This document shows positions 1 to 64,000 of a DNA stretch of 64,000 bases, in pieces. The first letter of the stretch is position 1, and every line of letters starts with the position of its first letter. The DNA is from a virus. Below the pieces are notes generated by a model. The model was not told the origin of the DNA, searched no databases, and saw only the letters and a program-made list of their open reading frames with translations. Both the position numbers and the translations under genes were made by a program. The stretch spans positions 20,946 to 84,945 of the IMG/VR virus record IMGVR_UViG_3300020455_000008, one strand, 5' to 3'.

Positions 1-94
1 AGCATATGATAATGACGACTATGAAGATTACTTAGATAGAAGAAAAAGGTTTGCTTGGTTAGGTCGTAAGTAGTTCTGAGATACTAGGGTCGCT

Positions 95-135
95 CTTATA
101 TATAATATATAATATAAGATATACTTTATTATAAG
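95..135. promoter_or_regulatory. CTTATA-(AT)n-TATAAG element, copy 1
   Basis: Same architecture at 16437 and 44018; upstream of endolysin. Confidence 0.4.
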
Positions 136-169
136 GGAGAGCACTTCAGTTCTCAGAAAAGGAAAACCA

Positions 170-1099
170 ATGTCATCTAGTGTTAGGCATACTAGAGCTT
201 CGGCTTGCTCATATAATCTAAAGTCTTCAAAATCTATTGGTTGGTTATCTGCCATGCCCGAAAGTGCAATGGACTGTTATCCAGGCTTAGGGGAAGATCC
301 TAGTAGCAGTGAGTTAGCAGAAGCCGTAGAACAGTTTCAGCTTGAGAATGACCTTATTGTTGATGGGAAGCTTGGGCGTGGTACTTGGGGCTTAATATTA
401 AAAACCTTTAACCATATCGCAAATGAGGACTCCTTTTGGACGATTAATGACCAAAGGGTAGGGGTGCAGACTGACGACAGAGTAAAAATGGTCAATTTTG
501 ATCAACCCAAGGGTCTTGACCTGCATAGGTTTGGCCACTTCTCTAGCAGGAAGAGCAGGAATCCACACTTAATCGTTGTTCACTGGGGCGGTCTTGATCC
601 TCATCACTGTTATCGAGTATTCAGTTCCCCCGACAGAGAGGTGTCTAGTCACGCAGGTATTGGCTTAGACATTGATGGGTCACCTACCATCTATCAATAC
701 CTCGACCTAAACCACAAGGCTTGGCATGGAGGATGGGTGAACTCTTACTCAGTGGGTATCGATATTTGCCAGCAACCCTCCCTCAAGTGGAAGGATCATT
801 ATGAAAAGAAGGGTTATATAGTTCCCGTAAAACAAAATGATACAGGTCGTGGCGATAAACGTGTTCTAAGTCTTAGCCTTGGAGTTGCGCTTGCTACTAG
901 AGAAGCAGTAAAGACCTTGTGTTCTGTTTTAGATATACCGTATCAGTTCCCTATGCACTCTGATGGGTCATACAACCATAATGTTCTTAGCAAGGACTAT
1001 CTACTAAATGGTTTTACTGGTGTGGTAGGCCATCATCACTTAACTGCCAAAAAATGGGATTGCGCTTGCTGGTGGGAGGATATATTCGATGAGCGTTAG
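170..1099 (+). CDS. Endolysin: peptidoglycan-binding domain + N-acetylmuramoyl-L-alanine amidase (Amidase_2 type)
   Basis: AVEQFQLENDLIVDGKLGRGTW (PG_binding_1); IVVHW, SSHAGI, AWHGGWVNSYSVGIDIC, GHHH amidase motifs. True start may be downstream (253). Confidence 0.85.
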   Translation: MSSSVRHTRASACSYNLKSSKSIGWLSAMPESAMDCYPGLGEDPSSSELAEAVEQFQLENDLIVDGKLGRGTWGLILKTFNHIANEDSFWTINDQRVGVQTDDRVKMVNFDQPKGLDLHRFGHFSSRKSRNPHLIVVHWGGLDPHHCYRVFSSPDREVSSHAGIGLDIDGSPTIYQYLDLNHKAWHGGWVNSYSVGIDICQQPSLKWKDHYEKKGYIVPVKQNDTGRGDKRVLSLSLGVALATREAVKTLCSVLDIPYQFPMHSDGSYNHNVLSKDYLLNGFTGVVGHHHLTAKKWDCACWWEDIFDER

Positions 1100-1352
1100 T
1101 GATGAGCAGTTAATAGCGAAAAGCGTTCAGTATTCAGCAAGCGGTTTTGTAAACAAGTTTGAAGAAGACTGTAATGCAAGTTTATTGAGTGTTACGACTT
1201 TGAATAAGATTAACTTTGAAAAGCAAAAGGATATTGTGGTCTTACACAAGATGGGCGGTGGGGCTTTACCCTATAAAGTAGGCTCTTGGGAACAGACTAG
1301 AGAAGTAAGAGGTTCACTTGTCTCAATTGGGGTGTATAAAAAACATAGATAA
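1089..1352 (+). CDS. Hypothetical protein
   Basis: ORF overlapping endolysin stop. Confidence 0.6.
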   Translation: MSVSDEQLIAKSVQYSASGFVNKFEEDCNASLLSVTTLNKINFEKQKDIVVLHKMGGGALPYKVGSWEQTREVRGSLVSIGVYKKHR

Positions 1353-1421
1353 ATTTTATTGACGTTTTGTAGGCAAGGGTATATGTCTTTGGTTAGTCAA
1401 GGTTTCGACAAAGGAGAAGAC

Positions 1422-1643
1422 ATGGTACGCCTAGACAGTAAAAAAAATAAACTTGTGCTCGATCTTAAGCATGATACAGGTAAGCAACTTGCCGCAATGG
1501 TTCTGCAAGCCATTTACTTGTATGGCGCTGAATCTGAAGAGGACAAAGCTATCCTTCGGCAAATGGAGAGGATGATAAAGGGTGAAGAACCTTCAGTGAC
1601 AGTTGATCTAAAAGATTACTTGAAGGGTGGTAAGAATGATTGA
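1422..1643 (+). CDS. Hypothetical protein
   Basis: AGGAG RBS before ATG 1422 (track start 1359). Confidence 0.65.
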   Translation: MVRLDSKKNKLVLDLKHDTGKQLAAMVLQAIYLYGAESEEDKAILRQMERMIKGEEPSVTVDLKDYLKGGKND

Positions 1644-2484
1644 GTTCTCTAGCCTAAGTGCTGAAGGGTTCCTGCCTGTCAGTCGAGTATTTCTTACTAA
1701 TTATCGAAGTTTAAATATCAGTATGGAAGAAGCTATGCTGGTATTGCATTTATTGGATCATAGTTGGTTTGGTAACAGAGAGTTCCCTAGTGCAGAGTAT
1801 TTTGCAAAGAAGACAGGTAAAAGTGGTCAAACAGTTAGGGCTTATCTTCGTTCACTCAGTCACAAAGGCTACTTAATACCTATTCGCTCTGAAACAGGTG
1901 ATAAGACCTTTGATTACAGTCCACTTCTAGGCGCACTAAAGGACTTAGCTGGTGTTCCCGTTGCTGAAGAAGAGAAGCCAAAACCTATGCATGACGAGTC
2001 TCCCAAAGATCCACTTAAAGAGCTGATAGATACGTCAATGGCTATGGCAAAAGACAAGTCTAAGAAAAGAGCGCCTGTGCAGACGAAACCCGCACATTGG
2101 CGCAGATTGCAAGCGTTTAACGACAAGACTCCCGAACAATATAATGCTAAAGATATGGAGTTTGTTATGGCTCAAGAATGGCGTAAGAAATGGCAGTCTC
2201 CGCCCCCACGATTCTTTGGTCGGGATATGAAGCATACCAAGGATCTGATCAGTATTTATGGTGCAGATGTCGTTTCTGATGTAATCACTAAGTGTGTAGC
2301 TGACTGGGAGTCAATTGCGCCTAAGTTTAATATTAAGGGCTACCCTAGTATGCCCATATTTTGGGGGTTTCGTAACTCCATATTCCCGTTAATGATAGAT
2401 GGCGAACTTGACAACAAGCCCTCGTGGGGCAGTCAGTTTAGCGATACAGAAGACACTCCCGATGGGGGTGAGATAGGATGGTAA
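1627..2484 (+). CDS. Replication initiator-like protein with N-terminal winged HTH (DnaD-N-like)
   Basis: FLTNYRSLNISMEEAMLVLHL...FPSAEYFAKKTG...LRSLSHKGYL; lies just before loader and helicase. Confidence 0.65.
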   Translation: MVRMIEFSSLSAEGFLPVSRVFLTNYRSLNISMEEAMLVLHLLDHSWFGNREFPSAEYFAKKTGKSGQTVRAYLRSLSHKGYLIPIRSETGDKTFDYSPLLGALKDLAGVPVAEEEKPKPMHDESPKDPLKELIDTSMAMAKDKSKKRAPVQTKPAHWRRLQAFNDKTPEQYNAKDMEFVMAQEWRKKWQSPPPRFFGRDMKHTKDLISIYGADVVSDVITKCVADWESIAPKFNIKGYPSMPIFWGFRNSIFPLMIDGELDNKPSWGSQFSDTEDTPDGGEIGW

Positions 2485-2485
2485 A

Positions 2486-2773
2486 ATGTCTTTTACTGAA
2501 ACACAAAAAATAGGAATTGTCGTTAATGATGATCCAACAAATCACCTACACCGTTTATATGCTATGCGGATAGAAGTCGGTGACAGATACAGTAAATATT
2601 TTATATTAGACCAAGTAAGAAGCGGCAAAAGAGCTACTCTCAGACGAGAGAGAGTACTAACCGTTGACCTCCCAAGACAAGCAAGAGAAGCTGCAAGAAA
2701 GTGGCGTATTCTCAGACAAAATATCGAGGTGTTAAATGAGGACAGTGAATCCAAAACCAAGAAATCTAAATGA
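2486..2773 (+). CDS. Hypothetical protein, possibly WGR-domain-like
   Basis: DPTNHLHRLYAMRI pattern weakly resembles the WGR N-terminus. Confidence 0.4.
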   Translation: MSFTETQKIGIVVNDDPTNHLHRLYAMRIEVGDRYSKYFILDQVRSGKRATLRRERVLTVDLPRQAREAARKWRILRQNIEVLNEDSESKTKKSK

Positions 2774-3359
2774 GGAAACTCTACACCGAATGAACATAGG
2801 TAGACGGTACTGGTCTGCTGAAATGTCACAGGTAGAAGAATCTCCCGCTAAAACTATATTCAGACGCTATGCACAAGACCTTACAACTAACTATGACCAA
2901 GGTTGGGGGATTTTCTTATATGGTTCTAACGGTATAGGGAAGACATATACAGCCTGTGCCTTTTTGAAAGAGATACAAAAGAGAGGTTACTCTACCTACT
3001 GTGTTCTAGCCGATGTTCTGAAGGTTGCGTACATCGATGGTCAACGATTCGACCAAGACAACTCTGTTGTCCAGCGTGTAGAGTCAGTCGATTTTCTTCT
3101 CCTAGAGGATCTTGGGAAGGAGTATTCAGGTAAGGGGAGTGGTTTTGCTGAGTTATGTTTTGAGAATATGCTCAGAAAACGCTCTAGGGAGTGCTTACCT
3201 ACAATTGTGACCACCAACCTATCTCCCAAAGCCTTTCAAGAGCGCTACAAGCAATCTGCGGCTTCTTTGGCTATGGAATGTATGGTTGCTTGTCAAATGA
3301 AGGGCGCTGATCGTAGGAAGGTTGCGGGTAGCGTCAAGACTCAGGAGCTATCTGTATGA
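2736..3359 (+). CDS. DnaC/IstB-like helicase loader ATPase
   Basis: Walker A GSNGIGKT, Walker B LLLEDLGKE, PTIVTTN. Confidence 0.85.
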   Translation: MRTVNPKPRNLNEETLHRMNIGRRYWSAEMSQVEESPAKTIFRRYAQDLTTNYDQGWGIFLYGSNGIGKTYTACAFLKEIQKRGYSTYCVLADVLKVAYIDGQRFDQDNSVVQRVESVDFLLLEDLGKEYSGKGSGFAELCFENMLRKRSRECLPTIVTTNLSPKAFQERYKQSAASLAMECMVACQMKGADRRKVAGSVKTQELSV

Positions 3360-3706
3360 TGAGGGGTAACATAGCCAACACTGTTGTGCCCACCTTGTGG
3401 ATTCACTCTGATTGTGTATTGGAATACACAGGGAGGTGGCTATACATTGGTACGAAACAGTATTCTAAGAAGAATGAAAGTTGGTTATGGGGCGTGAGCT
3501 ACCTTCTTAGACCAGTTATTGTATACATAGACCAAGAACCTAATAAGTTGTTATCTGATTATGATAGCTTGCAATTCACGAACTTTAAAGAGTGTCGTGA
3601 CACGCTAAGGCGTAATCACCGAGCAGTCGAAATGGTAGTGGCAGATCCTAACTTGGTCTGCTCTGAGACTGTATTATTTACATCAAGTTTGAAAAGATAT
3701 TGTTAA
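3356..3706 (+). CDS. Hypothetical phage protein
   Basis: Coupled ORF (ATGA overlap) in replication operon. Confidence 0.65.
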   Translation: MMRGNIANTVVPTLWIHSDCVLEYTGRWLYIGTKQYSKKNESWLWGVSYLLRPVIVYIDQEPNKLLSDYDSLQFTNFKECRDTLRRNHRAVEMVVADPNLVCSETVLFTSSLKRYC

Positions 3707-3709
3707 GAC

Positions 3710-4936
3710 ATGGATATTGAAAAAAGAATCATCGACAAATGCGCTGAGTCACCCAAGCTGTATGCAGAAGCGATTGACATGGCAGTCATACCCGAAATGT
3801 TCAATGGGATGTATGCTGAGATATGGGAGTTCTCAGTCAACTACTTAAAAGTACATGGTGTTGGGCCGACTGATGAAGCCATTAATAATCAGTTCAATGA
3901 TTACATTTGGGATTTCCCTGCGCCTGAACCACTGACATACTACGTAGAGCAGTTAAAGAGAAAACACGCCTTTAATCTTACGCTAACTGGTATACAGAGT
4001 GCTTATGACAACCTAAATAAGCGAGAAGTAGAGAAGGCAGTCGATCACCTACGTGACGCTCTTAGGAAGATCGAGGACGCTACCGCAAGTGAAGCAGATC
4101 TTGACTGGGGTGCTTCTGCTGAACAGCGATATAACGATTACCTAGAGATCCAAAGCAAGGGCGGTATTGATGGTTATCGAACCCCATTTAATACCTTGGA
4201 TGAAGCTACCCAAGGTTGGCATGACGGTGAGTTTATTCTTGTTGTTGCAAGGCAGGGTGTGGGTAAGACCTGGTTGACCAACATTATGGCCCATAAGAAC
4301 TATCGTGATGGTTTGAAGGTTCTATACTTCACAAAAGAAATGCCTAGTAATCAAGTTGCACGTCGCTTTGACGCTCTCGAATATAATCTCCCTTACCAAG
4401 ATCTAAGAAGCGGTAAGTTAAACTCATTTAGGGAAGCTGAGTGGAGGGATAAGGTACAAGAGGGTTTGCCCATAGGTCAGATGGTGATTGTAGGTGAGGA
4501 AACAGGCGGTGTCTCCCAAGTAGCCGCAAAGATCGAACGCCATAGGCCTGATATTATTTTTATCGATGGTATGTATCTGATGGACGATGACCAAAGAGCT
4601 AGAGATAACTGGTTAAAGATCAGTAATATTTCAAGAGATATGAAGCGACTAGCTAAAAGAGTGATGATACCTATTATTGCTACGGTTCAGTTTAATCGTA
4701 GTGCAGACAATGCTAAGGGTGACGCTTCTAATATTGCTTATGGTGATATTGCTAAGGACGCAGATATTATATTGGGTTTATTCCAAGACGAAGACCAACG
4801 TCTTGATAAGCGTATGACACTACGTGTCCTAAAACAGAGAGAGGGTAGTAGACCAGAGATCGAGTTAGACTGGGATATGGATAATATGAAGTTTGCTGAG
4901 GTAGCCCAAGACCCATTCAAGGCGGTAGACTTCTAA
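3710..4936 (+). CDS. dnaB: Replicative DnaB-like helicase
   Basis: ARQGVGKT, YFTKEM, IFIDGMYLM, QFNR, DADIIL, KQREG. Confidence 0.9.
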   Translation: MDIEKRIIDKCAESPKLYAEAIDMAVIPEMFNGMYAEIWEFSVNYLKVHGVGPTDEAINNQFNDYIWDFPAPEPLTYYVEQLKRKHAFNLTLTGIQSAYDNLNKREVEKAVDHLRDALRKIEDATASEADLDWGASAEQRYNDYLEIQSKGGIDGYRTPFNTLDEATQGWHDGEFILVVARQGVGKTWLTNIMAHKNYRDGLKVLYFTKEMPSNQVARRFDALEYNLPYQDLRSGKLNSFREAEWRDKVQEGLPIGQMVIVGEETGGVSQVAAKIERHRPDIIFIDGMYLMDDDQRARDNWLKISNISRDMKRLAKRVMIPIIATVQFNRSADNAKGDASNIAYGDIAKDADIILGLFQDEDQRLDKRMTLRVLKQREGSRPEIELDWDMDNMKFAEVAQDPFKAVDF

Positions 4937-5901
4937 TGAGTAAACAAGAAACAGTATTTGACATATTAACCAAGAGCAACTTTAGGCCAAAGTTGGGTGC
5001 TGAGAATATTAGTATCCCTTGCCCTCTAGCTCCGTATACTCCACTACATAAAAACAATTATGACAGTAGACCTAGTATGGGTATCAGGGTAACCGATACC
5101 GCAGTTTTGGTGAACTGCTTTACTTGTGGGTTCAAGAGTGGACAGCTCTCCTATCTTTATAGCCGTTTAGCTCACCATGATAATAGCTGGCAACCTGCAC
5201 TACAGGCTGTGCAAGATATGGAGTCTAAATATCTAGGAGATGGACTGAATAGTCTGAAGCATATGGGATATTATAAGCAGTCGGTACAAGAGGATAAACC
5301 TTTAGATGAATCTCTGTTTGAGCCTTACTCAAGAAAGTTTGCGCCTTATCTACAAAAGCGGGGAATCACGCTAGAAACGGGTAAGCGTTGGGGTGTTGGT
5401 GTTGACCGAGAACAAAAAAGGGCTGTAATACCCGTAAGGGATACACAAGGGCAATTATGGGGTGCTGTAGGTAGGTCGTATAATGGCGCTAAACCGAAGT
5501 ATTTAAACTACTGGGAGATGAAGAAGGGTGCTCATTTGTTGGGTGCTCAGTTGATAACTCAGGCTAAGACTACTGTGATAGTCGAGGGTAGCCTAGACGC
5601 TATGTTAGCAGATCAAGCTCTGAGACAAGCGGGTTACGCAGACGATTATAACGTAGTAAGCATATTAGGTGCTTCAATGTCTGAAGCACAAGCCCATAAA
5701 ATAGTAGCCTGTTCTAACGCCATAGTAGTTGCACTAGACGCAGACGAAGCTGGTCAACGTGGTGTTACTCGAATAAAAGACTTACTTGGTAGCAGATTAC
5801 TCACTAGATATGCACACATAAGCTCTGTAAATAAGAAGGACTTTGGTGAGTGTTCGCCAAGTCAAATAGTAGAAGTTATTCTCGGAGCTTCTTTAATATA
5901 A
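4936..5901 (+). CDS. DNA primase (Zn-binding + TOPRIM)
   Basis: CPLAP..H, CFTC, PKYLN, IVEGSLDA, ALDADEAG. Confidence 0.9.
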   Translation: MSKQETVFDILTKSNFRPKLGAENISIPCPLAPYTPLHKNNYDSRPSMGIRVTDTAVLVNCFTCGFKSGQLSYLYSRLAHHDNSWQPALQAVQDMESKYLGDGLNSLKHMGYYKQSVQEDKPLDESLFEPYSRKFAPYLQKRGITLETGKRWGVGVDREQKRAVIPVRDTQGQLWGAVGRSYNGAKPKYLNYWEMKKGAHLLGAQLITQAKTTVIVEGSLDAMLADQALRQAGYADDYNVVSILGASMSEAQAHKIVACSNAIVVALDADEAGQRGVTRIKDLLGSRLLTRYAHISSVNKKDFGECSPSQIVEVILGASLI

Positions 5902-5918
5902 ATTGTTTTTGAAAACTA

Positions 5919-5947
5919 TTGATTAATACCTATTTTGCGGGTACAAA
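5919..5947 (+). promoter_or_regulatory. Sigma70-like promoter
   Basis: TTGATT-17-TACAAA, abutting a palindrome copy at 5904. Confidence 0.4.
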
Positions 5948-5966
5948 GAAACCTCCACCAACATAG

Positions 5967-6758
5967 ATGACGAAAGGTTCAGAGATGAGTTGGTATAATA
6001 ATGACGCTGGGTTCGTACAGAACCAACCTAAGAAATACACCAAACGATTTTGGATGCCGAATAACACAGATCGTTTGATTACATTCATTGATACGCCCAT
6101 AGTGGAGTTCGATGGCGTAAAAATTCAAACACCCTTCAAGTACAACGAGTACCAAATACAGCTAAACGGCAGTTGGAAGAACTGGTTTACACAACCTATT
6201 GACCCTAGCCAAGATGTTCTGAAAGAAATGGGATATAAGGCAAGTAAAGTTGCAGTTCTTACTGTTATCGATCATGCCGAATGGACAGACCGAAATGGTG
6301 CGGTACATAAGGATGAGCTTTCTCTTTACGTTGTAAAGAGATCACAACCTATTTGGGCGCAACTCGAAAAGATCATTGCAAGAGAGGGTGACCTCAGTGG
6401 TAAGACCTTCAGAGTCCATCGTATGGGAGACAAAAGCCCTGGCAGTGGTTCAATGCTTGAGAAGTATGAACAAAACTTTCCATTAGACCCTAACGTACAT
6501 AAGCCCTTCAACTACCTAGAGCTTCTAAAGCCAAAGAGTAAAGAAGAACTCGAAGCTTTATTTAACCCCGATATGAATGACCCATTCAAGCAGAGTTCTT
6601 CATCTAACTCTTCGGGTGCAGATTGGAGTCAAAGTACTAATAATAGTTGGAGTCAACAAGGTCAGACTCAAGCCCAAAATGCTGGTTGGGGCACTCCCGA
6701 TCAAAGTCGAGTGTTTGGCGCAACCAGCAATGGATCAAGTGATCCTATTCCCTTCTAA
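5967..6758 (+). CDS. Single-stranded DNA-binding protein-like
   Basis: Between primase and polymerase; KRFWMP N-terminus; S/Q/N-rich tail ending DPIPF. Confidence 0.65.
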   Translation: MTKGSEMSWYNNDAGFVQNQPKKYTKRFWMPNNTDRLITFIDTPIVEFDGVKIQTPFKYNEYQIQLNGSWKNWFTQPIDPSQDVLKEMGYKASKVAVLTVIDHAEWTDRNGAVHKDELSLYVVKRSQPIWAQLEKIIAREGDLSGKTFRVHRMGDKSPGSGSMLEKYEQNFPLDPNVHKPFNYLELLKPKSKEELEALFNPDMNDPFKQSSSSNSSGADWSQSTNNSWSQQGQTQAQNAGWGTPDQSRVFGATSNGSSDPIPF

Positions 6759-6868
6759 GCTGCCTAGCTCATAGGTTTCTCCAACACTACAGGGGGGCAT
6801 GGGTGTGCTTAGAATTTAGATGTCCCATCTATCCGCCCTTCGGGGCATTTACCATTAAAAGGAATCAA

Positions 6869-8695
6869 ATGCAGAGTTCTATACTGACCACAAGTTCTCA
6901 GATTGCAAATGTACTATCATTTATCGAGGGGCATACCGAGTTTGCCTTTGATACCGAAACCGATGGCCTTTCTTGGGATAGGCGGTGGATAGGTTTCAGT
7001 TTTGCAGTAAAAATAGGCGATGTATATACGGGCTGGTATATACCCCTTTACCATGAGAAGGGAGATGATCTATTTTCTCCTATTCCTAGTAATGCACCTC
7101 TTGATTGTGCAGACAAGCTTATACGTGAGATTTTTAAACCCGCAAATAAGGTGTGGATTCATAACGCTAAGTTTGATTTGAAAGTTTTACGCAACGAGGG
7201 CTATGATGTAGAAAATCTTTCATGTGAGATATTGGACACCATATGTGTGTCTTGGTTGCTTGAACCTGAGCGTATGGGAGGGCATGGCTTAAAGAGTCTA
7301 GTGCCCACCATATTACACAAAGATATGGGTTCATTTGAGCAGTTTAAGCTATACAAGAAAAACTCATACGCACCAATAGGTACGATGGGTAAATACGCAA
7401 TAGAGGACGCTGTGCTTTTATTAGAACTAGCTCATGCTTTATACCCTTGTTTATCCGATCCATTAAAGAAGGTTTTCCATGAGCTAGAAATGCCTTTAGT
7501 TCTTATTATGGAAGAGGTGGAGCATTATGGGTTTAGGCTAGACGTAGATACCCTAAAAGAGCTAGGAGTTGCTTTGAAAGATAAAGTAGATCACATAGAA
7601 AAAGACTTTAAAAAACTTTTTGGAGATCATGCTCAGATTGCTTCTACTCAATGGCTATCTAATAATCTAGTTGGTAACATATGGGGTATCAGGGGGGAGC
7701 TTAGTAAAAATGGCAAATATTCAACGGACGCAAATGCGTTAGAAGCTTGGGCTTCGGGTGAAGTTGTGGGTACAAGTAAAGTTGGCAGTAAGGTTGCCAA
7801 AAAAGTATTAGAGTATAGAAAAGCTTCAAAGCTGTATTCTACCTACTGTAAAAAGCTTGTAGATACTGCCGACTCAAAAGGTAGGATTCATGGATCATTT
7901 AATCAGTGGGGTACGGGTACGGGTAGATTTAGCTCTAGTAAGCCGAACCTACAGAATATCCCTAGTGGACGTAGCAAAGAAGGCGATCTAATCCGTAGAG
8001 CGTTTATCGCAGAAGATGGTTACAAGCTGATTGTAGCTGACTACTCACAAGTAGAGCTTAGGGTTACTGCCCATCTAAGCGGTGATCCTATAATGACTAA
8101 AATCTACCAAGAGAATGGCGATATACACCAAATGACAGCAGACGCTTGTAACTGCGCTAGATTTGACGCTAAGGCAATCAACTTTGGATTGATCTATAAA
8201 ATGGGAGCTAAAACTCTTAGTGGTCAGATAGATAAAACACCAGCAGAAGCTCAAGACTACATAGACAAGTACTTTGAGAACTACAGAGGTGTAGCCGAGT
8301 TCCAGGACAAGCTGATTGCAGAATGTCGTAAGCGAGGATACACTTGGACGATTACTGGTCGTAGACGACCGCTTAGAAACATAGATAGTTCTAATTTTGG
8401 TCTAAAGAACGCAGATGAGCGTAAAGCGATTAATACACAAGTGCAGGGTAGTGCTGCTGATATTATCAAAATTGGTATGCGTAACTTCTATAGAACACTA
8501 AGAGAACAAGGTTATAGTTCTGAAGACTTCAGAATTATTGGTCAGGTTCACGATGAGGTGGTTGTAGAAGTTAAAGAAAACCTTGCTGAACTAGTGTGCA
8601 ATACTTTGCAGCACGAAATGGAAAATGCCGTAAAGTTAAATGTACCTTTGATTGCTGAACCTAGTATTGGTGACTCTTGGGGAGAAGCAAAGTGA
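6869..8695 (+). CDS. polA: DNA polymerase, family A (3'-5' exonuclease + polymerase)
   Basis: FDTET, HNAKFD, TGRFSSSKPNLQNIP, DYSQVELR, AKAINFGLIY, VHDE. Start chosen after AAGGA (track start 6803). Confidence 0.95.
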   Translation: MQSSILTTSSQIANVLSFIEGHTEFAFDTETDGLSWDRRWIGFSFAVKIGDVYTGWYIPLYHEKGDDLFSPIPSNAPLDCADKLIREIFKPANKVWIHNAKFDLKVLRNEGYDVENLSCEILDTICVSWLLEPERMGGHGLKSLVPTILHKDMGSFEQFKLYKKNSYAPIGTMGKYAIEDAVLLLELAHALYPCLSDPLKKVFHELEMPLVLIMEEVEHYGFRLDVDTLKELGVALKDKVDHIEKDFKKLFGDHAQIASTQWLSNNLVGNIWGIRGELSKNGKYSTDANALEAWASGEVVGTSKVGSKVAKKVLEYRKASKLYSTYCKKLVDTADSKGRIHGSFNQWGTGTGRFSSSKPNLQNIPSGRSKEGDLIRRAFIAEDGYKLIVADYSQVELRVTAHLSGDPIMTKIYQENGDIHQMTADACNCARFDAKAINFGLIYKMGAKTLSGQIDKTPAEAQDYIDKYFENYRGVAEFQDKLIAECRKRGYTWTITGRRRPLRNIDSSNFGLKNADERKAINTQVQGSAADIIKIGMRNFYRTLREQGYSSEDFRIIGQVHDEVVVEVKENLAELVCNTLQHEMENAVKLNVPLIAEPSIGDSWGEAK

Positions 8696-9960
8696 AAGGT
8701 TGGGCATTAAAAAGATCTTGGACGGCCTTTGATCAAGAAGCTTTAACCTTTGGCGAAGCAGAGTATCGATGTGAGTGCTATATTGAGACAGATGAGGGCT
8801 TGCTCGTTCCAAGAGCATATGAGTCCTTCTCTAATCCCGATGATAGTATCACTCTAGGTGGCCAGTTAAGTGACTTATCTCCCATATCTTTAAGACCCGA
8901 ACAAGTGCCCGCAGTCAACGCTATGCTAAAAGTGTTTCACGCTCCAGGCACAGGGGCTATATTGTTTGCTCCTTGTGGAAAGGGTAAAACGGTAATGGGT
9001 CTTGAGATATTAAGAAGACTAAAAAGAAAGGCTCTAGTGCTAGTCCATAAAAGCTTTCTAGTAGACCAGTGGGTAGATAGAGCAAAGACCTTTTTACCTA
9101 AAGCGAAAGTTGGGCTGTGGCAAAGAGATCAAGTGCCTACGGGTGATGAAGACATTGTGATTGGGATGGTGCAGTCTATTGTAAACCCAAAGAGAGATTA
9201 CCCATCTAACCTGTATGAGATGTTCGGCACATTGATTGCAGATGAAACTCATAGGTACGCAGCGCCCATGTGGCAAGAAGCAATTAGCAACTTTACTGCT
9301 AGTTATCGAATAGGTTTAACCGCAACTCCAGAGCGTAAAGATGGATTACATCATGTATTCTATTCACATATTGGTCCGATTGCTTACTATATGGAAGGTC
9401 ATAAAAGGTTGCCATTAATATGGCGAATCGACACAGAAACGGTGTTTCCTCAGCGATCCTATCTTTTGTATAATGGAGAAGTCAATACTTCTAAGCTTGT
9501 CACTATGATCTCACAAGTAGAGCCAAGGACAGACAGAATAGTAGATTTTGCAATAAGGGCCTTAAATAAGGGAAGAAAGGTGCTTATTCTCTCAGAGAGG
9601 GTTGCGCACACAAAGGAAATGAATGAGCTGTTAAAGAGCAAGCTGAGTGATGATATGGCTAGTGCTTTATACATAGGAGGTATGAAGCAATCTGAGAGAG
9701 AAAAGGCAAGCGAAGCTGATGTGATATGCGGTACATATGCAATGGCGCAAGAGGGATTGGATATACCAGCACTAGATACATTGATTCTAGCTACGCCCAA
9801 AACATCCATTACCCAAAGTGTGGGTCGCATACTCAGAGATTCTCCCGACAAGAAAGACCCAGTAGTGGTAGACTTTGTAGACTCTGCTATTCCAATTCTT
9901 ATGGCGTATTGGGGCGCTAGAAAAAAGACTTACAAAAAATTAGGATATAATTTCTTTTGA
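8692..9960 (+). CDS. Superfamily 2 helicase
   Basis: APCGKGKT, DETH, GLTATPER, EGLDIP, QSVGRILR; GTG overlaps polA stop. Confidence 0.9.
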   Translation: MKGWALKRSWTAFDQEALTFGEAEYRCECYIETDEGLLVPRAYESFSNPDDSITLGGQLSDLSPISLRPEQVPAVNAMLKVFHAPGTGAILFAPCGKGKTVMGLEILRRLKRKALVLVHKSFLVDQWVDRAKTFLPKAKVGLWQRDQVPTGDEDIVIGMVQSIVNPKRDYPSNLYEMFGTLIADETHRYAAPMWQEAISNFTASYRIGLTATPERKDGLHHVFYSHIGPIAYYMEGHKRLPLIWRIDTETVFPQRSYLLYNGEVNTSKLVTMISQVEPRTDRIVDFAIRALNKGRKVLILSERVAHTKEMNELLKSKLSDDMASALYIGGMKQSEREKASEADVICGTYAMAQEGLDIPALDTLILATPKTSITQSVGRILRDSPDKKDPVVVDFVDSAIPILMAYWGARKKTYKKLGYNFF

Positions 9961-9985
9961 CATACCATGTATTGGTATCTATGGT
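9957..9985 (+). promoter_or_regulatory. Sigma70-like promoter
   Basis: TTGACA-17-TATGGT upstream of RBS and gene 10006. Confidence 0.55.
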
Positions 9986-10005
9986 GGTTGTGAAAGGAGA
10001 GTTTT

Positions 10006-10362
10006 ATGAAAGAACTCATTTACGAGTACCATGCGATTCAATCTCAAATAAGAGGTCTTGAGCAGAAAAAAAAAGACCTAAAGTTTAGGATTGACTTAGC
10101 GCTAAGTGCAGAAGACACAAACAAATATGAAGACAGTCATTATAGTGCTGTATTATCTCAACACCAAAGAGTTAAGTATGACCTAGAAGGTATTGAGCAC
10201 TTACTTTTACATAAAGGTATACCTGTTGATCGCTTTATTGAGACTAAAGTAGACCTAAAGAAAGTAGAATCTTTAATAGCAGAGGGTTATGTAGACCCTT
10301 CTGAGCTTGTAGACTTTGCCGAAGTCAAGACAATAAAAACATTAACAGTAAAGGAAACTTAA
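10006..10362 (+). CDS. Hypothetical coiled-coil phage protein
   Basis: AGGAG RBS; helical N-terminus. Confidence 0.7.
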   Translation: MKELIYEYHAIQSQIRGLEQKKKDLKFRIDLALSAEDTNKYEDSHYSAVLSQHQRVKYDLEGIEHLLLHKGIPVDRFIETKVDLKKVESLIAEGYVDPSELVDFAEVKTIKTLTVKET

Positions 10363-10916
10363 TGTCTAAGGACAAAAGAGAATACCAGCGAGATTACTAT
10401 GCTGAGAATAAAGATCGCATTAAAGCTCAGAGAAGAAATCGTTACAAAAGCGATGATGAATATCGTGCAGAATTTAATCGCAAGCGAAGAATAAAAAGAA
10501 ACAAAATGTTACTGCCCGAGAGTTACGACTCTCTATATGTAGAGGAAGAGGTTACAGACGTGTCATTTGATTGTATGATGAAGGTGCTGAGTGCAGACCA
10601 AACCCAGTCCTGTGTATGTAAGATGTATACGATGAATGGTGTAGCGCTACAAGTTAGGGTCAACAAAGATAAGCTCGTACACTGGGTATATCTAAAGAAA
10701 CTGCCTAATGCGAAATATAGGAATGGTAGTAACTGGAGACTCTACACTGAATATGAAGTAGAACTACTGAAGAGAGCATTTAAGCATTTCAGAAAGAAAG
10801 CTTCTTTAGATAATAGGAAGTTCACTCTGACCAAGGAGATGACTGCTTATATATTTAAAAAGTTTGACAGCTTAACGGGTGGTATACCCGAAGACAAATT
10901 TACAAAAGAAGGATAA
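10362..10916 (+). CDS. Putative DNA-binding protein (MerR-like HTH)
   Basis: YTMNGVA...LVHW...LP...NWRLYTEYEVELL; basic N-terminus. Confidence 0.55.
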   Translation: MSKDKREYQRDYYAENKDRIKAQRRNRYKSDDEYRAEFNRKRRIKRNKMLLPESYDSLYVEEEVTDVSFDCMMKVLSADQTQSCVCKMYTMNGVALQVRVNKDKLVHWVYLKKLPNAKYRNGSNWRLYTEYEVELLKRAFKHFRKKASLDNRKFTLTKEMTAYIFKKFDSLTGGIPEDKFTKEG

Positions 10917-10921
10917 AGACA

Positions 10922-11137
10922 ATGAGTAAAGATACAGTACAAGAGAAAGCAAAAGTTAGAGCTGGAGCTTCTATTAAAATTAACTTGGGTAACTATGAGA
11001 GCGCGGGTGTTGAAGCAAGTATTGAGTTGCCTTGTGATATACAAGATGTGCCTAAAGAGTTTGAACGTGCTTGGGCTGAGGTTTACAGGCAACTAGATCT
11101 AAGAGTCGCTGAAATTAAAAAAGGGCGTAACCAATGA
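10922..11137 (+). CDS. Conserved small phage protein
   Basis: INLGNYES motif common in phage proteins near recA. Confidence 0.7.
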   Translation: MSKDTVQEKAKVRAGASIKINLGNYESAGVEASIELPCDIQDVPKEFERAWAEVYRQLDLRVAEIKKGRNQ

Positions 11138-12261
11138 GCTTTAAAGACTTAATAAAAAGTATTAACAAGCGCTATGGTGATGACTGTTTTGTGCAAGCGT
11201 CACAGTCAGAAAAGCTTAATACACGTAAGAGGATTGAAACTGGTATATTGTCTTTTGACTTAGCTTTAGGTGGTGGCATACCTCTTGGTACGATTATTAC
11301 ATTAAAAGGAGAATACTCAAGTGGTAAAAGCGCACTTGCTCATAGGATTGGTGCTAGTTTCCAGCGTACTTGTCGCAACTGCGGTAACCCTTTGGTACTG
11401 TGGAACGAGATTATACAAGATGGCGCTGAAGTAGCCTGTTGTGATAACCCCGAGCCTATGCGTGTGGTGTGGTTTGACGCTGAGGGTTCATATCAAAATG
11501 CATGGGCAGAACGACTAGGTATGGAGAGTGAGAATACTTATGTAATTCGTACCGAGTTTGCGGAGCAGGGCATTGATATTGCTGACTCTGTAATCAGAAG
11601 CGGTGAATGCGATTTGTTGGTTGTAGACTCAGTAGCGCACTTGACTCCCTCAGTGGAGATAGAGCAAAGCTCAGAAAAGTGGCAAATGGGTGTCCAAGCT
11701 CGATTGATGAACAAAGCTATGCGGAAATGGGTGTCTGCTCAAAATGCAGTTGGTATGAGTCGAGTAGTACCTCCTACTATCCTACTTATTAATCAAATCC
11801 GTATGAAACTTGGGGTTGTGTATGGTTCTCCCGAAACTTCGCCTGGGGGGAAAGGTATAGACTTTGCGTCTAGCGTAATATGCAAAGTGAAACGCAAGGG
11901 TTTTATGGAAGACAAAAGTGGCTCTGCGCCCTTTGGACAAGACATGGAAGTTACCATGCAAAAGAATAAGACAGCCCCCCCAAATAGATCCTGTCTGTTC
12001 AGTCTCTATTTTAGAGACTCTATGCCATATGTAGCTGGAGCGAGTAACTTTGCAGAGCAGCTTGTATCAGTCGGTGAATATTGGAAGCTGATTGAAAAAG
12101 GTGGAGCTTGGTACACACTACCAAATGGTGAAAAATACCAAGGTTTAACCAAGACAGCCGAAGCGCTTGCTAATGACGAGCCTGTCATGTTCGATCTCAA
12201 GGACGAAGTATGGAGAAGAGAAGTCGATTGGATGGGTGGAGATTCTTATGAAGAAGACTAG
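11134..12261 (+). CDS. recA: RecA recombinase with Cys-rich insertion
   Basis: TGILSFDLALGGGIP, GEYSSGKS, VVDSVAHL, INQIRMKLG, ETSPGG, KNKTAPP. Confidence 0.92.
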   Translation: MSFKDLIKSINKRYGDDCFVQASQSEKLNTRKRIETGILSFDLALGGGIPLGTIITLKGEYSSGKSALAHRIGASFQRTCRNCGNPLVLWNEIIQDGAEVACCDNPEPMRVVWFDAEGSYQNAWAERLGMESENTYVIRTEFAEQGIDIADSVIRSGECDLLVVDSVAHLTPSVEIEQSSEKWQMGVQARLMNKAMRKWVSAQNAVGMSRVVPPTILLINQIRMKLGVVYGSPETSPGGKGIDFASSVICKVKRKGFMEDKSGSAPFGQDMEVTMQKNKTAPPNRSCLFSLYFRDSMPYVAGASNFAEQLVSVGEYWKLIEKGGAWYTLPNGEKYQGLTKTAEALANDEPVMFDLKDEVWRREVDWMGGDSYEED

Positions 12262-12670
12262 TCTTGGATCTAAGCGGCCTATGCCAAATGTCTTTGATGA
12301 TAACGAACCTAAGTGCAATAAGAGTCGATCAGTCGTACATGAAGATCGTTTGCAAGGGGTTCTTAGGAGCAAGTCTACACCTAACAGTGGGGCTTTGCCC
12401 GAAATTAGCTACAAAGGCGATCTTCAAGATGGCTTGTTTGTTTGGCAAGCAAAACTAACAGATAAGGCTCGATTCACAATTACATCTGATGTACTTGTAG
12501 AGTTACAGAGACAGGCAAGCTTGAATTCTAAATGGCCTGGAGTTGCTTTGACCATAGAAGGATTACCTAATCACATCGAGAAGGATTGGGTTATGTTACC
12601 CGCTTCAGTCTTCGGTGAGATTATTGACTTATACCACCAACACACTATCAATAGTTTTCAAAAACTTTAA
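12248..12670 (+). CDS. Putative Holliday-junction resolvase-like PD-(D/E)XK nuclease
   Basis: HE..TPNSGA...KGD...QAKLT pattern; follows recA. Confidence 0.5.
   Translation: MKKTSLGSKRPMPNVFDDNEPKCNKSRSVVHEDRLQGVLRSKSTPNSGALPEISYKGDLQDGLFVWQAKLTDKARFTITSDVLVELQRQASLNSKWPGVALTIEGLPNHIEKDWVMLPASVFGEIIDLYHQHTINSFQKL
12653..12666. promoter_or_regulatory. 14-bp near-palindrome AGTTTTCAAAAACT directly upstream of parB-like gene
   Basis: Exact copies (either strand) also at 16912, 29797, 31248, 43919, 56485. Confidence 0.6.
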
Positions 12671-12681
12671 AAGGACAGACA

Positions 12682-13590
12682 ATGAACGTACAAGACATAA
12701 GCATACAAGATATAGATACTGACATTATTGTAAACTGCCGTAAAAACGTGTCAGTGGACGACTTGGTTGAGTCCATTCGAAAAACAGGGGTACAGATACC
12801 TATTGGTGTGTGTCTCCAAGAGAATGGCCGATATGGGCTAATTTATGGATTCCGCAGATATACTGCTTGCAACGAATTGGCTTTAGACACTATTCCAGCA
12901 AGAATTGTAGATAACCAAGAGCAAGCAGACTTGCTCGTCATGAATCTTCAAGAGAATGTCAGTCGTAAGAACTTGACTCCGATGGAAGAAGCTCTCGCTA
13001 TACAGCGTATAGTCAATGCGGGTCGTGATGTAGACCAATTCAGAACTGCGCTTGGTTGGTCGAAAACCATAATTACTCAGCGCCTTGGGTTGCTAGAGTT
13101 AAGCGCACCTCTTCAGTCAGCACTTGAGAAAGACTCAATCTCTGTTCGACAAGCAAATACTATTCAAGAAGCAGAGGAGAATATGCACCCTGAACTTATC
13201 GAGCTTGCAGAAAATGGCTGCACAGCAAGAGCTTTGAAGGATGAAGTCGATAGTCTTTCTTCTTTTGTACCCGTAGAAGACGATACACAAGAGCTTGTAC
13301 TGAGCGATGATGATAATGAAGGAGATGACAACTACTTAAAAGAGATTGAGAAAGAAGACGCTAAAGCACTTTCAGAAGCGAACTCTAATCTAGTCAAGAG
13401 TAGTCTGCTAGATGTTGGTGCTAAGTGTATCGATGACCAACACGCTTGGTTTGCCTTTCAGATTGCTATTAACAGTATTGAGTTTGACCGATTGCCAAAA
13501 GCAGAACTTGGTGCATTAGTAAATGCGATGAACACCCTAGCGGGTGAGCATGGTCTTAACGCTTGGGGCGAAGGGTCTATGCGTAAATGA
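12682..13590 (+). CDS. parB: ParB/Spo0J-family protein (ParBc + HTH)
   Basis: LVESIRKTGVQIPI, GFRRY (GxRR), ENVSRKNLTPMEEA, HTH. Confidence 0.85.
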   Translation: MNVQDISIQDIDTDIIVNCRKNVSVDDLVESIRKTGVQIPIGVCLQENGRYGLIYGFRRYTACNELALDTIPARIVDNQEQADLLVMNLQENVSRKNLTPMEEALAIQRIVNAGRDVDQFRTALGWSKTIITQRLGLLELSAPLQSALEKDSISVRQANTIQEAEENMHPELIELAENGCTARALKDEVDSLSSFVPVEDDTQELVLSDDDNEGDDNYLKEIEKEDAKALSEANSNLVKSSLLDVGAKCIDDQHAWFAFQIAINSIEFDRLPKAELGALVNAMNTLAGEHGLNAWGEGSMRK

Positions 13591-14414
13591 GCTTAACCAA
13601 TATCATTAAGAACCTTCACAACTCTGGTGGAAACCCTTCACTTTCTGCGGAGATTGAGAAGCACTTTCTCCGCAAAGCCAATGAGTTTGACCAAGATAGG
13701 TTTGAAGATAAACTTACACGCTTCCATCCAAGTCAGATTAGTTACTGGGGTGTGTGCCCAAGGGCTTATTATCTAACGATGAAGCGAGATGAGCTTGGTA
13801 TTGCCATTAAACGCCCTGACCCCCATCCTACTTCTCTTCTTAGGATATTTGAACATGGGCATAGTATACACGCCATGTATCAAGATAAGGTTCTTGGTCA
13901 AGCGGGTATATTGTATGGGAAATGGGAGCTTAATGGGGAAGTGATTGAAGGCTTCCAACCTTCCGAAGAATGGAAGTATGTAGAACCTAGAATATGGTGG
14001 ACTGAGAAAAGAATATCGGGTTACTGTGATGGTTTTCTACAGATCAATAGTAAGTGGTACTTGTTAGAAGTTAAATCATCGGGAGATCAACCTTTTAGGT
14101 ATCTAAAGCGAAGTGGTCAACCAAGAGAATATCATACTAGGCAAGCACAAATATATATGAGTGCTCCGCATGACCTTCAGATTAAACCTAAATTTGAGGG
14201 TGCGTTTATCTTATACGTGAATAAAGACACTGGCGAAGAACTTGATCTATTTATCAAAAATGATCCAAGCCGAATACAGCCTTTGATGGATCAAATAGAT
14301 GAAGCAATTGACTCTTTAGAACTGCCTACTATTCCTATGCGTGTCGATGATTGTAAGACTAGTAAATCAAAACGTGCTAAAGACTGCATTGCTTGTAGTG
14401 TATGTTTTACTTGA
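13587..14414 (+). CDS. Cas4-like PD-(D/E)XK exonuclease
   Basis: HPSQI...CPR, GHSIH, GYCDG, LEVKS, QAQIY, C-terminal Cys cluster. Confidence 0.8.
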   Translation: MSLTNIIKNLHNSGGNPSLSAEIEKHFLRKANEFDQDRFEDKLTRFHPSQISYWGVCPRAYYLTMKRDELGIAIKRPDPHPTSLLRIFEHGHSIHAMYQDKVLGQAGILYGKWELNGEVIEGFQPSEEWKYVEPRIWWTEKRISGYCDGFLQINSKWYLLEVKSSGDQPFRYLKRSGQPREYHTRQAQIYMSAPHDLQIKPKFEGAFILYVNKDTGEELDLFIKNDPSRIQPLMDQIDEAIDSLELPTIPMRVDDCKTSKSKRAKDCIACSVCFT

Positions 14415-14422
14415 GGTGAGCT

Positions 14423-14887
14423 ATGGTAGATCAAAAAGTAATTGATTTTGGTACTCATAGTAGAGAGCTTCTATCTAGTTTAGGACTTCATGCACCCTCT
14501 CACCCTAGCACTGAATTAATATTCCCAAATGATCTAGGGAAGCTGAGTGATGACGAGGTAAGTGCTCATCTATCATACTGGGCAAGTATGACTGCTTACG
14601 CACATCAAAAAGTTTCTGTGCTTGAAGGGGCTTTGGTTTTAGCAAAGAGTGATTATGAATTAGAATATGACCTAAGGTTATATAACAAGCCAGGTAACAG
14701 TGTTTCAGAACGCAAGATAGGGTTAGGTGCTTCCAAAGTTCTGAGAAACATGAAAGTACGTATCGCAGTTATCGAAGCCGATCTGAAGGTGTTAAAATCT
14801 ATCCTAGTAGGGTATGATCTCAAGAACTCAGCAGTGAGTAGAGAAATTACAAGACGTAACAACGAGAGGAACTTGAGGGATGGATAA
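14423..14887 (+). CDS. Hypothetical coiled-coil protein
   Basis: GAGGTG RBS; VSREITRR C-terminus. Confidence 0.7.
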   Translation: MVDQKVIDFGTHSRELLSSLGLHAPSHPSTELIFPNDLGKLSDDEVSAHLSYWASMTAYAHQKVSVLEGALVLAKSDYELEYDLRLYNKPGNSVSERKIGLGASKVLRNMKVRIAVIEADLKVLKSILVGYDLKNSAVSREITRRNNERNLRDG

Positions 14888-15158
14888 TGACACAAAAGAG
14901 ATAAACTTAAGAGTTGCGGGTCGTAGCGACCCTAGCTCAGTGGCGGGTAGTACCGTCAAAAACATAAATGAAAATAGAAGCGTAACACTAACTGCCATTG
15001 GTGCTGGTGCTGTTAATCAGATGTTAAAGGCTGTAACCATTGCACGTTCAATGGCAGCAAGCAGTGGCTCAGACCTTTACTTTACTAGTGGCTTTGCTAC
15101 CGAAATTATAAATGGAGAAGAGAAGACTGCTATGCGGATCTTCGTAAAGAAAAGATAA
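14880..15158 (+). CDS. spoVS: SpoVS-family (Alba-like) protein
   Basis: LRVAGRSDPSSVAGS...AIGAGAVNQMLKAVTIAR...INGEEKTAM matches SpoVS consensus end to end. Confidence 0.9.
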   Translation: MDNDTKEINLRVAGRSDPSSVAGSTVKNINENRSVTLTAIGAGAVNQMLKAVTIARSMAASSGSDLYFTSGFATEIINGEEKTAMRIFVKKR

Positions 15159-15481
15159 TGTTTACAGTAACGTATAAAATGCAAATGCCTAGTGGTATTT
15201 TGATTTTCGAGATAGATCTAATGATAGAGCGTTTAAATGAGGGTGTAGGCTATGAAGCGCCACTTTTAAAACAAGCCCTAACTGATTGGTGGGAAGACCC
15301 TAACTCACCACGAAGAAGCCCTGAAGAGGCTTGTTTGGGAGCGTGGGCTACGGTCACTGACCACCTAGTCGCTAAACGAGAGCACCCTAGAGTCCAGTGT
15401 TCTCGGATAAGCGTAGACACTTCAGGACAAAAAATAACCTTTCAACCCACAGAAGACGTTTGGAGTGATGTAAATGTCTGA
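15158..15481 (+). CDS. Hypothetical protein (possible degenerate QueD/T-fold)
   Basis: Coupled ORF; weak pattern similarity only. Confidence 0.5.
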   Translation: MFTVTYKMQMPSGILIFEIDLMIERLNEGVGYEAPLLKQALTDWWEDPNSPRRSPEEACLGAWATVTDHLVAKREHPRVQCSRISVDTSGQKITFQPTEDVWSDVNV

Positions 15482-15884
15482 ATACAGAGAAAATGACGAT
15501 AATGTTGAAGTAGAAACTCTTGAGACTGCTTCTGAAGAGACACAAGAAGAGACACAAGAGACAGACTTTAATCCTACTAATCCCGATCTCACTGAGAATC
15601 AGATTGACGATGACATTGTGACCGCAGTGTTACTTGTTAAAAATCGACAAGGGGCTGTGCTGCCAGTGACCAATCTTCAATCCCTGAAGATGGATAGGCA
15701 AGCTAATGCACATGAGGTTCTGAGAATGTGTGCAGATGTTCAAGATCAAATCAGTGCGATTCGAGTAGTTGGGGAGCTTGCCCAAATCTTCCAACATCTT
15801 AACCAGCAGAGTCTCAGCACAGTGGCTAATCTGTTAAATGTAAAAATGAATGAGAGTGTGGGTGCAACCAGCTCTGAGAGTTGA
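15474..15884 (+). CDS. Hypothetical protein with acidic N-terminus
   Basis: Coupled ORF. Confidence 0.7.
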   Translation: MSEYRENDDNVEVETLETASEETQEETQETDFNPTNPDLTENQIDDDIVTAVLLVKNRQGAVLPVTNLQSLKMDRQANAHEVLRMCADVQDQISAIRVVGELAQIFQHLNQQSLSTVANLLNVKMNESVGATSSES

Positions 15885-15926
15885 TTGTAATATGCTATAG
15901 TGACATACTGTCAATAGGAGGTCACT

Positions 15927-16316
15927 ATGGCAAAGAAATATAAAGATGAATGGTTTATTCCCCCACAGGGAGTACGCAACTCTGCTGAACGAGGTCTAAA
16001 GAACCGCAAAAAATATGGTAGGGGTGGACTCTCTAATAAACAGGCTTCAGAGCAAGGTATTGGCTCGGGTGTCCAACGTGCTGTCAATCTCAAGAATGGG
16101 AACAAGGTCTCTCCACAAACAATTAAGCGCATGAAAAGCTTCTTTGCTAGGCATGAGAAGAATAAAAACTCTCGTAAGCCCGATGGTACACCTGGTGCTG
16201 GGAAAATAGCTTGGGATCTTTGGGGTGGGAATCAAGGTAAGCGTTGGGCTGAATCTGTTGACCGAAAAATGAAAAGAGCAGATGAACAAGCTAAGAAGTC
16301 CAAAATTAAACGATAG
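15927..16316 (+). CDS. Conserved basic phage protein
   Basis: GGAGG RBS; TIKRMKSFFARHE...IAWDLWGG motif seen in phage hypothetical proteins. Confidence 0.75.
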   Translation: MAKKYKDEWFIPPQGVRNSAERGLKNRKKYGRGGLSNKQASEQGIGSGVQRAVNLKNGNKVSPQTIKRMKSFFARHEKNKNSRKPDGTPGAGKIAWDLWGGNQGKRWAESVDRKMKRADEQAKKSKIKR

Positions 16317-16326
16317 AAAGTATCTA

Positions 16327-16432
16327 TAAAATCTATCGATAAAATTTAACTAAGAATTTTACGGTAAAATCTATCGATAGATTTTTTCATTTTGGTAACT
16401 TTGTATAAAATCTATCGATGAATTTTATACAA
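16327..16432. repeat. Three TAAAATCTATCGAT direct repeats within palindromes
   Basis: Copies at 16327, 16365, 16406; AAAATCTATCGATAGATTTT is a perfect palindrome. Confidence 0.85.
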
Positions 16433-16436
16433 GCCG

Positions 16437-16475
16437 CTTATAATATATATATATATATAAGATAAACTATATAAG
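16437..16475. promoter_or_regulatory. CTTATA-(AT)n-TATAAG element, copy 2
   Basis: Same architecture as 95 and 44018. Confidence 0.4.
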
Positions 16476-16483
16476 AGTAGACA

Positions 16484-17866
16484 ATGAAAATTTATCTGAG
16501 TGGAGTAGTGAGGAAAGATCGCTTAGGTCTTTTGATTGAAGCTGGTATTCAAAACGTGGTTATTGACTACTCAGTAGCTAAGGGCTTCTCAGTTCAAGAG
16601 TTTGAGCAGATTGCCAATCACTTTGATAGCATAATGTTAGAATATGACCTCTCCAGTCAGTGGTCTAAGATCAAATATCTGTGGACCAGCTCAGACTTAC
16701 GTCATGCAAAAGATATTGAAAAGCATGGTTCACTAGAAGAAGCACAAACTTATCACATACAGAGAATCACTAAACGTGTAGCAGATTACTTTATCTTTGC
16801 TCAGTCTATTCAGCACGTAGTGGACGTGGTATGGACACCCCATTTACCTATTGAGTATGAGTTTGAACCTAACGAAAGTATTGAACAGCAAAAAATAGGG
16901 AGACTAAAAAAAGTTTTCAAAAACTTTTCTGACTATATTTACAACTGTTCTCACATAGGTATTCCCAATGATGTTGGGTTACAAGACGTTAAAGACGAAA
17001 TAAAGCCCCATATTGCTTCTCTAAAGTCGTTTGGGATAAAAACACATAGGTGGGGTAGGGCTGACAAAGAAACAGCTCTCACAGGCCTATTTTGGAGTTC
17101 GTCCTCTTCTAACTGGGTAAGTGGGTCAAAACATGGGGTCACTTTTGAGTACGTAGGAAATCTAAAGCTAACTACGTATCATGGGTCTAAGGGTTCGGGT
17201 AAACAGATTAGAACTAAGCTCAAATCAAAATGTGAAACAATTGGACTTGACCACAATCTCTTAATGAACGATGACCGTAAGACTGTAAATTTATGGAATC
17301 TACATCAATGGAAGCTTTTGTCTAAAGATGTAGATTTTGTTAGTGGGTACTGGTCGACGAGGGAGCGGGATGTGAAAGATAAACAGCTTAGTGTTATACA
17401 AAATAACTCAAATTCTCAGCTTGCAACTCAAGACCAAATTGGCTCATACTTACGGAATTGTAATTCATGCTACCTAAGCGCAACTTGCCCAGTATACGAG
17501 TCGGATTCGACTTGTAAGATAACGTCTACACCGAAGGTTGAGACACCTAATGACGTGCAGGCTCTACTCAATCAAGTGATTCAGATCCAAGGGGAGAGAG
17601 TTCTTTTTGCTTCTATGTCAGAGCGAATTCAGAACGCTGGAATCAACCCCGAAGTCTCCAAGGAAATGGAGACACTTACAAAACTAATGAAAGACGCTAA
17701 AGAGATCACCTCCGTTGGTGGGGGTGACGAAGTTACGATTCGAGCTAAGGGGTCGGGTGTCATATCGAGATTGTTTGGCGGATATGGGCGCAGTGGTGGT
17801 GGTTCAAAACCATCTACATCGGAGACTATAATAGATGTCTCCCCAATGGAGTCAAAGGATGACTAG
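16484..17866 (+). CDS. Phage protein with degenerate TGT/DpdA-like N-terminal region and C-terminal CxxC-x5-CP-x7-C Zn module
   Basis: MKIYLSG; THRWG...FWSSSSSNWVSGSKHG; CNSCYLSATCP. Confidence 0.5.
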   Translation: MKIYLSGVVRKDRLGLLIEAGIQNVVIDYSVAKGFSVQEFEQIANHFDSIMLEYDLSSQWSKIKYLWTSSDLRHAKDIEKHGSLEEAQTYHIQRITKRVADYFIFAQSIQHVVDVVWTPHLPIEYEFEPNESIEQQKIGRLKKVFKNFSDYIYNCSHIGIPNDVGLQDVKDEIKPHIASLKSFGIKTHRWGRADKETALTGLFWSSSSSNWVSGSKHGVTFEYVGNLKLTTYHGSKGSGKQIRTKLKSKCETIGLDHNLLMNDDRKTVNLWNLHQWKLLSKDVDFVSGYWSTRERDVKDKQLSVIQNNSNSQLATQDQIGSYLRNCNSCYLSATCPVYESDSTCKITSTPKVETPNDVQALLNQVIQIQGERVLFASMSERIQNAGINPEVSKEMETLTKLMKDAKEITSVGGGDEVTIRAKGSGVISRLFGGYGRSGGGSKPSTSETIIDVSPMESKDD

Positions 17867-20843
17867 AAAATACTTCAGAAACGATCTAGGAGAACTTGTT
17901 TATCTACGCTCATATGCACGTTGGCTTGAGTCTGAGCATAGACGAGAGACTTGGAATGAAACCGTCAGTCGTGTAATGAGTTTCTTGTTTAAGGATTCAC
18001 CCGTCCAGCAAGAAGAGATAGACCTCATCGAAGAAATGATTTTAGAGCAGCAAGTTATGCCTTCTATGCGTTCATTGTGGGCGAGTGGAGACTTTGCTTC
18101 TGTTGATAATACTGCAATCTATAACTGCTCATTCCTACCCATCGATAACCTAAGAGCCTTCTGTGAGTTAATATACATCCTAATGCAAGGTACAGGCGTA
18201 GGTTTTTCGGTAGAGGGTAAGTTTGTTAATAAGCTACCTACTGTAGCCCAAATAGATGATACGCAGGTCGCTTCCCATCAAGTGGGGGATAGTGCTACTG
18301 GTTGGGCAGACGCAGTTTTTTTCGTAGTTACTCATGCGTGGAAGGGCTACGGCTCTATTGAGCTAGACTACTCACTTGTTAGGCCAAGAGGTAGTCGCTT
18401 AGTTACCAAGGGTGGAAGAGCAAGTGGCCCAGAGCCATTGAAAGCTGCCATCGAGTTCTTGATTGAGACTATCTACTCTGCTGAGGGAAGACAGCTCACA
18501 ACCCTAGAAGTTTACGATATGTGTTGCTCTTTAGCAGAAGTAGTAGTCGTAGGGGGTGTTAGACGTTCAGCTATGATCTCGTTTAGCGATCCCGATGATG
18601 AGTCAATGCGTCACGCCAAAGATTGGAAACGAGGTAACTTCCCACTCAAACGATATATGAGTAATAACAGTGCGTACTTCCAAGAAAGGCCAAGCAAAGA
18701 GGTCTTCGATAGGGAGTGGACACAACTCGCAGAGTCGGGGAGTGGTGAACGAGGTCTATCTATAGACAACTGGCATAGATATGCCCCAAGACCACAGGGT
18801 GGCACTCGATCTAACCCCTGCGTGACAGGCGATACTAGAGTTATGACAGAGGATGGCTTTATTCAGATAAAAGACTTCCTTAATGACCCTAAGACTTTAG
18901 TGATCGATTCTCGATTTGGTACTGAGAAGCAGGGTTATACTAGTGATAAAGGCGCTTTCATCACGGGTGAAAAGCAAGTGTTTAAATTAACTACAAAGCA
19001 AGGTTACGAAGTTAAGCTAACGGCAGATCACCGAGTTATGACCTCTAAGGGTTGGGTAGAAGCAAAAGATCTTGAGCTAGGTGATAAAATTCACATATGT
19101 AATAATGGCGGGATGTTTGGGTCTGAGGGCAATGAGGAGATAGGTGCTATTGCGGGGTGGTATGCAGGTGATGGAACTATTGCTGATGGAAGCCCAAGGT
19201 TATACTTCTACCACGAAGATAGAACTCTTACTTCTTACTTCAAGAGCTGCATAGAGAGCGTTGTGGGGCACGAGGTTAATATCTCTGAATATCTTCCTAC
19301 CAAGCGAGAGCACATAGAATCGGCTTCTTTGAGAGACTACTTGCCTACTGATGACCGAACTAAAGTTCCAGAGATAATTTGGAGAGGAACAGAAAAATGC
19401 CAAAAGTCTTATCTGTCGGCTCTGTTCTCAGCAGATGGCTGTGTGCTAGGCGACTTGAAAAAGGGCGCTTCCATTCGACTGCACTCAACTAAAATTGGTC
19501 ATCTGAAGGACGTGCAGCAAATATTATTAAACTTTAATGTTTATTCAAAGATATACACAGGTCGAATGAAAGAGGGCTTTAGGATAATGCCCGATGGTAA
19601 GGGGGGGTTGAAGAACTATTACTGTAAGGAATCAGCAGAGCTGATGATCTCTTGTAAAAGTTTGGTCACATTTTCACAAAGGATTGGGTTTATGCGACAG
19701 GATAAGCAAGAAGCCCTTAACTCGATTATTGACTCTTACAAGAGAAGACCTAATGCAGATAAGTTTGTCGCAGACTTTACGGGGCTTGAGCCTTTGGGGG
19801 TAGAGACTGTGTATGATTTGACTGAAGAGACTACACATTCCTTTATTGCAAATGGATTAGTCGTCCATAACTGCCATGAAATTGGTTTAAGATTTAGAGA
19901 ATCAAATGACCCTTGGTCGGGCGAAGGTGGGGGCGGTCAGTTCTGCAATCTCAGTGCTGTAGTTGTTCGCCCTGAAGACACATTAGATACACTAAAGCTA
20001 AAGGTGAGACTTGCTACGATCATTGGTTGTACTCAAGCTCAATTTACTAATTTTCCATATTTGCGCCCCGCCTGGAGAGAGCTATGTGAAGAGGATAGAT
20101 TAATTGGTGTGGACCTAACTGGTCAATGTGACCATCCAACTCTGTTAGATAATGTAGAAAACCTATCCATATTAAACGATGTGGCAATCTCTACAGCTAG
20201 TGAACTTTCTGAAATGTTGGGTATTAATATGCCAGCAGCAGTAACTTGCGGTAAACCAAGTGGCAACACCTCCCAAATGGTGGATTGTGCAAGTGGTTTC
20301 CATCCTCGTTACAGTGATTATTATTTTAGGCACGTTCGAGTTAGTGCAGATGATCCACTCTCAGCATTATTGAAGTCTGAAGGTGTACCTATGTTTCCTG
20401 AAGTAGGTCAAGAGAATCTTGATGAAAAAGATGTTAAAACATGGGTAGCACGTTTCCCCGTTAAGTCACCTAGTGGTTCGATGACTCGTAACGATGAGAG
20501 TTCATTTGATCAAATGGAGCGTTATCTGACAATAATGAAGGGTTGGTGTAGGGATCGAGGTCACAATCAATCAGCTACCATTTATGTAAAAGAGGACGAC
20601 TGGGGTAAGGTGGGTGAATGGGTTTGGGATAACTTTGACGACATCGTTGGGCTATCATTCCTACCTTACGATGGCGGTAACTATAAATTAGCGCCCTACG
20701 AAGAGATCTCTCAAGATGAATATGAGGACTGCATATTAGACTTCCCAAATATTGATTTCCAAAAGCTTTCTGAATTTGAAGATTTTGATCAAGGACAAGG
20801 TTCTACTGAGTTAGCTTGCACAGGTGGAACGTGTGAACTATAG
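17859..20843 (+). CDS. nrdJ: Class II (B12-dependent) ribonucleotide reductase, intein-interrupted
   Basis: PSMR, YNCSF, GTGVGF, GGVRRSA, NPC/CHE, FCNLS, KPSGN, C-terminal CTGGTCEL. Confidence 0.93.
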   Translation: MTRKYFRNDLGELVYLRSYARWLESEHRRETWNETVSRVMSFLFKDSPVQQEEIDLIEEMILEQQVMPSMRSLWASGDFASVDNTAIYNCSFLPIDNLRAFCELIYILMQGTGVGFSVEGKFVNKLPTVAQIDDTQVASHQVGDSATGWADAVFFVVTHAWKGYGSIELDYSLVRPRGSRLVTKGGRASGPEPLKAAIEFLIETIYSAEGRQLTTLEVYDMCCSLAEVVVVGGVRRSAMISFSDPDDESMRHAKDWKRGNFPLKRYMSNNSAYFQERPSKEVFDREWTQLAESGSGERGLSIDNWHRYAPRPQGGTRSNPCVTGDTRVMTEDGFIQIKDFLNDPKTLVIDSRFGTEKQGYTSDKGAFITGEKQVFKLTTKQGYEVKLTADHRVMTSKGWVEAKDLELGDKIHICNNGGMFGSEGNEEIGAIAGWYAGDGTIADGSPRLYFYHEDRTLTSYFKSCIESVVGHEVNISEYLPTKREHIESASLRDYLPTDDRTKVPEIIWRGTEKCQKSYLSALFSADGCVLGDLKKGASIRLHSTKIGHLKDVQQILLNFNVYSKIYTGRMKEGFRIMPDGKGGLKNYYCKESAELMISCKSLVTFSQRIGFMRQDKQEALNSIIDSYKRRPNADKFVADFTGLEPLGVETVYDLTEETTHSFIANGLVVHNCHEIGLRFRESNDPWSGEGGGGQFCNLSAVVVRPEDTLDTLKLKVRLATIIGCTQAQFTNFPYLRPAWRELCEEDRLIGVDLTGQCDHPTLLDNVENLSILNDVAISTASELSEMLGINMPAAVTCGKPSGNTSQMVDCASGFHPRYSDYYFRHVRVSADDPLSALLKSEGVPMFPEVGQENLDEKDVKTWVARFPVKSPSGSMTRNDESSFDQMERYLTIMKGWCRDRGHNQSATIYVKEDDWGKVGEWVWDNFDDIVGLSFLPYDGGNYKLAPYEEISQDEYEDCILDFPNIDFQKLSEFEDFDQGQGSTELACTGGTCEL
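18819..19871 (+). mobile_element. Intein (351 aa) with LAGLIDADG homing endonuclease
   Basis: Begins CVTGDT, block B LTADHRV, GWYAGDG and ALFSADG motifs, ends VYDL...VVHN|C. Confidence 0.95.
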
Positions 20844-20899
20844 AAACTGTAAGAAATCTCAGTTATTATGCAACGTCAATATATTTTTGAGGTTGTGTA

Positions 20900-22321
20900 A
20901 TGAAATGGTTAAAAAAGAGACAGGCGGCTGAAGCACTAGGTATACCACCAAGACGTGTGAGGACTTTGGCAGACAAGGGAGCACTGCCTGTTCGATACGA
21001 AGGTCACCATAAATACTATGGTATTATTGATTCTAATGAAGATGTTGAAGAGATAGAAACTAAAGCTAAAGCAGAGTTTTTTGAAAAACCTTCAGACAAG
21101 TACATATTCGATACTTCCAGTGATACATACTTGTTTTTTGGTCTACCCGATCAGCCACCCGTTGTTCGTGTGAGTCGAGAAAGGGTAGACTCACTGATTA
21201 GAGATTATTCTAATGAAACTGGTGGCGCTACTATAAACCAACTTGCGGGAAAATATGAGCTTTCAAGAGCTACAATAAAGTCTATAATTTCTTGGCTTGG
21301 TAAAACGCACGACTCTGCACCGTTTTCTGACGAGACTTTAGCTATGACAGAAGAAGATGAGTTAGCAACATCTGTCCTAAAGGCTAAAGAGCAACGTGTA
21401 CTTGTGAAAGCGCAAAAAAAACGGTTACGAAGACATGAAGCAGTATTAGATAATGAAGATTGGATTCGCCATTTTCTCAAAGATTTGATGAATACTATAC
21501 CTGAACACAAAGCTGCTAAACCTAAGAAAAAGAAAAGATCATCTAGTAACCCATACATAGCTGTTTTGGGTTTAACAGATCTACATATAGGTAAGAGAGG
21601 GATTGATGGTTTCAACTCTCAAGTGGCCGCAGATAGAGCGATTAGAACTGTAACCGAAGCTGCGAAGTCTGCGAACTCTATGTGGGGCACTCCCGAGTAC
21701 TTTGTGATAACGTGTGGTAGTGATATGTTGCACGTAGATAACTACCAGGGAACTACCCAAAAAGGTACACCAATGGACACCGACATAGACGCTGTAGATA
21801 TGATGTCTATCGCATATCGAACAATGGAGTATCTAGTGTTGCACTTACAGAGCTACGCACCCGTAAAAGTTGTGGCTATGACAGGTAACCACGACCGTAT
21901 GTTAAGCGCATTGCTAGGCATGATGATTGACGCTAGATTCCATGATGATGATAGTATTGAAGTTTTAGACGGTAGTCGTGGAAGTGCATATATTCGGTAT
22001 GGCGACTCGCTTCTCGGTTTCAATCATGGTGACTCTATCAAGCCCCATAATCTACCTAGTGTAATGTCTGCTGAACGCCCAAAGGACTGGGGGGAGTGTG
22101 ATGGTAACTGGGAATGGTTCTGTGGGCATTTACACTCATTAGTCTTAAGAGTTAGTGAGTATAATGGTTGTCGAGTGTGGACAATGCCCGCACTCAGTGG
22201 TACTGATAGATGGCATAAGTTAAACGGTTACTCCTTCAATAGAAAACAACTAGCTATGTTTAGAGTAGAACCTAAAAATGGTGTGACCGCTATAGAATTA
22301 ATTGAAGGTACTGATGAGTAA
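20900..22321 (+). CDS. HTH-containing calcineurin-like metallophosphoesterase
   Basis: TDLHIG, GSDMLH, GNHD, HGD, GHLH; N-terminal excisionase-like HTH. Confidence 0.8.
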   Translation: MKWLKKRQAAEALGIPPRRVRTLADKGALPVRYEGHHKYYGIIDSNEDVEEIETKAKAEFFEKPSDKYIFDTSSDTYLFFGLPDQPPVVRVSRERVDSLIRDYSNETGGATINQLAGKYELSRATIKSIISWLGKTHDSAPFSDETLAMTEEDELATSVLKAKEQRVLVKAQKKRLRRHEAVLDNEDWIRHFLKDLMNTIPEHKAAKPKKKKRSSSNPYIAVLGLTDLHIGKRGIDGFNSQVAADRAIRTVTEAAKSANSMWGTPEYFVITCGSDMLHVDNYQGTTQKGTPMDTDIDAVDMMSIAYRTMEYLVLHLQSYAPVKVVAMTGNHDRMLSALLGMMIDARFHDDDSIEVLDGSRGSAYIRYGDSLLGFNHGDSIKPHNLPSVMSAERPKDWGECDGNWEWFCGHLHSLVLRVSEYNGCRVWTMPALSGTDRWHKLNGYSFNRKQLAMFRVEPKNGVTAIELIEGTDE

Positions 22322-22958
22322 TATTGAAGTTTTAGATAAAGGTTTTGTAAAACTAATAGATGTGATGGGTTCGGATAAAAGCGTAGTCAACTCAGCTAGG
22401 ATAAGCTTTGCAAAACAAGTAGAAGATATTGGTGCTAGGGATGAAAAACTCATTCGTTACCTATGGGAGCATAAGCACACTAGCCCCTTTCGTCATGCTA
22501 CATTACAATTTCATATTAAAGCGCCGCTCTTTGTATTACGTCAGTGGATGAAACACCAAGTGGGCTGCGCATGGAATGAAGTGAGTGGGAGGTATGTCGA
22601 GTTCAATAGTGAATTCTATCTGCCTAATAATTGGCGTGAGCAACATGAGTCAAATAAACAGGGTTCAAAAGGATCTGTTGATGATCAAGAAAAAGCTGGG
22701 CTTACCTATGTTGACTCTATGCATTTCTCTATCAATCGTTACTTAGAGCTTTTAGATCTAGGAGTGTGTAAAGAGCAAGCGAGGATGGTGCTGCCGCTAT
22801 CGTTGTATACGGAGTGTTATTGGACCGCAAGTTTACAAGCAGTTATGCATTTCCTTGAGCTACGAGAGGACTCCCACTCACAGTGGGAGATACAGCAATA
22901 CGCTAATGCAGTACGCTCTTTAAGTTCCTCTCATTTTCCAATAACTCTATCTCTGTAA
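22314..22958 (+). CDS. thyX: Flavin-dependent thymidylate synthase
   Basis: NSARISF, HTSPF, QWMKHQ..WNEVSGRY, EQARMVLP, HSQWEI. Confidence 0.93.
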   Translation: MSNIEVLDKGFVKLIDVMGSDKSVVNSARISFAKQVEDIGARDEKLIRYLWEHKHTSPFRHATLQFHIKAPLFVLRQWMKHQVGCAWNEVSGRYVEFNSEFYLPNNWREQHESNKQGSKGSVDDQEKAGLTYVDSMHFSINRYLELLDLGVCKEQARMVLPLSLYTECYWTASLQAVMHFLELREDSHSQWEIQQYANAVRSLSSSHFPITLSL

Positions 22959-22998
22959 TCTGATAAAATCTCTCGTAACATTTTATGAGGGAGATTCT

Positions 22999-23874
22999 AT
23001 GTTTGATCTTGCACAACTAATTGTTGAACCTACAGAGATTGACCAATTTTATAGAACGGGAGTGATTGAGAATACAGAAGCCAATGAGTTACCTAACTAC
23101 TTTTTTTGTCTTCGTACAGAAGATGGTAAACAGAGTGCGTTAGGATACTACAATGATGAGACTAGTTATTTAGAATTATTGAAGACAAAAGAGCTTCAGT
23201 ATCAGGGTTTTAAACCAAGGGATGGAGCGCAATCTTGTCTATTTTGGGCATTGAAAAGGAATGATTTGATCGTAGGTCTTGGTAGTGCGGGTACGGGTAA
23301 AACGACAGTAGCCCTTGCATATGCATTAAATGAGTTACATCGTAATGCTAAGGACATTGTTTTGTGTAAGCCTACCACTTTTGTGGGGATGAAAAGCAAT
23401 GCGATAGGTGCAATCCCAGGCGATCATAGAGAAAAGCTTGAGGGCTACATGGACAGTTATTTTACTGCTATGAAAAAGATTATGGGGGAGACATTCGAAC
23501 ATCACCTCTACCAGCTTGAAGAAGAGGGTAGGATTCTGTTTAAGCCATTCGAGTTGCTGAGAGGGCAGCACTTTGAGAATAGTGTCGTCATTATCGATGA
23601 AGCACAGAATACGACACCACATGAGTTATTAACAGCTATCTCAAGGGTAGGTGCGCATAGTACACTAATCATTCTTGGTGATCCTGATCAGATTGACTCG
23701 GGCTTAGGTCGTGAAGAAACTGGTCTATGGAAACTCATTCATAGTGACTCATTTGGTGAGTGTCCTTTTGCAGTCGGTATTAAGCTAACAGCGCAGTATC
23801 GCAGTGCAATGGCTCAATTAGCACAAGAGGTTATTGAAGAGTTAAGGGCTGAAAAAGAAGAGAATGAAAAATAA
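22999..23874 (+). CDS. phoH: PhoH-family ATPase
   Basis: GSAGTGKT, LRGQHF, IIDEAQN, GDPDQID. Confidence 0.9.
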   Translation: MFDLAQLIVEPTEIDQFYRTGVIENTEANELPNYFFCLRTEDGKQSALGYYNDETSYLELLKTKELQYQGFKPRDGAQSCLFWALKRNDLIVGLGSAGTGKTTVALAYALNELHRNAKDIVLCKPTTFVGMKSNAIGAIPGDHREKLEGYMDSYFTAMKKIMGETFEHHLYQLEEEGRILFKPFELLRGQHFENSVVIIDEAQNTTPHELLTAISRVGAHSTLIILGDPDQIDSGLGREETGLWKLIHSDSFGECPFAVGIKLTAQYRSAMAQLAQEVIEELRAEKEENEK

Positions 23875-23883
23875 ATTAAAAAT

Positions 23884-23917
23884 AGTTATTGAAAACTCTT
23901 TTTAGATGGGGTATCTC
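23884..23917 (+). promoter_or_regulatory. Palindrome variant overlapping the -35 of a putative promoter
   Basis: AGTTATTGAAAACT; TTGAAA-17-TATCTC. Confidence 0.45.
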
Positions 23918-23951
23918 TTGTAAGTCAACAGCGACAATCACTAACGATAAG

Positions 23952-24237
23952 ACCTACGGGTCAAGAAAGAGAACAAAAGAATGATTGAGGTTTACCCAAC
24001 TTTACAAGCCGTTATCTTTAACGGAAAAAACGGACTAAACAATAAACTTGTTTATAACTATATTGTTCGCAATGAAGAGAAAAAGCTTACTTTTACTGAA
24101 ATTTGTTCTGCTGTTTCTTCTGAATACTCAGGAGGTCGCAAAAAACTAACTCCTTTTAAAGTAGCACTTGCTATTCGTGCCCTACGCCAAGCGGGCCTAG
24201 TTACATAAAGAAACAACCTACGGGTTAAGAAAGAGAA
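23952..24237 (+). repeat. Duplicated 22-bp leader ACCTACGGGTYAAGAAAGAGAA
   Basis: Copies 23952-23973 and 24216-24237, each just before an ATG. Confidence 0.8.
23981..24208 (+). CDS. Small winged-helix-like protein
   Basis: VYNYI...TFTEIC...VALAIRALRQAGLV. Confidence 0.6.
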   Translation: MIEVYPTLQAVIFNGKNGLNNKLVYNYIVRNEEKKLTFTEICSAVSSEYSGGRKKLTPFKVALAIRALRQAGLVT

Positions 24238-24243
24238 AATAAG

Positions 24244-24483
24244 ATGAAAAATACAAATTTACTAAAACAATATTATGCCGCAATGAAAATACTTGAAAAA
24301 GTAGGTGATGAAGAAACTCGTCAAGCCGTTGAACCGCTTCTACATTTATTGATTCAAAACGATAGTAAGCTAAAAAGGGTTCAAGGTCAGCTCAGAGACC
24401 TAATGGCTGCGGCTGGTATGTTTGAACATGAGGGTATGAAGTGTGACCTTATGGTCAGAGGATGGGAAAAGAAAGACAACTAA
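24244..24483 (+). CDS. Hypothetical protein
   Basis: ORF after repeated leader. Confidence 0.6.
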   Translation: MKNTNLLKQYYAAMKILEKVGDEETRQAVEPLLHLLIQNDSKLKRVQGQLRDLMAAAGMFEHEGMKCDLMVRGWEKKDN

Positions 24484-24527
24484 GACAAGAACCCGTAAGA
24501 CAATAAAACAAATAGAAAGACACAACA

Positions 24528-24899
24528 ATGAATAACAAACAACTGACACCCAACTTGATTCCTTTATTACAGAAAAACTTAGGCGAAAACTTAGGAGGAG
24601 TAGGGTTTAGCCGTAAACGTAAATATAACCCTTTGGGTACGTATTCTAACGAGTCTAAATCATCTAACGAGTCTCTTATGGGTAGGCACTTCTCGTTCAT
24701 AATAATAGCGGTAGACGCAGACAATAACTGTGTTTGGCTAGAAGGCCGAAGCAGTGAAAGTTCAAATACTCACAATAACCGTTATCATGGCAGTGTTTGC
24801 GTAGAGCTAGATGGTTGTATGTCGAGAAGAGATATAGCTCAAAGAGGTGCAGATCAATCCCCCGACTTTTACAAAGATGAAGTTGCTGGGTCATATTGA
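24528..24899 (+). CDS. Hypothetical protein
   Basis: ORF on the coding strand of the cluster. Confidence 0.45.
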   Translation: MNNKQLTPNLIPLLQKNLGENLGGVGFSRKRKYNPLGTYSNESKSSNESLMGRHFSFIIIAVDADNNCVWLEGRSSESSNTHNNRYHGSVCVELDGCMSRRDIAQRGADQSPDFYKDEVAGSY

Positions 24900-25464
24900 A
24901 AGTGTTGGTAAGGTAATGACAATGTCGGTTAGCAAATATGATTCAAATGGTCTTTGCTGGCAAAGAGGTAGAGCTTTTGAAGATAATCTGAAGGATCTAT
25001 TTATCAAAAAGGGCTACAAGGTTAGACCATCCACCCAGGAAGAGGACTATAAGCTTCATGCTGACTTTTGGGCATACTCAGACACATGGGGTAGGTGGTT
25101 AAGCGTGGACGCAAAAGCAATGAAGCGCATACAGAGAAATGGTGAGTTACAAGATGAGTTCACATATGTAGAGTGGAAAAATACTGCGGGTTATGCGGGT
25201 TGGTTATTGTGCGGTGCCGATGTAGTTGCATTTGAGCGCAGACGCAGCATAGTTCTTGCAGTCAGACATAGGCTAAAGGATTGGTGCTCTGAGAGAGTAG
25301 ATCGCAGTAAAACAGTAGACTCTCCAGCTCAATCATTATACTGTTCATACTCAAGAACTGGTAGGGAAGATGAGATCAGTATGATACGCATATCTGATAT
25401 ACCTATCGCCTTGACGACCATATGGATTACAGATGACAGAGAAGCCCCAAACGATATACCTTGA
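24847..25464 (+). CDS. PD-(D/E)XK nuclease-like protein
   Basis: GRAFE, HADF, VDAKAMK, VEWKN..GWL; true start probably later. Confidence 0.65.
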   Translation: MQINPPTFTKMKLLGHIESVGKVMTMSVSKYDSNGLCWQRGRAFEDNLKDLFIKKGYKVRPSTQEEDYKLHADFWAYSDTWGRWLSVDAKAMKRIQRNGELQDEFTYVEWKNTAGYAGWLLCGADVVAFERRRSIVLAVRHRLKDWCSERVDRSKTVDSPAQSLYCSYSRTGREDEISMIRISDIPIALTTIWITDDREAPNDIP

Positions 25465-25741
25465 ACCAAAAGAGACATACGATCAATGTATCCTCAAAAT
25501 TGAGGATGGTATTGTTTATTACTGCGTAGACTCAATACTAAACATATTGACTGACGATTTTGAGTCGTGGGTCAAAGACAGCCCAAGTTTCTCAGAACAA
25601 GATGAGAGTTACGAATATCAAGCTATAACACTAGCGTTAGAATGGTTTGATCACAATATGCACAGTGCATATCTTGGTAGGTATTCACCTAGATATGTAT
25701 TTAACACAGAAGACATGGAAAATAATGAATGTGGATCATAG
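25433..25741 (+). CDS. Hypothetical phage protein
   Basis: ALEWFDHN..AYLG..P motif. Confidence 0.65.
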   Translation: MTEKPQTIYLEPKETYDQCILKIEDGIVYYCVDSILNILTDDFESWVKDSPSFSEQDESYEYQAITLALEWFDHNMHSAYLGRYSPRYVFNTEDMENNECGS

Positions 25742-27089
25742 CGAAAAACTTACCCATATATCCCTCTGCACAGGCTACGGGGGGATTGATCTTGGACTCA
25801 AACGAGCTATCGGATCAGTTAGCACAGTCTGTTATGTGGAGATCGAAGCCTTCGTCATCGAAAACTTGGTTGCGAAGATTGAAGCGGAAATCATCGACCC
25901 CGCGCCTATTTTCACAAACCTTAAAACCTTCCCTTGGGAACACTTTAGTGGACGAGTGGACATCCTCAGTGGAGGGTTTCCTTGTCAACCATTTAGTGCC
26001 GCAGGAAGAAGGGGCGGAGATGAAGATCCCCGACACCTGTGGCCATACATTGTCGATGGAATCAAACGGCTTGGAAGACCTCCCATTGTTTTCTTCGAGA
26101 ACGTGGAGGGAATCCTCAGCTCAAAGCTCAAGGGTGACCAATGGTCAGACCCCGAAGGAACACCCGTTTTGCTTCATGTCCATCGAGAGCTGGAAAGATT
26201 GGGTTACAGAGCAACGTCAAGCGTATTCTCAGCGGCTGAAGTTGGCGCAACACACAGAAGAAAAAGGGTCTTTATTCTCGGTGTCAGAAATGACCTCTCA
26301 GACAAAGGTAGGGAATGGATCACTCAAAGCATGGGCAACACCAAGGGCGAGCAAAATAGGTTCAGAGAACTTGGAGAAGTGGAAGAAGAGAGCAGAGAAA
26401 GGTCAAGTCAGCACAATGCCACTCGGTTTACAAGTGGAGGTTTCAGAACAGCATACCCCGCACCAAGGGGAGCAGAGCAATACCCCTATGAGCCACCAAG
26501 AACTCAATTGGGCAACTCCCAACACGATGGATCACCTATCCCCGAAAAGTGCGGAAACCCTAATGAGACAGGCCACAACTGTCAGAAAGGGCCGCAAATA
26601 TCCATCGAATCTGAGAGAGCAGGTCGATCCGAAGTCTATGCAAATATACAAGGAAACGAACTGGGCAACCCCCACGTCAAGGGATTGGAAGGGGGCGTAC
26701 TCAGAGGAGGGTCTGATCTTAAATCCAAAATGGGTTGCACTATTACCCGATCAAGTAAAAGAGAATCAGAAAATGTGGACAACCCCGATCAGTCGAGATT
26801 GTTACGAGATAGAAATGAAACAACAAATACCGAATCGGAAAGACGGGAAGACTCGCTTAGACACGATGCCGAGACAGATTCATCATCAAGAGGGGTACAA
26901 GGGGAAATTGAATCCGAGGTGGGTGGAAATGTTGATGGGTTTACCCATTGGATGGACTATGCCGAGTTGTACGAATCCTGTGATAGTAGAATTGACGAGC
27001 TTAGGATGTTGGGAAACGGAGTTGTACCTGACACCGCCAAAAGAGCCTTCACAGTTTTGTGGCAAATCTTACGTAGAGGAAGATATTAA
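25725..27089 (+). CDS. DNA (cytosine-5) methyltransferase, catalytic (alpha-like) chain
   Basis: Motif I SLCTGYGG, IV GGFPCQPFS, VI ENV, VIII HRRKRVF, X LRMLGNGVVP; no recognisable TRD or motif IX in this frame. Confidence 0.9.
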   Translation: MNVDHSEKLTHISLCTGYGGIDLGLKRAIGSVSTVCYVEIEAFVIENLVAKIEAEIIDPAPIFTNLKTFPWEHFSGRVDILSGGFPCQPFSAAGRRGGDEDPRHLWPYIVDGIKRLGRPPIVFFENVEGILSSKLKGDQWSDPEGTPVLLHVHRELERLGYRATSSVFSAAEVGATHRRKRVFILGVRNDLSDKGREWITQSMGNTKGEQNRFRELGEVEEESRERSSQHNATRFTSGGFRTAYPAPRGAEQYPYEPPRTQLGNSQHDGSPIPEKCGNPNETGHNCQKGPQISIESERAGRSEVYANIQGNELGNPHVKGLEGGVLRGGSDLKSKMGCTITRSSKRESENVDNPDQSRLLRDRNETTNTESERREDSLRHDAETDSSSRGVQGEIESEVGGNVDGFTHWMDYAELYESCDSRIDELRMLGNGVVPDTAKRAFTVLWQILRRGRY

Positions 27090-27111
27090 TGATAGTAATA
27101 CTAATCAGTAG
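25729..27111 (+). CDS. Overlapping-frame methyltransferase partner (beta-like) chain with four W(A/T)TP repeats and motif IX-like segment
   Basis: 460 codons open in the +1 frame; WATP x3, WTTP; GKLNPRWVEMLMGLPIGWT. Confidence 0.8.
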   Translation: MWIIAKNLPIYPSAQATGGLILDSNELSDQLAQSVMWRSKPSSSKTWLRRLKRKSSTPRLFSQTLKPSLGNTLVDEWTSSVEGFLVNHLVPQEEGAEMKIPDTCGHTLSMESNGLEDLPLFSSRTWRESSAQSSRVTNGQTPKEHPFCFMSIESWKDWVTEQRQAYSQRLKLAQHTEEKGSLFSVSEMTSQTKVGNGSLKAWATPRASKIGSENLEKWKKRAEKGQVSTMPLGLQVEVSEQHTPHQGEQSNTPMSHQELNWATPNTMDHLSPKSAETLMRQATTVRKGRKYPSNLREQVDPKSMQIYKETNWATPTSRDWKGAYSEEGLILNPKWVALLPDQVKENQKMWTTPISRDCYEIEMKQQIPNRKDGKTRLDTMPRQIHHQEGYKGKLNPRWVEMLMGLPIGWTMPSCTNPVIVELTSLGCWETELYLTPPKEPSQFCGKSYVEEDINDSNTNQ

Positions 27112-27162
27112 CTTAATGACGATACTCTTGTGTGCCGCAGTTCTAGCTGAATACCTAGACAC

Positions 27163-27504
27163 CTAGTCATCTTCATCTAAGTCCATATCAAAATCAACTT
27201 CATCTTGTAGCTCAATAATACCAACGTGCTCAAATTTATTGAGTTCTACCTCTTCGTAGATAATAACTTGCTTTAACTCTAACTCTTCTGCAATCTCTTC
27301 CATGACAGCTACACACCGATCTCTGTCATTAGAAATCATACACAGACCTTTTGCTACGGGCTGGTAGAACAGATACAAATTAGCCCACATTGCTAACGGA
27401 ACTATCAAAAACGCAGTGATCAGTGACGTGAATAAAATGCAGATGATCACATAAATGACAAATAGAGCTTTTAGTAGATCGTCTTTATCAATATTAATCT
27501 CCAT
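27163..27504 (-). CDS. Membrane protein, hypothetical
   Basis: Long N-terminal hydrophobic segment, acidic tail; GGAGG RBS. Confidence 0.65.
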   Translation of the reverse strand: MEINIDKDDLLKALFVIYVIICILFTSLITAFLIVPLAMWANLYLFYQPVAKGLCMISNDRDRCVAVMEEIAEELELKQVIIYEEVELNKFEHVGIIELQDEVDFDMDLDEDD

Positions 27505-28081
27505 CTATTACCTCCCGAATTGCTTTGAGAACTATAGGTTCAGCGTACGTAAACCATTGGTCAAAATCATTTACTGCGGGTGCAATCTCTACTACCTTGA
27601 CCCCCATTGCTTGCATACGCTCAAACCAGTCAATCAGTGCCTTAGACACTTCCATCAATCCCTCTTCACCAATGATTTTACATACTGAATCTTCGGCTTC
27701 TAAGTTGTTTTGAGCTGCTGCTGGGATAGAATGGAAATAGACAATGAGATCGGGCAGCGGGTTAAGTTCCTCCATTCCAAGCGTCATGTCTTTGAACAAG
27801 TCAATCTCAGCCTGGGCAAGCTCATCTGTCTTAGCCAATGCTCTAGCGTAATCATAACAAGCCCATACACTACGCTCATGTAGTGTAACTCCATTTGACT
27901 CTCTCCAGTTCTCCATATTCTGAGTAAGGGCGTAAGTCCAACTTTTGATTCCATTGAACGGTGGGGCGGCTACACCCACTTTTACAGTATCAAACTTAAA
28001 GTCACTCTCTGTAATAAACTTGTTAGTAAATTTTGGCATATTACTGCCCCATATCCCCTCAAACACAATACGCTTTGTCAT
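27494..28081 (-). CDS. Deoxynucleoside-kinase-like protein, degenerate P-loop
   Basis: IVFEGIWGSNM, HERSVW, PDLIVYF. Confidence 0.65.
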   Translation of the reverse strand: MTKRIVFEGIWGSNMPKFTNKFITESDFKFDTVKVGVAAPPFNGIKSWTYALTQNMENWRESNGVTLHERSVWACYDYARALAKTDELAQAEIDLFKDMTLGMEELNPLPDLIVYFHSIPAAAQNNLEAEDSVCKIIGEEGLMEVSKALIDWFERMQAMGVKVVEIAPAVNDFDQWFTYAEPIVLKAIREVIDGD

Positions 28082-28101
28082 TACTTGTCCTTTTTAGGCT
28101 T

Positions 28102-28189
28102 TATTCTGCGTTTTAACGAATGTTTTAGGCTTAATCAAGGTGGATACACCTGTGTATTAGATAACAGCCTTTAAAACTTAAAATATGAG
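28102..28189. repeat. ~88-bp fixed-spacing intergenic element, copy 1
   Basis: TATTYTGCGTTTTAA...ATACA...TTAAAATATGAG; same spacing at 37665-37752. Confidence 0.65.
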
Positions 28190-28259
28190 TTTTTAAATAA
28201 GTAACAAATCATACTTCTTATTGATCTGTATTGATATAATACAATTTCGGAGGTGCATT

Positions 28260-28514
28260 ATGTATGATCTATCACATCTATCAACAGATAAATATGTAGT
28301 TGACAAACTTAGAGATTTTTCTGAAGAACTGGATCTTGATGAAACAATATGCGCTATCTGCGGACTAAGCCCCGACAAATGCCCATGTTACGTACATCCA
28401 CCTCACTCATGCACGTATGAAGACTGTGACTGTGCTTGTGATGACCCTGAGATAACCTGTTCATGCTGCATAGTAGAACTATGTGATTGTGAGAAGAAAA
28501 ATGGAGTTCAATAA
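28260..28514 (+). CDS. Cys-rich metallothionein-like peptide
   Basis: 13 Cys in the C-terminal half (CxxC, CxC, CC); GGAGGTG RBS; TGnTATAAT upstream. Confidence 0.65.
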   Translation: MYDLSHLSTDKYVVDKLRDFSEELDLDETICAICGLSPDKCPCYVHPPHSCTYEDCDCACDDPEITCSCCIVELCDCEKKNGVQ

Positions 28515-29349
28515 TAGAATTCTAGCAATTGTACTCTTAGATATTATCGGCAGCACTGCGTTTGTAGAACGGTATGGCGCTAGAAAAGCAGCAGAATGGT
28601 TACAGTATCACGATAGACTCACTCGATCACTACTATATAAATTTAATGGTCGAGAGATAGATAGATCGGATGGATTCCTTCTTAGTTTTGATCGTCCTAT
28701 AGACGCTGTTAATTTCTGCTTGCACTACCAGCAATCAATTCCCAAAAAAACTAAGTTGCAGACTCGTATTGGTATGCATTGGGGAAAAATTGTAGAAGTT
28801 GTTCAAGATGAAAAATTTACTAATGTTGGAGCTAAGAGCATTGAACTTGAAGGTCTAGCTAAAAATATTACTGCTCGTACTATGTCTTTGTGTGGAGCGG
28901 GTCAAGTTTTGTTGACTAAAGAAGCTATGATAGCTGTGCAGAGTAGAACTAATCGCTTTACTCCATCAGGTACACGTTATGCGTGTGTAGGTCTCTATCG
29001 CTTCAAGGGCGTAAAGAAACCACAACAGATCTATGCCGTGGGTGCAACGATTGACTCTCTGCAACCCCCACCCTCTTCAGACAAAGTAAAGCGACTAGGT
29101 GGAGCTAAAAAGATCCGCAGCCGAATGAGAGATAGACAGTTAAAAGATCATATCTCTTGGGTATTTTACAGATTAGCCTTTATTTGTGCTATTTATTTAG
29201 GTCTATTCTTTTGGCCATTTATATCTACTGAAAGCGCAAGGATTACATGGGGTATAGATCACATTTTTTGGTGGATAGATGATGTCAAGAATTTCTTTAG
29301 CATTGTCATCGAAGCATACAAAACAGTTAGAAGGGATCTAGGATTTTGA
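28501..29349 (+). CDS. Class III nucleotidyl (adenylate/guanylate-type) cyclase with C-terminal TM segment
   Basis: LLDIIGST, EIDRSDGF, RIGMHWG, NITAR, GQVLLT, FKGV. Confidence 0.85.
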   Translation: MEFNNRILAIVLLDIIGSTAFVERYGARKAAEWLQYHDRLTRSLLYKFNGREIDRSDGFLLSFDRPIDAVNFCLHYQQSIPKKTKLQTRIGMHWGKIVEVVQDEKFTNVGAKSIELEGLAKNITARTMSLCGAGQVLLTKEAMIAVQSRTNRFTPSGTRYACVGLYRFKGVKKPQQIYAVGATIDSLQPPPSSDKVKRLGGAKKIRSRMRDRQLKDHISWVFYRLAFICAIYLGLFFWPFISTESARITWGIDHIFWWIDDVKNFFSIVIEAYKTVRRDLGF

Positions 29350-29795
29350 TTGATGAACATGGTAATGATTTAGACCCCAAAGCTCGAAGAGGTTGGTGGT
29401 TCAGTGTGGTATTTTTACTTATCATTGTAGGCTTAATACTCTTCCTCACTTACGTCAAAATCGTAGACGAGAATCGTGATGTATTGATCGGCATTTTGGG
29501 TGTCTTAACTGGCTCTATCAGCTCAATGATGGCCATTGCCAGTGGTAGAGATCCAAGTGAAGTAGAAGAGTTGAAAGAGGAGCTGTCAAGAGCTAACGCA
29601 GACAGAGAAGCACTTATAGCCAGGCTAAGAGATTCACAGATCCAGCTTCAGATCAAAAATGAACAGATCGGTGACCTACAGACCGCAGTGATTGATAAGC
29701 TGTCTATGTTTGCGGGGGAGAAAGTCATACGTAAAAAAGCGCCTGAAGAAGTGATACTTGATCCTGACATTGAAGCATGGCTACCCAAGTCGTAA
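29346..29795 (+). CDS. Two-TM membrane protein with C-terminal coiled coil
   Basis: Two hydrophobic helices then a heptad-rich region; TTGA overlap with cyclase stop. Confidence 0.7.
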   Translation: MIDEHGNDLDPKARRGWWFSVVFLLIIVGLILFLTYVKIVDENRDVLIGILGVLTGSISSMMAIASGRDPSEVEELKEELSRANADREALIARLRDSQIQLQIKNEQIGDLQTAVIDKLSMFAGEKVIRKKAPEEVILDPDIEAWLPKS

Positions 29796-29812
29796 AAGTT
29801 TTTGAAAACTAT

Positions 29813-31234
29813 TTATAGTATACCTTTGAACAGTGGTAGGTCTTCTAAGTCTTTCTTCTTGACTTCGACTTCCTCAGCTTGACCACCCCAGTAAGCTATG
29901 CGCTTCTTAGCAATCTCAACGTACTCCTCGTTAAGCTCAATGCCAATCGCATTCACTCCTTCTACAGCGCAAGCGCACAGGGTAGACCCACTGCCTAAAA
30001 ATGGCTCTAAAACAGTGCCATCCTTTGGGCAGACTAAACGCAGGCAGTACTTCATTAAATCAAGTGGCTTGACCGTTGGGTGGTGATTAGCCCTCTTACC
30101 CGATGGCGTTCTAGTTTTCTCTAACGACCCGTCTATACGACCATTTAATGTACCAAAGTTTTTCTTCTCTAAATCTTGTAGTCCAGCTTCTTTCTCTTTC
30201 TTACTTGCTTTCGATGTATAGAAGAACCTACTTGCCCCACCCTTATCTCCGTACCCTTCTGAACCATAAGCCTTCCAGCCTACACCATCCTCGACTGAGG
30301 AGAGCTGCCCCTTGCCAGCTACTCCCCAAGCCCGACTCTTCTTCCCAGCTCTACCACTTTTCTGAATACCGCTTTGTTGATCGACCGCAAGTGCAGCTTC
30401 CTCATCTAGTATAACATTGGCAGGGAAACGACCTTTGGGTTTGTGCATTTGAATTTTACTACCGACTTTTGCTATGTGACCTGTCCACCCACTTTCCTTA
30501 TAAGAAGCAGTTTTCTGTTCATGCATTTGGGTGAAGTCGATATTTTCACTGTTATCATATTGCACTCTAGTATCATCGATATTGATTGCACCTACGCCCC
30601 ACGTCATTACATTGTCTGCAATAGATCCTTCGGGTGGTTTTCTAATCATTATGATGGGTTCATACGCTGGCTTGAGTGCAGTACCCCAACCCTCCCACTT
30701 CTCAGCTTCGGGGCATTTAGCTTGGTACTCTTCGACAGGATTTGACGTTAGTTTGTTTTTCTCTTCTACATCACTAGCTTGATACTGACTCGCAGTGGGG
30801 ATTGCTCTACCCCTATTAGGGTGACCAAACTTCTTATCAATCGCTAATGATACGTTATGACTTTTTGGGAACCCACTGCCGTACAGGTACATCAAAGTAT
30901 CCCTCACCTCGAACCCAGCTAAGCGCAAACTAATACTCATTAGGTCTTGGGTTCTTGAGGAAGCGAATACTAAACCATGCGCTCCAGGCTTTAGGACTCT
31001 GTATACTTCTTTCCACAAACTGGGAGGAGGCACCCAACTATCCCAAGACTTATTCATAAACCCCTTACCCTTGGGTGTCCAAGACTCTCCACTTGTCCAT
31101 GCTCTTAAGCAATCTTCTACATTCTTCGATGAGGTATTCCCCATACCGTAGGGCGGATCAGTGATTAAGCAGTCTAGTGAGTTGTCGTCTAATGTCTTAA
31201 GTATCTCTTCAGAGTCTCCATTTAGTATTTGCAT
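29813..31234 (-). CDS. DNA amino-methyltransferase (N6-A/N4-C, beta class)
   Basis: TDPPY near N-terminus, HPTVKP, EPFLGSGST near C-terminus; start MQILNGDS. Confidence 0.92.
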   Translation of the reverse strand: MQILNGDSEEILKTLDDNSLDCLITDPPYGMGNTSSKNVEDCLRAWTSGESWTPKGKGFMNKSWDSWVPPPSLWKEVYRVLKPGAHGLVFASSRTQDLMSISLRLAGFEVRDTLMYLYGSGFPKSHNVSLAIDKKFGHPNRGRAIPTASQYQASDVEEKNKLTSNPVEEYQAKCPEAEKWEGWGTALKPAYEPIIMIRKPPEGSIADNVMTWGVGAINIDDTRVQYDNSENIDFTQMHEQKTASYKESGWTGHIAKVGSKIQMHKPKGRFPANVILDEEAALAVDQQSGIQKSGRAGKKSRAWGVAGKGQLSSVEDGVGWKAYGSEGYGDKGGASRFFYTSKASKKEKEAGLQDLEKKNFGTLNGRIDGSLEKTRTPSGKRANHHPTVKPLDLMKYCLRLVCPKDGTVLEPFLGSGSTLCACAVEGVNAIGIELNEEYVEIAKKRIAYWGGQAEEVEVKKKDLEDLPLFKGIL

Positions 31235-31265
31235 TGTCTCTCTCAAAAGTTTTTGAAAACTATTT

Positions 31266-31856
31266 TTAGGTGGTGGCCCGCACAAATGAGTAGATCTGCT
31301 CTAGTAGTTTCTCAGACCAATACTCTCTCTCAAGGCCCATGATTTTAGGGGATTGAACTCTAAGTACCTGAACGCCCTTAGACTCCATTAACCCTAGCCA
31401 CGTTTCATACAATTCGTCAAGAGCCACAAACTGAGTATTCGATAAGGGTGAGTGACTAGCCGCACACTCAAAATACACAATGAGCGTTGGGAGCTGTATA
31501 TCATCTGACATAAGATTGTCATAAAACATCTTCAATCGCTGGTAGTCCTCATCACTCATACCAAGTCTCTCTCTATACTCCCACAGCGCAAAGGTCATCG
31601 CTGACCATACAGATCTCTCATAGAATGTAATCGGCACATGAGATCCCCACTGCTCACCTAAATGCCACTGAGAAAAAAGCGCAAGCATATAGCTCTCCCA
31701 CTTCTCTATATCCCAATCTCCATCTAATACACTCTCCTCCTCTCCCCATATCAAACGACTCACACCTAAGTTCTCCAGCTCCCACATAAATGCTCCCACT
31801 CCACTACCCACTATACCCTCAATCGAAATCCTAGAAAAAGCGCGCAAAGAATACAT
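31266..31856 (-). CDS. Second deoxynucleoside-kinase-like protein, degenerate P-loop
   Basis: ISIEGIVGSGVG, YERSVW, PTLIVYF. Confidence 0.65.
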   Translation of the reverse strand: MYSLRAFSRISIEGIVGSGVGAFMWELENLGVSRLIWGEEESVLDGDWDIEKWESYMLALFSQWHLGEQWGSHVPITFYERSVWSAMTFALWEYRERLGMSDEDYQRLKMFYDNLMSDDIQLPTLIVYFECAASHSPLSNTQFVALDELYETWLGLMESKGVQVLRVQSPKIMGLEREYWSEKLLEQIYSFVRATT

Positions 31857-31860
31857 ATGA

Positions 31861-32100
31861 CCCCCTAATAACTAATTATCTATACCCCAGTATACCATAA
31901 GACTAAATATCCCTTACCCTCATACATAAACACACTCATCACATACACTAAACAATAATAACAACACTCTCACTCATACAATCATCATACACTCCTCAAA
32001 TATACAACAATCCCCAACAAAACATACCCCAAACCCCCTACTATACATCATCCCATAGAAAAACCAATCTCCCCATCGTAATATACATAACACCACCACT
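31861..32100. other. C/A-rich, almost G-free non-coding tract
   Basis: 4 G in 240 nt on the + strand (hand count). Confidence 0.9.
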
Positions 32101-32149
32101 TGAGTGTTAGCGCCCTTCGCAAACCTTTGGAATCATTAAGTTTTTCGGA

Positions 32150-32255
32150 GTTGACAAAAGTGTCAACCGATGAGGTGATTTTGGTGAGTTGGAGAGCTTT
32201 AGAAAAGTGAAAATCCTAACATTCAGTAACTCTCGAATATCGAATGTTAGGATTT
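32150..32255. repeat. Two inverted repeats
   Basis: GTTGACA-4-TGTCAAC (32150-32167); AAATCCTAACATTC-17-GAATGTTAGGATTT (32211-32255). Confidence 0.75.
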
Positions 32256-32465
32256 CAAAAGTATTTTATGGCTCATCACCCAGCAAAACAGGTGCGAAAT
32301 TGCCCCTAAACAGCAAAATGCTACTTATAAGTACCCATAAAACCATGATTCACCTAAAATAGGTGTATTTAAAAAACAGTGACTCTCACGACATCGAGTC
32401 TCCACTTTTACGGGGGGTAAATACAAGAAAAAATAGGGGGTTGTAGGTGTTTGTCCTACGTTACC

Positions 32466-32702
32466 CTAAGCAGTGATCTTCCAGTGCGCTTCGCCTTCCT
32501 CATCGTAGCTGCGAGTGATTGAGTAATACTGCTCATCCTCATAGTACTCGACAATAAAAGTCTCAGTGTGTTTGCGCTCTATGACTCTAACGAGTCTCCA
32601 ATTAGGAAATGGATCAGACAGGTATGCTGCTAGAAAGCTTTCTAGCGCCTGTGTCTCTTCATAGTCTATCGTATACCGAGTGGTCACTAGTGTATCTCCC
32701 AT
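32466..32702 (-). CDS. Hypothetical early-type protein
   Basis: Part of leftward coupled cluster. Confidence 0.6.
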   Translation of the reverse strand: MGDTLVTTRYTIDYEETQALESFLAAYLSDPFPNWRLVRVIERKHTETFIVEYYEDEQYYSITRSYDEEGEAHWKITA

Positions 32703-33271
32703 GACTTTGGGATGAGAGGGTACAATCTCTCTACGGCTTCAGGGAATGTCATACCCCAGCTCCACTGAGAGGGTGCGATCTCAACGGCCCATCCATCTGA
32801 GTACCCTTGACTTACAGGCTCATCTATATCCATGCCATCGATGAGATCTTGAAGCTCATCTTCTGTAGTGTACCTTATGTGCTGAGTAGGTAGACATTCA
32901 TCCTCTCCGACTACCAGTATCTCTTCGAATGTGATGATGGGGGTAAAGGGGAAGCCGCTTGCATAGAACTGAGATCTAATTGCTTGGTATACTGCATGAG
33001 CGATAGCGGTTTCTCTATCATGCCCGATTCCAACGTAGTGAGCGCCATCAGGGGTATGGGTATATACGCCAAACCCTCTCATAGCTTCTATGAACTCTAG
33101 GCCACACTCATCCATCTCCTCTTGGGAGAGGGGGCGGTCATATATAAATATGTAATGAGGGGGGAGGGCGTTGTCTTCGACAACGTGATATGTCCAAAGC
33201 TTCTCTAGCTCATCGCTGACCGCCATATTATCGATTAGCTTTAGGAACTGAGGGTGTATATTAAAGGTCAT
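32687..33271 (-). CDS. Hypothetical acidic protein
   Basis: Coupled ORF. Confidence 0.65.
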   Translation of the reverse strand: MTFNIHPQFLKLIDNMAVSDELEKLWTYHVVEDNALPPHYIFIYDRPLSQEEMDECGLEFIEAMRGFGVYTHTPDGAHYVGIGHDRETAIAHAVYQAIRSQFYASGFPFTPIITFEEILVVGEDECLPTQHIRYTTEDELQDLIDGMDIDEPVSQGYSDGWAVEIAPSQWSWGMTFPEAVERLYPLIPKSWEIH

Positions 33272-33540
33272 TACTTATTCTCCAGGTATGAGGGCTTCGG
33301 CATGAAGAGCCAAAAGGGAAAGGGTTGTGGTATCTCAAGTTTAGTCCAAGTGGAATGGGCTTCAGTAGGGGTCATTTGTTCTACAAGTGCGAGGAGGTGT
33401 CTCCACAACTGGTGAGCGACAAGGTATGCGAGGTATGACTCCTCATTATCCTCTACATCTGAGTAGCAAGTATTGAGTTGCGCCCATAGGTTGTCATTAG
33501 TGAGGTCTTCTACAAGTTCGTTTATTGTCATGTTATCCAT
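33271..33540 (-). CDS. Hypothetical protein
   Basis: Coupled ORF. Confidence 0.6.
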   Translation of the reverse strand: MDNMTINELVEDLTNDNLWAQLNTCYSDVEDNEESYLAYLVAHQLWRHLLALVEQMTPTEAHSTWTKLEIPQPFPFWLFMPKPSYLENK

Positions 33541-33541
33541 T

Positions 33542-34018
33542 TTAGAATCTCCAGTTAGGATATTTGATAGGGTGAGTTGGGTTTAGTTCTGTGATGAGCT
33601 TCATCATGCGCTCAGTGGTGTCTATTGAGTCAATGCCGCAGATGAAGCACTCGATCATCTCTCTGCGTACACTCTCCTTCCATCCCTTCTGTAGAAGGAT
33701 CTCTGACCAAGTGGCTCTTATGCCCTGCTCTGTTAGAGCGTATAATGTTTGTGCCACTCTCTTGAAAGTAATTGCTCTACCGAACTCTCCACTCTCTGAG
33801 TAGAGTTTGTTGAGCGCCCAAAAGTGTCCAGCGACTGAGTGCTGGGATTCTAGTGTCCACTGACCGAACACTGAGGTGTTAGCCTGAACAGATCCACACT
33901 CAACTCTGTTACCAAGGAGGAGCGTAGTTCTGAAAGCTTCTCCCCATGTTATGTTGGGGTATGCTTTGCGGAGCTGGTGAGCGAAGCGATTGGTGTTAGC
34001 TGTAATGTGCTTTCTCAT
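33542..34018 (-). CDS. Hypothetical protein, possible PolX N-terminal (HHH_8)-like domain
   Basis: GEFGRAITFKRVAQTL...KGW..SV..EM.E pattern. Confidence 0.55.
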   Translation of the reverse strand: MRKHITANTNRFAHQLRKAYPNITWGEAFRTTLLLGNRVECGSVQANTSVFGQWTLESQHSVAGHFWALNKLYSESGEFGRAITFKRVAQTLYALTEQGIRATWSEILLQKGWKESVRREMIECFICGIDSIDTTERMMKLITELNPTHPIKYPNWRF

Positions 34019-34055
34019 TTTCTTGTCTCTTTCTGTGAGCCTTAACTACTTCTAT

Positions 34056-34089
34056 ACAATAACCTACCTATTAATAGTTTTCAATAACT
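34056..34089 (-). promoter_or_regulatory. Leftward promoter with overlapping palindrome variant
   Basis: Minus strand AGTTATTGAAAACT; TTGAAA-17-TATTGT. Confidence 0.5.
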
Positions 34090-34099
34090 ATTTTCACAT

Positions 34100-35080
34100 T
34101 CTGCAAAAAAAATACCACACCCCTTCGATGGTCGATGGGCGGGTAGTTGGGTAAGGTCAACCACTGGGTAGTGATGAGCCAACACTAAAAAAAGACCACC
34201 CCAGGGTAGAGGAGGTCATTACATATAAGACAGATGTTCAGTACTCAGATGAGCGCAGAGTAGTTTACCCATTTTCAAAATACCACCCATCCTTCCACCT
34301 ACCTTTGGTAGAACAACCTCGATGAGGGGGTGAGGTTGCGTTATACGCTCATTTCTCTACCCCCGTTAATAGCCCTTGGATCTGTGGTCGGCTTAGACGA
34401 GCGCACAGGGCTAAATACGAACCCCACCAAAATCCACACTAGGGGTAAGGGTCACTCATCGGTATACACAAGAGGGTACTGGGTAAGCGCCAAGTGGTGA
34501 GCAGCCATCACCCAAAAAATCCCATAGGGAAGGCCACCCCCTCCTCACCCTTCTAGGGATATGGATGAGAGGGGCTAAGGCCCAAAGGGCTAGAGAGGTG
34601 ATTAGACGTTTCAAAGGCTTCCATATCTACTACTAACATAACTAGTTAAGCTCTCATAGATGAGAGCGGGTTAATAATATATAACAGATGAGTCACCTCT
34701 CCACCCCCATAGAAACACAACCCTCTATGGGGCGCAACAGGAAACATACATACGTATGATGAGTATACAGGGGGGAGGGTGTGATGAGCGCCGCCAAGGG
34801 TAAGGGCTAAAGGCAACCACTCACCTCAGCCCATAGGAGGTGTATACCGTATATACACTAAAGGCAATAAGGCGCATAAAGGTGATGAGTGGATAACTCA
34901 TCTACATACCAGTATCCCTCTATACACAGAGTGGATGAGCGCCCCGAAAAATTTTACTAAGGGATTTAGCAATAAACGGTACTAAGGGATAAACTCTAAG
35001 AATTCATAAGGGATGAGTCTATTTATCATAAGTCGTCAAGCCCCGAAAAATTTTGGAAGAGCTTTTTGCAATAAACAATT
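34100..35080. other. Non-coding GATGAG-rich region with degenerate repeats
   Basis: 13 GATGAG/CTCATC in ~850 nt; GCCCCGAAAAATTTT..GCAATAAAC twice, 100 nt apart. Confidence 0.7.
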
Positions 35081-35122
35081 ACGTGCGCGCGCCCGCGCCC
35101 GCCCGCGCCCGCCCAGGCGCGC
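35081..35122. other. GC-only island
   Basis: CGTGCGCGCGCCCGCGCCCGCCCGCGCCCGCCCAGGCGCGCG in an AT-rich genome. Confidence 0.85.
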
Positions 35123-35220
35123 GTAGCAGCAGCCTTGGATGCCGTCATAGCGGGCTTTTTTGACGACACACCAGCAGCCCTAAAATAGCTTCGATGTCGT
35201 GAGAGTCGACGTTTGCGCAC

Positions 35221-35416
35221 CAGTACTGAAAGGTCGTTCAGTACTGAACAAAATACCATGTAAGACAAGAGACTACAAAGGGCCTGTATTACCTACTGAA
35301 CAAGTAATCATGTAGTCTAGTCTCTCACCTTGTGACTATATAATTGATCTAAAAAGGGCCTGATCAAATTACTGTGTACTTGTTCAGTGTATCCACTTGT
35401 TCACACTACTGAACAA
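35221..35416. promoter_or_regulatory. Cluster of ACTGAACA / TGTTCAGT motifs (operator-like)
   Basis: Palindrome GTTCAGTACTGAAC 35236-35249; inverted pair 35295/35377; copy at 35408. Confidence 0.6.
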
Positions 35417-35523
35417 AGAAACAGTAAAATATGGCATTTACTTCTGGAATTTCGTTATGTACCTTATGTTTATCAAGTTCACTGTGAGCTTGTCTAATAC
35501 ATTCATCCTTAAGGGGATAACAC

Positions 35524-35643
35524 ATGATAAAAGATCTTAAATACTCTCTCTCTCACTTTGGACTAGTTCCCACACTAGTTTTTGTCTCGCTTTATGCGCT
35601 TGTTCTCTTTTCATGGGCCTATGGCCTTTACACTAGCCTTTAA
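35524..35643 (+). CDS. 39-aa membrane peptide (not in ORF track)
   Basis: MIKDLKYSLSHFGLVPTLVFVSLYALVLFSWAYGLYTSL; AAGGGG RBS; its stop forms the next RBS. Confidence 0.55.
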   Translation: MIKDLKYSLSHFGLVPTLVFVSLYALVLFSWAYGLYTSL

Positions 35644-35653
35644 GGAGGCGATT

Positions 35654-35944
35654 ATGATAACAAGTAAAGGAAAACAACGGTTAAAGCGTCACAATGAAAA
35701 GAGCGCTTTTAAGCGCTCTACGTGGGTATCGTCTTCTCACTCTGTCAACTTAGAGCGAGGTAAAAAGTATCTAGTTAAAGCAGGGTATAAACTAGGAACT
35801 GCTAACGATGGGTATTTCACTGATCAAGTAAAATTCGATGATGGCGAGACTATCATTTTATATACGTCTGTAGACGCATATAAAGCCTTATTTAAAGCAA
35901 ATATTGTCGCTTGGGAATTACAAGGCTACAATTATGATTATTGA
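35654..35944 (+). CDS. Hypothetical early-type protein
   Basis: TAAGGAGG RBS before ATG 35654. Confidence 0.65.
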   Translation: MITSKGKQRLKRHNEKSAFKRSTWVSSSHSVNLERGKKYLVKAGYKLGTANDGYFTDQVKFDDGETIILYTSVDAYKALFKANIVAWELQGYNYDY

Positions 35945-36659
35945 ACAATTGCGTGTCTTCGGAAACCTTGCGTTATTTGCACAAGCAAACAGGTTTAATA
36001 ATAATCTTTCTAATCAGAAGATGAAAGCCGATCAATACAGCCTTGAAGGAGATTTCATTCAATATACTATTCTACCTCTTGAGCTTGTTAAATTAGGACA
36101 AATGAAGGGAAAAGGAATTACTCAATATGCACAAGATATAGCCTGCGCTTTAAGTTGTGAATTTACAGTCAGAAATGGGGGTGGCTGCTATGTCAACAAT
36201 GAAATAAGAACAGCAATCAAAAGTGCGCATAAGGTACTTAATAGTCGTTCACTCAGTTTTAAAGCGTATAATCCTAAAATTCGCTTGACTGTTTGGGGTG
36301 ATGTTGGGCGCTTAAACGCAGAGGGTAAAGCCTACATTTTAAACCTTGCTCAAAATGCTGATAGACTAAGTTATACAGCTGATTTTCAAAAAGAAAGCAT
36401 GCAAAAATTCAAGGGCTTTTTCTTGGCGAGTGTGCAGTCAATACCTCGGCTCTTAACCGCTCAGTCGTTAGGATGGAAATCCTACATTGCAGATAGTGCG
36501 ACTTATGAATTTGTAAAGGTTCAAGGAATTGAAAATTTATATAAATGTCCTCAAAACAACAAGGGAGACGCGGTGAGATTCGGTTGTTCAACTTGTAAAA
36601 TCGCGTGTAATGGCTTGCGATCTGTTGTCGCTTATAGCGTACACAGTCAAGCGTTATGA
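35904..36659 (+). CDS. Cys-rich phage protein (gp88-like, possible Fe-S/radical-SAM-related)
   Basis: CALSC..GGGCYV, IRLTVWGD, SYT, ASV, CP..CSTCKIAC. Confidence 0.55.
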   Translation: MSLGNYKATIMIIEQLRVFGNLALFAQANRFNNNLSNQKMKADQYSLEGDFIQYTILPLELVKLGQMKGKGITQYAQDIACALSCEFTVRNGGGCYVNNEIRTAIKSAHKVLNSRSLSFKAYNPKIRLTVWGDVGRLNAEGKAYILNLAQNADRLSYTADFQKESMQKFKGFFLASVQSIPRLLTAQSLGWKSYIADSATYEFVKVQGIENLYKCPQNNKGDAVRFGCSTCKIACNGLRSVVAYSVHSQAL

Positions 36660-36739
36660 GTACGCTTGAGATCGTCTTTACAATCGGTTTACTAATCACA
36701 GACTATAGACTCTTTTTATTATACCTAATACTTAGGTAA
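36656..36739 (+). CDS. 27-aa hydrophobic peptide (not in ORF track)
   Basis: ATGA overlap; MSTLEIVFTIGLLITDYRLFLLYLILR. Confidence 0.35.
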   Translation: MSTLEIVFTIGLLITDYRLFLLYLILR

Positions 36740-36796
36740 ACACTTAAAAACACTACACAAGGGCCTCGGCTGGAGGCTCCCCTTTAAGGAGGTAAC

Positions 36797-37159
36797 ATGA
36801 ACACACTTTCGAGTAAAGCAATGAAGCGAGATCAAGACGAACTAAAACGAACTTTCGGAGGTGCTTTGAAGGGCCTTTATGAACTTGATTTTGATATGTA
36901 TACTCAAGATGTGGAATTGTTGATTTGGCTATTTGAGCAAGAGAACGCAGAGGAATTATATATTATCGAGTGTTTAACAAGCTTTGATATGTATGATGAG
37001 TATATAGCCGAATTACCCGAGGGCTATGAGGGAACAACCTCATACCCTAGATTGTCTATTCTTTGTTATTTGGGGAGGGTAATGACTAACGATCTAAGAA
37101 GAATGTTACTAAACGAACACTTTGCAGATATTAACAAGCGTAAAGCTATAAACAACTAA
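36797..37159 (+). CDS. Hypothetical acidic protein
   Basis: TAAGGAGGT RBS. Confidence 0.7.
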   Translation: MNTLSSKAMKRDQDELKRTFGGALKGLYELDFDMYTQDVELLIWLFEQENAEELYIIECLTSFDMYDEYIAELPEGYEGTTSYPRLSILCYLGRVMTNDLRRMLLNEHFADINKRKAINN

Positions 37160-37196
37160 ACAACTAAACAACTAAACAAGGGCCCAAGGGCCCAAG
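37149..37196 (+). repeat. Short tandem repeats (TAAACAAC)x3+ and (CAAGGGCC)x2
   Basis: Directly visible. Confidence 0.8.
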
Positions 37197-37208
37197 AAAG
37201 AATTCATT

Positions 37209-37559
37209 ATGTTTATCTCAGCAAAACAACTTCAAAACATCATCGAAACAAACAAGCAGCAAGCGCAGCATATACAATATTTGACTACTCAAGTAGAAGC
37301 GCTTCAACACACAGTTAAAGAGCTAACAGAAGTTAGAAAGCTTCTTACTGATGACGAGGTTGAGGCATTAACTGAACAACTCGTAAATAATGATGAATTT
37401 CAATACTCTTTGAGTGAATGGATTAATATATATCTCGGTGATAATATTGATGATTATGTCAGTAGTTACATTGATAATCATCACTACATAATCACTGATC
37501 TAGTAGACGATAAAATAAACGAGATCTTTGAGGAGGTAACTATCAAAATAGAGAGATAA
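37209..37559 (+). CDS. Coiled-coil protein with acidic C-terminus
   Basis: Last gene before terminator. Confidence 0.7.
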   Translation: MFISAKQLQNIIETNKQQAQHIQYLTTQVEALQHTVKELTEVRKLLTDDEVEALTEQLVNNDEFQYSLSEWINIYLGDNIDDYVSSYIDNHHYIITDLVDDKINEIFEEVTIKIER

Positions 37560-37588
37560 CAAGCAAAACAAAGAAACGACCTTTCAGG

Positions 37589-37624
37589 CCCTTGCTAGTC
37601 TCCACACTAGCAAGGGTTTTTTTT
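37589..37624 (+). terminator. Rho-independent terminator
   Basis: CCCTTGCTAGT-6-ACTAGCAAGGG followed by a T run. Confidence 0.9.
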
Positions 37625-37664
37625 GTCTTTTTGAATACCAACCCCCACCAACCCACAAAAACCG

Positions 37665-37752
37665 TATTTTGCGTTTTAAGCCACGTTAAAACACTGGTCT
37701 ATATCAATACAGTGGTTAGGTGGCTATCTTTCGTCTTACGTTAAAATATGAG
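37665..37752. repeat. ~88-bp fixed-spacing intergenic element, copy 2
   Basis: Matches 28102-28189 at both ends and at centre. Confidence 0.65.
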
Positions 37753-37896
37753 CTAATTTAACTATGTTCATTCTTTGGTTTGAGTCGGGCCTGTATGCTG
37801 CTAGCGATTAGAGAGAAGTTGACCCGTCAAACCAACTGAACAACTGTTCAGTTGCCCCAAGACACCCATCCCCCATACCTGCGCAAGCAACTTTTA

Positions 37897-38027
37897 CACT
37901 AATGTAAATTGAGTTGGGTTATGTCCACTATGCACTAATGTAAACTGAGATGAGTTATGTCCAACCATTATGCACTAATGTAAATTGAGAGGGTTTATGT
38001 CCAACCATTATGCACTAGGGTAAATTG
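37897..38027 (+). repeat. Iteron-like tandem repeat, ~40-bp unit, ~3.4 copies
   Basis: CACTAATGTAAATTGAG..GTTATGTCCAACCATTATG starting at 37897, 37933, 37973, 38013. Confidence 0.85.
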
Positions 38028-38111
38028 TGTTTGTATGATTGGGTATTGTGGGTTTGTGTGTATATATGTTTTATTAGTTGTGAGAATAGACAAGAGAGAG
38101 AGAGATAAGAT

Positions 38112-38987
38112 ATGATGACATTAAGAAGGGGAGACAAGGGTAGTTTTGTATTGTTTCTGCAAGAGCGATTGAATTTTCATGGTTTTTACACGAGTCAGGG
38201 TGGAGAGTTTAATGTGGGAACGGAGCGTACGTTAAAGGAGTTCCAGGTGTTATGGAATTTGGAGGTGAATGGTATATGTGGGGATGTGGAGTGGGGTTGT
38301 TTGTTGCAGAATTTTGGTTGGAGTCGTGGTGGTCATTTTGAGCGTAAGCGATTACCTGAGTTATTATTGGAGCGAGTGGAGAAGGAGGGGGATGTGAGTG
38401 TGGAGTGTATGGGTGTATTGGGGGAGATGTTAGGATATTTGGGATGTGAGGAGCGTCCATTTGGTCGTAATCGTGGTAAGGAGGTATTGGAGTTGGTGCA
38501 GGGAACGTGTGTAACGGGTGAGCGTAGGTTATTGGGTAGTGAGTACAAGCGTCATTGTGGTTTTAGTAATCTGAAGTATTTCCCATTATGGAGTGTGATT
38601 GGATTGAGTACGATCTTTGCGAAGTATTTTGAGGCGGATGATTGGAGTGAAGCGCCATTTGGTGATTGGTTGGGAACAGTAGACCAGTTATTGATATGGG
38701 GGGAGGGGCATGGTGTGTTGCGTGTTGGAGATTTGGGGTATTTGCGTCCAGGGGAGATCTTTGTGATAGGGATGGTGGATGTGGATTATAGTGTGCGTGG
38801 TTATGATGGGGGTGCACGTCCGAGGGGTGGTCATTGTGGTTTAGTGTTATGGGATTGTGGAGATGGTACAGTGCAGACGGTGGAGTGTAATACAGCGAAT
38901 GGTGTACGAGTGAGGAGGAGAAAGAAGTCTCAGTTGTATGGTGTGATCAATTGGGAGGGTGCATTGGAGGGGTTGGGATATGAGTGA
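38112..38987 (+). CDS. PG-binding + CHAP-like cell-wall hydrolase, catalytic Cys apparently replaced
   Basis: LRRGDKG..V..LQ..L; GHCGLV; VECNT; PLWSV where PWC is expected. Confidence 0.65.
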   Translation: MMTLRRGDKGSFVLFLQERLNFHGFYTSQGGEFNVGTERTLKEFQVLWNLEVNGICGDVEWGCLLQNFGWSRGGHFERKRLPELLLERVEKEGDVSVECMGVLGEMLGYLGCEERPFGRNRGKEVLELVQGTCVTGERRLLGSEYKRHCGFSNLKYFPLWSVIGLSTIFAKYFEADDWSEAPFGDWLGTVDQLLIWGEGHGVLRVGDLGYLRPGEIFVIGMVDVDYSVRGYDGGARPRGGHCGLVLWDCGDGTVQTVECNTANGVRVRRRKKSQLYGVINWEGALEGLGYE

Positions 38988-39345
38988 TTATATATATGAT
39001 CGTGAGTTATGTAGGGAGCGAGCGATTTGTTTGAAGTTGGGTGGTTTAACGATACGGGAGGTGATGTCCGTTTTAGCGGATGAGGGTTATATGAATAGAG
39101 ATACGGGTCGTGGTTATGGTTATGAGAGGGTGAGAGTATGGTGCAAGGGTATCTGTGACCAGCGTGGTTACCGTCATGTGCATTTACGTGGTATGAGTAT
39201 AGAGGAGCGTAAGTTACATGATGAGCGTCAGCATGAGATCCGATTGCAGCGTGTACGTGATTGGCGTGAGCGCAATATGGATCGAGTAAGGGAGTATGAC
39301 CGCTGGTACTATGAGAATTTTAGGCGTGTGTTTCGCAATTCTTAG
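38980..39345 (+). CDS. Putative DNA-binding protein
   Basis: HTH-like GLTIREV..LADEGY; R/E-rich C-terminus. Confidence 0.5.
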   Translation: MSDYIYDRELCRERAICLKLGGLTIREVMSVLADEGYMNRDTGRGYGYERVRVWCKGICDQRGYRHVHLRGMSIEERKLHDERQHEIRLQRVRDWRERNMDRVREYDRWYYENFRRVFRNS

Positions 39346-39379
39346 TACTTATTGAAAAGTATGAATAGGGGTGTGTGTA

Positions 39380-39730
39380 TTAGTTATATTTGAGTTCTTT
39401 AAATACGGCCAGTTGGAAGAGAACGTCAGCGACTTCTGCGTCTTCATCATTGTGGATGATGAGTTGCAGGTATGTGGGGTATTCTTTAGCCATGATATGT
39501 AGTGCTTGGTGTAGATCCTGTAGTGTGATGATATGTATTTTGTTGTCTTCTATTTCGTGAATGATGAGTGACCAGTCTTTATTGAGTTCGAGTAGGTTTT
39601 GTTCTTTTGGTATTTTGGTAGTGGCCCAGTATGAGATACCAGCTTCGATGGCAGTTTCTAGGACTTCAGCGATTCTGTAGTTGGGTATGGTGTATTGTAT
39701 ATGAACGGTGCATGATGTGTGTGTTGTCAT
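39380..39730 (-). CDS. Hypothetical phage protein
   Basis: EAGISYWA...DAEVADVLFQLAVFKE motif. Confidence 0.7.
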   Translation of the reverse strand: MTTHTSCTVHIQYTIPNYRIAEVLETAIEAGISYWATTKIPKEQNLLELNKDWSLIIHEIEDNKIHIITLQDLHQALHIMAKEYPTYLQLIIHNDEDAEVADVLFQLAVFKELKYN

Positions 39731-40029
39731 TAGTGTATGCCTTTAAGTATTTGGATATAGTCTTGTTGTGTTTGTGTGTGTATTTGTTTGATTTGTTTGA
39801 GTACGGACTGTTTTTTATTGAGATGTAGGGTAGTGGGTAGTTTATGTTTAACTCTTTGGGCGCGCCATCGGTAGATATTGCTATCTAGGACGAAGAGGGC
39901 GAGTTGGTGTAGGTATGTTCGGTTGCTAGCGTGTGTATACTCTTGTGAGAAGGTGTGCCATAGATCTCGATCTTCGTGTGTCGTGTATTGTAAGAGTTCT
40001 TGGTAGTATTGTGTTTGTGTGTGTGTCAT
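39730..40029 (-). CDS. Hypothetical protein
   Basis: Coupled ORF, T/H/Q-biased. Confidence 0.55.
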   Translation of the reverse strand: MTHTQTQYYQELLQYTTHEDRDLWHTFSQEYTHASNRTYLHQLALFVLDSNIYRWRAQRVKHKLPTTLHLNKKQSVLKQIKQIHTQTQQDYIQILKGIH

Positions 40030-40054
40030 GTTGTATATCCGTTAATAATGTCTT

Positions 40055-40408
40055 TTAGAGATACTGTAAGAGTTTAGCTCCGATTTCATGTGGGATGAGA
40101 TCACAGGGCATAACGGTCATTGTTTCTTTGTGTGAGTGTGCTAGGTCATCGAGCCAACAGTTGTCTTCGATATACAGGGCACGATCGACAAAGAGGTGAA
40201 CATCTACGCTGGTAAAGGATGTGGGGTAGAAGAAGAAGCTAATCTCTGTTCTTTCGTCATCTTTGTATGCAGTGATTCTGAGAGCTGGATCACTTGAGTC
40301 TCCTTGGATCTCAGTATTGATTTTTCCTGTGTAGTGTTGATTGAGGTATTCTACAACTTCTTGTAGGAAGAGGTATTGCCCACTTTTCATATGATCTAGT
40401 AAGTTCAT
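40055..40408 (-). CDS. Hypothetical protein
   Basis: Coupled ORF. Confidence 0.6.
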   Translation of the reverse strand: MNLLDHMKSGQYLFLQEVVEYLNQHYTGKINTEIQGDSSDPALRITAYKDDERTEISFFFYPTSFTSVDVHLFVDRALYIEDNCWLDDLAHSHKETMTVMPCDLIPHEIGAKLLQYL

Positions 40409-40728
40409 TGTGCTTCATCCTTATTTGGGAAGTCGAAGCAGAGTGTAGACTTCGTGGGTGTATGTGTCATGGTGGTTGCCCCGTAGGGGTGGTTAGCGAG
40501 TCCAGAGATAGTTATGCCAGCCACAGTGGAGTTATATTTTGAGTTCCTTCTGCATTTGATTTCGATGGTAGTATCGTTGACTTCAGATATTTTGACTTTC
40601 ATTGCATTGGCGAGTGGTGTGATTGCTTCGACTAGGTGACCTTTAACGATAGTGGGATAGATCTCGTTAGGTGTTAAGCCTTGATCGATTAACTCATGTG
40701 CAGTGTGTAATAGGTGAGCGTATGACAT
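40405..40728 (-). CDS. Hypothetical protein
   Basis: AAGGAG RBS. Confidence 0.65.
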   Translation of the reverse strand: MSYAHLLHTAHELIDQGLTPNEIYPTIVKGHLVEAITPLANAMKVKISEVNDTTIEIKCRRNSKYNSTVAGITISGLANHPYGATTMTHTPTKSTLCFDFPNKDEAQ

Positions 40729-40778
40729 TGTGTTCTCCTTAGAGAGTGTTTAGTAAAAAAGCACTAAGCTTGATACAA

Positions 40779-40807
40779 GATATACCCCACTATTTAAGGT
40801 AGGTCAA
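40779..40807 (-). promoter_or_regulatory. Sigma70-like promoter
   Basis: TTGACC-17-TATATC on the minus strand. Confidence 0.5.
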
Positions 40808-40837
40808 TAGGGAAAAATAAAAATATTTTATATTGGC

Positions 40838-41329
40838 TTAATCCTGTTCCATTTCTTCAAAGCATTTCTCTTGGTTGAAGTATAAAATATCTGTGTATAT
40901 ATCGATGATATGTTGTGCATAGTTGTACTCTGATCGACCTTGTTTGCATTTCCCTTTAAGCCCTCTGTTGTACTGGGCAAGTGCTTTGCATTTCTTTTGG
41001 TTATTAAGGTCTAGGAATTTCTTGAGTGCCGTTATCCCTGCTTTAGTATAGTTGCACTCACCTTCTTTTGGGCAGTGGTATTGAGGTAGAACACCTAATG
41101 GGCCTTTTGCGCCTTTATGGCTTGTGATATTCTCGAATCGAGTCTCATCATATGCGACTGAGATGGCGAGTATGGGGTCTACCTTTTGTTTGATGGCTTC
41201 CTTAGCAACTTCTTGGCAGATTGCCATTCGTTTTGGGATAGTCTTAGAGATTTTCTTTTGGTAGCTGATCGAAGCATTAGGTGACATGATATTCATCATA
41301 ATGATCCAGCATAGGTTTGTTACGTTCAT
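40838..41329 (-). CDS. Lytic transglycosylase (SLT domain)
   Basis: VDPILAISVAYDETRF, SHKGAKGPLGV, ALAQYNRG. Confidence 0.8.
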   Translation of the reverse strand: MNVTNLCWIIMMNIMSPNASISYQKKISKTIPKRMAICQEVAKEAIKQKVDPILAISVAYDETRFENITSHKGAKGPLGVLPQYHCPKEGECNYTKAGITALKKFLDLNNQKKCKALAQYNRGLKGKCKQGRSEYNYAQHIIDIYTDILYFNQEKCFEEMEQD

Positions 41330-41718
41330 TGTGCTTCCTTTATTGTGACCTCAGTCCTTGGTTGGTTACTACGCTCTGCATAGTATTTGTATGCGTGAAT
41401 GGTGCATACCTGAGCGTCATCTTTGAGTGTTTTATTAAGTGCGTCTAGTACGGCCTTGATGATATTGTCAAGGTCGGGTCTTTTAGTATGTTTGATGAGT
41501 CCATCGGGGTATTTCTTAGGCATAAGTCTTTGTGGTCTTGGGAAGACAGCAAGTAATGTGACTTCTATAGGGCCTTGTATGTCTTGTTCTTTAATGAGTG
41601 CCTTGAGTGCGTTTTCGTAGTCCTTTGTTCTTTTGGGTGTGTATGCTCTACCGTTACCGAATCTTGGTCTGCCTTTGGGTACAGGGGTGCCCATTAAGGT
41701 GATGGTAATAGGGTTCAT
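41326..41718 (-). CDS. rusA: RusA-like Holliday junction resolvase
   Basis: PVPKGRPR, KRPDLDNIIKAVLDAL, DDAQV. Confidence 0.9.
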   Translation of the reverse strand: MNPITITLMGTPVPKGRPRFGNGRAYTPKRTKDYENALKALIKEQDIQGPIEVTLLAVFPRPQRLMPKKYPDGLIKHTKRPDLDNIIKAVLDALNKTLKDDAQVCTIHAYKYYAERSNQPRTEVTIKEAQ

Positions 41719-41936
41719 TCATTTTCCCACTTACGTACACCCCAGTATTGTCCACCATTGGCTCTATCATCATCTAGGTAAACGATGGAATATCCGTTAG
41801 TGTTGAGGTAGGCGGTTGCAGCGTGGAAACAGTCAAAGTGTGCAAGTTGGTCTTTGTTTTCAGTATCGGGGTTATAAAGGGTAACCCATGTATATGGTCG
41901 GTCGGGTCTTGTGTCTTCAATAACTATTTCTTTCAT
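41715..41936 (-). CDS. Hypothetical protein
   Basis: Coupled ORF. Confidence 0.6.
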   Translation of the reverse strand: MKEIVIEDTRPDRPYTWVTLYNPDTENKDQLAHFDCFHAATAYLNTNGYSIVYLDDDRANGGQYWGVRKWENE

Positions 41937-42121
41937 AGTTTGACTCGCTTTCTGACCATGTATAACTTTTGCTGTGGACCACCTTTTTTGATCATAATTT
42001 GTTTATTTGTTTTGGAGAACTGGGTGCCGTAGCCACGTTCGAGCCAAAGTTGGATTTCTTTTTTAGCTTCCATGTAGTTGGGGGTAATCAAAATGATCTC
42101 CCAAGGGTTTGACTTTTTCAT
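41933..42121 (-). CDS. Hypothetical protein
   Basis: AAGGA RBS, coupled. Confidence 0.55.
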   Translation of the reverse strand: MKKSNPWEIILITPNYMEAKKEIQLWLERGYGTQFSKTNKQIMIKKGGPQQKLYMVRKRVKL

Positions 42122-42257
42122 TTTTTTCCTTTCTGTGTGCGTACACTTATGGAAATGTCTATAGCACTCATGTTGAATCTCTTCAAGATTTATTTCAACA
42201 TACCAACGTGTGGGTTATAATATGTTAGATACTCACTAATACTTTTGGAGGTACGTA

Positions 42258-42518
42258 ATGAACGTCAATATGGACATGGTTTTTAAGGTGATGAGCGTAG
42301 GTTTGATTCCAGCTATGTTATGGGTCAACTCGCAGTCTGTAGATATTGCTTTGTTGAAGCGAGAGCTTGAGTCGAACAAGACTCGATTAGACAAGGTAGA
42401 AGCGCAACAATCTAAGATTTTACAGGGAGTCACAGATAATCAAATTGCTCTTAAAAGCATGACAGTGACTATGAACTTTATGAAAGATATTTTAACGGAT
42501 ATTAAAAATGCTAGGTAA
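42258..42518 (+). CDS. Single-TM coiled-coil protein (holin/spanin-like candidate)
   Basis: GGAGG RBS; N-terminal hydrophobic helix. Confidence 0.6.
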   Translation: MNVNMDMVFKVMSVGLIPAMLWVNSQSVDIALLKRELESNKTRLDKVEAQQSKILQGVTDNQIALKSMTVTMNFMKDILTDIKNAR

Positions 42519-42837
42519 CTTTTGGCGAGGTGTGGCATTGGTTGTTTTTTGGGTATTATGTGCTTTTGTGTATCAGTCTTTGTTACATACAGACGATTAC
42601 CAAAAGTCAGCCGCTAGTACAATGGATACCGCCCCTATGAAATCTGCTAAACGTGTTGTAAGGCGTAAGCGTAAGTTAAAGCGTAAACGTAAAACTAAGA
42701 AGCCGTATTTACTTGAAGTTAGAGTAAGGGACGCTAACCCTGTTGACATTCATCAAATGGAACAACAGTTAAATCAGATGAGTATAGATGTGATTGACCT
42801 AAAGGTTAGTCAGGGGATTCCCAATGGATATAAATGA
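42508..42837 (+). CDS. Membrane-anchored basic protein
   Basis: N-terminal TM, K/R run. Confidence 0.6.
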   Translation: MLGNFWRGVALVVFWVLCAFVYQSLLHTDDYQKSAASTMDTAPMKSAKRVVRRKRKLKRKRKTKKPYLLEVRVRDANPVDIHQMEQQLNQMSIDVIDLKVSQGIPNGYK

Positions 42838-43150
42838 GTATCAAAATAAAGCAAGAGAGACCGCCTTGTACCCTACAGAGCATGGGCTTACCTACTGTAC
42901 TTTAGGTTTAGCGGGTGAAGCGGGTGAAGTTGCGGATAAGATTAAGAAGATTATTCGTGATAAGAACTGTGTGGTGAGTGAAGAAGACCGCATGGAACTA
43001 GCAAAAGAATTAGGTGATGTATTTTGGTATTTAGCAAATCTCTCCTTTGAGCTAAACTTAGCTCTCGATTTTGTGGCTAATAAGAATATCGAGAAGCTAA
43101 TGAGCCGCAAAGAACGTGGTGTAATTTCGGGTGAAGGAGATAATAGATAA
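42824..43150 (+). CDS. MazG-like nucleotide pyrophosphohydrolase
   Basis: LGLAGEAGEVADKIKK, KELGDVFWY, GEGDNR. Confidence 0.9.
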   Translation: MDINEYQNKARETALYPTEHGLTYCTLGLAGEAGEVADKIKKIIRDKNCVVSEEDRMELAKELGDVFWYLANLSFELNLALDFVANKNIEKLMSRKERGVISGEGDNR

Positions 43151-43317
43151 TGCCAGTGTATAAAGTAAAAGGTGGGTATCGTTGGGGTAAGACAGGGAAG
43201 GTTTACAAAACCAAAGCCGAAGCAGAACGTCAGGGTCGCGCTGTGAGGACTTCTATGTCTTATAAGGGTTCTAGTAAGGGGAAAAAGGGTAAAGGCACTA
43301 AGAAGGGGAAATACTGA
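43150..43317 (+). CDS. 55-aa basic protein (not in ORF track)
   Basis: MPVYKVKGGYRWGKTGKVYKTKAEAERQGRA...; start and stop overlap both neighbours. Confidence 0.75.
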   Translation: MPVYKVKGGYRWGKTGKVYKTKAEAERQGRAVRTSMSYKGSSKGKKGKGTKKGKY

Positions 43318-43643
43318 TGTATGTAGAAAAGAAAAGGGCGGATGGAATAAAGGTAACTCATGCGGGTGGTGAAATTGCAATCACAGACAAAGAGTTAGAT
43401 CTTAGTGTTGCATTGCCTTCAATGGGTAAGCCCTTTTCAGAAGACCAACTAAAGGCAATTGAGGATCGTTTAGAGAGTCACGATGACTTTGTGAAGCCTA
43501 TGATGGCTGTGACTAGAGTTGACGGGGTTTTTGCTAGGTTAGACTTGGGCGGCTACTTCTCTCCTTGGGTTGTTGGAGAAGAGCTTGAGGATGTCATGGA
43601 GCAGTTAGATGACATTTATGGAGTCTATGATGACTACTTATGA
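43317..43643 (+). CDS. Hypothetical protein
   Basis: Coupled ORF. Confidence 0.65.
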   Translation: MYVEKKRADGIKVTHAGGEIAITDKELDLSVALPSMGKPFSEDQLKAIEDRLESHDDFVKPMMAVTRVDGVFARLDLGGYFSPWVVGEELEDVMEQLDDIYGVYDDYL

Positions 43644-43987
43644 GATTCTAGACTTACAATTTGACTCTGAAGATAGAAAATTGCTTTACGGAGGTCTTCA
43701 ATCTCCGTTTCGGGATTTTTCCTTCCAGCTCGGCAAATGTATTTTAGTGCGTTTCCCATTGCGAAGTTTAGTTCCCAAGCTCTTATCACATTGATTGCTT
43801 CATACACGCCTGGACGATAATGATCGGGATGGCTGATCAGATCGTTTCTGACTGCCAACTCATCGACTTCCATCCTTGGTTTACCCAAGCCTTGAGAATC
43901 ATCCTCTTGAGCGTCAAAAGTTTTTGAAAACTTTTTATAGGTGGGGTCTTCGCTATCTAGTTCTCTTATAAAGTCTTGTTTTGTCAT
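43634..43987 (-). CDS. DUF3310-like protein
   Basis: SHPDHY, EAINVI, GNALKYICRAGRK, EDLRKAIFYL. Confidence 0.85.
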   Translation of the reverse strand: MTKQDFIRELDSEDPTYKKFSKTFDAQEDDSQGLGKPRMEVDELAVRNDLISHPDHYRPGVYEAINVIRAWELNFAMGNALKYICRAGRKNPETEIEDLRKAIFYLQSQIVSLESHK

Positions 43988-44017
43988 AACGGAATTCGTT
44001 CCTTTTTGGGTGTCTGC

Positions 44018-44058
44018 CTTATATAGTATATATATATAAGACTAAGTATATATATAAG
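44018..44058. promoter_or_regulatory. CTTATA-(AT)n-TATAAG element, copy 3
   Basis: Upstream of the packaging/structural operon. Confidence 0.45.
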
Positions 44059-44074
44059 ATCAAGGGTAACTATC

Positions 44075-44566
44075 ATGGCTAGAAAACCAAGTAAGTCTAA
44101 GTCTAAAACTAAAGTACCTAAGAAATACACTGCTGGACTCTCCGATGAGGATAAGAAGAAAAGAGAAGCACAGATCCGTAGAAGAGCTAAGGCTTCACGT
44201 AGTGGAAAACCTAACTACGGGCCAATGGCAGGTGATAAAGCTGCGAAGACCAAGCCTTCAAAGTACACTCAGCAAGCGAAGCGCAGTGGTTTGAAGAAGA
44301 AGATTGAAGAAAATATGAATGGTAAAGGGAAGGAAGCTTACATAAAAGCCGTATCTAAGGCTACTGGTTATCCTTTACCTATTCTTAGAGAGGTACATGA
44401 GAGAGGGGCTAGAGCTTTTGCTACGGGTAGAAGACCAGGTGCTTCTCAATCAGCTTGGAGTCGTGCGAGAGTTCTTAGTTTTGTCCAAGGTGGCAAGACC
44501 TCTAAGACAGCCGACAAAGAGCTTTATAAAAAAGCTAAAGAGCAGATGAAAAAACGAAAGAAGTAG
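44075..44566 (+). CDS. Highly basic protein (DUF5824-like)
   Basis: VPKKY, TKPSKYT, RG..A..TG.RPGAS..AW..ARV.SF. Confidence 0.6.
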   Translation: MARKPSKSKSKTKVPKKYTAGLSDEDKKKREAQIRRRAKASRSGKPNYGPMAGDKAAKTKPSKYTQQAKRSGLKKKIEENMNGKGKEAYIKAVSKATGYPLPILREVHERGARAFATGRRPGASQSAWSRARVLSFVQGGKTSKTADKELYKKAKEQMKKRKK

Positions 44567-44571
44567 TCACA

Positions 44572-46281
44572 GTGGAGATACAGAAAAAGACAACAGGCAG
44601 AAAGCCTAAAGCCCCTAACCACATCTTAACAAGAGCCGAATTGCTTGATATAGCAGAGAAGTGTTTTCAGTTCTGTTTAGAAGCAACAGGTATACAATTA
44701 TATCCTTACCAAGAAGAGTTCGCTAGGCGAATATGTCAATCGGTTATTCTTGAAGATGGTGAAGAGATTACAGCTTTATTTGCTCGTCAGTCGGGTAAGA
44801 CTGAATCGGTATCAGTGGTCGTGGTGGGTTTATCAGTTATTCTACCTACTCTTGCTAAGACGGATGGTCTAAAAGAGGATGATCGGATCAACAAGTTCAA
44901 ACGAGGTTTGTGGGTAGGGATCTTTGCACCCAACTATGAGTTGGCGGGCGTTATGCATAGTCGTATGGCGAATCGTATGCAGTCTGAGACTATGTTACAA
45001 GTTTTGAAAGACCCAGAACTAGGGATTGATCTACAAGGTGGTCGCAAGGTTCTTAGGTTACCGAATGGCAGCTTTGTGGACGCTAATAGTGCGGGGCCAC
45101 AAGCGAATATCGAGGGTAAGACCTACCACTTAATTATTTGTGAAGAGACTCAGGACATATCAAACTATAAGATTCGTAAGAGTATACACCCTATGGGTGC
45201 AAGTACTAATGCGACAATGATTAAGATTGGTACACCTAACCAACAGAAAAATGAGTTCTTTGACGCTTGTGAGCGAAACAGAAAGAAGACTGCGACTGTG
45301 GGCAAGGGTGAGTTACCGAATCACTTCCAATATGACTATGAGCACCCTGCTAGGTATAACCCAAGATATGGATCTTACATCGAGAAGGAGATTGAGCGTT
45401 TAGGGTATGAGTCTGATGAGTTCAGAATGTCGTATCGGTTACACTGGATGTTAGAGCGTGGTCACTTTATCGCACCCGAGATCTTTGACGCTTGCGGTAT
45501 CAAAAAGACTGACAAGCTACGTGTTAAGAAAAAGGGTAAGTTTGTCCACTTCAAGCGTAATGAGAGTCATTACTACAACGATAACTCTACAGATAACATG
45601 GTAGCGTCCATAGATATTGGTAGAAGCAATGACTCTACGGTCGTGACTGTAGCTAAGGTTTGGTGGGATAATCCAATCATGTTTGCGGGTGAGGATCGGT
45701 ACTACACCCATATAGTGAATTGGTTAGAGATCCAGGGAGATGACCATGAGTCGCAGTATCCACAGATCCTTCAGTTCCTAGCCAACTACAAGATAGGTTC
45801 TATCATTGTGGACGCTACTGGTCGTGGTGATCCAATCTTTGACCGATTAAAAGCAGACTTGTATGAAGAAGGTATTAATGTTCAACCCTTTATCTTTAGT
45901 CAACGAACTAAACACGAGGGGTATACGATACTTTACCAAGAGATCAAGGTGCAGCGATTAACCTATCCTGCAAGTGATCATGCACGTTCATACAGAAGGT
46001 GGCAGAAGTTTGTCAGAGAGATGTATGACCTTCAGAAGGATTGGCGTGGTAAGTACATGGATGTTAAAGCGCCAACAAGTGGTAAGAAAAAAACGGGTTC
46101 AGATGGTCACGATGATTACAGTGATTCACTAATGATGTTATGCTATCTAATCAATCGCAAAATGGTGTCTGCGGAGACTGCGGATAACCCTTTCTTAGGT
46201 AATGCGGTTGGCGATACAAGAAGGCGTTATTCTGCTCAGATAAAAGGTGGTCGTGCTCGGAGGAAGTTTGATGGCTGGTGA
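44572..46281 (+). CDS. Terminase large subunit
   Basis: ARQSGKT, IICEETQD, IGTP, SIDIGRSND, HDDYSDS. Confidence 0.92.
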   Translation: MEIQKKTTGRKPKAPNHILTRAELLDIAEKCFQFCLEATGIQLYPYQEEFARRICQSVILEDGEEITALFARQSGKTESVSVVVVGLSVILPTLAKTDGLKEDDRINKFKRGLWVGIFAPNYELAGVMHSRMANRMQSETMLQVLKDPELGIDLQGGRKVLRLPNGSFVDANSAGPQANIEGKTYHLIICEETQDISNYKIRKSIHPMGASTNATMIKIGTPNQQKNEFFDACERNRKKTATVGKGELPNHFQYDYEHPARYNPRYGSYIEKEIERLGYESDEFRMSYRLHWMLERGHFIAPEIFDACGIKKTDKLRVKKKGKFVHFKRNESHYYNDNSTDNMVASIDIGRSNDSTVVTVAKVWWDNPIMFAGEDRYYTHIVNWLEIQGDDHESQYPQILQFLANYKIGSIIVDATGRGDPIFDRLKADLYEEGINVQPFIFSQRTKHEGYTILYQEIKVQRLTYPASDHARSYRRWQKFVREMYDLQKDWRGKYMDVKAPTSGKKKTGSDGHDDYSDSLMMLCYLINRKMVSAETADNPFLGNAVGDTRRRYSAQIKGGRARRKFDGW

Positions 46282-46492
46282 ACAACTAACAATAGAACAG
46301 ATCTGTGAACTCAGTGGTTTATCTGCTAGGGCAATTAAGAAAGCCCTTTCTAAGGGTGACCTTCTTGATCAATCTCCTAGCTGTGTAGGGGAGTGGCTAA
46401 AATCTTCAATACAGATTAAAATGAGCGCAACAACGACTCGAACAGGCATACGCAAGGACAGAGAACCTATTGTCCATCGAAAGTGGGATTGA
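46271..46492 (+). CDS. Small HTH protein
   Basis: LTIEQICELSGLSARAIKK. Confidence 0.55.
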   Translation: MAGEQLTIEQICELSGLSARAIKKALSKGDLLDQSPSCVGEWLKSSIQIKMSATTTRTGIRKDREPIVHRKWD

Positions 46493-46500
46493 GGTGATAT

Positions 46501-48108
46501 ATGGGATTAATGAGTAGAGGTATAATAGCTGGCACACCCTATGGCAGTGCAGACTCCAATGTATATCAACTAGTCACCTCGACTGAGTTAGAACACTCAG
46601 CTAGGTTACAGAGATATAGAGAACACATGAGGTTCTACAGGGGTAAGCATTGGGATCACACTAGGGATGTGAATGAGCCATTTGTAACAATGAACTATTG
46701 TAGAAGGTTTGTAGACGCAAGTGTAAACTTTCTGATGAAGAGTGGCTTTACGGTGACGATACCCGATGATCCTGCAACACCAAGCAAAGAAGATGAGGAC
46801 AGAGAGTTTGTACGTCTAATGTTGGAGGGTACATGGGCTAAAAATAAGCGAGAACTAGTCGCTTTTGAAATGGCTCAGATGGGAGCTATTACGGGTGATG
46901 TTTTCATAAGGGTTTCCTGGGAAGAGAATGACCCGATTGAGAGTCCTTATGCTAGAGTGGATGTATTGCCTTCACAATATGTCTTCCCATCGTTTGGTGG
47001 TCCACATGGTGTGGATCGTAAGAAAGTAAACTCGATCTTAGTTCTATTCCCAAGATTTAAGAATGGTGACGCTTCATCTACGAATACCTTCGGTGACATA
47101 CCTTCACACAATGTGGAATGGTTTGGTGAGAGATGGTTTCCCAACAAGGTGATTGAGTATTCCCCATATGGTGGTGAGGTTGAACGGCCTAATCCTTTGG
47201 GTGAAATCCCTATAGTACATATCCCTAACTATCCGATTGCTGGAGAGTTCTATGGTCGTAGTGACTTAGTTGACATAATTGACTTGCAGCGTGAGTACAA
47301 TGAGAAGGCAACAGATATTAGTGATGTGATTAACTATCATGGTAGTCCTGTCACGATTGTGAAGGGTGCTAAGTTGACGCAGCTTGAGCGTGGCGCAAAT
47401 CGTATGTGGGGGCTACCTGACAATGCGTCTGTAGAAAACCTATCTCTGAATGGTGAGCTAGGACCATCGATGGAGTATTTAGATCGGATCAAGAAGGCTA
47501 TGCATGAGATAGGCGGTGTGCCTGAGATTGCTTTGACCTCTAATATCAATAACCGAGAAACGGGTGCTTCAGTCTCTATGAGATATATGCCTATGTTAGA
47601 GTCTAGGCAAGTAAAGGTTCAGACCTATGGTGCAGGTCTTCGTTTGATTAATCGTTTGGTTATGAAGATCACAGCTTTAGCCGATAATGATTTTGGTCGT
47701 GAGTTTGATAAGTTGAACGAGAAGAACAAATATAGAAATCATGTTCTCTTTCCTTCTCCTCTACCAAGGGATGAGAGTATTGAGCTGGACAGAGCAACCA
47801 CTCGCTTAGATATTGGTATTACTTCTAAGCGGTTTGAGATGGAGAAGATGGGAATGTCTCAAAGAGAGATTGAAAAGATCAAACAGGACATCGAGGATGA
47901 AAGAGAAGAACTGGCTGAACTAGAATTTTCTATTGGGCAGAAGTTTATGGATGATAGCGAAGCACCAGAGTCTGAAGAAGTTAGTCTTCCACCATCTTTG
48001 GAGAAACCCAAAGAGAGAAGTGGTAACCCTAACCCAAGAAGACCAAATCCCGACTCGGTAGGTGAGTCTATCTCTAACTCTAAAACTTCGGATATGATGG
48101 ATGGCTAA
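46501..48108 (+). CDS. Portal protein (SPP1 gp6-like)
   Basis: FYRGKHW, NPLGEIPIVHIPN, GRSDL; follows terminase. Confidence 0.88.
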   Translation: MGLMSRGIIAGTPYGSADSNVYQLVTSTELEHSARLQRYREHMRFYRGKHWDHTRDVNEPFVTMNYCRRFVDASVNFLMKSGFTVTIPDDPATPSKEDEDREFVRLMLEGTWAKNKRELVAFEMAQMGAITGDVFIRVSWEENDPIESPYARVDVLPSQYVFPSFGGPHGVDRKKVNSILVLFPRFKNGDASSTNTFGDIPSHNVEWFGERWFPNKVIEYSPYGGEVERPNPLGEIPIVHIPNYPIAGEFYGRSDLVDIIDLQREYNEKATDISDVINYHGSPVTIVKGAKLTQLERGANRMWGLPDNASVENLSLNGELGPSMEYLDRIKKAMHEIGGVPEIALTSNINNRETGASVSMRYMPMLESRQVKVQTYGAGLRLINRLVMKITALADNDFGREFDKLNEKNKYRNHVLFPSPLPRDESIELDRATTRLDIGITSKRFEMEKMGMSQREIEKIKQDIEDEREELAELEFSIGQKFMDDSEAPESEEVSLPPSLEKPKERSGNPNPRRPNPDSVGESISNSKTSDMMDG

Positions 48109-49072
48109 AAAGAAGTTTGTAGCTCAATCACCTAACAAGGGTGGTGGGTTAGTTTCTGATACACATACAGTAAAGACTGTAAGTGGTGGCTCGATGATCT
48201 TGAAGGCACGTCCTTTAAGTGTACGCAAGGGTGAACGCAACTATGAGGTTGCTGACGCTAAAAGGCGTATACTGAATAGATTACCTACCCAAGATGGTCG
48301 AGTACGGACTTTGATGTTGAATGGTATTCAAAAGGCAGAAGCAGTATTTCTGCGATATGATACAAGACGTAACAGTAGTACGGGTAAGTTAAGGCCACCC
48401 GAAAAGACAGCTCTTGCGAGAGAGCTAGAGGGTGTGGTGCGTAGTACAGTTCGTTCTGCTAGGGATCAAGTTCTTGAGAACATAGAAGGCTCAGTGAAAA
48501 CCTATTTGATTGGTGTAAGGCGAGGTCTTCCCAACAAAGACGTTTTACCTATGGCTACGATTAACCAAATTGCTAAACGAAAAGCTTTGCAGATCTATAA
48601 CCAACCTACGGGTAAGGATGGTATGAATACCGCACAGCGATTAGCAGGTGTTGGTGCTAGAATGGAAGGTGAACTAACCAAGCTCTTAGACTTGGGTATG
48701 CTCAATAGAATCAAACAGAGAAGCAAACTAAAGAAGTCCTTAGTAGACTCAAAGGGTGCGAATCGAGCGTGTGCTGCAAAGTCGATTAGTCGCATTAACC
48801 GTACAGAGCAGAACAGAGCTATGCACTCAGCTACCATTGAAGCAATGCAAGCTATTGGTGTGAATCTGTTCTATTGGAGACTCAGTGCCAGCCACAAGAG
48901 CTATGGGGGCGCAGAGGTCTGTGAGGTTTTATCTGTATCTACGGGTTCAGATGTAAGTAGTGTGTTACCCTCTGATTTCGGTAGAACTTTGAGTGGTTTA
49001 TATACTGACTCTAGTTTACCTGACTTGCCCCATCCTAACTGTATGTGCAGTATAGAGCCGATTTTAGTTTGA
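48101..49072 (+). CDS. Head morphogenesis protein (Mu gpF/SPP1 gp7-like)
   Basis: RINRTE, C-terminal PHPNCMC. Confidence 0.75.
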   Translation: MAKKKFVAQSPNKGGGLVSDTHTVKTVSGGSMILKARPLSVRKGERNYEVADAKRRILNRLPTQDGRVRTLMLNGIQKAEAVFLRYDTRRNSSTGKLRPPEKTALARELEGVVRSTVRSARDQVLENIEGSVKTYLIGVRRGLPNKDVLPMATINQIAKRKALQIYNQPTGKDGMNTAQRLAGVGARMEGELTKLLDLGMLNRIKQRSKLKKSLVDSKGANRACAAKSISRINRTEQNRAMHSATIEAMQAIGVNLFYWRLSASHKSYGGAEVCEVLSVSTGSDVSSVLPSDFGRTLSGLYTDSSLPDLPHPNCMCSIEPILV

Positions 49073-49148
49073 TTATCTTTGTGCTATCATAGATAATCCC
49101 TATGGATAATTTTATTTTTTCAAAAACCAATTACATTGGAGAATCATT

Positions 49149-49352
49149 ATGCCTTTGTACTCAGCAAACAATGCAAAGCCAAGTAATCGTGCAGGTCAAG
49201 ACGCTACTACTCGTGATCGTGGTATGACTGATTACTTTGATATGCGTAAACAACCAAACAAGGCTAAAGTTCAAGATGGCCGCCTTGTGATGATGCAGAA
49301 CGCTGCAGGTCAACACGCTCGTAGAGCGCCAAAAGTTGATATTCTCCGCTAA
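49149..49352 (+). CDS. Small hypothetical protein
   Basis: GGAG RBS. Confidence 0.6.
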   Translation: MPLYSANNAKPSNRAGQDATTRDRGMTDYFDMRKQPNKAKVQDGRLVMMQNAAGQHARRAPKVDILR

Positions 49353-49395
49353 TTAAATTTTAAGCGCACCTAACGATAAAAGGGCATATAGATAA

Positions 49396-50121
49396 ATGAG
49401 TGATACGACAAATACTACGCCAGCGAACACAGAAGAAAGTCAAGCGACCAACCCTACCCCTACAACCGATAGCAAAGATGTTGAGTCTAAGCCTTCTGAG
49501 GAAGTCTATACAAAGTCTCAGCTAGATGAATTGCTAAACAAGGTTAGGAGAGAAGAGAAGGACAAGCTATACAAGTCTCTTGAGAAGACAAAAGCTGAAT
49601 CCCAAACTCTTCAAACCGAGCGTGACAAGGTGCTAGAAGATTTAAAACTAGCGAAAGACCAACTTTCTACTTTACAGGACTCTAATATGAGTGACATTGA
49701 AAAAGTAAATAAGCAGATTGAGCTGCTTGCTGAACAGAATGACCTTCTTAAAAAGCAACTTGAATCCGTTTCACAGCAAGCGGAAGCAAGAGTGCGTGAG
49801 AGTGAAGTGAAATCTTATCGGCAAAAGCGGATTGAGAATAGCGGTTTACTTTTCCCCGAAATGGTAACGGGCAGCTCTCCCGAAGAGATTGACGCTTCCA
49901 TTGAGTTACTTTTAGAGCGAGAGAAGTCAGTTAGAAGTCAGTTAGAAGACAAGCTTCGTAGTGAGAGGGCGCAGGATGTACCTCGTCCAATGTCTCCCGA
50001 AATGAGTCAACCTAATGTTGCTTCTGCTGATCGTTATCGAGTCTCTAAGATGAGTCGTGACGAATACAGTGCGTATCGTCAAAAACTAATGGCGCAAGCC
50101 TTAGATTCAGTTCGCAGATAA
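49396..50121 (+). CDS. Capsid scaffolding protein
   Basis: Coiled coil, KVRREEKDKLY, C-terminal MSRDEY; directly before MCP. Confidence 0.8.
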   Translation: MSDTTNTTPANTEESQATNPTPTTDSKDVESKPSEEVYTKSQLDELLNKVRREEKDKLYKSLEKTKAESQTLQTERDKVLEDLKLAKDQLSTLQDSNMSDIEKVNKQIELLAEQNDLLKKQLESVSQQAEARVRESEVKSYRQKRIENSGLLFPEMVTGSSPEEIDASIELLLEREKSVRSQLEDKLRSERAQDVPRPMSPEMSQPNVASADRYRVSKMSRDEYSAYRQKLMAQALDSVRR

Positions 50122-50156
50122 ACATTAATATTTAACTTTTAAGTTAGGAGTCAATT

Positions 50157-51194
50157 ATGGCTATTTCAGGTGTAGGTTCGTTAAATCTTGCTACAGGTGT
50201 CCGTTCCGATATGGGCGCTGGTAGTGGTAGTGCTATTACTACGCTTCCCTCAGCTCTACTAGACGTATTCAGTTTAGATATTCTTCATAACGCTCAAGGT
50301 ATTATGCGTTTTGAAGACTTTGCAGTTCGTAAACAAGAACTTCTCGCAAGTCCAGGCGAAATCGTTAAGTTTACCACTTACGATGATATTACTAGAGGTG
50401 GAAAACTAGACGAGAATGACATTCTTGGCTCACAAACTATGGCAGCTACCCAAAAAGGTATTCAAGTAAGTGAATGGGGTAACGCTATCAAGGTTTCTGA
50501 GAAGTTACTTCGTCTTTCATGGGATGACGTTATGTCAGAAGCGGCTACTCTTTTGGGTCGTGACTATGGTGTCGTTCGTGATCTTGCACTTCGTGACGCT
50601 TTATTTAATGGTGTAGCAAGCGCAATCACTGCGGGTGATATTGGTCAAGAACACAACTTCGACACAGACGCAACTGCTGGTATAAATCTAGGTAGCATTA
50701 GTCCTACTGAGACTTTTGATATTGAATCAATTCGTAAAGCAGTAGAAATTCTTCAAACACAAAATGCACCTAAATTCTTTGGTGACTATTATGTGTGCTT
50801 CCTTCACCCACACCAAGCTGCATATCTCCGAAGAGATCAAGATTGGATTAATGCTCACCAATATGTTGGTACTCGTAACCTATTTAATGGTGAAATTGGT
50901 CGTTGGGAAGACGTGATCTTCATCGTTACTACTCACGCTCCAAATGGTGTTGGTTCAGAAACTACAAATGTAGGATATGACAGCACTCTTGATGGCACAG
51001 GTGGTGACAGTGGAGATCTTTACAAAGCTTGTATATTCGGTGACCAATGTCTATACGTTGCAGATAGTCTTCCTGTTGAACTTCGTGACAACGGTGTTGA
51101 AGACTTTGGCCGTACACATGGTCTAGCTTGGTACTCAATCTTTGGTGTTGAATGTCTCAAGCCCGAGTATGCAGTAACCATTACTTCTGCCTAA
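50157..51194 (+). CDS. Major capsid protein (N4-gp56-like family)
   Basis: MRFEDFAVRKQEL, EWGNAI, HPHQ, GEIGR, PVELRD.G..DFGR.H.LAWY. Confidence 0.9.
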   Translation: MAISGVGSLNLATGVRSDMGAGSGSAITTLPSALLDVFSLDILHNAQGIMRFEDFAVRKQELLASPGEIVKFTTYDDITRGGKLDENDILGSQTMAATQKGIQVSEWGNAIKVSEKLLRLSWDDVMSEAATLLGRDYGVVRDLALRDALFNGVASAITAGDIGQEHNFDTDATAGINLGSISPTETFDIESIRKAVEILQTQNAPKFFGDYYVCFLHPHQAAYLRRDQDWINAHQYVGTRNLFNGEIGRWEDVIFIVTTHAPNGVGSETTNVGYDSTLDGTGGDSGDLYKACIFGDQCLYVADSLPVELRDNGVEDFGRTHGLAWYSIFGVECLKPEYAVTITSA

Positions 51195-51215
51195 TTTATA
51201 ACAAAGAGGATATAA

Positions 51216-51515
51216 ATGATGACACGTAAAAAGAAAAGCGCAGATGAAGTCAAAGAAGTCGCACAAGAGATTGCTTCTGTTGTAATTGCAGAGAAGCCGA
51301 AGGTAGAAGTACCTAAAGCTAAGGTGGTTGAAGAGCCAAAGGTTCAAGAGGTGAAGGTTGCGAAAACAGCTCCAGTCAAAAATATTCGTATAAAGGCTAC
51401 CACCTCGATGAGAGGTCAGTATAATAACTTACGATACGAAATTAAGAGTGGAGAGGTTTATACCTTCCCCGAACCTCTTGCAAAGTGGCTCATCGATCTA
51501 GGTAGAGCTATCTAA
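51216..51515 (+). CDS. Hypothetical virion-associated protein
   Basis: After MCP; K/E/V/P-rich. Confidence 0.65.
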   Translation: MMTRKKKSADEVKEVAQEIASVVIAEKPKVEVPKAKVVEEPKVQEVKVAKTAPVKNIRIKATTSMRGQYNNLRYEIKSGEVYTFPEPLAKWLIDLGRAI

Positions 51516-51530
51516 GAGTATGGAGATATT

Positions 51531-52319
51531 ATGGCTGATATTAACTCACTCATTAGGCGAATAAGGGCTAGAGTACACGATAACGTCAGTCATACATCGA
51601 GACAGGATGGTAGACCTTTATACTTAGACTCTTATTACATTGATAGTATTGAGAGTGGTTTAGGTCGATTGAACCTAGATACAGATAGTGCATATACGGT
51701 AGCTACGTTGCCCGTTAAATACGAATACTTAGCGGAGCTTCGTGGTACGATTAATATGTGCTATGTTCGAGGTGCAGAGGGCGCTACAGGTGATGTAGAA
51801 GACTTCCCCGATGTGCCCGATCAAATAGTCACTGTTCCTCAACTTACGGTGCAGAGACAACAAATGCCACTAGATGGACCAAAGTTTTGGTTACGTCTAG
51901 GTGAGAAGCTAGAGAATGAATACCTTGAAGCTCTAGCTAGGTTAAGAGACAGAGGTGATGAGGGTGCTGAGATTCAGCAATACACCATGTCGAGAATGTC
52001 ATTAAGAACTGGTAGGCGTATGCCTTATGTCTATGACAAGGCCATTACACCGCCTGAAGGTTTTGCGGTATCTGTGAGTGGCAATGTGGTGAATGTGGTA
52101 TGGGGTGTCGTGTATGACGAATACTTCAACTACTATGAGCTACAAAGAAGTAGTACGATAGATTTTGCGTCCAAGACCACGATCTATTCATCTAGCGATA
52201 ATCACGATAATATCTTCAACGATTCGCCTGGAGTGGGTCAGTGGTATTATCGTGTAGCGATCTACAACTCTAATGATCTTGTCTCTTACACATCTTCTGC
52301 AAGTGTTGAAGTACAATGA
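51531..52319 (+). CDS. Head-tail adaptor-like protein with C-terminal Fn3-like domain
   Basis: Position; V.W...YELQRS...YYRVA. Confidence 0.6.
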   Translation: MADINSLIRRIRARVHDNVSHTSRQDGRPLYLDSYYIDSIESGLGRLNLDTDSAYTVATLPVKYEYLAELRGTINMCYVRGAEGATGDVEDFPDVPDQIVTVPQLTVQRQQMPLDGPKFWLRLGEKLENEYLEALARLRDRGDEGAEIQQYTMSRMSLRTGRRMPYVYDKAITPPEGFAVSVSGNVVNVVWGVVYDEYFNYYELQRSSTIDFASKTTIYSSSDNHDNIFNDSPGVGQWYYRVAIYNSNDLVSYTSSASVEVQ

Positions 52320-52753
52320 GTAAGAGTGTGATGAATGTAGCGCAAAAAGGGCTACTAAGGCAGCACAAAGCATACGGAGAGCTGGTAAGGCTCTTGAAGT
52401 ATATGCCAAGTGCTACAGGTGGTATTTATAGACAAAGAAAACGTGTATATGAGTCTCCATATGAGATTAAGGCTTCAGTGGCAAGGTTGCCCGAAGAGGA
52501 GATACTTAGTCGCATAGGGGAAGCTTCTGAGCGCAATGCCGAAATAACGATCCCAGTGGCTTATCTTAGAGAGGTCTTTGGTACATCTACTAAGCTAAGG
52601 GATATGATCACTACGAGTGATTTGATTGTGTTTGATAATCGTGTATGGCGTATCACACAGTGTTCGTTTACGGGTCGTATAGGAGATGAGCCACTTTTGG
52701 TGTATATTCTTCTTAGAGAGAAGTTGGGCGCTAAGGAGGTGGATTATGCCTAG
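52316..52753 (+). CDS. Head closure-like protein
   Basis: Position; DLIVFDNRVWRI. Confidence 0.55.
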   Translation: MSKSVMNVAQKGLLRQHKAYGELVRLLKYMPSATGGIYRQRKRVYESPYEIKASVARLPEEEILSRIGEASERNAEITIPVAYLREVFGTSTKLRDMITTSDLIVFDNRVWRITQCSFTGRIGDEPLLVYILLREKLGAKEVDYA

Positions 52754-53387
52754 TGCAAAAGATCCATTTTCAATGAGAATTACGGGTACTTTCTTTGGCG
52801 TAAAGGTCAATGCGTCTTACAAAGAGTTTAGGCGTATACGGAGTAAGCTGAGTCTTACGCAGAGTCAGTTACTTGGTAAGCTTATGCCTATGTTCAAAAA
52901 GAGGTTAGAGAACCGTATACCTAAGTTAATCCACCAACTACAGCATGGTGTCCAAGAGTTGCAAGGAACTGCGGAATTTGAGAGTCAATCTAACACTCAC
53001 GGTCACACACCACACAAAACAATAAAAGATCCTTTAAGCCGTATTGTGCGGCATGGTCTGAAGTACAAGCTCGAAGCCCATAAAGATAGTTTTAAGGTGA
53101 TGGTTATCCCAAAAAGGAATAGGGATAAGCGGATAAATTATCACACTAAGATGAAAAAGACCCCAAGGATCTTCCATGAGGGGTATACATACAATCCGAA
53201 CGATAAGAAGCCAAAGAATCGTGGTGTGTTACAAGGTTTAGATAACACTTGTTTGCCTTTCTTTAGGAATAGGCAACACGCTTTGATTATTGAGCGTTGG
53301 TTAGAGTTTAGTCGTATAGGTATGGCATATGCAATCAATGCATTTTTAAAAGGCGTACCTGACGATATGAAGGATGGTAAGTACTAA
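52746..53387 (+). CDS. Basic neck/tail-completion-like protein
   Basis: Position; AGGAGG RBS. Confidence 0.5.
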   Translation: MPSAKDPFSMRITGTFFGVKVNASYKEFRRIRSKLSLTQSQLLGKLMPMFKKRLENRIPKLIHQLQHGVQELQGTAEFESQSNTHGHTPHKTIKDPLSRIVRHGLKYKLEAHKDSFKVMVIPKRNRDKRINYHTKMKKTPRIFHEGYTYNPNDKKPKNRGVLQGLDNTCLPFFRNRQHALIIERWLEFSRIGMAYAINAFLKGVPDDMKDGKY

Positions 53388-54109
53388 TGGCAGTTGCATT
53401 TTGGAAATTAGAGGACGCTTTCGTTCAGTCTTTTACGGGTAAGCAGCTAAGAGATAGAAATGGTCGGTTTAACCCAGTACCGATCTTCTTAGATTATCCC
53501 GATATAGAAGAAGCACCCGAACAGAGGTTTCCTTCAATCTCTATTATGTTTAGTGGTATGTCTCCCGATATAGAGATGTATGACTCCTCCCAACAGCGCA
53601 CCTTAGACGTAGACTACTCTACGTCACCGCCTACCTTTGTTAAGAGAAGGATGGCTGAATTTTATGATATTCGATATGAGATCAGATCCTTTACGCTGAG
53701 TGCCGCAGAGGATCGTGAGCTAACACGTTGGGTAGAGTCTCGCTATGCCCCTAGAGACATAGTGACTGTGGATGGTCAAGCGTATCATGTATTCAGAGAG
53801 AGCTTTAGTGTAGCCGACTCTGTAGATGTAGATACTGTAATCTATGAAAAGACATGGGAGTACAGTATAAAGGCTGAAATAGAGGACACAGATAACGATG
53901 ACTACCAAAAAGGCGTAAATGAGGTTAGAATAGAGTCGAATATTGTAAAGACAACCCCTATTAAAATTATTGAACCAACAAGTGCTACTCAAGCAAAATA
54001 TGTATATAATGCACCCAAGTCTGCAACTACCGCAGACAAAGCCGACAAGACACTAAGTCGAGTAGTTGCTTTTGATGACCAAACATATTGGTTTCTTCCT
54101 AAAAAGTGA
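53387..54109 (+). CDS. Tail terminator-like protein
   Basis: FPSISI motif; directly before sheath. Confidence 0.55.
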   Translation: MAVAFWKLEDAFVQSFTGKQLRDRNGRFNPVPIFLDYPDIEEAPEQRFPSISIMFSGMSPDIEMYDSSQQRTLDVDYSTSPPTFVKRRMAEFYDIRYEIRSFTLSAAEDRELTRWVESRYAPRDIVTVDGQAYHVFRESFSVADSVDVDTVIYEKTWEYSIKAEIEDTDNDDYQKGVNEVRIESNIVKTTPIKIIEPTSATQAKYVYNAPKSATTADKADKTLSRVVAFDDQTYWFLPKK

Positions 54110-54117
54110 GGTGAATT

Positions 54118-55968
54118 ATGGCGTACAAACGCCCAGACGTTTACATCGAGGAGATTCTTACTCCCGAATTAGCACCACAAGGTGTTTCTACTAGTATTGC
54201 ATCGTTTGTTGGAGCTACCAAGCGTGGGCCAGCTAATAAAGCTATCTTTATCGACTCTTTTGACTCCTTTAAGCGAGTATTTGGTGATACTGCGGTTGAT
54301 GGCGAATCGATGTTTTACAGTGTTCGTACATTCTTTGAGAATGGTGGCTCTGCTTGTTACATTGTGAGAGCTGTAAGTAGTGCTAGATTAGCCCTTCCTA
54401 TTAACCCTGCGAATGATACATTAACCAATGAAGCAAGCGGTAACCTTTTGAAGGTATCTGCTGGTTATCGTGGTGAGAGTAGCTATGGTCTTGAAGGTAA
54501 AAACCTAAGTATCTCTATCTCAGAGATTGGTCAATCTGCTACTAATAAATCTGCAATGGCTGATAGCCAAACTGATGTTGTTGTTAGTAGTCTTAGCGGT
54601 TTTCAAGTTGGTGACATCGTAGTTATTAGTGGTACTATTGGTGGAAGTGCCATAGCTCCTGACTTCTTAAAAATAGAAAGTATGGAAAGTGATATTGTGA
54701 GTGGAAGTATCCAACACAAAATTATATTTACTAGCGGAGTTGCACTCGGAAGCGGAAACACGTTGGCAATTGATGACGGTACTATCACAGTGCTTGCATA
54801 TGACCTTACGGTTAAGAAAAACAACACAGAAGTTGAAAGCTACTCAAGATTATCATTAGATCCTAGCTCTGATAGTTATGTTGAAACAGTTATTAATGAT
54901 GAGCAAACAGGATCTCGTTTCATAAAGGTGGAAGACCTTCTACCTTCTGCCGAAATCTTATCAAACGCTAAACAGGTTGGCGCAAGTGAACTTAGCGCAG
55001 AATCACACAGTTTATCAACAAATGGTGAAACAGAGCTAACTTCGTTCAGTATTGCCACTGACTTAAACTTGGCGCTAAAAGCTTTAGACGCAAAAGATTC
55101 TGTGAATCTTCTTTGTGTACCACCTTCAATCTTATCTAGCGGTATTTTCCCAAGCTCTAGCTTGAATATCACACAAGCTCTTATGCTAGATTATGTGAAG
55201 TACCGTATGGATATGTTCGCTATCTTGGACGCACCTAGTGGTAAGACTGCTGATAGTGTAGGATCGGGTTCTATTGGTGATTACCGAACTCTTAGCTTAG
55301 GTGTTGATTCTTTTTGGGGCGCTTTGTACTACCCACATATTAAAGTGCCAAAGGTACTTGGTAAGACTCAATCAATCACTATCCCACCAAGTGGCGCAAT
55401 TGCAGGTCTTTACAGCCGAGTAGACGCTATTGGTGCGCCTACTGGTGGTGTTGCTTCTGCACCTGCGGGTATTGGAGAGTTTGGACGTTTAGATGGTATT
55501 CTAAATGTAGAAGTAGAAGTAAGCGAAACACAGCATGGTGATCTAAATGTGATGGGTATCAACTGCCTAAGAATCTTAGATAACAGCAATACAGGCGTAT
55601 CGGTTAATGTTTTAGGTGCTCGTACATTGAGCAGTGGCTTAGACTTCCGTTATTTGAATGTTCGCAGAATGATGAACTTCATCGAGAAGCGAGTTAAGAA
55701 CATTGGTGAAGCAAGCCTATTTAGAAACAATGGCCCCGATCTATGGGCAAAGCTAACCTCAGAGATTGAATCTTTCCTCACACAGCGCTTTGAAGCTGGA
55801 GAACTAGCAGGTAACTCTACTTCTGAAGCTTTCTTTGTAAAGATTGATTCATCAAATAATACCGCAGATAACATCCGACAAGGAATTTTAGTAGGAGAGA
55901 TTGGTGTTGCCCTTCTTAGACCTGCTGAATTTATTGTCTTCAAGTTCAGTCAAGTACAAGTAGGATAA
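54118..55968 (+). CDS. Contractile tail sheath protein
   Basis: PDVYIEE, FVGATKRGP, FFENGG, YYP, PPSG, RYLNVRR, PAEFIV. Confidence 0.95.
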   Translation: MAYKRPDVYIEEILTPELAPQGVSTSIASFVGATKRGPANKAIFIDSFDSFKRVFGDTAVDGESMFYSVRTFFENGGSACYIVRAVSSARLALPINPANDTLTNEASGNLLKVSAGYRGESSYGLEGKNLSISISEIGQSATNKSAMADSQTDVVVSSLSGFQVGDIVVISGTIGGSAIAPDFLKIESMESDIVSGSIQHKIIFTSGVALGSGNTLAIDDGTITVLAYDLTVKKNNTEVESYSRLSLDPSSDSYVETVINDEQTGSRFIKVEDLLPSAEILSNAKQVGASELSAESHSLSTNGETELTSFSIATDLNLALKALDAKDSVNLLCVPPSILSSGIFPSSSLNITQALMLDYVKYRMDMFAILDAPSGKTADSVGSGSIGDYRTLSLGVDSFWGALYYPHIKVPKVLGKTQSITIPPSGAIAGLYSRVDAIGAPTGGVASAPAGIGEFGRLDGILNVEVEVSETQHGDLNVMGINCLRILDNSNTGVSVNVLGARTLSSGLDFRYLNVRRMMNFIEKRVKNIGEASLFRNNGPDLWAKLTSEIESFLTQRFEAGELAGNSTSEAFFVKIDSSNNTADNIRQGILVGEIGVALLRPAEFIVFKFSQVQVG

Positions 55969-55979
55969 GGAGATAAGAT

Positions 55980-56468
55980 ATGTTAAATAAAGACGTATAT
56001 AGAGGGTTTAAATTTAACGTTACCATAACTAGTAATACTAATTTTTTTCAAGGTAGAGCTTCTTTTCAAAAAGTGAGTGGTATTCAATCTTCAGTAGAAG
56101 TTGTAGAGTATCGTGAAGGCAATATGGCTGACCGCATGGAAAAAATGGCGGGTATGATGAGTTACGACTCTGTGACTCTTGAGCGTGGCCTTTCTGATGA
56201 TGACGCTTTTAACACTTGGATGAAGACTGTTTGTGATGTAACTAATGGGCCTGCTAGTTCTAACGGAAGCGATAAATCATATCGTTGTGATGTGAAAATT
56301 GAGTTGCTAAACAAGCAAGGACTTGCTGTAAAAACATACACTTTAAAAGACGCTTGGCCGAGTGAGTACACCGTAGGTGACTTTGACGCTACGTCTAATG
56401 ATGTAGTAATTTCTACCTTAGTTTTACAACATCATGGAATCAAAGAAGAGAATATCTCTCAAAACTAA
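55980..56468 (+). CDS. Tail tube protein (T4 gp19-like family)
   Basis: FQKVSG, VEYREG, VTLERG, AWP. Confidence 0.92.
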   Translation: MLNKDVYRGFKFNVTITSNTNFFQGRASFQKVSGIQSSVEVVEYREGNMADRMEKMAGMMSYDSVTLERGLSDDDAFNTWMKTVCDVTNGPASSNGSDKSYRCDVKIELLNKQGLAVKTYTLKDAWPSEYTVGDFDATSNDVVISTLVLQHHGIKEENISQN

Positions 56469-56520
56469 GACATACCCTAGAAATAGTTTTCAAAAACTTT
56501 ATAAAACATAGGACAATAAA

Positions 56521-57348
56521 ATGATTACAGATAATGATAGCGTAGTGCTACCTATTGGACTTGAAATTGATGGAATTCGATACCGCAAAGTCGTGATTGA
56601 CGAAATGACAGGTGTTGATGAGGAGAACCTTTCCTCACGCAAGGTTCGCAATAATGGTGCAAAGGCAATCTCTCTTTTACTCCGAAGGTGTATTCAATCT
56701 ATCGAAGGCGTATTTGAGCAAAAGAGAGATCCTTTGTCTCTTATTGATGAGAAGTATGTCCGTAATATGTATGTGGCAGACAGAGACTTCTTAGTAATGT
56801 CAATTCGTACTCTGAGTGGAGACTCGGAGTTACTTATGAATATAGATTGCCCATCCTGTGGTCAAGAGGTTCACCAGCTTGTAGACCTCAAGGCTTTAGA
56901 CGTATATGAGTGGGATGAGAATGAGCCTGTGGAGCTGACTGTAGATCTTCCAAGAGGGTTCTATAACCAAGAGACTCAGAAGTATGACAAGCGTATTACT
57001 TGGGCTTTCCCGAAAGGAACTTCTCAAGAGAGATTGGCTGCTTTACCTCAGAATGAAATGGGTACGAACTTAATTGCCATTGGTCTACGCTCAGTCGAGG
57101 GGCGTGAGTCTATACCGAGTGCTGATGAGGTACGTAGATTAAGTGTACGAGATCGAAGTGCGCTTGCCGATGAGATTATGGAGAACTCTGTTGGGGTAGA
57201 GACTCAAGTGGAGATCTGTTGTGATTCATGTGGACATGAGTTTAAGACAGAGGTGAACACTGTGGGTTTTTCCAATTTGGGTCAACGAAAGACCCAAAAG
57301 CCCTCAAGAAGTGGGACGAATGGTCGGAGAAAACGCAAAATTCGTTAA
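56521..57348 (+). CDS. Tail assembly chaperone / T4 gp26-like protein
   Basis: EMTGVDEE, DRDFL..IR, two CxxC; between tube and tape measure. Confidence 0.75.
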   Translation: MITDNDSVVLPIGLEIDGIRYRKVVIDEMTGVDEENLSSRKVRNNGAKAISLLLRRCIQSIEGVFEQKRDPLSLIDEKYVRNMYVADRDFLVMSIRTLSGDSELLMNIDCPSCGQEVHQLVDLKALDVYEWDENEPVELTVDLPRGFYNQETQKYDKRITWAFPKGTSQERLAALPQNEMGTNLIAIGLRSVEGRESIPSADEVRRLSVRDRSALADEIMENSVGVETQVEICCDSCGHEFKTEVNTVGFSNLGQRKTQKPSRSGTNGRRKRKIR

Positions 57349-57494
57349 TTCGTACAGTAGTTGCAATCGCAGAGCGTTGGCATTGGTCAAGATGTGATAT
57401 ACTCAGTTTACCCACACGACAAAGGGCTATATACTTAGAGGTATATGAAGAAATAGTAGATAAAGAACGAGAAGCGAGTAGACCTCGGAGGTAG
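57264..57494 (+). CDS. -1 frameshift extension of tail assembly chaperone (slippery GGGTTTT)
   Basis: -1 frame open to TAG 57494 with no ATG: FQFG...IAERWHWSRCDILSLPTRQRAIY. Confidence 0.8.
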   Translation, partial: GFFQFGSTKDPKALKKWDEWSEKTQNSLIRTVVAIAERWHWSRCDILSLPTRQRAIYLEVYEEIVDKEREASRPRR

Positions 57495-57496
57495 TT

Positions 57497-60400
57497 ATGG
57501 CAAATCCACAGCTAACGCAAACGATTAACCTTAAGATACAGGGAACTCGGGAAATCTCGAACGGGATTAGAGGTGTGACTCAAGCGCTAGATAGGATGAC
57601 AGAAGCCTTTAATCGTTCTTCTAGGAATCAAAAACAACACCAAAAACAGACAAAGACGAGTCAGCAAGGGTTATCTAATATTCAGGCTGGCTTAGTTCAG
57701 TTAAGTACTTGGTTGCTGAATACGAATGTAAGGATAAACAATTTATTCGATAACATGACTAGGCGCTTTGTGGAATCGGAGACTGCGGTTAATCAGTTAA
57801 AGATTACTATGGGTTTAGCAGGGGAGTCTCAACGTAATCCAATGTTTGCGGCTAGGTTTGAAGAATTCGAGAGATTCAAGTCTACCATAGATGAACTTGC
57901 TATGACGACTGAGTATACGAAGCGAGAGGTAGCGGACGCATTTACAGCTTTAGTTCAAAGTGGTCGTAGTGGTAAAGAAGCAATGAAGATGTTGCATGGT
58001 ACTTTGCAACTTGCCACAGCTTCGGGCGGTCAGCTTGATTTAGGGCAAGCTGTAAATATTGCTACCTTAACTTTAGGTACTTTGGGGGGTAAGGTAGATG
58101 AGACTCACGACAACTTAAATATGTTATTGAAGACCTCTCAAAAGACTAAGATTGGCTTTAAGGATTTAGAGCAAGTACTTGGTAGTCTAAGGGCAACATA
58201 TACAAGGTTTAGTGAGTCTACAAAAGTAAGTAGAGAAGCAGAGATCATGGCAATGGCTGCTGCGGCTAGGACAATGGGTTTAAGTGCAGCTAACTCTGGT
58301 GAGAAAATAGATCAGTTCTCAAGACAGATATTAAGTCTTGTAGAGGTTGTAGGTAAGTCGGAGCTAAGGACTTTAAAAGGATTAAAGTCCGAAGGTCGGT
58401 TTAGTATGAAGCGGGAGAGATTATTACAATTCTTCGGTGTTGGCACTGATCTCGACAAATTAAACAACGAAATGGATACACAATTTAAAGATGTAACCTT
58501 AGCTAGGGATGAATTTGTCAAAAGACAAATTATGGAGTTTGATCAACAAGATCAGAAATATAAGAAGAGAACTATTTCTAGTTTGATGGAAAAATTAGTA
58601 GATCGGTTTGTAGCTCTACAAAATACTAAAGGGGCGGACGCAGAAGCTATTGCAAAAACTGCTTTTGGTACTGAAGCTGCTTCTTTTATGTTAAAAGCTA
58701 TTCTAAAGTTAGCCGAGGGAACAGAAGGCGGTATTGCAGAAGCAAGTAAAAGATTCTCTGAGTTAGTACAAAATATCTCTAAAAATAACGGAGAGCTTGT
58801 TAAGGCTCAGAATGAGTCTTTAAAGACCTTAGCAAAGCGAATGGAGTTAGTAGAGAGCGCAGAAGACGCTTTAGCGACTACGATCTTCCAGCATGATATA
58901 TATGCTAATGCAGTGTTAGATACTTATAAAGAGATGGTTGGTGCAACTAATCTCTTAATGAAGAACAATGAGTCTTTAGCGTCCTCTGTTTCTTTTATTG
59001 GTCGTACCATGCAAGTACTCACAGGGGTTGGTACTACATTAGGGTTTACTTTAACGGCAATGGCTACCTTCAGTATTGCTCTGAAGTACTCTTTACAAGG
59101 CGCTACAAAAGCGACTAAAGGACTAGGGGGCACATTAAGGGCATTTGGTGAAATGTTTCTTAAACCGACTCTTATTGTTCTTGGGCAAATGATTGGCGGT
59201 ATCGCATTATTGTCTTTGGGTATTGTTGCCTTGATGAGACATTTTTCGGGTGCACAGGGAATAGGCGAGGGTTTCAGTATTGTATTAGAGAAAATAGGTA
59301 ATCGTGCAAAGGCCGCAGGGGGGTTGATTCAGTTAGCATTTTCTAATTTATCCACTGATAAGTCTTTAGTTCAGTTGACTAGTAGATTTTACGAGCTTAG
59401 GGACAGTATAGATGGGCTTAGAAGAAAACAGCTTGATGTGTCACTATGGGCAACTGATAGTAATGAACTTAAAAGAAAGTATGAAGAGCTATCAAAAATA
59501 AATGAGGTATTAGGGAAGTCGGGGCGTAAGGCTTTAGTAGAGTTTGAGCTGGGTGAAGGCGGTCAAGAGACTATTTCTTTCATGGCTAAAGTAGGCGATC
59601 AATTAAAGGCTTTAGCTAATGGGTTATCTATCATAGGAGAAGCTGCGATCCAACCTCTTATGTTTAGTTTAAGTTACATATTTGAGGGGTTAGGTTTATT
59701 CTTTAATTATACCCTAAATCTTTTGCGCTTCTTACTTGGTTGGCTTTTTGTTTTTTCTGACGAAGCCAGTTTTATGACCTCAGTTTTAAAGACTCTCGGC
59801 TATGTGTTAGGCACTATATTATCTGTTTATTTAATGTCTAAAGTATGGGGTTTATTTATTGGAACATTAGGAAGTATCTACAATTTTTTTACACGTCTTG
59901 GTCAAGGTGTAGTCAACTACAATAGTAGTCTACTTAATATGCAAAGACGTACTGATCTCCTTAATGCTAGTAAGCAGCAAGAAATAAGGTTGTTAGACAC
60001 GTTAAAGCTAAAATATTTACAAGCAACAAATCAAGTAGCCAAGCATAGACTTGCGATTAAGAAGTTAGGAAATCAAAGCAGAACCTCATTTCAAGATTTA
60101 AGTATCTCTGTTCAAACTCTAGGAGGTGGTTTCGCCACTTTAGGTGGGGCTGTGAGTTTGCTTGGGTATACATTTGAAAATGAAACGTTTCAAATGTATG
60201 GGAATTGGATAATGATGGCAGGTGGCCTTGTAAGTGTGCTACCCGCTATACTTGGGGCCATCGGTAAGATGATAACAGCTCTGAAATCATTAAGGGAAAT
60301 ATCATTGGTAACTGCCTTAGCTACGCTTAAAATATGGGCCCCGTTTCTTATTGTATTTGGCCTACTAGCTGGGCTTATTTATCTCTTTTCTAATACTAAA

Positions 60401-60757
60401 GCTCCGAAGGTCAAAACACCAAGCCCAGGCTCAAGTGTACCATCATCCACAGAAGATATTTTTGCACTTGATAGAATACAAAGAAAAAATTTAAATATGT
60501 CTACTTATTTAGATCCTGCGCAGCAAAGTCATTATTCTGTACCTAATACTTCTTATATAGACTCTGCTACAGTGCCCTATGCTTCTCCTACTAGTATGAA
60601 TTCGGGTACGACTGTAGTTCATCATTTTCATATAAGAGAACAGAATATTAATGGAGTCCAAAACCCTAAAGATTTTGGTCATCAAATGAAAAGAGAGGCC
60701 CAAAAGAGTTCTAGCCTTGGGTATAGTACGTCAGGCGTAACTGAAAAACCAACATGA
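57497..60757 (+). CDS. Tape measure protein
   Basis: 1086 aa, helical, TTEYTKREVADAF..L..SG, hydrophobic segments. Confidence 0.9.
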   Translation: MANPQLTQTINLKIQGTREISNGIRGVTQALDRMTEAFNRSSRNQKQHQKQTKTSQQGLSNIQAGLVQLSTWLLNTNVRINNLFDNMTRRFVESETAVNQLKITMGLAGESQRNPMFAARFEEFERFKSTIDELAMTTEYTKREVADAFTALVQSGRSGKEAMKMLHGTLQLATASGGQLDLGQAVNIATLTLGTLGGKVDETHDNLNMLLKTSQKTKIGFKDLEQVLGSLRATYTRFSESTKVSREAEIMAMAAAARTMGLSAANSGEKIDQFSRQILSLVEVVGKSELRTLKGLKSEGRFSMKRERLLQFFGVGTDLDKLNNEMDTQFKDVTLARDEFVKRQIMEFDQQDQKYKKRTISSLMEKLVDRFVALQNTKGADAEAIAKTAFGTEAASFMLKAILKLAEGTEGGIAEASKRFSELVQNISKNNGELVKAQNESLKTLAKRMELVESAEDALATTIFQHDIYANAVLDTYKEMVGATNLLMKNNESLASSVSFIGRTMQVLTGVGTTLGFTLTAMATFSIALKYSLQGATKATKGLGGTLRAFGEMFLKPTLIVLGQMIGGIALLSLGIVALMRHFSGAQGIGEGFSIVLEKIGNRAKAAGGLIQLAFSNLSTDKSLVQLTSRFYELRDSIDGLRRKQLDVSLWATDSNELKRKYEELSKINEVLGKSGRKALVEFELGEGGQETISFMAKVGDQLKALANGLSIIGEAAIQPLMFSLSYIFEGLGLFFNYTLNLLRFLLGWLFVFSDEASFMTSVLKTLGYVLGTILSVYLMSKVWGLFIGTLGSIYNFFTRLGQGVVNYNSSLLNMQRRTDLLNASKQQEIRLLDTLKLKYLQATNQVAKHRLAIKKLGNQSRTSFQDLSISVQTLGGGFATLGGAVSLLGYTFENETFQMYGNWIMMAGGLVSVLPAILGAIGKMITALKSLREISLVTALATLKIWAPFLIVFGLLAGLIYLFSNTKAPKVKTPSPGSSVPSSTEDIFALDRIQRKNLNMSTYLDPAQQSHYSVPNTSYIDSATVPYASPTSMNSGTTVVHHFHIREQNINGVQNPKDFGHQMKREAQKSSSLGYSTSGVTEKPT

Positions 60758-60770
60758 GAGAGGTTAAATA

Positions 60771-61277
60771 ATGTTAAGTGGCACTTTTAAAACAAGTAAA
60801 AAAGGGGCACTCAGCTCCTTTGACCGTTCTGGCCGTAGTCAAACTCTTAAATTTCAGTATAATCCGACTACCATACTTGAGAAGCGGTCTGTGAAGTACC
60901 ATTTTTCTGAAGCTCAAGGTCAAGTATTACCCTTAGCGCAATTTGGTATGATAGAGCCAACAGAGATAGAGTTTGAGCTATTCATGCATGACCACAATGG
61001 ACTTAGATCGAAATTGGTAGAATTAAGAAAACTCACTCTGCCTAAAACCTTATCTCGTCCTCAATATTATCAACAGGTAAGCCCACATAAGTATAACCTT
61101 GAGTTAGGAACTACTATTTATACGGGAGTCATCAATTCTGTTGAGATAAACATATTACAATATCACAAAAAAACTTTTGAACCCATACATTTAACTGCGG
61201 CCATTTCATTTACAGCAATTAGTACATCTATAGATGGAGATGTTACAACCCTAAAAAGTTTGGTGAGCGCACAATGA
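60771..61277 (+). CDS. Tail tube initiator / baseplate-associated protein
   Basis: FQYNPT motif; follows tape measure. Confidence 0.65.
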   Translation: MLSGTFKTSKKGALSSFDRSGRSQTLKFQYNPTTILEKRSVKYHFSEAQGQVLPLAQFGMIEPTEIEFELFMHDHNGLRSKLVELRKLTLPKTLSRPQYYQQVSPHKYNLELGTTIYTGVINSVEINILQYHKKTFEPIHLTAAISFTAISTSIDGDVTTLKSLVSAQ

Positions 61278-61603
61278 GTTTAGTCACAAGAAAAAGTAGA
61301 TACAAAGAGTATGGTTTTGTTGTTCATTATGAGTATAGAGAAGAGTCAAGGTCGATAGAAGCTTCTCCCGAGAGGGAGGTGATTACAACTCTTTTACGCC
61401 CGACTGCCTTTGGGTCTAATTTAGAGCTGATTACTCATACTGTTAAAATGGGAGAGACAGCTCATCATCTTGCTCTGCATTATTACAAAGACGCTCGTTT
61501 GTGGTGGTTTATTGCTGATTACAACCCTTTATTAGACGCTAATAACTACAAAGAAGGCGATCAAGTGCTTATACCGCCTAATACTGAAGTCAACCAGTAC
61601 TAA
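61274..61603 (+). CDS. LysM-like baseplate protein
   Basis: HTVKMGET..LA..YY.D..LWW.IAD.N...G..V.IP. Confidence 0.8.
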   Translation: MSLVTRKSRYKEYGFVVHYEYREESRSIEASPEREVITTLLRPTAFGSNLELITHTVKMGETAHHLALHYYKDARLWWFIADYNPLLDANNYKEGDQVLIPPNTEVNQY

Positions 61604-61612
61604 GGGGGAGCT

Positions 61613-63940
61613 ATGGGCAAAAATATAAAAACTAAAAGTAAAAAAATTCCCGTTGTAAAAAAGACAAAGCCTACAGTACCTAGGCGAAAAAGAGAAAGGG
61701 CCAGTAATAAATATACTCCTACAAAGATTAAAGCTATCGTTAAAAGTGGGCAACTCTTTAACGAGCAATCTATACCTTTTCACTCGATTGTTGGGCATTT
61801 AGATCTTGATCCTTATGTATGGATTACTTTAGCAAAAGATAAAGGCACTGATAGAGAATTTAGTATTACACCACTTAGGTCGGGTCTAAAGAATATTTCA
61901 TTATCGAATGAGACTCAAAAATATCCTAAAGTGGACTTTACTTTATATGTGCCCGACTATCGGTTGGCTAATCAAGAAAACCAAACAGATGACAATTCGG
62001 GTAGAGCAATCACTGAGCTGCACATAGGCGCTAGATTCTATGTAAAGTGGGGGTATGCGAGTAACCATACTCAATGGGGGCCTTTTAGAGTAATGGAGCG
62101 TGATATATCCTTTGAAGAGGGTACAGCTTTACTTCAAGTCACAGGAGTCATGGGTGCTAGATTACTAGCGACCAGTACCGCAGAGGTCTTTTCCAATAGT
62201 AGTAAGGGGACGATTATAGATCAAGTGGCTTCCTTAGTTGATATAACTGTAAATAAACAACGTCTTTTACAAGGCGAAATCGATCAAATCAGCGTTGATA
62301 CAGATGAAAAATTAACAACTAGCGGAAAAAATCTAGGTCAAGGCTTATTTGAGATCACTACTAAACGTGGCATAGAAATGCACTTTGATCCCGAAAGTGA
62401 CATCTTACACTTATCTACTCCTTTTAAGTATGAGCTAGTAAAAAGAGGGCAGAAACCGATAAGGATGACTTATGGGTACCCTACCTCTAATATTGCTAGA
62501 ATAGATGTAGAAACAAAGCACCCTATAAAAAAGGGCGTATCACCTAACTTCGTACAGACAAATGGGCAAAAACCAAGTAGCAACTTTGCGCAAACAGGCG
62601 AAACAATAAGATATGCCGTACAAGGCCGAATACCGTACTTAGATAAAGATAATAAAGAGCAAGAATGGATAATTGGTACGCCTACACACTTAGCATGGGG
62701 TAAATGGATTTTTCCAACACAAGACACAGAAGATGATGGGATTACTGTACTCCCAAATTCTTCTGATAAGGGATATGCACAAGCTATTAAAAATGCAGAG
62801 AAAGTTTGGAAGCCAGAACAAGGGTACAAAGTCTCCGCTACACAAGGTGGTGAAGGTGCAGATGTGTTACGCACAGCTAGTTGGGCATTGCTGATTGAAA
62901 AAGAGTATGAACTACAGCCTAATACTCTTTTTAAAGATAAATTTGTTACTTTCGCAGACTACGTAAAATTGTCTGCAAAAAATGGTTCTAAGACTGTTAC
63001 TGTTATTAAAAATGTTAATCTTAATGAAGATGGGAACATAGAAGTAAGACAGTATCGTGTTATACCAAAACAGCCCTCGGTAACTCCGCCAGCTAAAAAA
63101 GTCGATGACGCTAAACCCGCAACTACTACCGTAGAAACAGTGGCTAATAGTGATCCCGATGTACCCGAGGGTGAAGAGGTTATCGATAAAGTTATACCTA
63201 TAAAAGGTGCTAGTATAAGAACAGATATACTAAACTTTAAAGGCAAAAAGCTAAGGGACAACTATAAAAAACAGCTAAAAGAGTATGAAGAGAAAACACA
63301 ATTTTATAAAGACGTAGCAGCAAGTGAGGAACATTTTACATTTCAAGAAACGATTGTAGGCGACTATACACAAGCTAGTATGATTGATGTTAGAAGAGAT
63401 CCTAGTAAGGCTTCTGATAAGAAGAAAAGTACGGGATCTGCTGATACAGCAAGTACAGATCCTAGTAAGCCACAAACAGGGTTTAAGCCTAAGAGCCAAG
63501 TTAGTGGTGTAGGGCTACCTAATCGTAGAATCACTTTAACCACAGTGACTATTGACTTAAAAGCGGGTGATTGGACTATGCGTGTGGGTACAATTATTGA
63601 GATTGTAGACCTACATAAGAAGATAAATGGTTTTTACTATGTATTTGCAGAGGAACACTCTATAGATACGAATGGTTTTCATACTAAGATTAAGTGTAAG
63701 AAGGCTTCTCAGAGAATGGTAAATCAATATGGGCGTAGAGCCATAGGAGCTTCTGTAATGCCTAATCCTACGAACCCGACTCGCAACCCCATCAACCCTA
63801 TAGATGAAACAAAAGTAGCTGCGGCTGTTCAAGAGGGTATAAAAGTCTTTGACGAAGCCGAAGCCCAAAGAAAAGCCAAAGAAAGTCGTTTGGAGGTGAA
63901 TCAAATGGTTCAACTTGGTGTGGACAGTGTTATACGATAG
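61613..63940 (+). CDS. Baseplate hub / late control D-like protein
   Basis: VKWGY, G..IEI...G.YYV...H.I...GFHT C-terminal pattern; position. Confidence 0.65.
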   Translation: MGKNIKTKSKKIPVVKKTKPTVPRRKRERASNKYTPTKIKAIVKSGQLFNEQSIPFHSIVGHLDLDPYVWITLAKDKGTDREFSITPLRSGLKNISLSNETQKYPKVDFTLYVPDYRLANQENQTDDNSGRAITELHIGARFYVKWGYASNHTQWGPFRVMERDISFEEGTALLQVTGVMGARLLATSTAEVFSNSSKGTIIDQVASLVDITVNKQRLLQGEIDQISVDTDEKLTTSGKNLGQGLFEITTKRGIEMHFDPESDILHLSTPFKYELVKRGQKPIRMTYGYPTSNIARIDVETKHPIKKGVSPNFVQTNGQKPSSNFAQTGETIRYAVQGRIPYLDKDNKEQEWIIGTPTHLAWGKWIFPTQDTEDDGITVLPNSSDKGYAQAIKNAEKVWKPEQGYKVSATQGGEGADVLRTASWALLIEKEYELQPNTLFKDKFVTFADYVKLSAKNGSKTVTVIKNVNLNEDGNIEVRQYRVIPKQPSVTPPAKKVDDAKPATTTVETVANSDPDVPEGEEVIDKVIPIKGASIRTDILNFKGKKLRDNYKKQLKEYEEKTQFYKDVAASEEHFTFQETIVGDYTQASMIDVRRDPSKASDKKKSTGSADTASTDPSKPQTGFKPKSQVSGVGLPNRRITLTTVTIDLKAGDWTMRVGTIIEIVDLHKKINGFYYVFAEEHSIDTNGFHTKIKCKKASQRMVNQYGRRAIGASVMPNPTNPTRNPINPIDETKVAAAVQEGIKVFDEAEAQRKAKESRLEVNQMVQLGVDSVIR

Positions 63941-64000
63941 ATAATAAATTTAGTTTTTAAAGAAAATAGACCCACATGATAGATCAACAAGAGTATGAGC

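Follow-up and report, generated by a model that had tools for sequence, protein, structure and literature searches.

The question raised by this locus is why one DNA strand of a phage genome becomes nearly free of cytosine, abruptly and at two separate places. The window (the whole 64,000-nt stretch that was analysed) is part of the 84,945-bp genome of an uncultured marine myophage, which was assembled as a circle. A first-pass annotation had noticed strand-specific G/T-rich tracts on both sides of a GC-only island, and this observation was confirmed by base counts, skew scans and relatives, the effect being stronger than stated. A literature search found no description of such a strand-skewed tract.

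At 32100 and 38017, the outward strand, i.e. the minus strand leftward from 32100 and the plus strand rightward from 38017, turns G/T-rich and nearly C-free within ~20 nt. The polarity is of origin type on both sides, with G/T richness on the strand whose 5'→3' direction points outward from the centre. The counts given earlier for the plus strand (4 G in 240 nt at 31861–32100, and 1 C in 90 nt at 38021–38110) were correct. Further right, the plus strand contains 113 C (8.5%) and 493 G (37%) in the 1329 nt of 38017–39345, and 74 C in the 650 nt of 39380–40029. Under the genome composition, the binomial probabilities of the tract counts are 4e-22, 2.7e-7, and 5e-24. In 250-nt bins, the skew at 38020 jumps from −0.05 to +0.68, and the minus-strand skew at 32100 from −0.04 to +0.89, which bears out the abruptness of the edges, and the 5.9 kb separating the two starts is without such bias.

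In the whole 64,000-nt window, 100-nt segments with four or fewer G occur solely at 31686–32105, and those with four or fewer C solely at 38006–38465, 38949–39049, and 39741–39853. When the limit was set to five and the full 84,945-bp genome was covered, just three extra isolated 100-nt segments were found. A 300-nt scan for |GC skew| ≥ 0.5 returned these two tract regions and no other. Similar tracts arising elsewhere at random, a possibility raised in the annotation, are therefore not seen, the rest of the genome containing no comparable tract. The features of the locus are as follows.

29813–31285: N6/N4 DNA methyltransferase gene of baseline composition, overlapped by 31266–31856 and downstream of it
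31266–31856, minus strand: first gene of the left tract, for a dNK-like P-loop protein (196 aa); the skew decays within it
31857–32100, minus strand: left C-free untranslated leader (G 84, T 102, A 53, and C 5 of 244 nt) with G4–G5 runs
32101–32125, minus strand: left start element GCGCTA(G)ACAC(Y), found in the window, G002 and G001L; the C-free stretch starts directly downstream
32150–32169, strandless: palindrome GTTGACA-AAAG-TGTCAAC
32211–32255: hairpin with a 14-bp stem, followed on the minus strand by a T-rich run
32374–32397 and 35191–35214: left and right arms of a 24-nt inverted repeat, 88% complementary
32466–34018, minus strand: central minus operon of four genes, function unassigned, preferring C-ending codons and without the tract signature
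34019–35080: non-coding field of ~1 kb with GATGAG(C) motifs and hairpin units
35081–35122: GC-only island, 39 of 42 nt G+C, with a period-10 repeat
35524–37559, plus strand: central plus operon of baseline composition
37831–38031, plus strand: right start region, with an operator-like palindrome CAACTGAACAACTGTTCAGTTG followed by CCCCAAG, GCAAGCAACTTTTACACT, and four ~40-bp units
38020–38111, plus strand: right C-free leader, 1 C in 92 nt, 69% A+T
38112–39345, plus strand: two genes within the tract, for a PG_binding_1 plus CHAP-family cell-wall hydrolase homologue (291 aa) and an Arg-rich protein (121–128 aa)
39380–42121, minus strand: eight genes with the plus-strand bias at synonymous sites
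42122–42257: divergent intergenic region, where the synonymous bias stops in this genome

Both edges are marked by structures, as the annotation had pointed out. On the left, the hairpin arms (32211–32224 and 32242–32255, 14 nt each) are 100% complementary, and the hairpin together with its minus-strand T-rich run is likely the terminator of the minus operon 34018–32466. A hairpin is present at the equivalent spot in G002 and, in a weaker form, in G001L; the same two loci contain the arm sequence of 32374–32397 and repeat the composition of the left leader (~290 nt in G002). On the right, the 40-bp repeats at 37897–38027 amount to 3.4 copies, each unit reading ..CACTA(A/G)(T/G)GTAAATTGAG..GGTTATGTCCA. 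The right start consensus is conserved in nine relatives, with the unit number varying from 1 to at least 6.

The non-coding field ends with two copies of GCCCCGAAAAATTTT...TTGCAATAAAC (34941–34977 and 35040–35076). It is present in L002, and it is tandemly repeated in relatives, whose contigs break off there. The minus strand of the GC island carries one of the two canonical G4 motifs in the entire genome, and L002 has a less extreme GC-rich palindromic island at the matching position. Operator-like palindromes ACTGAACA at 35226–35430 lie ahead of the central plus operon, and a strong intrinsic terminator (37586–37629) lies behind it; in G001 and L002, the 241-aa gene of this operon has the opposite orientation. 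Shine-Dalgarno-like sequences precede both plus genes at 38112–39345. Among the minus genes, we take 40838–41329 to be lytic-transglycosylase-like and 41326–41718 to be RusA-like, as assigned by eye from the translations. The divergent region 42122–42257 contains a TATAAT promoter of the plus operon that leads into the terminase gene.

The bias had been said not to reflect codon usage, and this holds, since the same plus-strand bias is found in plus and minus genes to the right of 38017. At 4-fold sites of the tract genes 38112–42121, plus-strand C is.00–.09 and G is.17–.45, as compared with baseline values of.11–.14 and.12–.14, respectively. C occupies 0 of 114 such sites in the plus gene 38112–38987 and a fraction of 0–0.09 in every one of the eight minus genes. 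The plus genes 38112–39345 show 4-fold C of.03 and G of.34, with 2-fold C/(C+T) of.10 and G/(A+G) of.80, and the minus genes, read in the sense direction, show 4-fold G of.03–.05, C/(C+T) of.62–.67, and G/(A+G) of.12–.26. At 2-fold sites of the right tract, C→T and A→G each have a 5–8-fold advantage, and G in the right block is enriched ~2.4-fold above the expectation from simple C avoidance. The leaders (63–69% A+T) and 4-fold sites share one unconstrained composition (G ~.35, T ~.38, A ~.25, C ~.02), as is expected of mutational equilibrium. The distortion of the proteins that had been described was also found: Ala+Pro+Thr makes up 7.2–12.3% in 10 proteins of the clade, whereas 21 outgroup homologues average 19.2%. 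The tract bias is absent from the highly expressed major capsid gene on the plus strand (4-fold C.10, G.03); as highly expressed plus genes lack the bias, ordinary transcription is not its cause.

Mirror symmetry, as first described, does not extend to the size of the tracts. The left tract (~0.6 kb) consists of the 244-nt leader and about the first third of gene 31266–31856, and the right one is 4.1 kb long, its synonymous-site bias reaching 42121 and baseline being restored at 42258. The outward fading that had been claimed is seen on the left, where 4-fold C rises from.04 through.13 to.23 over the three thirds of the first gene, but not on the right, where the synonymous bias is roughly flat, with no fade by 40030. 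The GC island does lie 23–64 nt from the midpoint of the two edges; however, this is one-genome arithmetic, and the distances are merely roughly equal in relatives.

Relatives might have lacked this arrangement, but the right tract is present in 13 of 13 related loci and the left tract in 2 of 2, with the tract composition kept despite sequence drift. A sharp right step at the conserved element was found in 3 of 3 loci and then in 10 of 10, counts that include near-duplicates and two mis-set starts, and the left step in 2 of 2. The plus-strand bias of minus genes is repeated in G001R, L002, L005, L030, and L033, and the bias ends abruptly at the divergent promoter in five genomes (the window, G001R, L002, L030, and L033). 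In L016 it runs beyond the homologous end point into the terminase and portal genes, and thus the tract length, 4.1 kb here, is variable from a fixed start. The oddity of the composition could suggest an assembly or sequencing artefact, i.e. a chimeric junction or systematic base-call error, but this is effectively refuted. Contigs of three runs (X1/X2, X3, and X4) and of the relative L002 cross the GC island, so that the junction is not chimeric; the X1/X2 contigs cover 30076–37178 and 37150–43500 without differences, and intact homologous ORFs with the same bias occur in at least 13 independent metagenome contigs.

The tracts are most likely footprints of a strand-specific process at the DNA level, with initiation of replication or strand displacement being the most likely one. 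The best reading, with a probability of roughly 0.38, is that of two outward-firing strand-displacement or replication starts at the conserved promoter- or iteron-like element. Synthesis would begin at each element, leftward at 32100 and rightward at 38017, and displace the parental strand of the same sense (minus on the left, plus on the right), which may remain single-stranded for unusually long before its complement is made. Over evolution, deamination would change C to T and A to G on the displaced strand, and G/T richness would build up where constraint permits, i.e. in the leaders, at synonymous sites, and partly in the proteins. With two such starts facing outward from a repeat-rich control region, replication would be bidirectional overall. 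The elements might serve as promoter-primed origins (like ColE1 and T4 oriF) or as iterons bound by a DnaD-like initiator; a DnaD-like initiator, DnaC-like loader, DnaB, DnaG-type primase, and PolA are phage-encoded. Scarce C on the displaced strand might also starve the DnaG-type primase of start sites and so prolong the exposure. PMC3269012 describes G excess on leading strands and, for mtDNA, a G/T-rich displaced heavy strand, with deamination of A as well as C and a >100-fold higher rate in single-stranded DNA.

The annotation had proposed divergent origins or single-stranded or R-loop zones. This agrees with all that was computed (polarity, orientation independence, both transitions, mtDNA-like composition, and the conserved element), except that there is no sign of RNA:DNA hybrid optimisation. 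With nearest-neighbour energies, no special hybrid advantage was found for the leaders or the minus-gene part, which weakens an R-loop-primed version. As the bias ends abruptly and does not decay smoothly, the replication reading has to assume saturation and, in addition, that the complementary strand is primed at a fixed site. An origin in or beside the initiator gene is common in phages. Counting against the replication reading are the distance of the initiator gene (1627–2484, ~36 kb from the tracts), the intergenic stretch 40729–40837 inside the right block, which has normal C (14 of 109), and the comparison with a 93–96% identical strain, in which neither C→T nor A→G was clearly in excess among the polarised changes (C→T at 1 of 65 sites and T→C at 3 of 322; tiny counts).

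The main rival, which we consider unlikely, is that outward RNA is kept C-poor and G-rich where it is ribosome-free (the 90–300-nt leaders and 2.7 kb antisense to the minus operon), so that Rho cannot load and transcription reaches the late genes, and that the complementary inward RNAs, being G-free, C/A-rich and unstructured, are ideal Rho loading sites that block read-in to the control region. The inward RNAs are 35–37% C and 2–8.5% G, and nearly structure-free (MFE in kcal/mol per 150 nt: left, 0 to −2.5; right, −1.8 to −13.5; versus means of −27 to −31). The bias stops where plus-sense translation restarts, at 42258 here and likewise in four relatives, and declines on the left after translation onset; terminator prediction gave no intrinsic terminator where the operons converge, and C depletion and G enrichment are expected alike. 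However, the most biased genes are the translated plus pair 38112–39345, with its SD-like sites and 0 of 114 4-fold C, and the distortion of its proteins would be needless for ribosome-protected RNA. Translated plus genes of L016, terminase and portal included, are biased too, T enrichment is not required, and Rho normally terminates antisense RNA without special composition.

Mutagenesis coupled to transcription or R-loops, in which the non-template strand exposed close to two very strong regulated promoters is deaminated and replication plays no part, is quite unlikely: the bias has full strength across eight oppositely transcribed genes, disappears on the left within the first gene while the operon continues through the methyltransferase gene, and is absent from the most expressed genes (e.g. 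capsid). Furthermore, the skew is keto (G+T) and not purine, and the leaders lack a hybrid-stability advantage. In agreement with such mutagenesis, both tracts start at promoter-like elements with a terminator upstream, an operator-like palindrome precedes the right one, the long untranslated leaders with G4–G7 runs would favour R-loops, and 4 of 35 plus-strand initiation motifs have a G-rich extension zone by RLFS-type rules, all four at 38280–38708. Near-absolute C avoidance at unconstrained positions would fit selection for cytosine removal from one strand or its RNA as a counter-defence against a cytosine-directed host deaminase, C-specific nuclease or toxin, and so would the accessory nature of tract genes (methyltransferase, wall hydrolase) and the frequent G↔T and A↔T changes between close strains (68 and 42 of 268 differences, respectively), as if only C were excluded; such selection would hide the DNA or RNA that is exposed first, and with G and C kept on separate strands hardly any G/C-containing palindromic restriction site would be left. 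This is very unlikely given the G excess over simple C avoidance, the C-rich mRNAs of the right-block minus operon and the bias of ordinary genes such as RusA, and we know of no target system. That the edges or the island mark physical ends or terminal-repeat boundaries, or serve in packaging or staged injection, is extremely improbable, and the suggestion that the island joins the ends of a linear genome, with signals ~3 kb in from each, found no support. Contigs of G001, G002, L031, L033, and L034 do stop in the central field, and the per-contig depth of the centre exceeds that of the flanks in X1 (18.1 versus 11.1 and 11.8) and X3 (~6–7 versus 2–4). Yet these contigs stop within tandemly repeated hairpins, where assemblies often break, the island is bridged as described above, and the X1 depth step lies at 30.1 kb, not 32.1 kb, and is confounded by a co-occurring strain variant (joint 29818→31246). 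By reasoning, each of three processes would leave the wrong strand exposed or be directed inward: 5'→3' resection at an end, a lagging strand left incomplete at an end, and repeat duplication of the T7 type.

Among known systems, lambda tR1 is an example of a Rho-dependent terminator with a rut site. As at such sites, with their C > G bubbles (PMC9160355, excerpt), the inward RNAs are C-rich, G-poor, and unstructured for hundreds of nucleotides; unlike them, the tracts are kilobases long, contain translated genes and distort proteins, and Rho dependence is putative. As at bidirectional origins of bacteria and some large phages, the skew changes sign across the centre in the origin sense, whereas it is limited to the origin-proximal kilobases, is ~5–10 times stronger than replichore skew, and leaves the 5.9 kb between the starts unbiased.

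Natural ColE1 plasmids are not known to bear a compositional scar. At the RNA-primed unidirectional ColE1 origin, with its Pol I leading-strand patch, mutations form a strand-specific footprint, which extends from the RNA/DNA switch for at least 1.3 kb and decays with distance (PMC3167613, excerpt); like the tracts, it is promoter-anchored and runs in one direction, and the phage has its own PolA, but the ColE1 footprint came from an engineered error-prone polymerase. C-free RNA cannot form G-C stems, so that an RNA II-like structure is impossible in the tracts, which, unlike ColE1, also have no hybrid-stability advantage by the nearest-neighbour energies. T4 oriF and oriG combine a promoter with a downstream unwinding element and an exposed non-template strand, and the putative phage origins resemble them in having a regulated promoter just upstream of an A+T-rich element conserved in composition alone; the T4 minimal origins are ~100 bp, and the excerpt reports no extreme skew for them (PMC3016281). 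Unlike oriF and oriG, the phage starts have no MotA-type box.

The 4-fold frequencies of vertebrate mtDNA used for comparison are background values. The phage asymmetry differs from that of mtDNA in being local (0.6 and 4.1 kb of 85 kb) and not genome-wide, in forming two outward tracts, and in showing no exposure-time gradient or equivalent of the light-strand origin. In both, the (in the phage, putatively) displaced strand is G/T-rich and C-poor with C→T and A→G favoured alike, the start is fixed, and codon usage and proteins are distorted irrespective of gene orientation (PMC3269012, excerpt).

Two strand-skewed tracts flank the central region of this phage genome, and on both sides the G/T-rich strand runs 5'→3' outward from the centre. 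The right tract occupies the plus strand from 38017 to 42121, and the left tract the minus strand leftward from 32100. The base counts reported for these tracts in the first-pass annotation were exact, with chance probabilities of 4e-22, 2.7e-7 and 5e-24, and the tracts begin as abruptly as stated there: in 250-nt bins the skew at 38020 rises from -0.05 to +0.68, and at 32100, taken on the minus strand, it rises from -0.04 to +0.89. In 300-nt windows, absolute GC skew exceeds 0.5 only in these two regions of the whole genome, and a check for similar tracts occurring elsewhere at random found none comparable. The genes that follow each leader, i.e. the untranslated, nearly C-free stretch at the tract start, share its direction.

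Features of the tracts and of the region between their starts
Leftward from 32100, outward-reading strand: left leader, 244 nt with 5 C, 63% A+T
Left tract: gene for a dNK-like protein, then an N6/N4 DNA methyltransferase gene
32211-32255, minus strand: left terminator, hairpin with a T-run
32466-34018, minus strand: central operon, followed by a non-coding field of ~1 kb with many GATGAG(C) motifs
Centre, continued: two copies of GCCCCGAAAAATTTT..TTGCAATAAAC, the GC-only island (35081-35122), operator-like repeats, and a plus-strand operon
From 37586, plus strand: right terminator, strong
38020-38111, outward-reading strand: right leader, 92 nt with 1 C, 69% A+T
Right tract, plus strand: gene for a peptidoglycan-binding hydrolase homologue, then a gene for an Arg-rich protein

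Synonymous sites were used to separate mutation-like signal from coding constraint.

Base composition at synonymous sites
Baseline plus-strand genes (n = 876 and 1048): 4-fold sites A.28-.31, C.11-.14, G.12-.14, T.41-.49; 2-fold sites C/(C+T).38-.40, G/(A+G).44-.47
Right-tract plus-strand genes: 4-fold sites C.03 (0/114 in the first gene), G.34; 2-fold sites C/(C+T).10, G/(A+G).80
Eight minus-strand genes at 39380-42121, sense strand: 4-fold sites G.03-.05, C.28-.35; 2-fold sites C/(C+T).62-.67, G/(A+G).12-.26

The sense strand of the minus genes mirrors that of the plus genes; hence the plus strand favours C→T as well as A→G, each by ~5-8-fold relative to baseline, in genes of either orientation. 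The skew is a property of the DNA strand. The earlier statement that it is not codon usage agrees with the same plus-strand bias being carried by synonymous sites in both gene orientations, and a purely codon-usage effect was rejected on this ground. Queuosine-dependent choice of NAY codons was rejected because all codon families are biased, and horizontal transfer of a skewed module because the bias is maintained in relatives at 39-50% protein identity. The minus operon at 32687-34018 was also considered as part of a tract and rejected, because its 4-fold sense sites are G-poor but its 2-fold sites are not.

The bias had been described as fading outward. This holds for total skew, but the synonymous-site bias persists to 42121 and is at baseline in the plus genes from 42258. 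The fading of total skew is mostly coding constraint. Synonymous-site bias is roughly flat over the right block, and orthologues at distances of 1.3-4 kb from the start differ little. The left bias comprises the leader and roughly the opening third of the gene after it (4-fold C.04,.13 and.23 by thirds), and the methyltransferase gene has baseline composition. Thus, of the proposed mirror symmetry, the likeness in kind was upheld, but the tracts differ in size, ~0.6 kb on the left versus 4.1 kb on the right. Leaders and 4-fold sites have a common composition of G ~.35, T ~.38, A ~.25 and C ~.02, and an intergenic stretch inside the right block has normal C.

Related phages, covered by terminase-anchored loci and three larger records, share the steps. 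The right step was present in all three relatives compared (G001, L009 and L002) and in 10/10 metagenome loci retrieved with a hydrolase profile, some of these loci being near-duplicates and two having a mis-set start; the left step was present in 2/2 (G002 and G001). The leaders of the relatives are unalignable yet nearly C-free, with ~2 C in roughly 290 nt, counted by eye, in G002. In G001, L002, L030 and L033 the block is likewise independent of gene orientation and stops at the homologous divergent promoter, with the same trend in L005, and in five genomes the block ends abruptly at the divergent intergenic region (42122-42257 in the window). In L016 the bias extends farther, across plus-strand genes and on into those for the terminase and portal, and in the L009/L039 group the biased block is placed somewhat differently. 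Because the steps are conserved in relatives while the extent of the block differs, the tract has a fixed, conserved start and a variable length. The feature is absent from G005, a more distant genome with a 51% identical terminase, where only one 300-nt window exceeds |0.5|, and is therefore specific to this clade. Substitutions between the window and L030 were polarised with outgroups L031 and L032; the 46 changes showed no directional excess and are too few to show direction.

The bias extends to protein composition, as the first-pass annotation had noted. Ala, Pro and Thr together make up 7.2-12.3% of residues in 10 hydrolase-family proteins of the clade versus an outgroup mean of 19.2% (range 12.8-22.8% in 21 full-length homologues, chosen by length and single-stretch match); Ala is at 0.39-fold and Pro at 0.42-fold in the clade. 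The 291-aa protein encoded at 38112-38987 belongs to a large PG_binding_1 + CHAP family. Its GH(C)G His motif is retained, as it is in L005. The PWC(A) motif, which presumably carries the CHAP nucleophile Cys, is kept in the outgroup homologues and in two clade members, and has Ser in the window and L005 (..PLWSV..); the enzyme of the window may be altered or inactive. A further gene of the amidase + PG-binding type is found at 170-1099.

Each start lies just outside the terminator that closes a central operon. The consensus of the right edge in nine relatives is GTTCA-N2-4-CCCCAAG, 20-30 nt, GCAAnnAAC(C/T)TTTACACT, 20-23 nt, TTATGTCC, and then C-free sequence. The unit from CACT to TTATGTCC is present in four copies in the window (36-40-bp spacing), four in L002 and at least six in L031, and is single in G001R (the right locus of G001), L009, L033, L034 and L038. 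The left edge reads GCGCTA(G)ACAC(Y), and T(T/A)(T/G)ACAC is therefore common to both starts. This element resembles a -35 hexamer, with no persuasive -10 at the usual distance (TTTACA and TTATGT are 20-23 bp apart), and a scan with the sigma-70 consensus was not enriched (25 sites versus 26.1 expected); hence it is termed promoter- or iteron-like. A degenerate pattern of the right-edge motif matched five loci in viral_contigs, three of them relatives. The other two (L024 and L027) are chance matches within coding sequence of unrelated phage genes and show no skew; the motif by itself is thus no marker of a tract. An operator-like palindrome lies 5' of the right start, and its half-site ACTGAAC recurs at 35226-35430. 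In L002, a long tandem array of ~20-nt units with GTACTGAAC extends from 1880-2000 onward; GTACTGAAC is the operator-like half-site also seen at 35226-35430 and 37831-37853 of the window. A low-depth 273-nt contig from metagenome runs X1/X2 matches only the 42-nt hairpin (32211-32255; 4 differences) and has unrelated flanks, so the sample also contains this hairpin element in different genomic surroundings.

In L002 the twin repeats of the centre are kept, and a GC-rich palindromic island, less extreme, is at the same place. The unit of the GATGAG field (34019-35080) consists of an A-run, a C-rich arm, a loop, a G-rich arm and (G)ATGAGC(C), and such units are tandem in relatives with 46-75-nt periods (L031 1-200, L033 1-110, L034 1-260 and L023 9800-10000). 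On the minus strand each unit is a GC-rich hairpin followed by a T-run, and the field could therefore be an array of intrinsic terminators or protein-binding sites. Contigs of several relatives stop in the central field, but within tandem hairpin-plus-GATGAGC repeats, where assemblies easily break. The central plus operon has a 241-aa gene (35934-36659) that lies on the other strand in G001 (L022) and L002 (3196-3936), and nucleotide homology to L030 (1-4106; a 93-96% identical strain) starts only at 37842. These two observations make the right half of the centre a swappable or invertible module, with its end exactly at the right start region.

The suggestion that the GC island joins the ends of a linear genome received no support, the island being bridged by contigs of 7103 nt from X1/X2 (30076-37178), of X3 (34653-37178) and of X4 (34457-35176), which show no differences from the window or only two elsewhere; all four runs were seen as contigs, and stretches without contig cover carry no meaning. 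Because contigs of X1/X2, X3 and X4 run through the island, a chimeric assembly junction is likewise refuted. Over 29500-43500, per-contig k-mer depth in X1 is 18.1 in the centre versus 11.1 and 11.8 in the flanks, and in X3 ~6-7 versus 2-4, with steps near 32.2 and 37.9 kb. The centre-to-flank ratio is thus ~1.5-2 in two samples, contig depth being confounded by strain mixture, and may reflect strain mixture, terminal redundancy or local over-replication. The central 5.9 kb was rejected as a terminal repeat, since X1 has its depth step at 30.1 kb, again in confounded depth. One X1/X2 contig form has a joint 29818→31246 that skips 1427 nt, approximately the whole N6/N4 methyltransferase gene (29813-31285), and alternative flanks branch at 29795 and 31269-31273 in contigs of these runs. 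The gene is apparently present in some of the co-occurring strains and missing from others.

The window covers positions 20946-84945 of an 84,945-bp record, whose two ends overlap by ~70 bp; the assembly is therefore circular. The phage has a contractile tail: the large terminase gene (44572-46281) is followed by portal, major capsid, tail sheath, tape-measure, baseplate and fibre genes, and the large open reading frames are tail proteins. It has its own replication genes for a DnaD-like initiator (1627-2484), a DnaC-like loader, DnaB helicase, DnaG-type primase, PolA and a second helicase, and further encodes RecA, a ParB-like protein, a class II ribonucleotide reductase with an intein, and ThyX. 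The intein, within the reductase gene at 17835-20843, has a LAGLIDADG domain. In L016 (3061-5868) the terminase match is interrupted by ~1.1 kb within one open frame, which suggests an intein or other insertion. No DNA deaminase, CMP/dCMP deaminase or QueC was found in the genome with Pfam families. A 460-aa protein (16484-17866) matches the phage queuine tRNA-ribosyltransferase (DpdA-like) family (E 1.7e-19), with no Pfam match; together with the lack of QueC, this hints at 7-deazaguanine DNA modification relying on host precursors. The T7-type RNA polymerase family had no match in the genome, a search that is uninformative, as the control family matched no genome either.

A megablast search with 31000-41000 gave no match among cultured phages, and among these no similar genome is apparent; the closest terminase, of Bacillus phage BCD7, is 40% identical. 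Relatives are common in marine metagenomes. The 291-aa protein gave no tblastn match in phages and plasmids and no relatives in viral_contigs. There were no Rfam matches at E≤1 over 31000-40500 and no tRNAs in the window; PDB sequence searches with the central 241-aa and 158-aa proteins gave nothing usable, and the first 14 kb of the Streptomyces phage BRock record is without repeat annotation.

The tracts are best, though tentatively, explained by outward-firing strand-displacement or replication starts, to which we assign a probability of roughly 0.38. This reading is favoured because of the signature resembling that of mitochondrial DNA (mtDNA), the polarity of an origin, and precedents. 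Synthesis would begin at the tract edge and displace the same-sense parental strand, so that a G/T-rich strand runs outward; in the right tract, C→T and A→G have made the plus strand G/T-rich in genes of both orientations. The polarity of the tracts is that of an origin, not of a terminus, and is also the geometry of a strand displaced from the edge. End resection in the 5'→3' direction and incomplete lagging-strand synthesis at an end were rejected, since either would leave the other strand single-stranded, and so was duplication of a T7-type terminal repeat, which would give tracts that point inward; lambda and T7 are here familiar examples for comparison. Ordinary transcription is excluded because the capsid gene and other heavily expressed genes are without bias, eight opposite genes are crossed by it, and the left bias dies inside an operon. 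R-loop mutagenesis without replication, counter-defence by cytosine avoidance, signals of termini or packaging, and artefact all rank below both strand displacement and the Rho-based explanation that follows. Rules for G-runs and G-density of the RLFS type single out 38280-38708. By nearest-neighbour energies the leaders have no RNA:DNA hybrid advantage, so selection for hybrid stability is unsupported. The reference points were QmRLFS-type rules, the Sugimoto and SantaLucia parameters and mtDNA 4-fold frequencies.

The main alternative, itself rather doubtful, is that untranslated outward RNA is kept C-poor as protection from Rho, inward RNAs serving as Rho loading sites. It would account for the C-free leaders, for the decay on the left once translation starts, and for the bias stopping where translation in the plus sense begins again. 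The inward RNAs are C-rich, G-poor and essentially unfolded, the Rho-loading type as described in excerpts of PMC9160355; only in them do untranslated stretches of 70-80 nt or more combine high C, low G and a lack of structure, as in a rut site, the outward RNAs being the opposite. However, this explanation does not account for the facts that the translated hydrolase gene is the most extreme, that protein composition is sacrificed, and that translated genes are biased in L016. Strand displacement has weak points as well: the flat block with its abrupt end, the intergenic stretch of normal C, the 46 substitutions without directional excess, leaders without hybrid advantage, and the distance of the initiator gene.

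An extended form, which we consider improbable, is a mitochondria-like replication start in a tailed dsDNA phage, with self-reinforcing C loss and a hypermutation zone at a fixed address. A heavy-strand-type start would lie at 38017 and a shorter twin at 32100, and the displaced strand would stay single-stranded until a light-strand-type priming site (42122-42257; farther out in L016). Loss of C on this strand would leave fewer primase start sites and thus lengthen exposure, and such a runaway would create a natural hypermutation zone with faster evolution of the lysis and accessory genes within it. Primase has trinucleotide preferences, RecA prefers GT-rich DNA, and somatic hypermutation and MutaT7 are analogies.

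To our knowledge, where and how most uncultured phages start and carry out replication is not established, and homology cannot find it. If the tracts are scars of strand displacement, sequence alone would reveal the start sites, which way synthesis runs and how far the displaced zone extends, and a mitochondrial mutational regime could act on part of a viral genome with enough force to reshape proteins, the wall hydrolase having Ala and Pro down to ~0.4-fold. If they instead reflect Rho, a phage would programme termination and read-through by base composition alone over kilobases, at a cost in protein composition. On either reading the feature is conserved in a phage clade present in many marine metagenomes and gives testable predictions.

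Several known systems can be compared with the tracts. Excerpts of PMC3269012 describe the displaced heavy strand of mtDNA as G/T-rich, with both A and C deaminating and deamination >100-fold faster in single-stranded DNA. The mtDNA-type gradient follows single-stranded time; here total skew fades, whereas synonymous bias is roughly flat. The RNA-primed ColE1 origin leaves a strand-specific footprint that decays over at least 1.3 kb (PMC3167613), and strand-specific single-strand exposure is linked to Pol I-dependent origins (PMC7736820). T4 origins combine a regulated promoter with a sequence-independent A+T-rich unwinding element in which the non-template strand is exposed (PMC3016281, in part); the leaders are likewise A+T-rich (63% left, 69% right), with composition kept and sequence not, as in the easily unwound element of a promoter/R-loop origin. 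In an iteron-type origin, several direct repeats in phase adjoin an unwinding element; the unit is present four times here and in L002, at least six times in L031 and once in five other relatives, and the DnaD-like initiator is a candidate to bind it. Kilobase-long, start-anchored keto-skew tracts in phages were not found described in a literature search made mostly at listing and abstract level. The finding belongs with compositional asymmetries associated with replication or strand displacement, of which the local, extreme, fixed-start form appears to be new.
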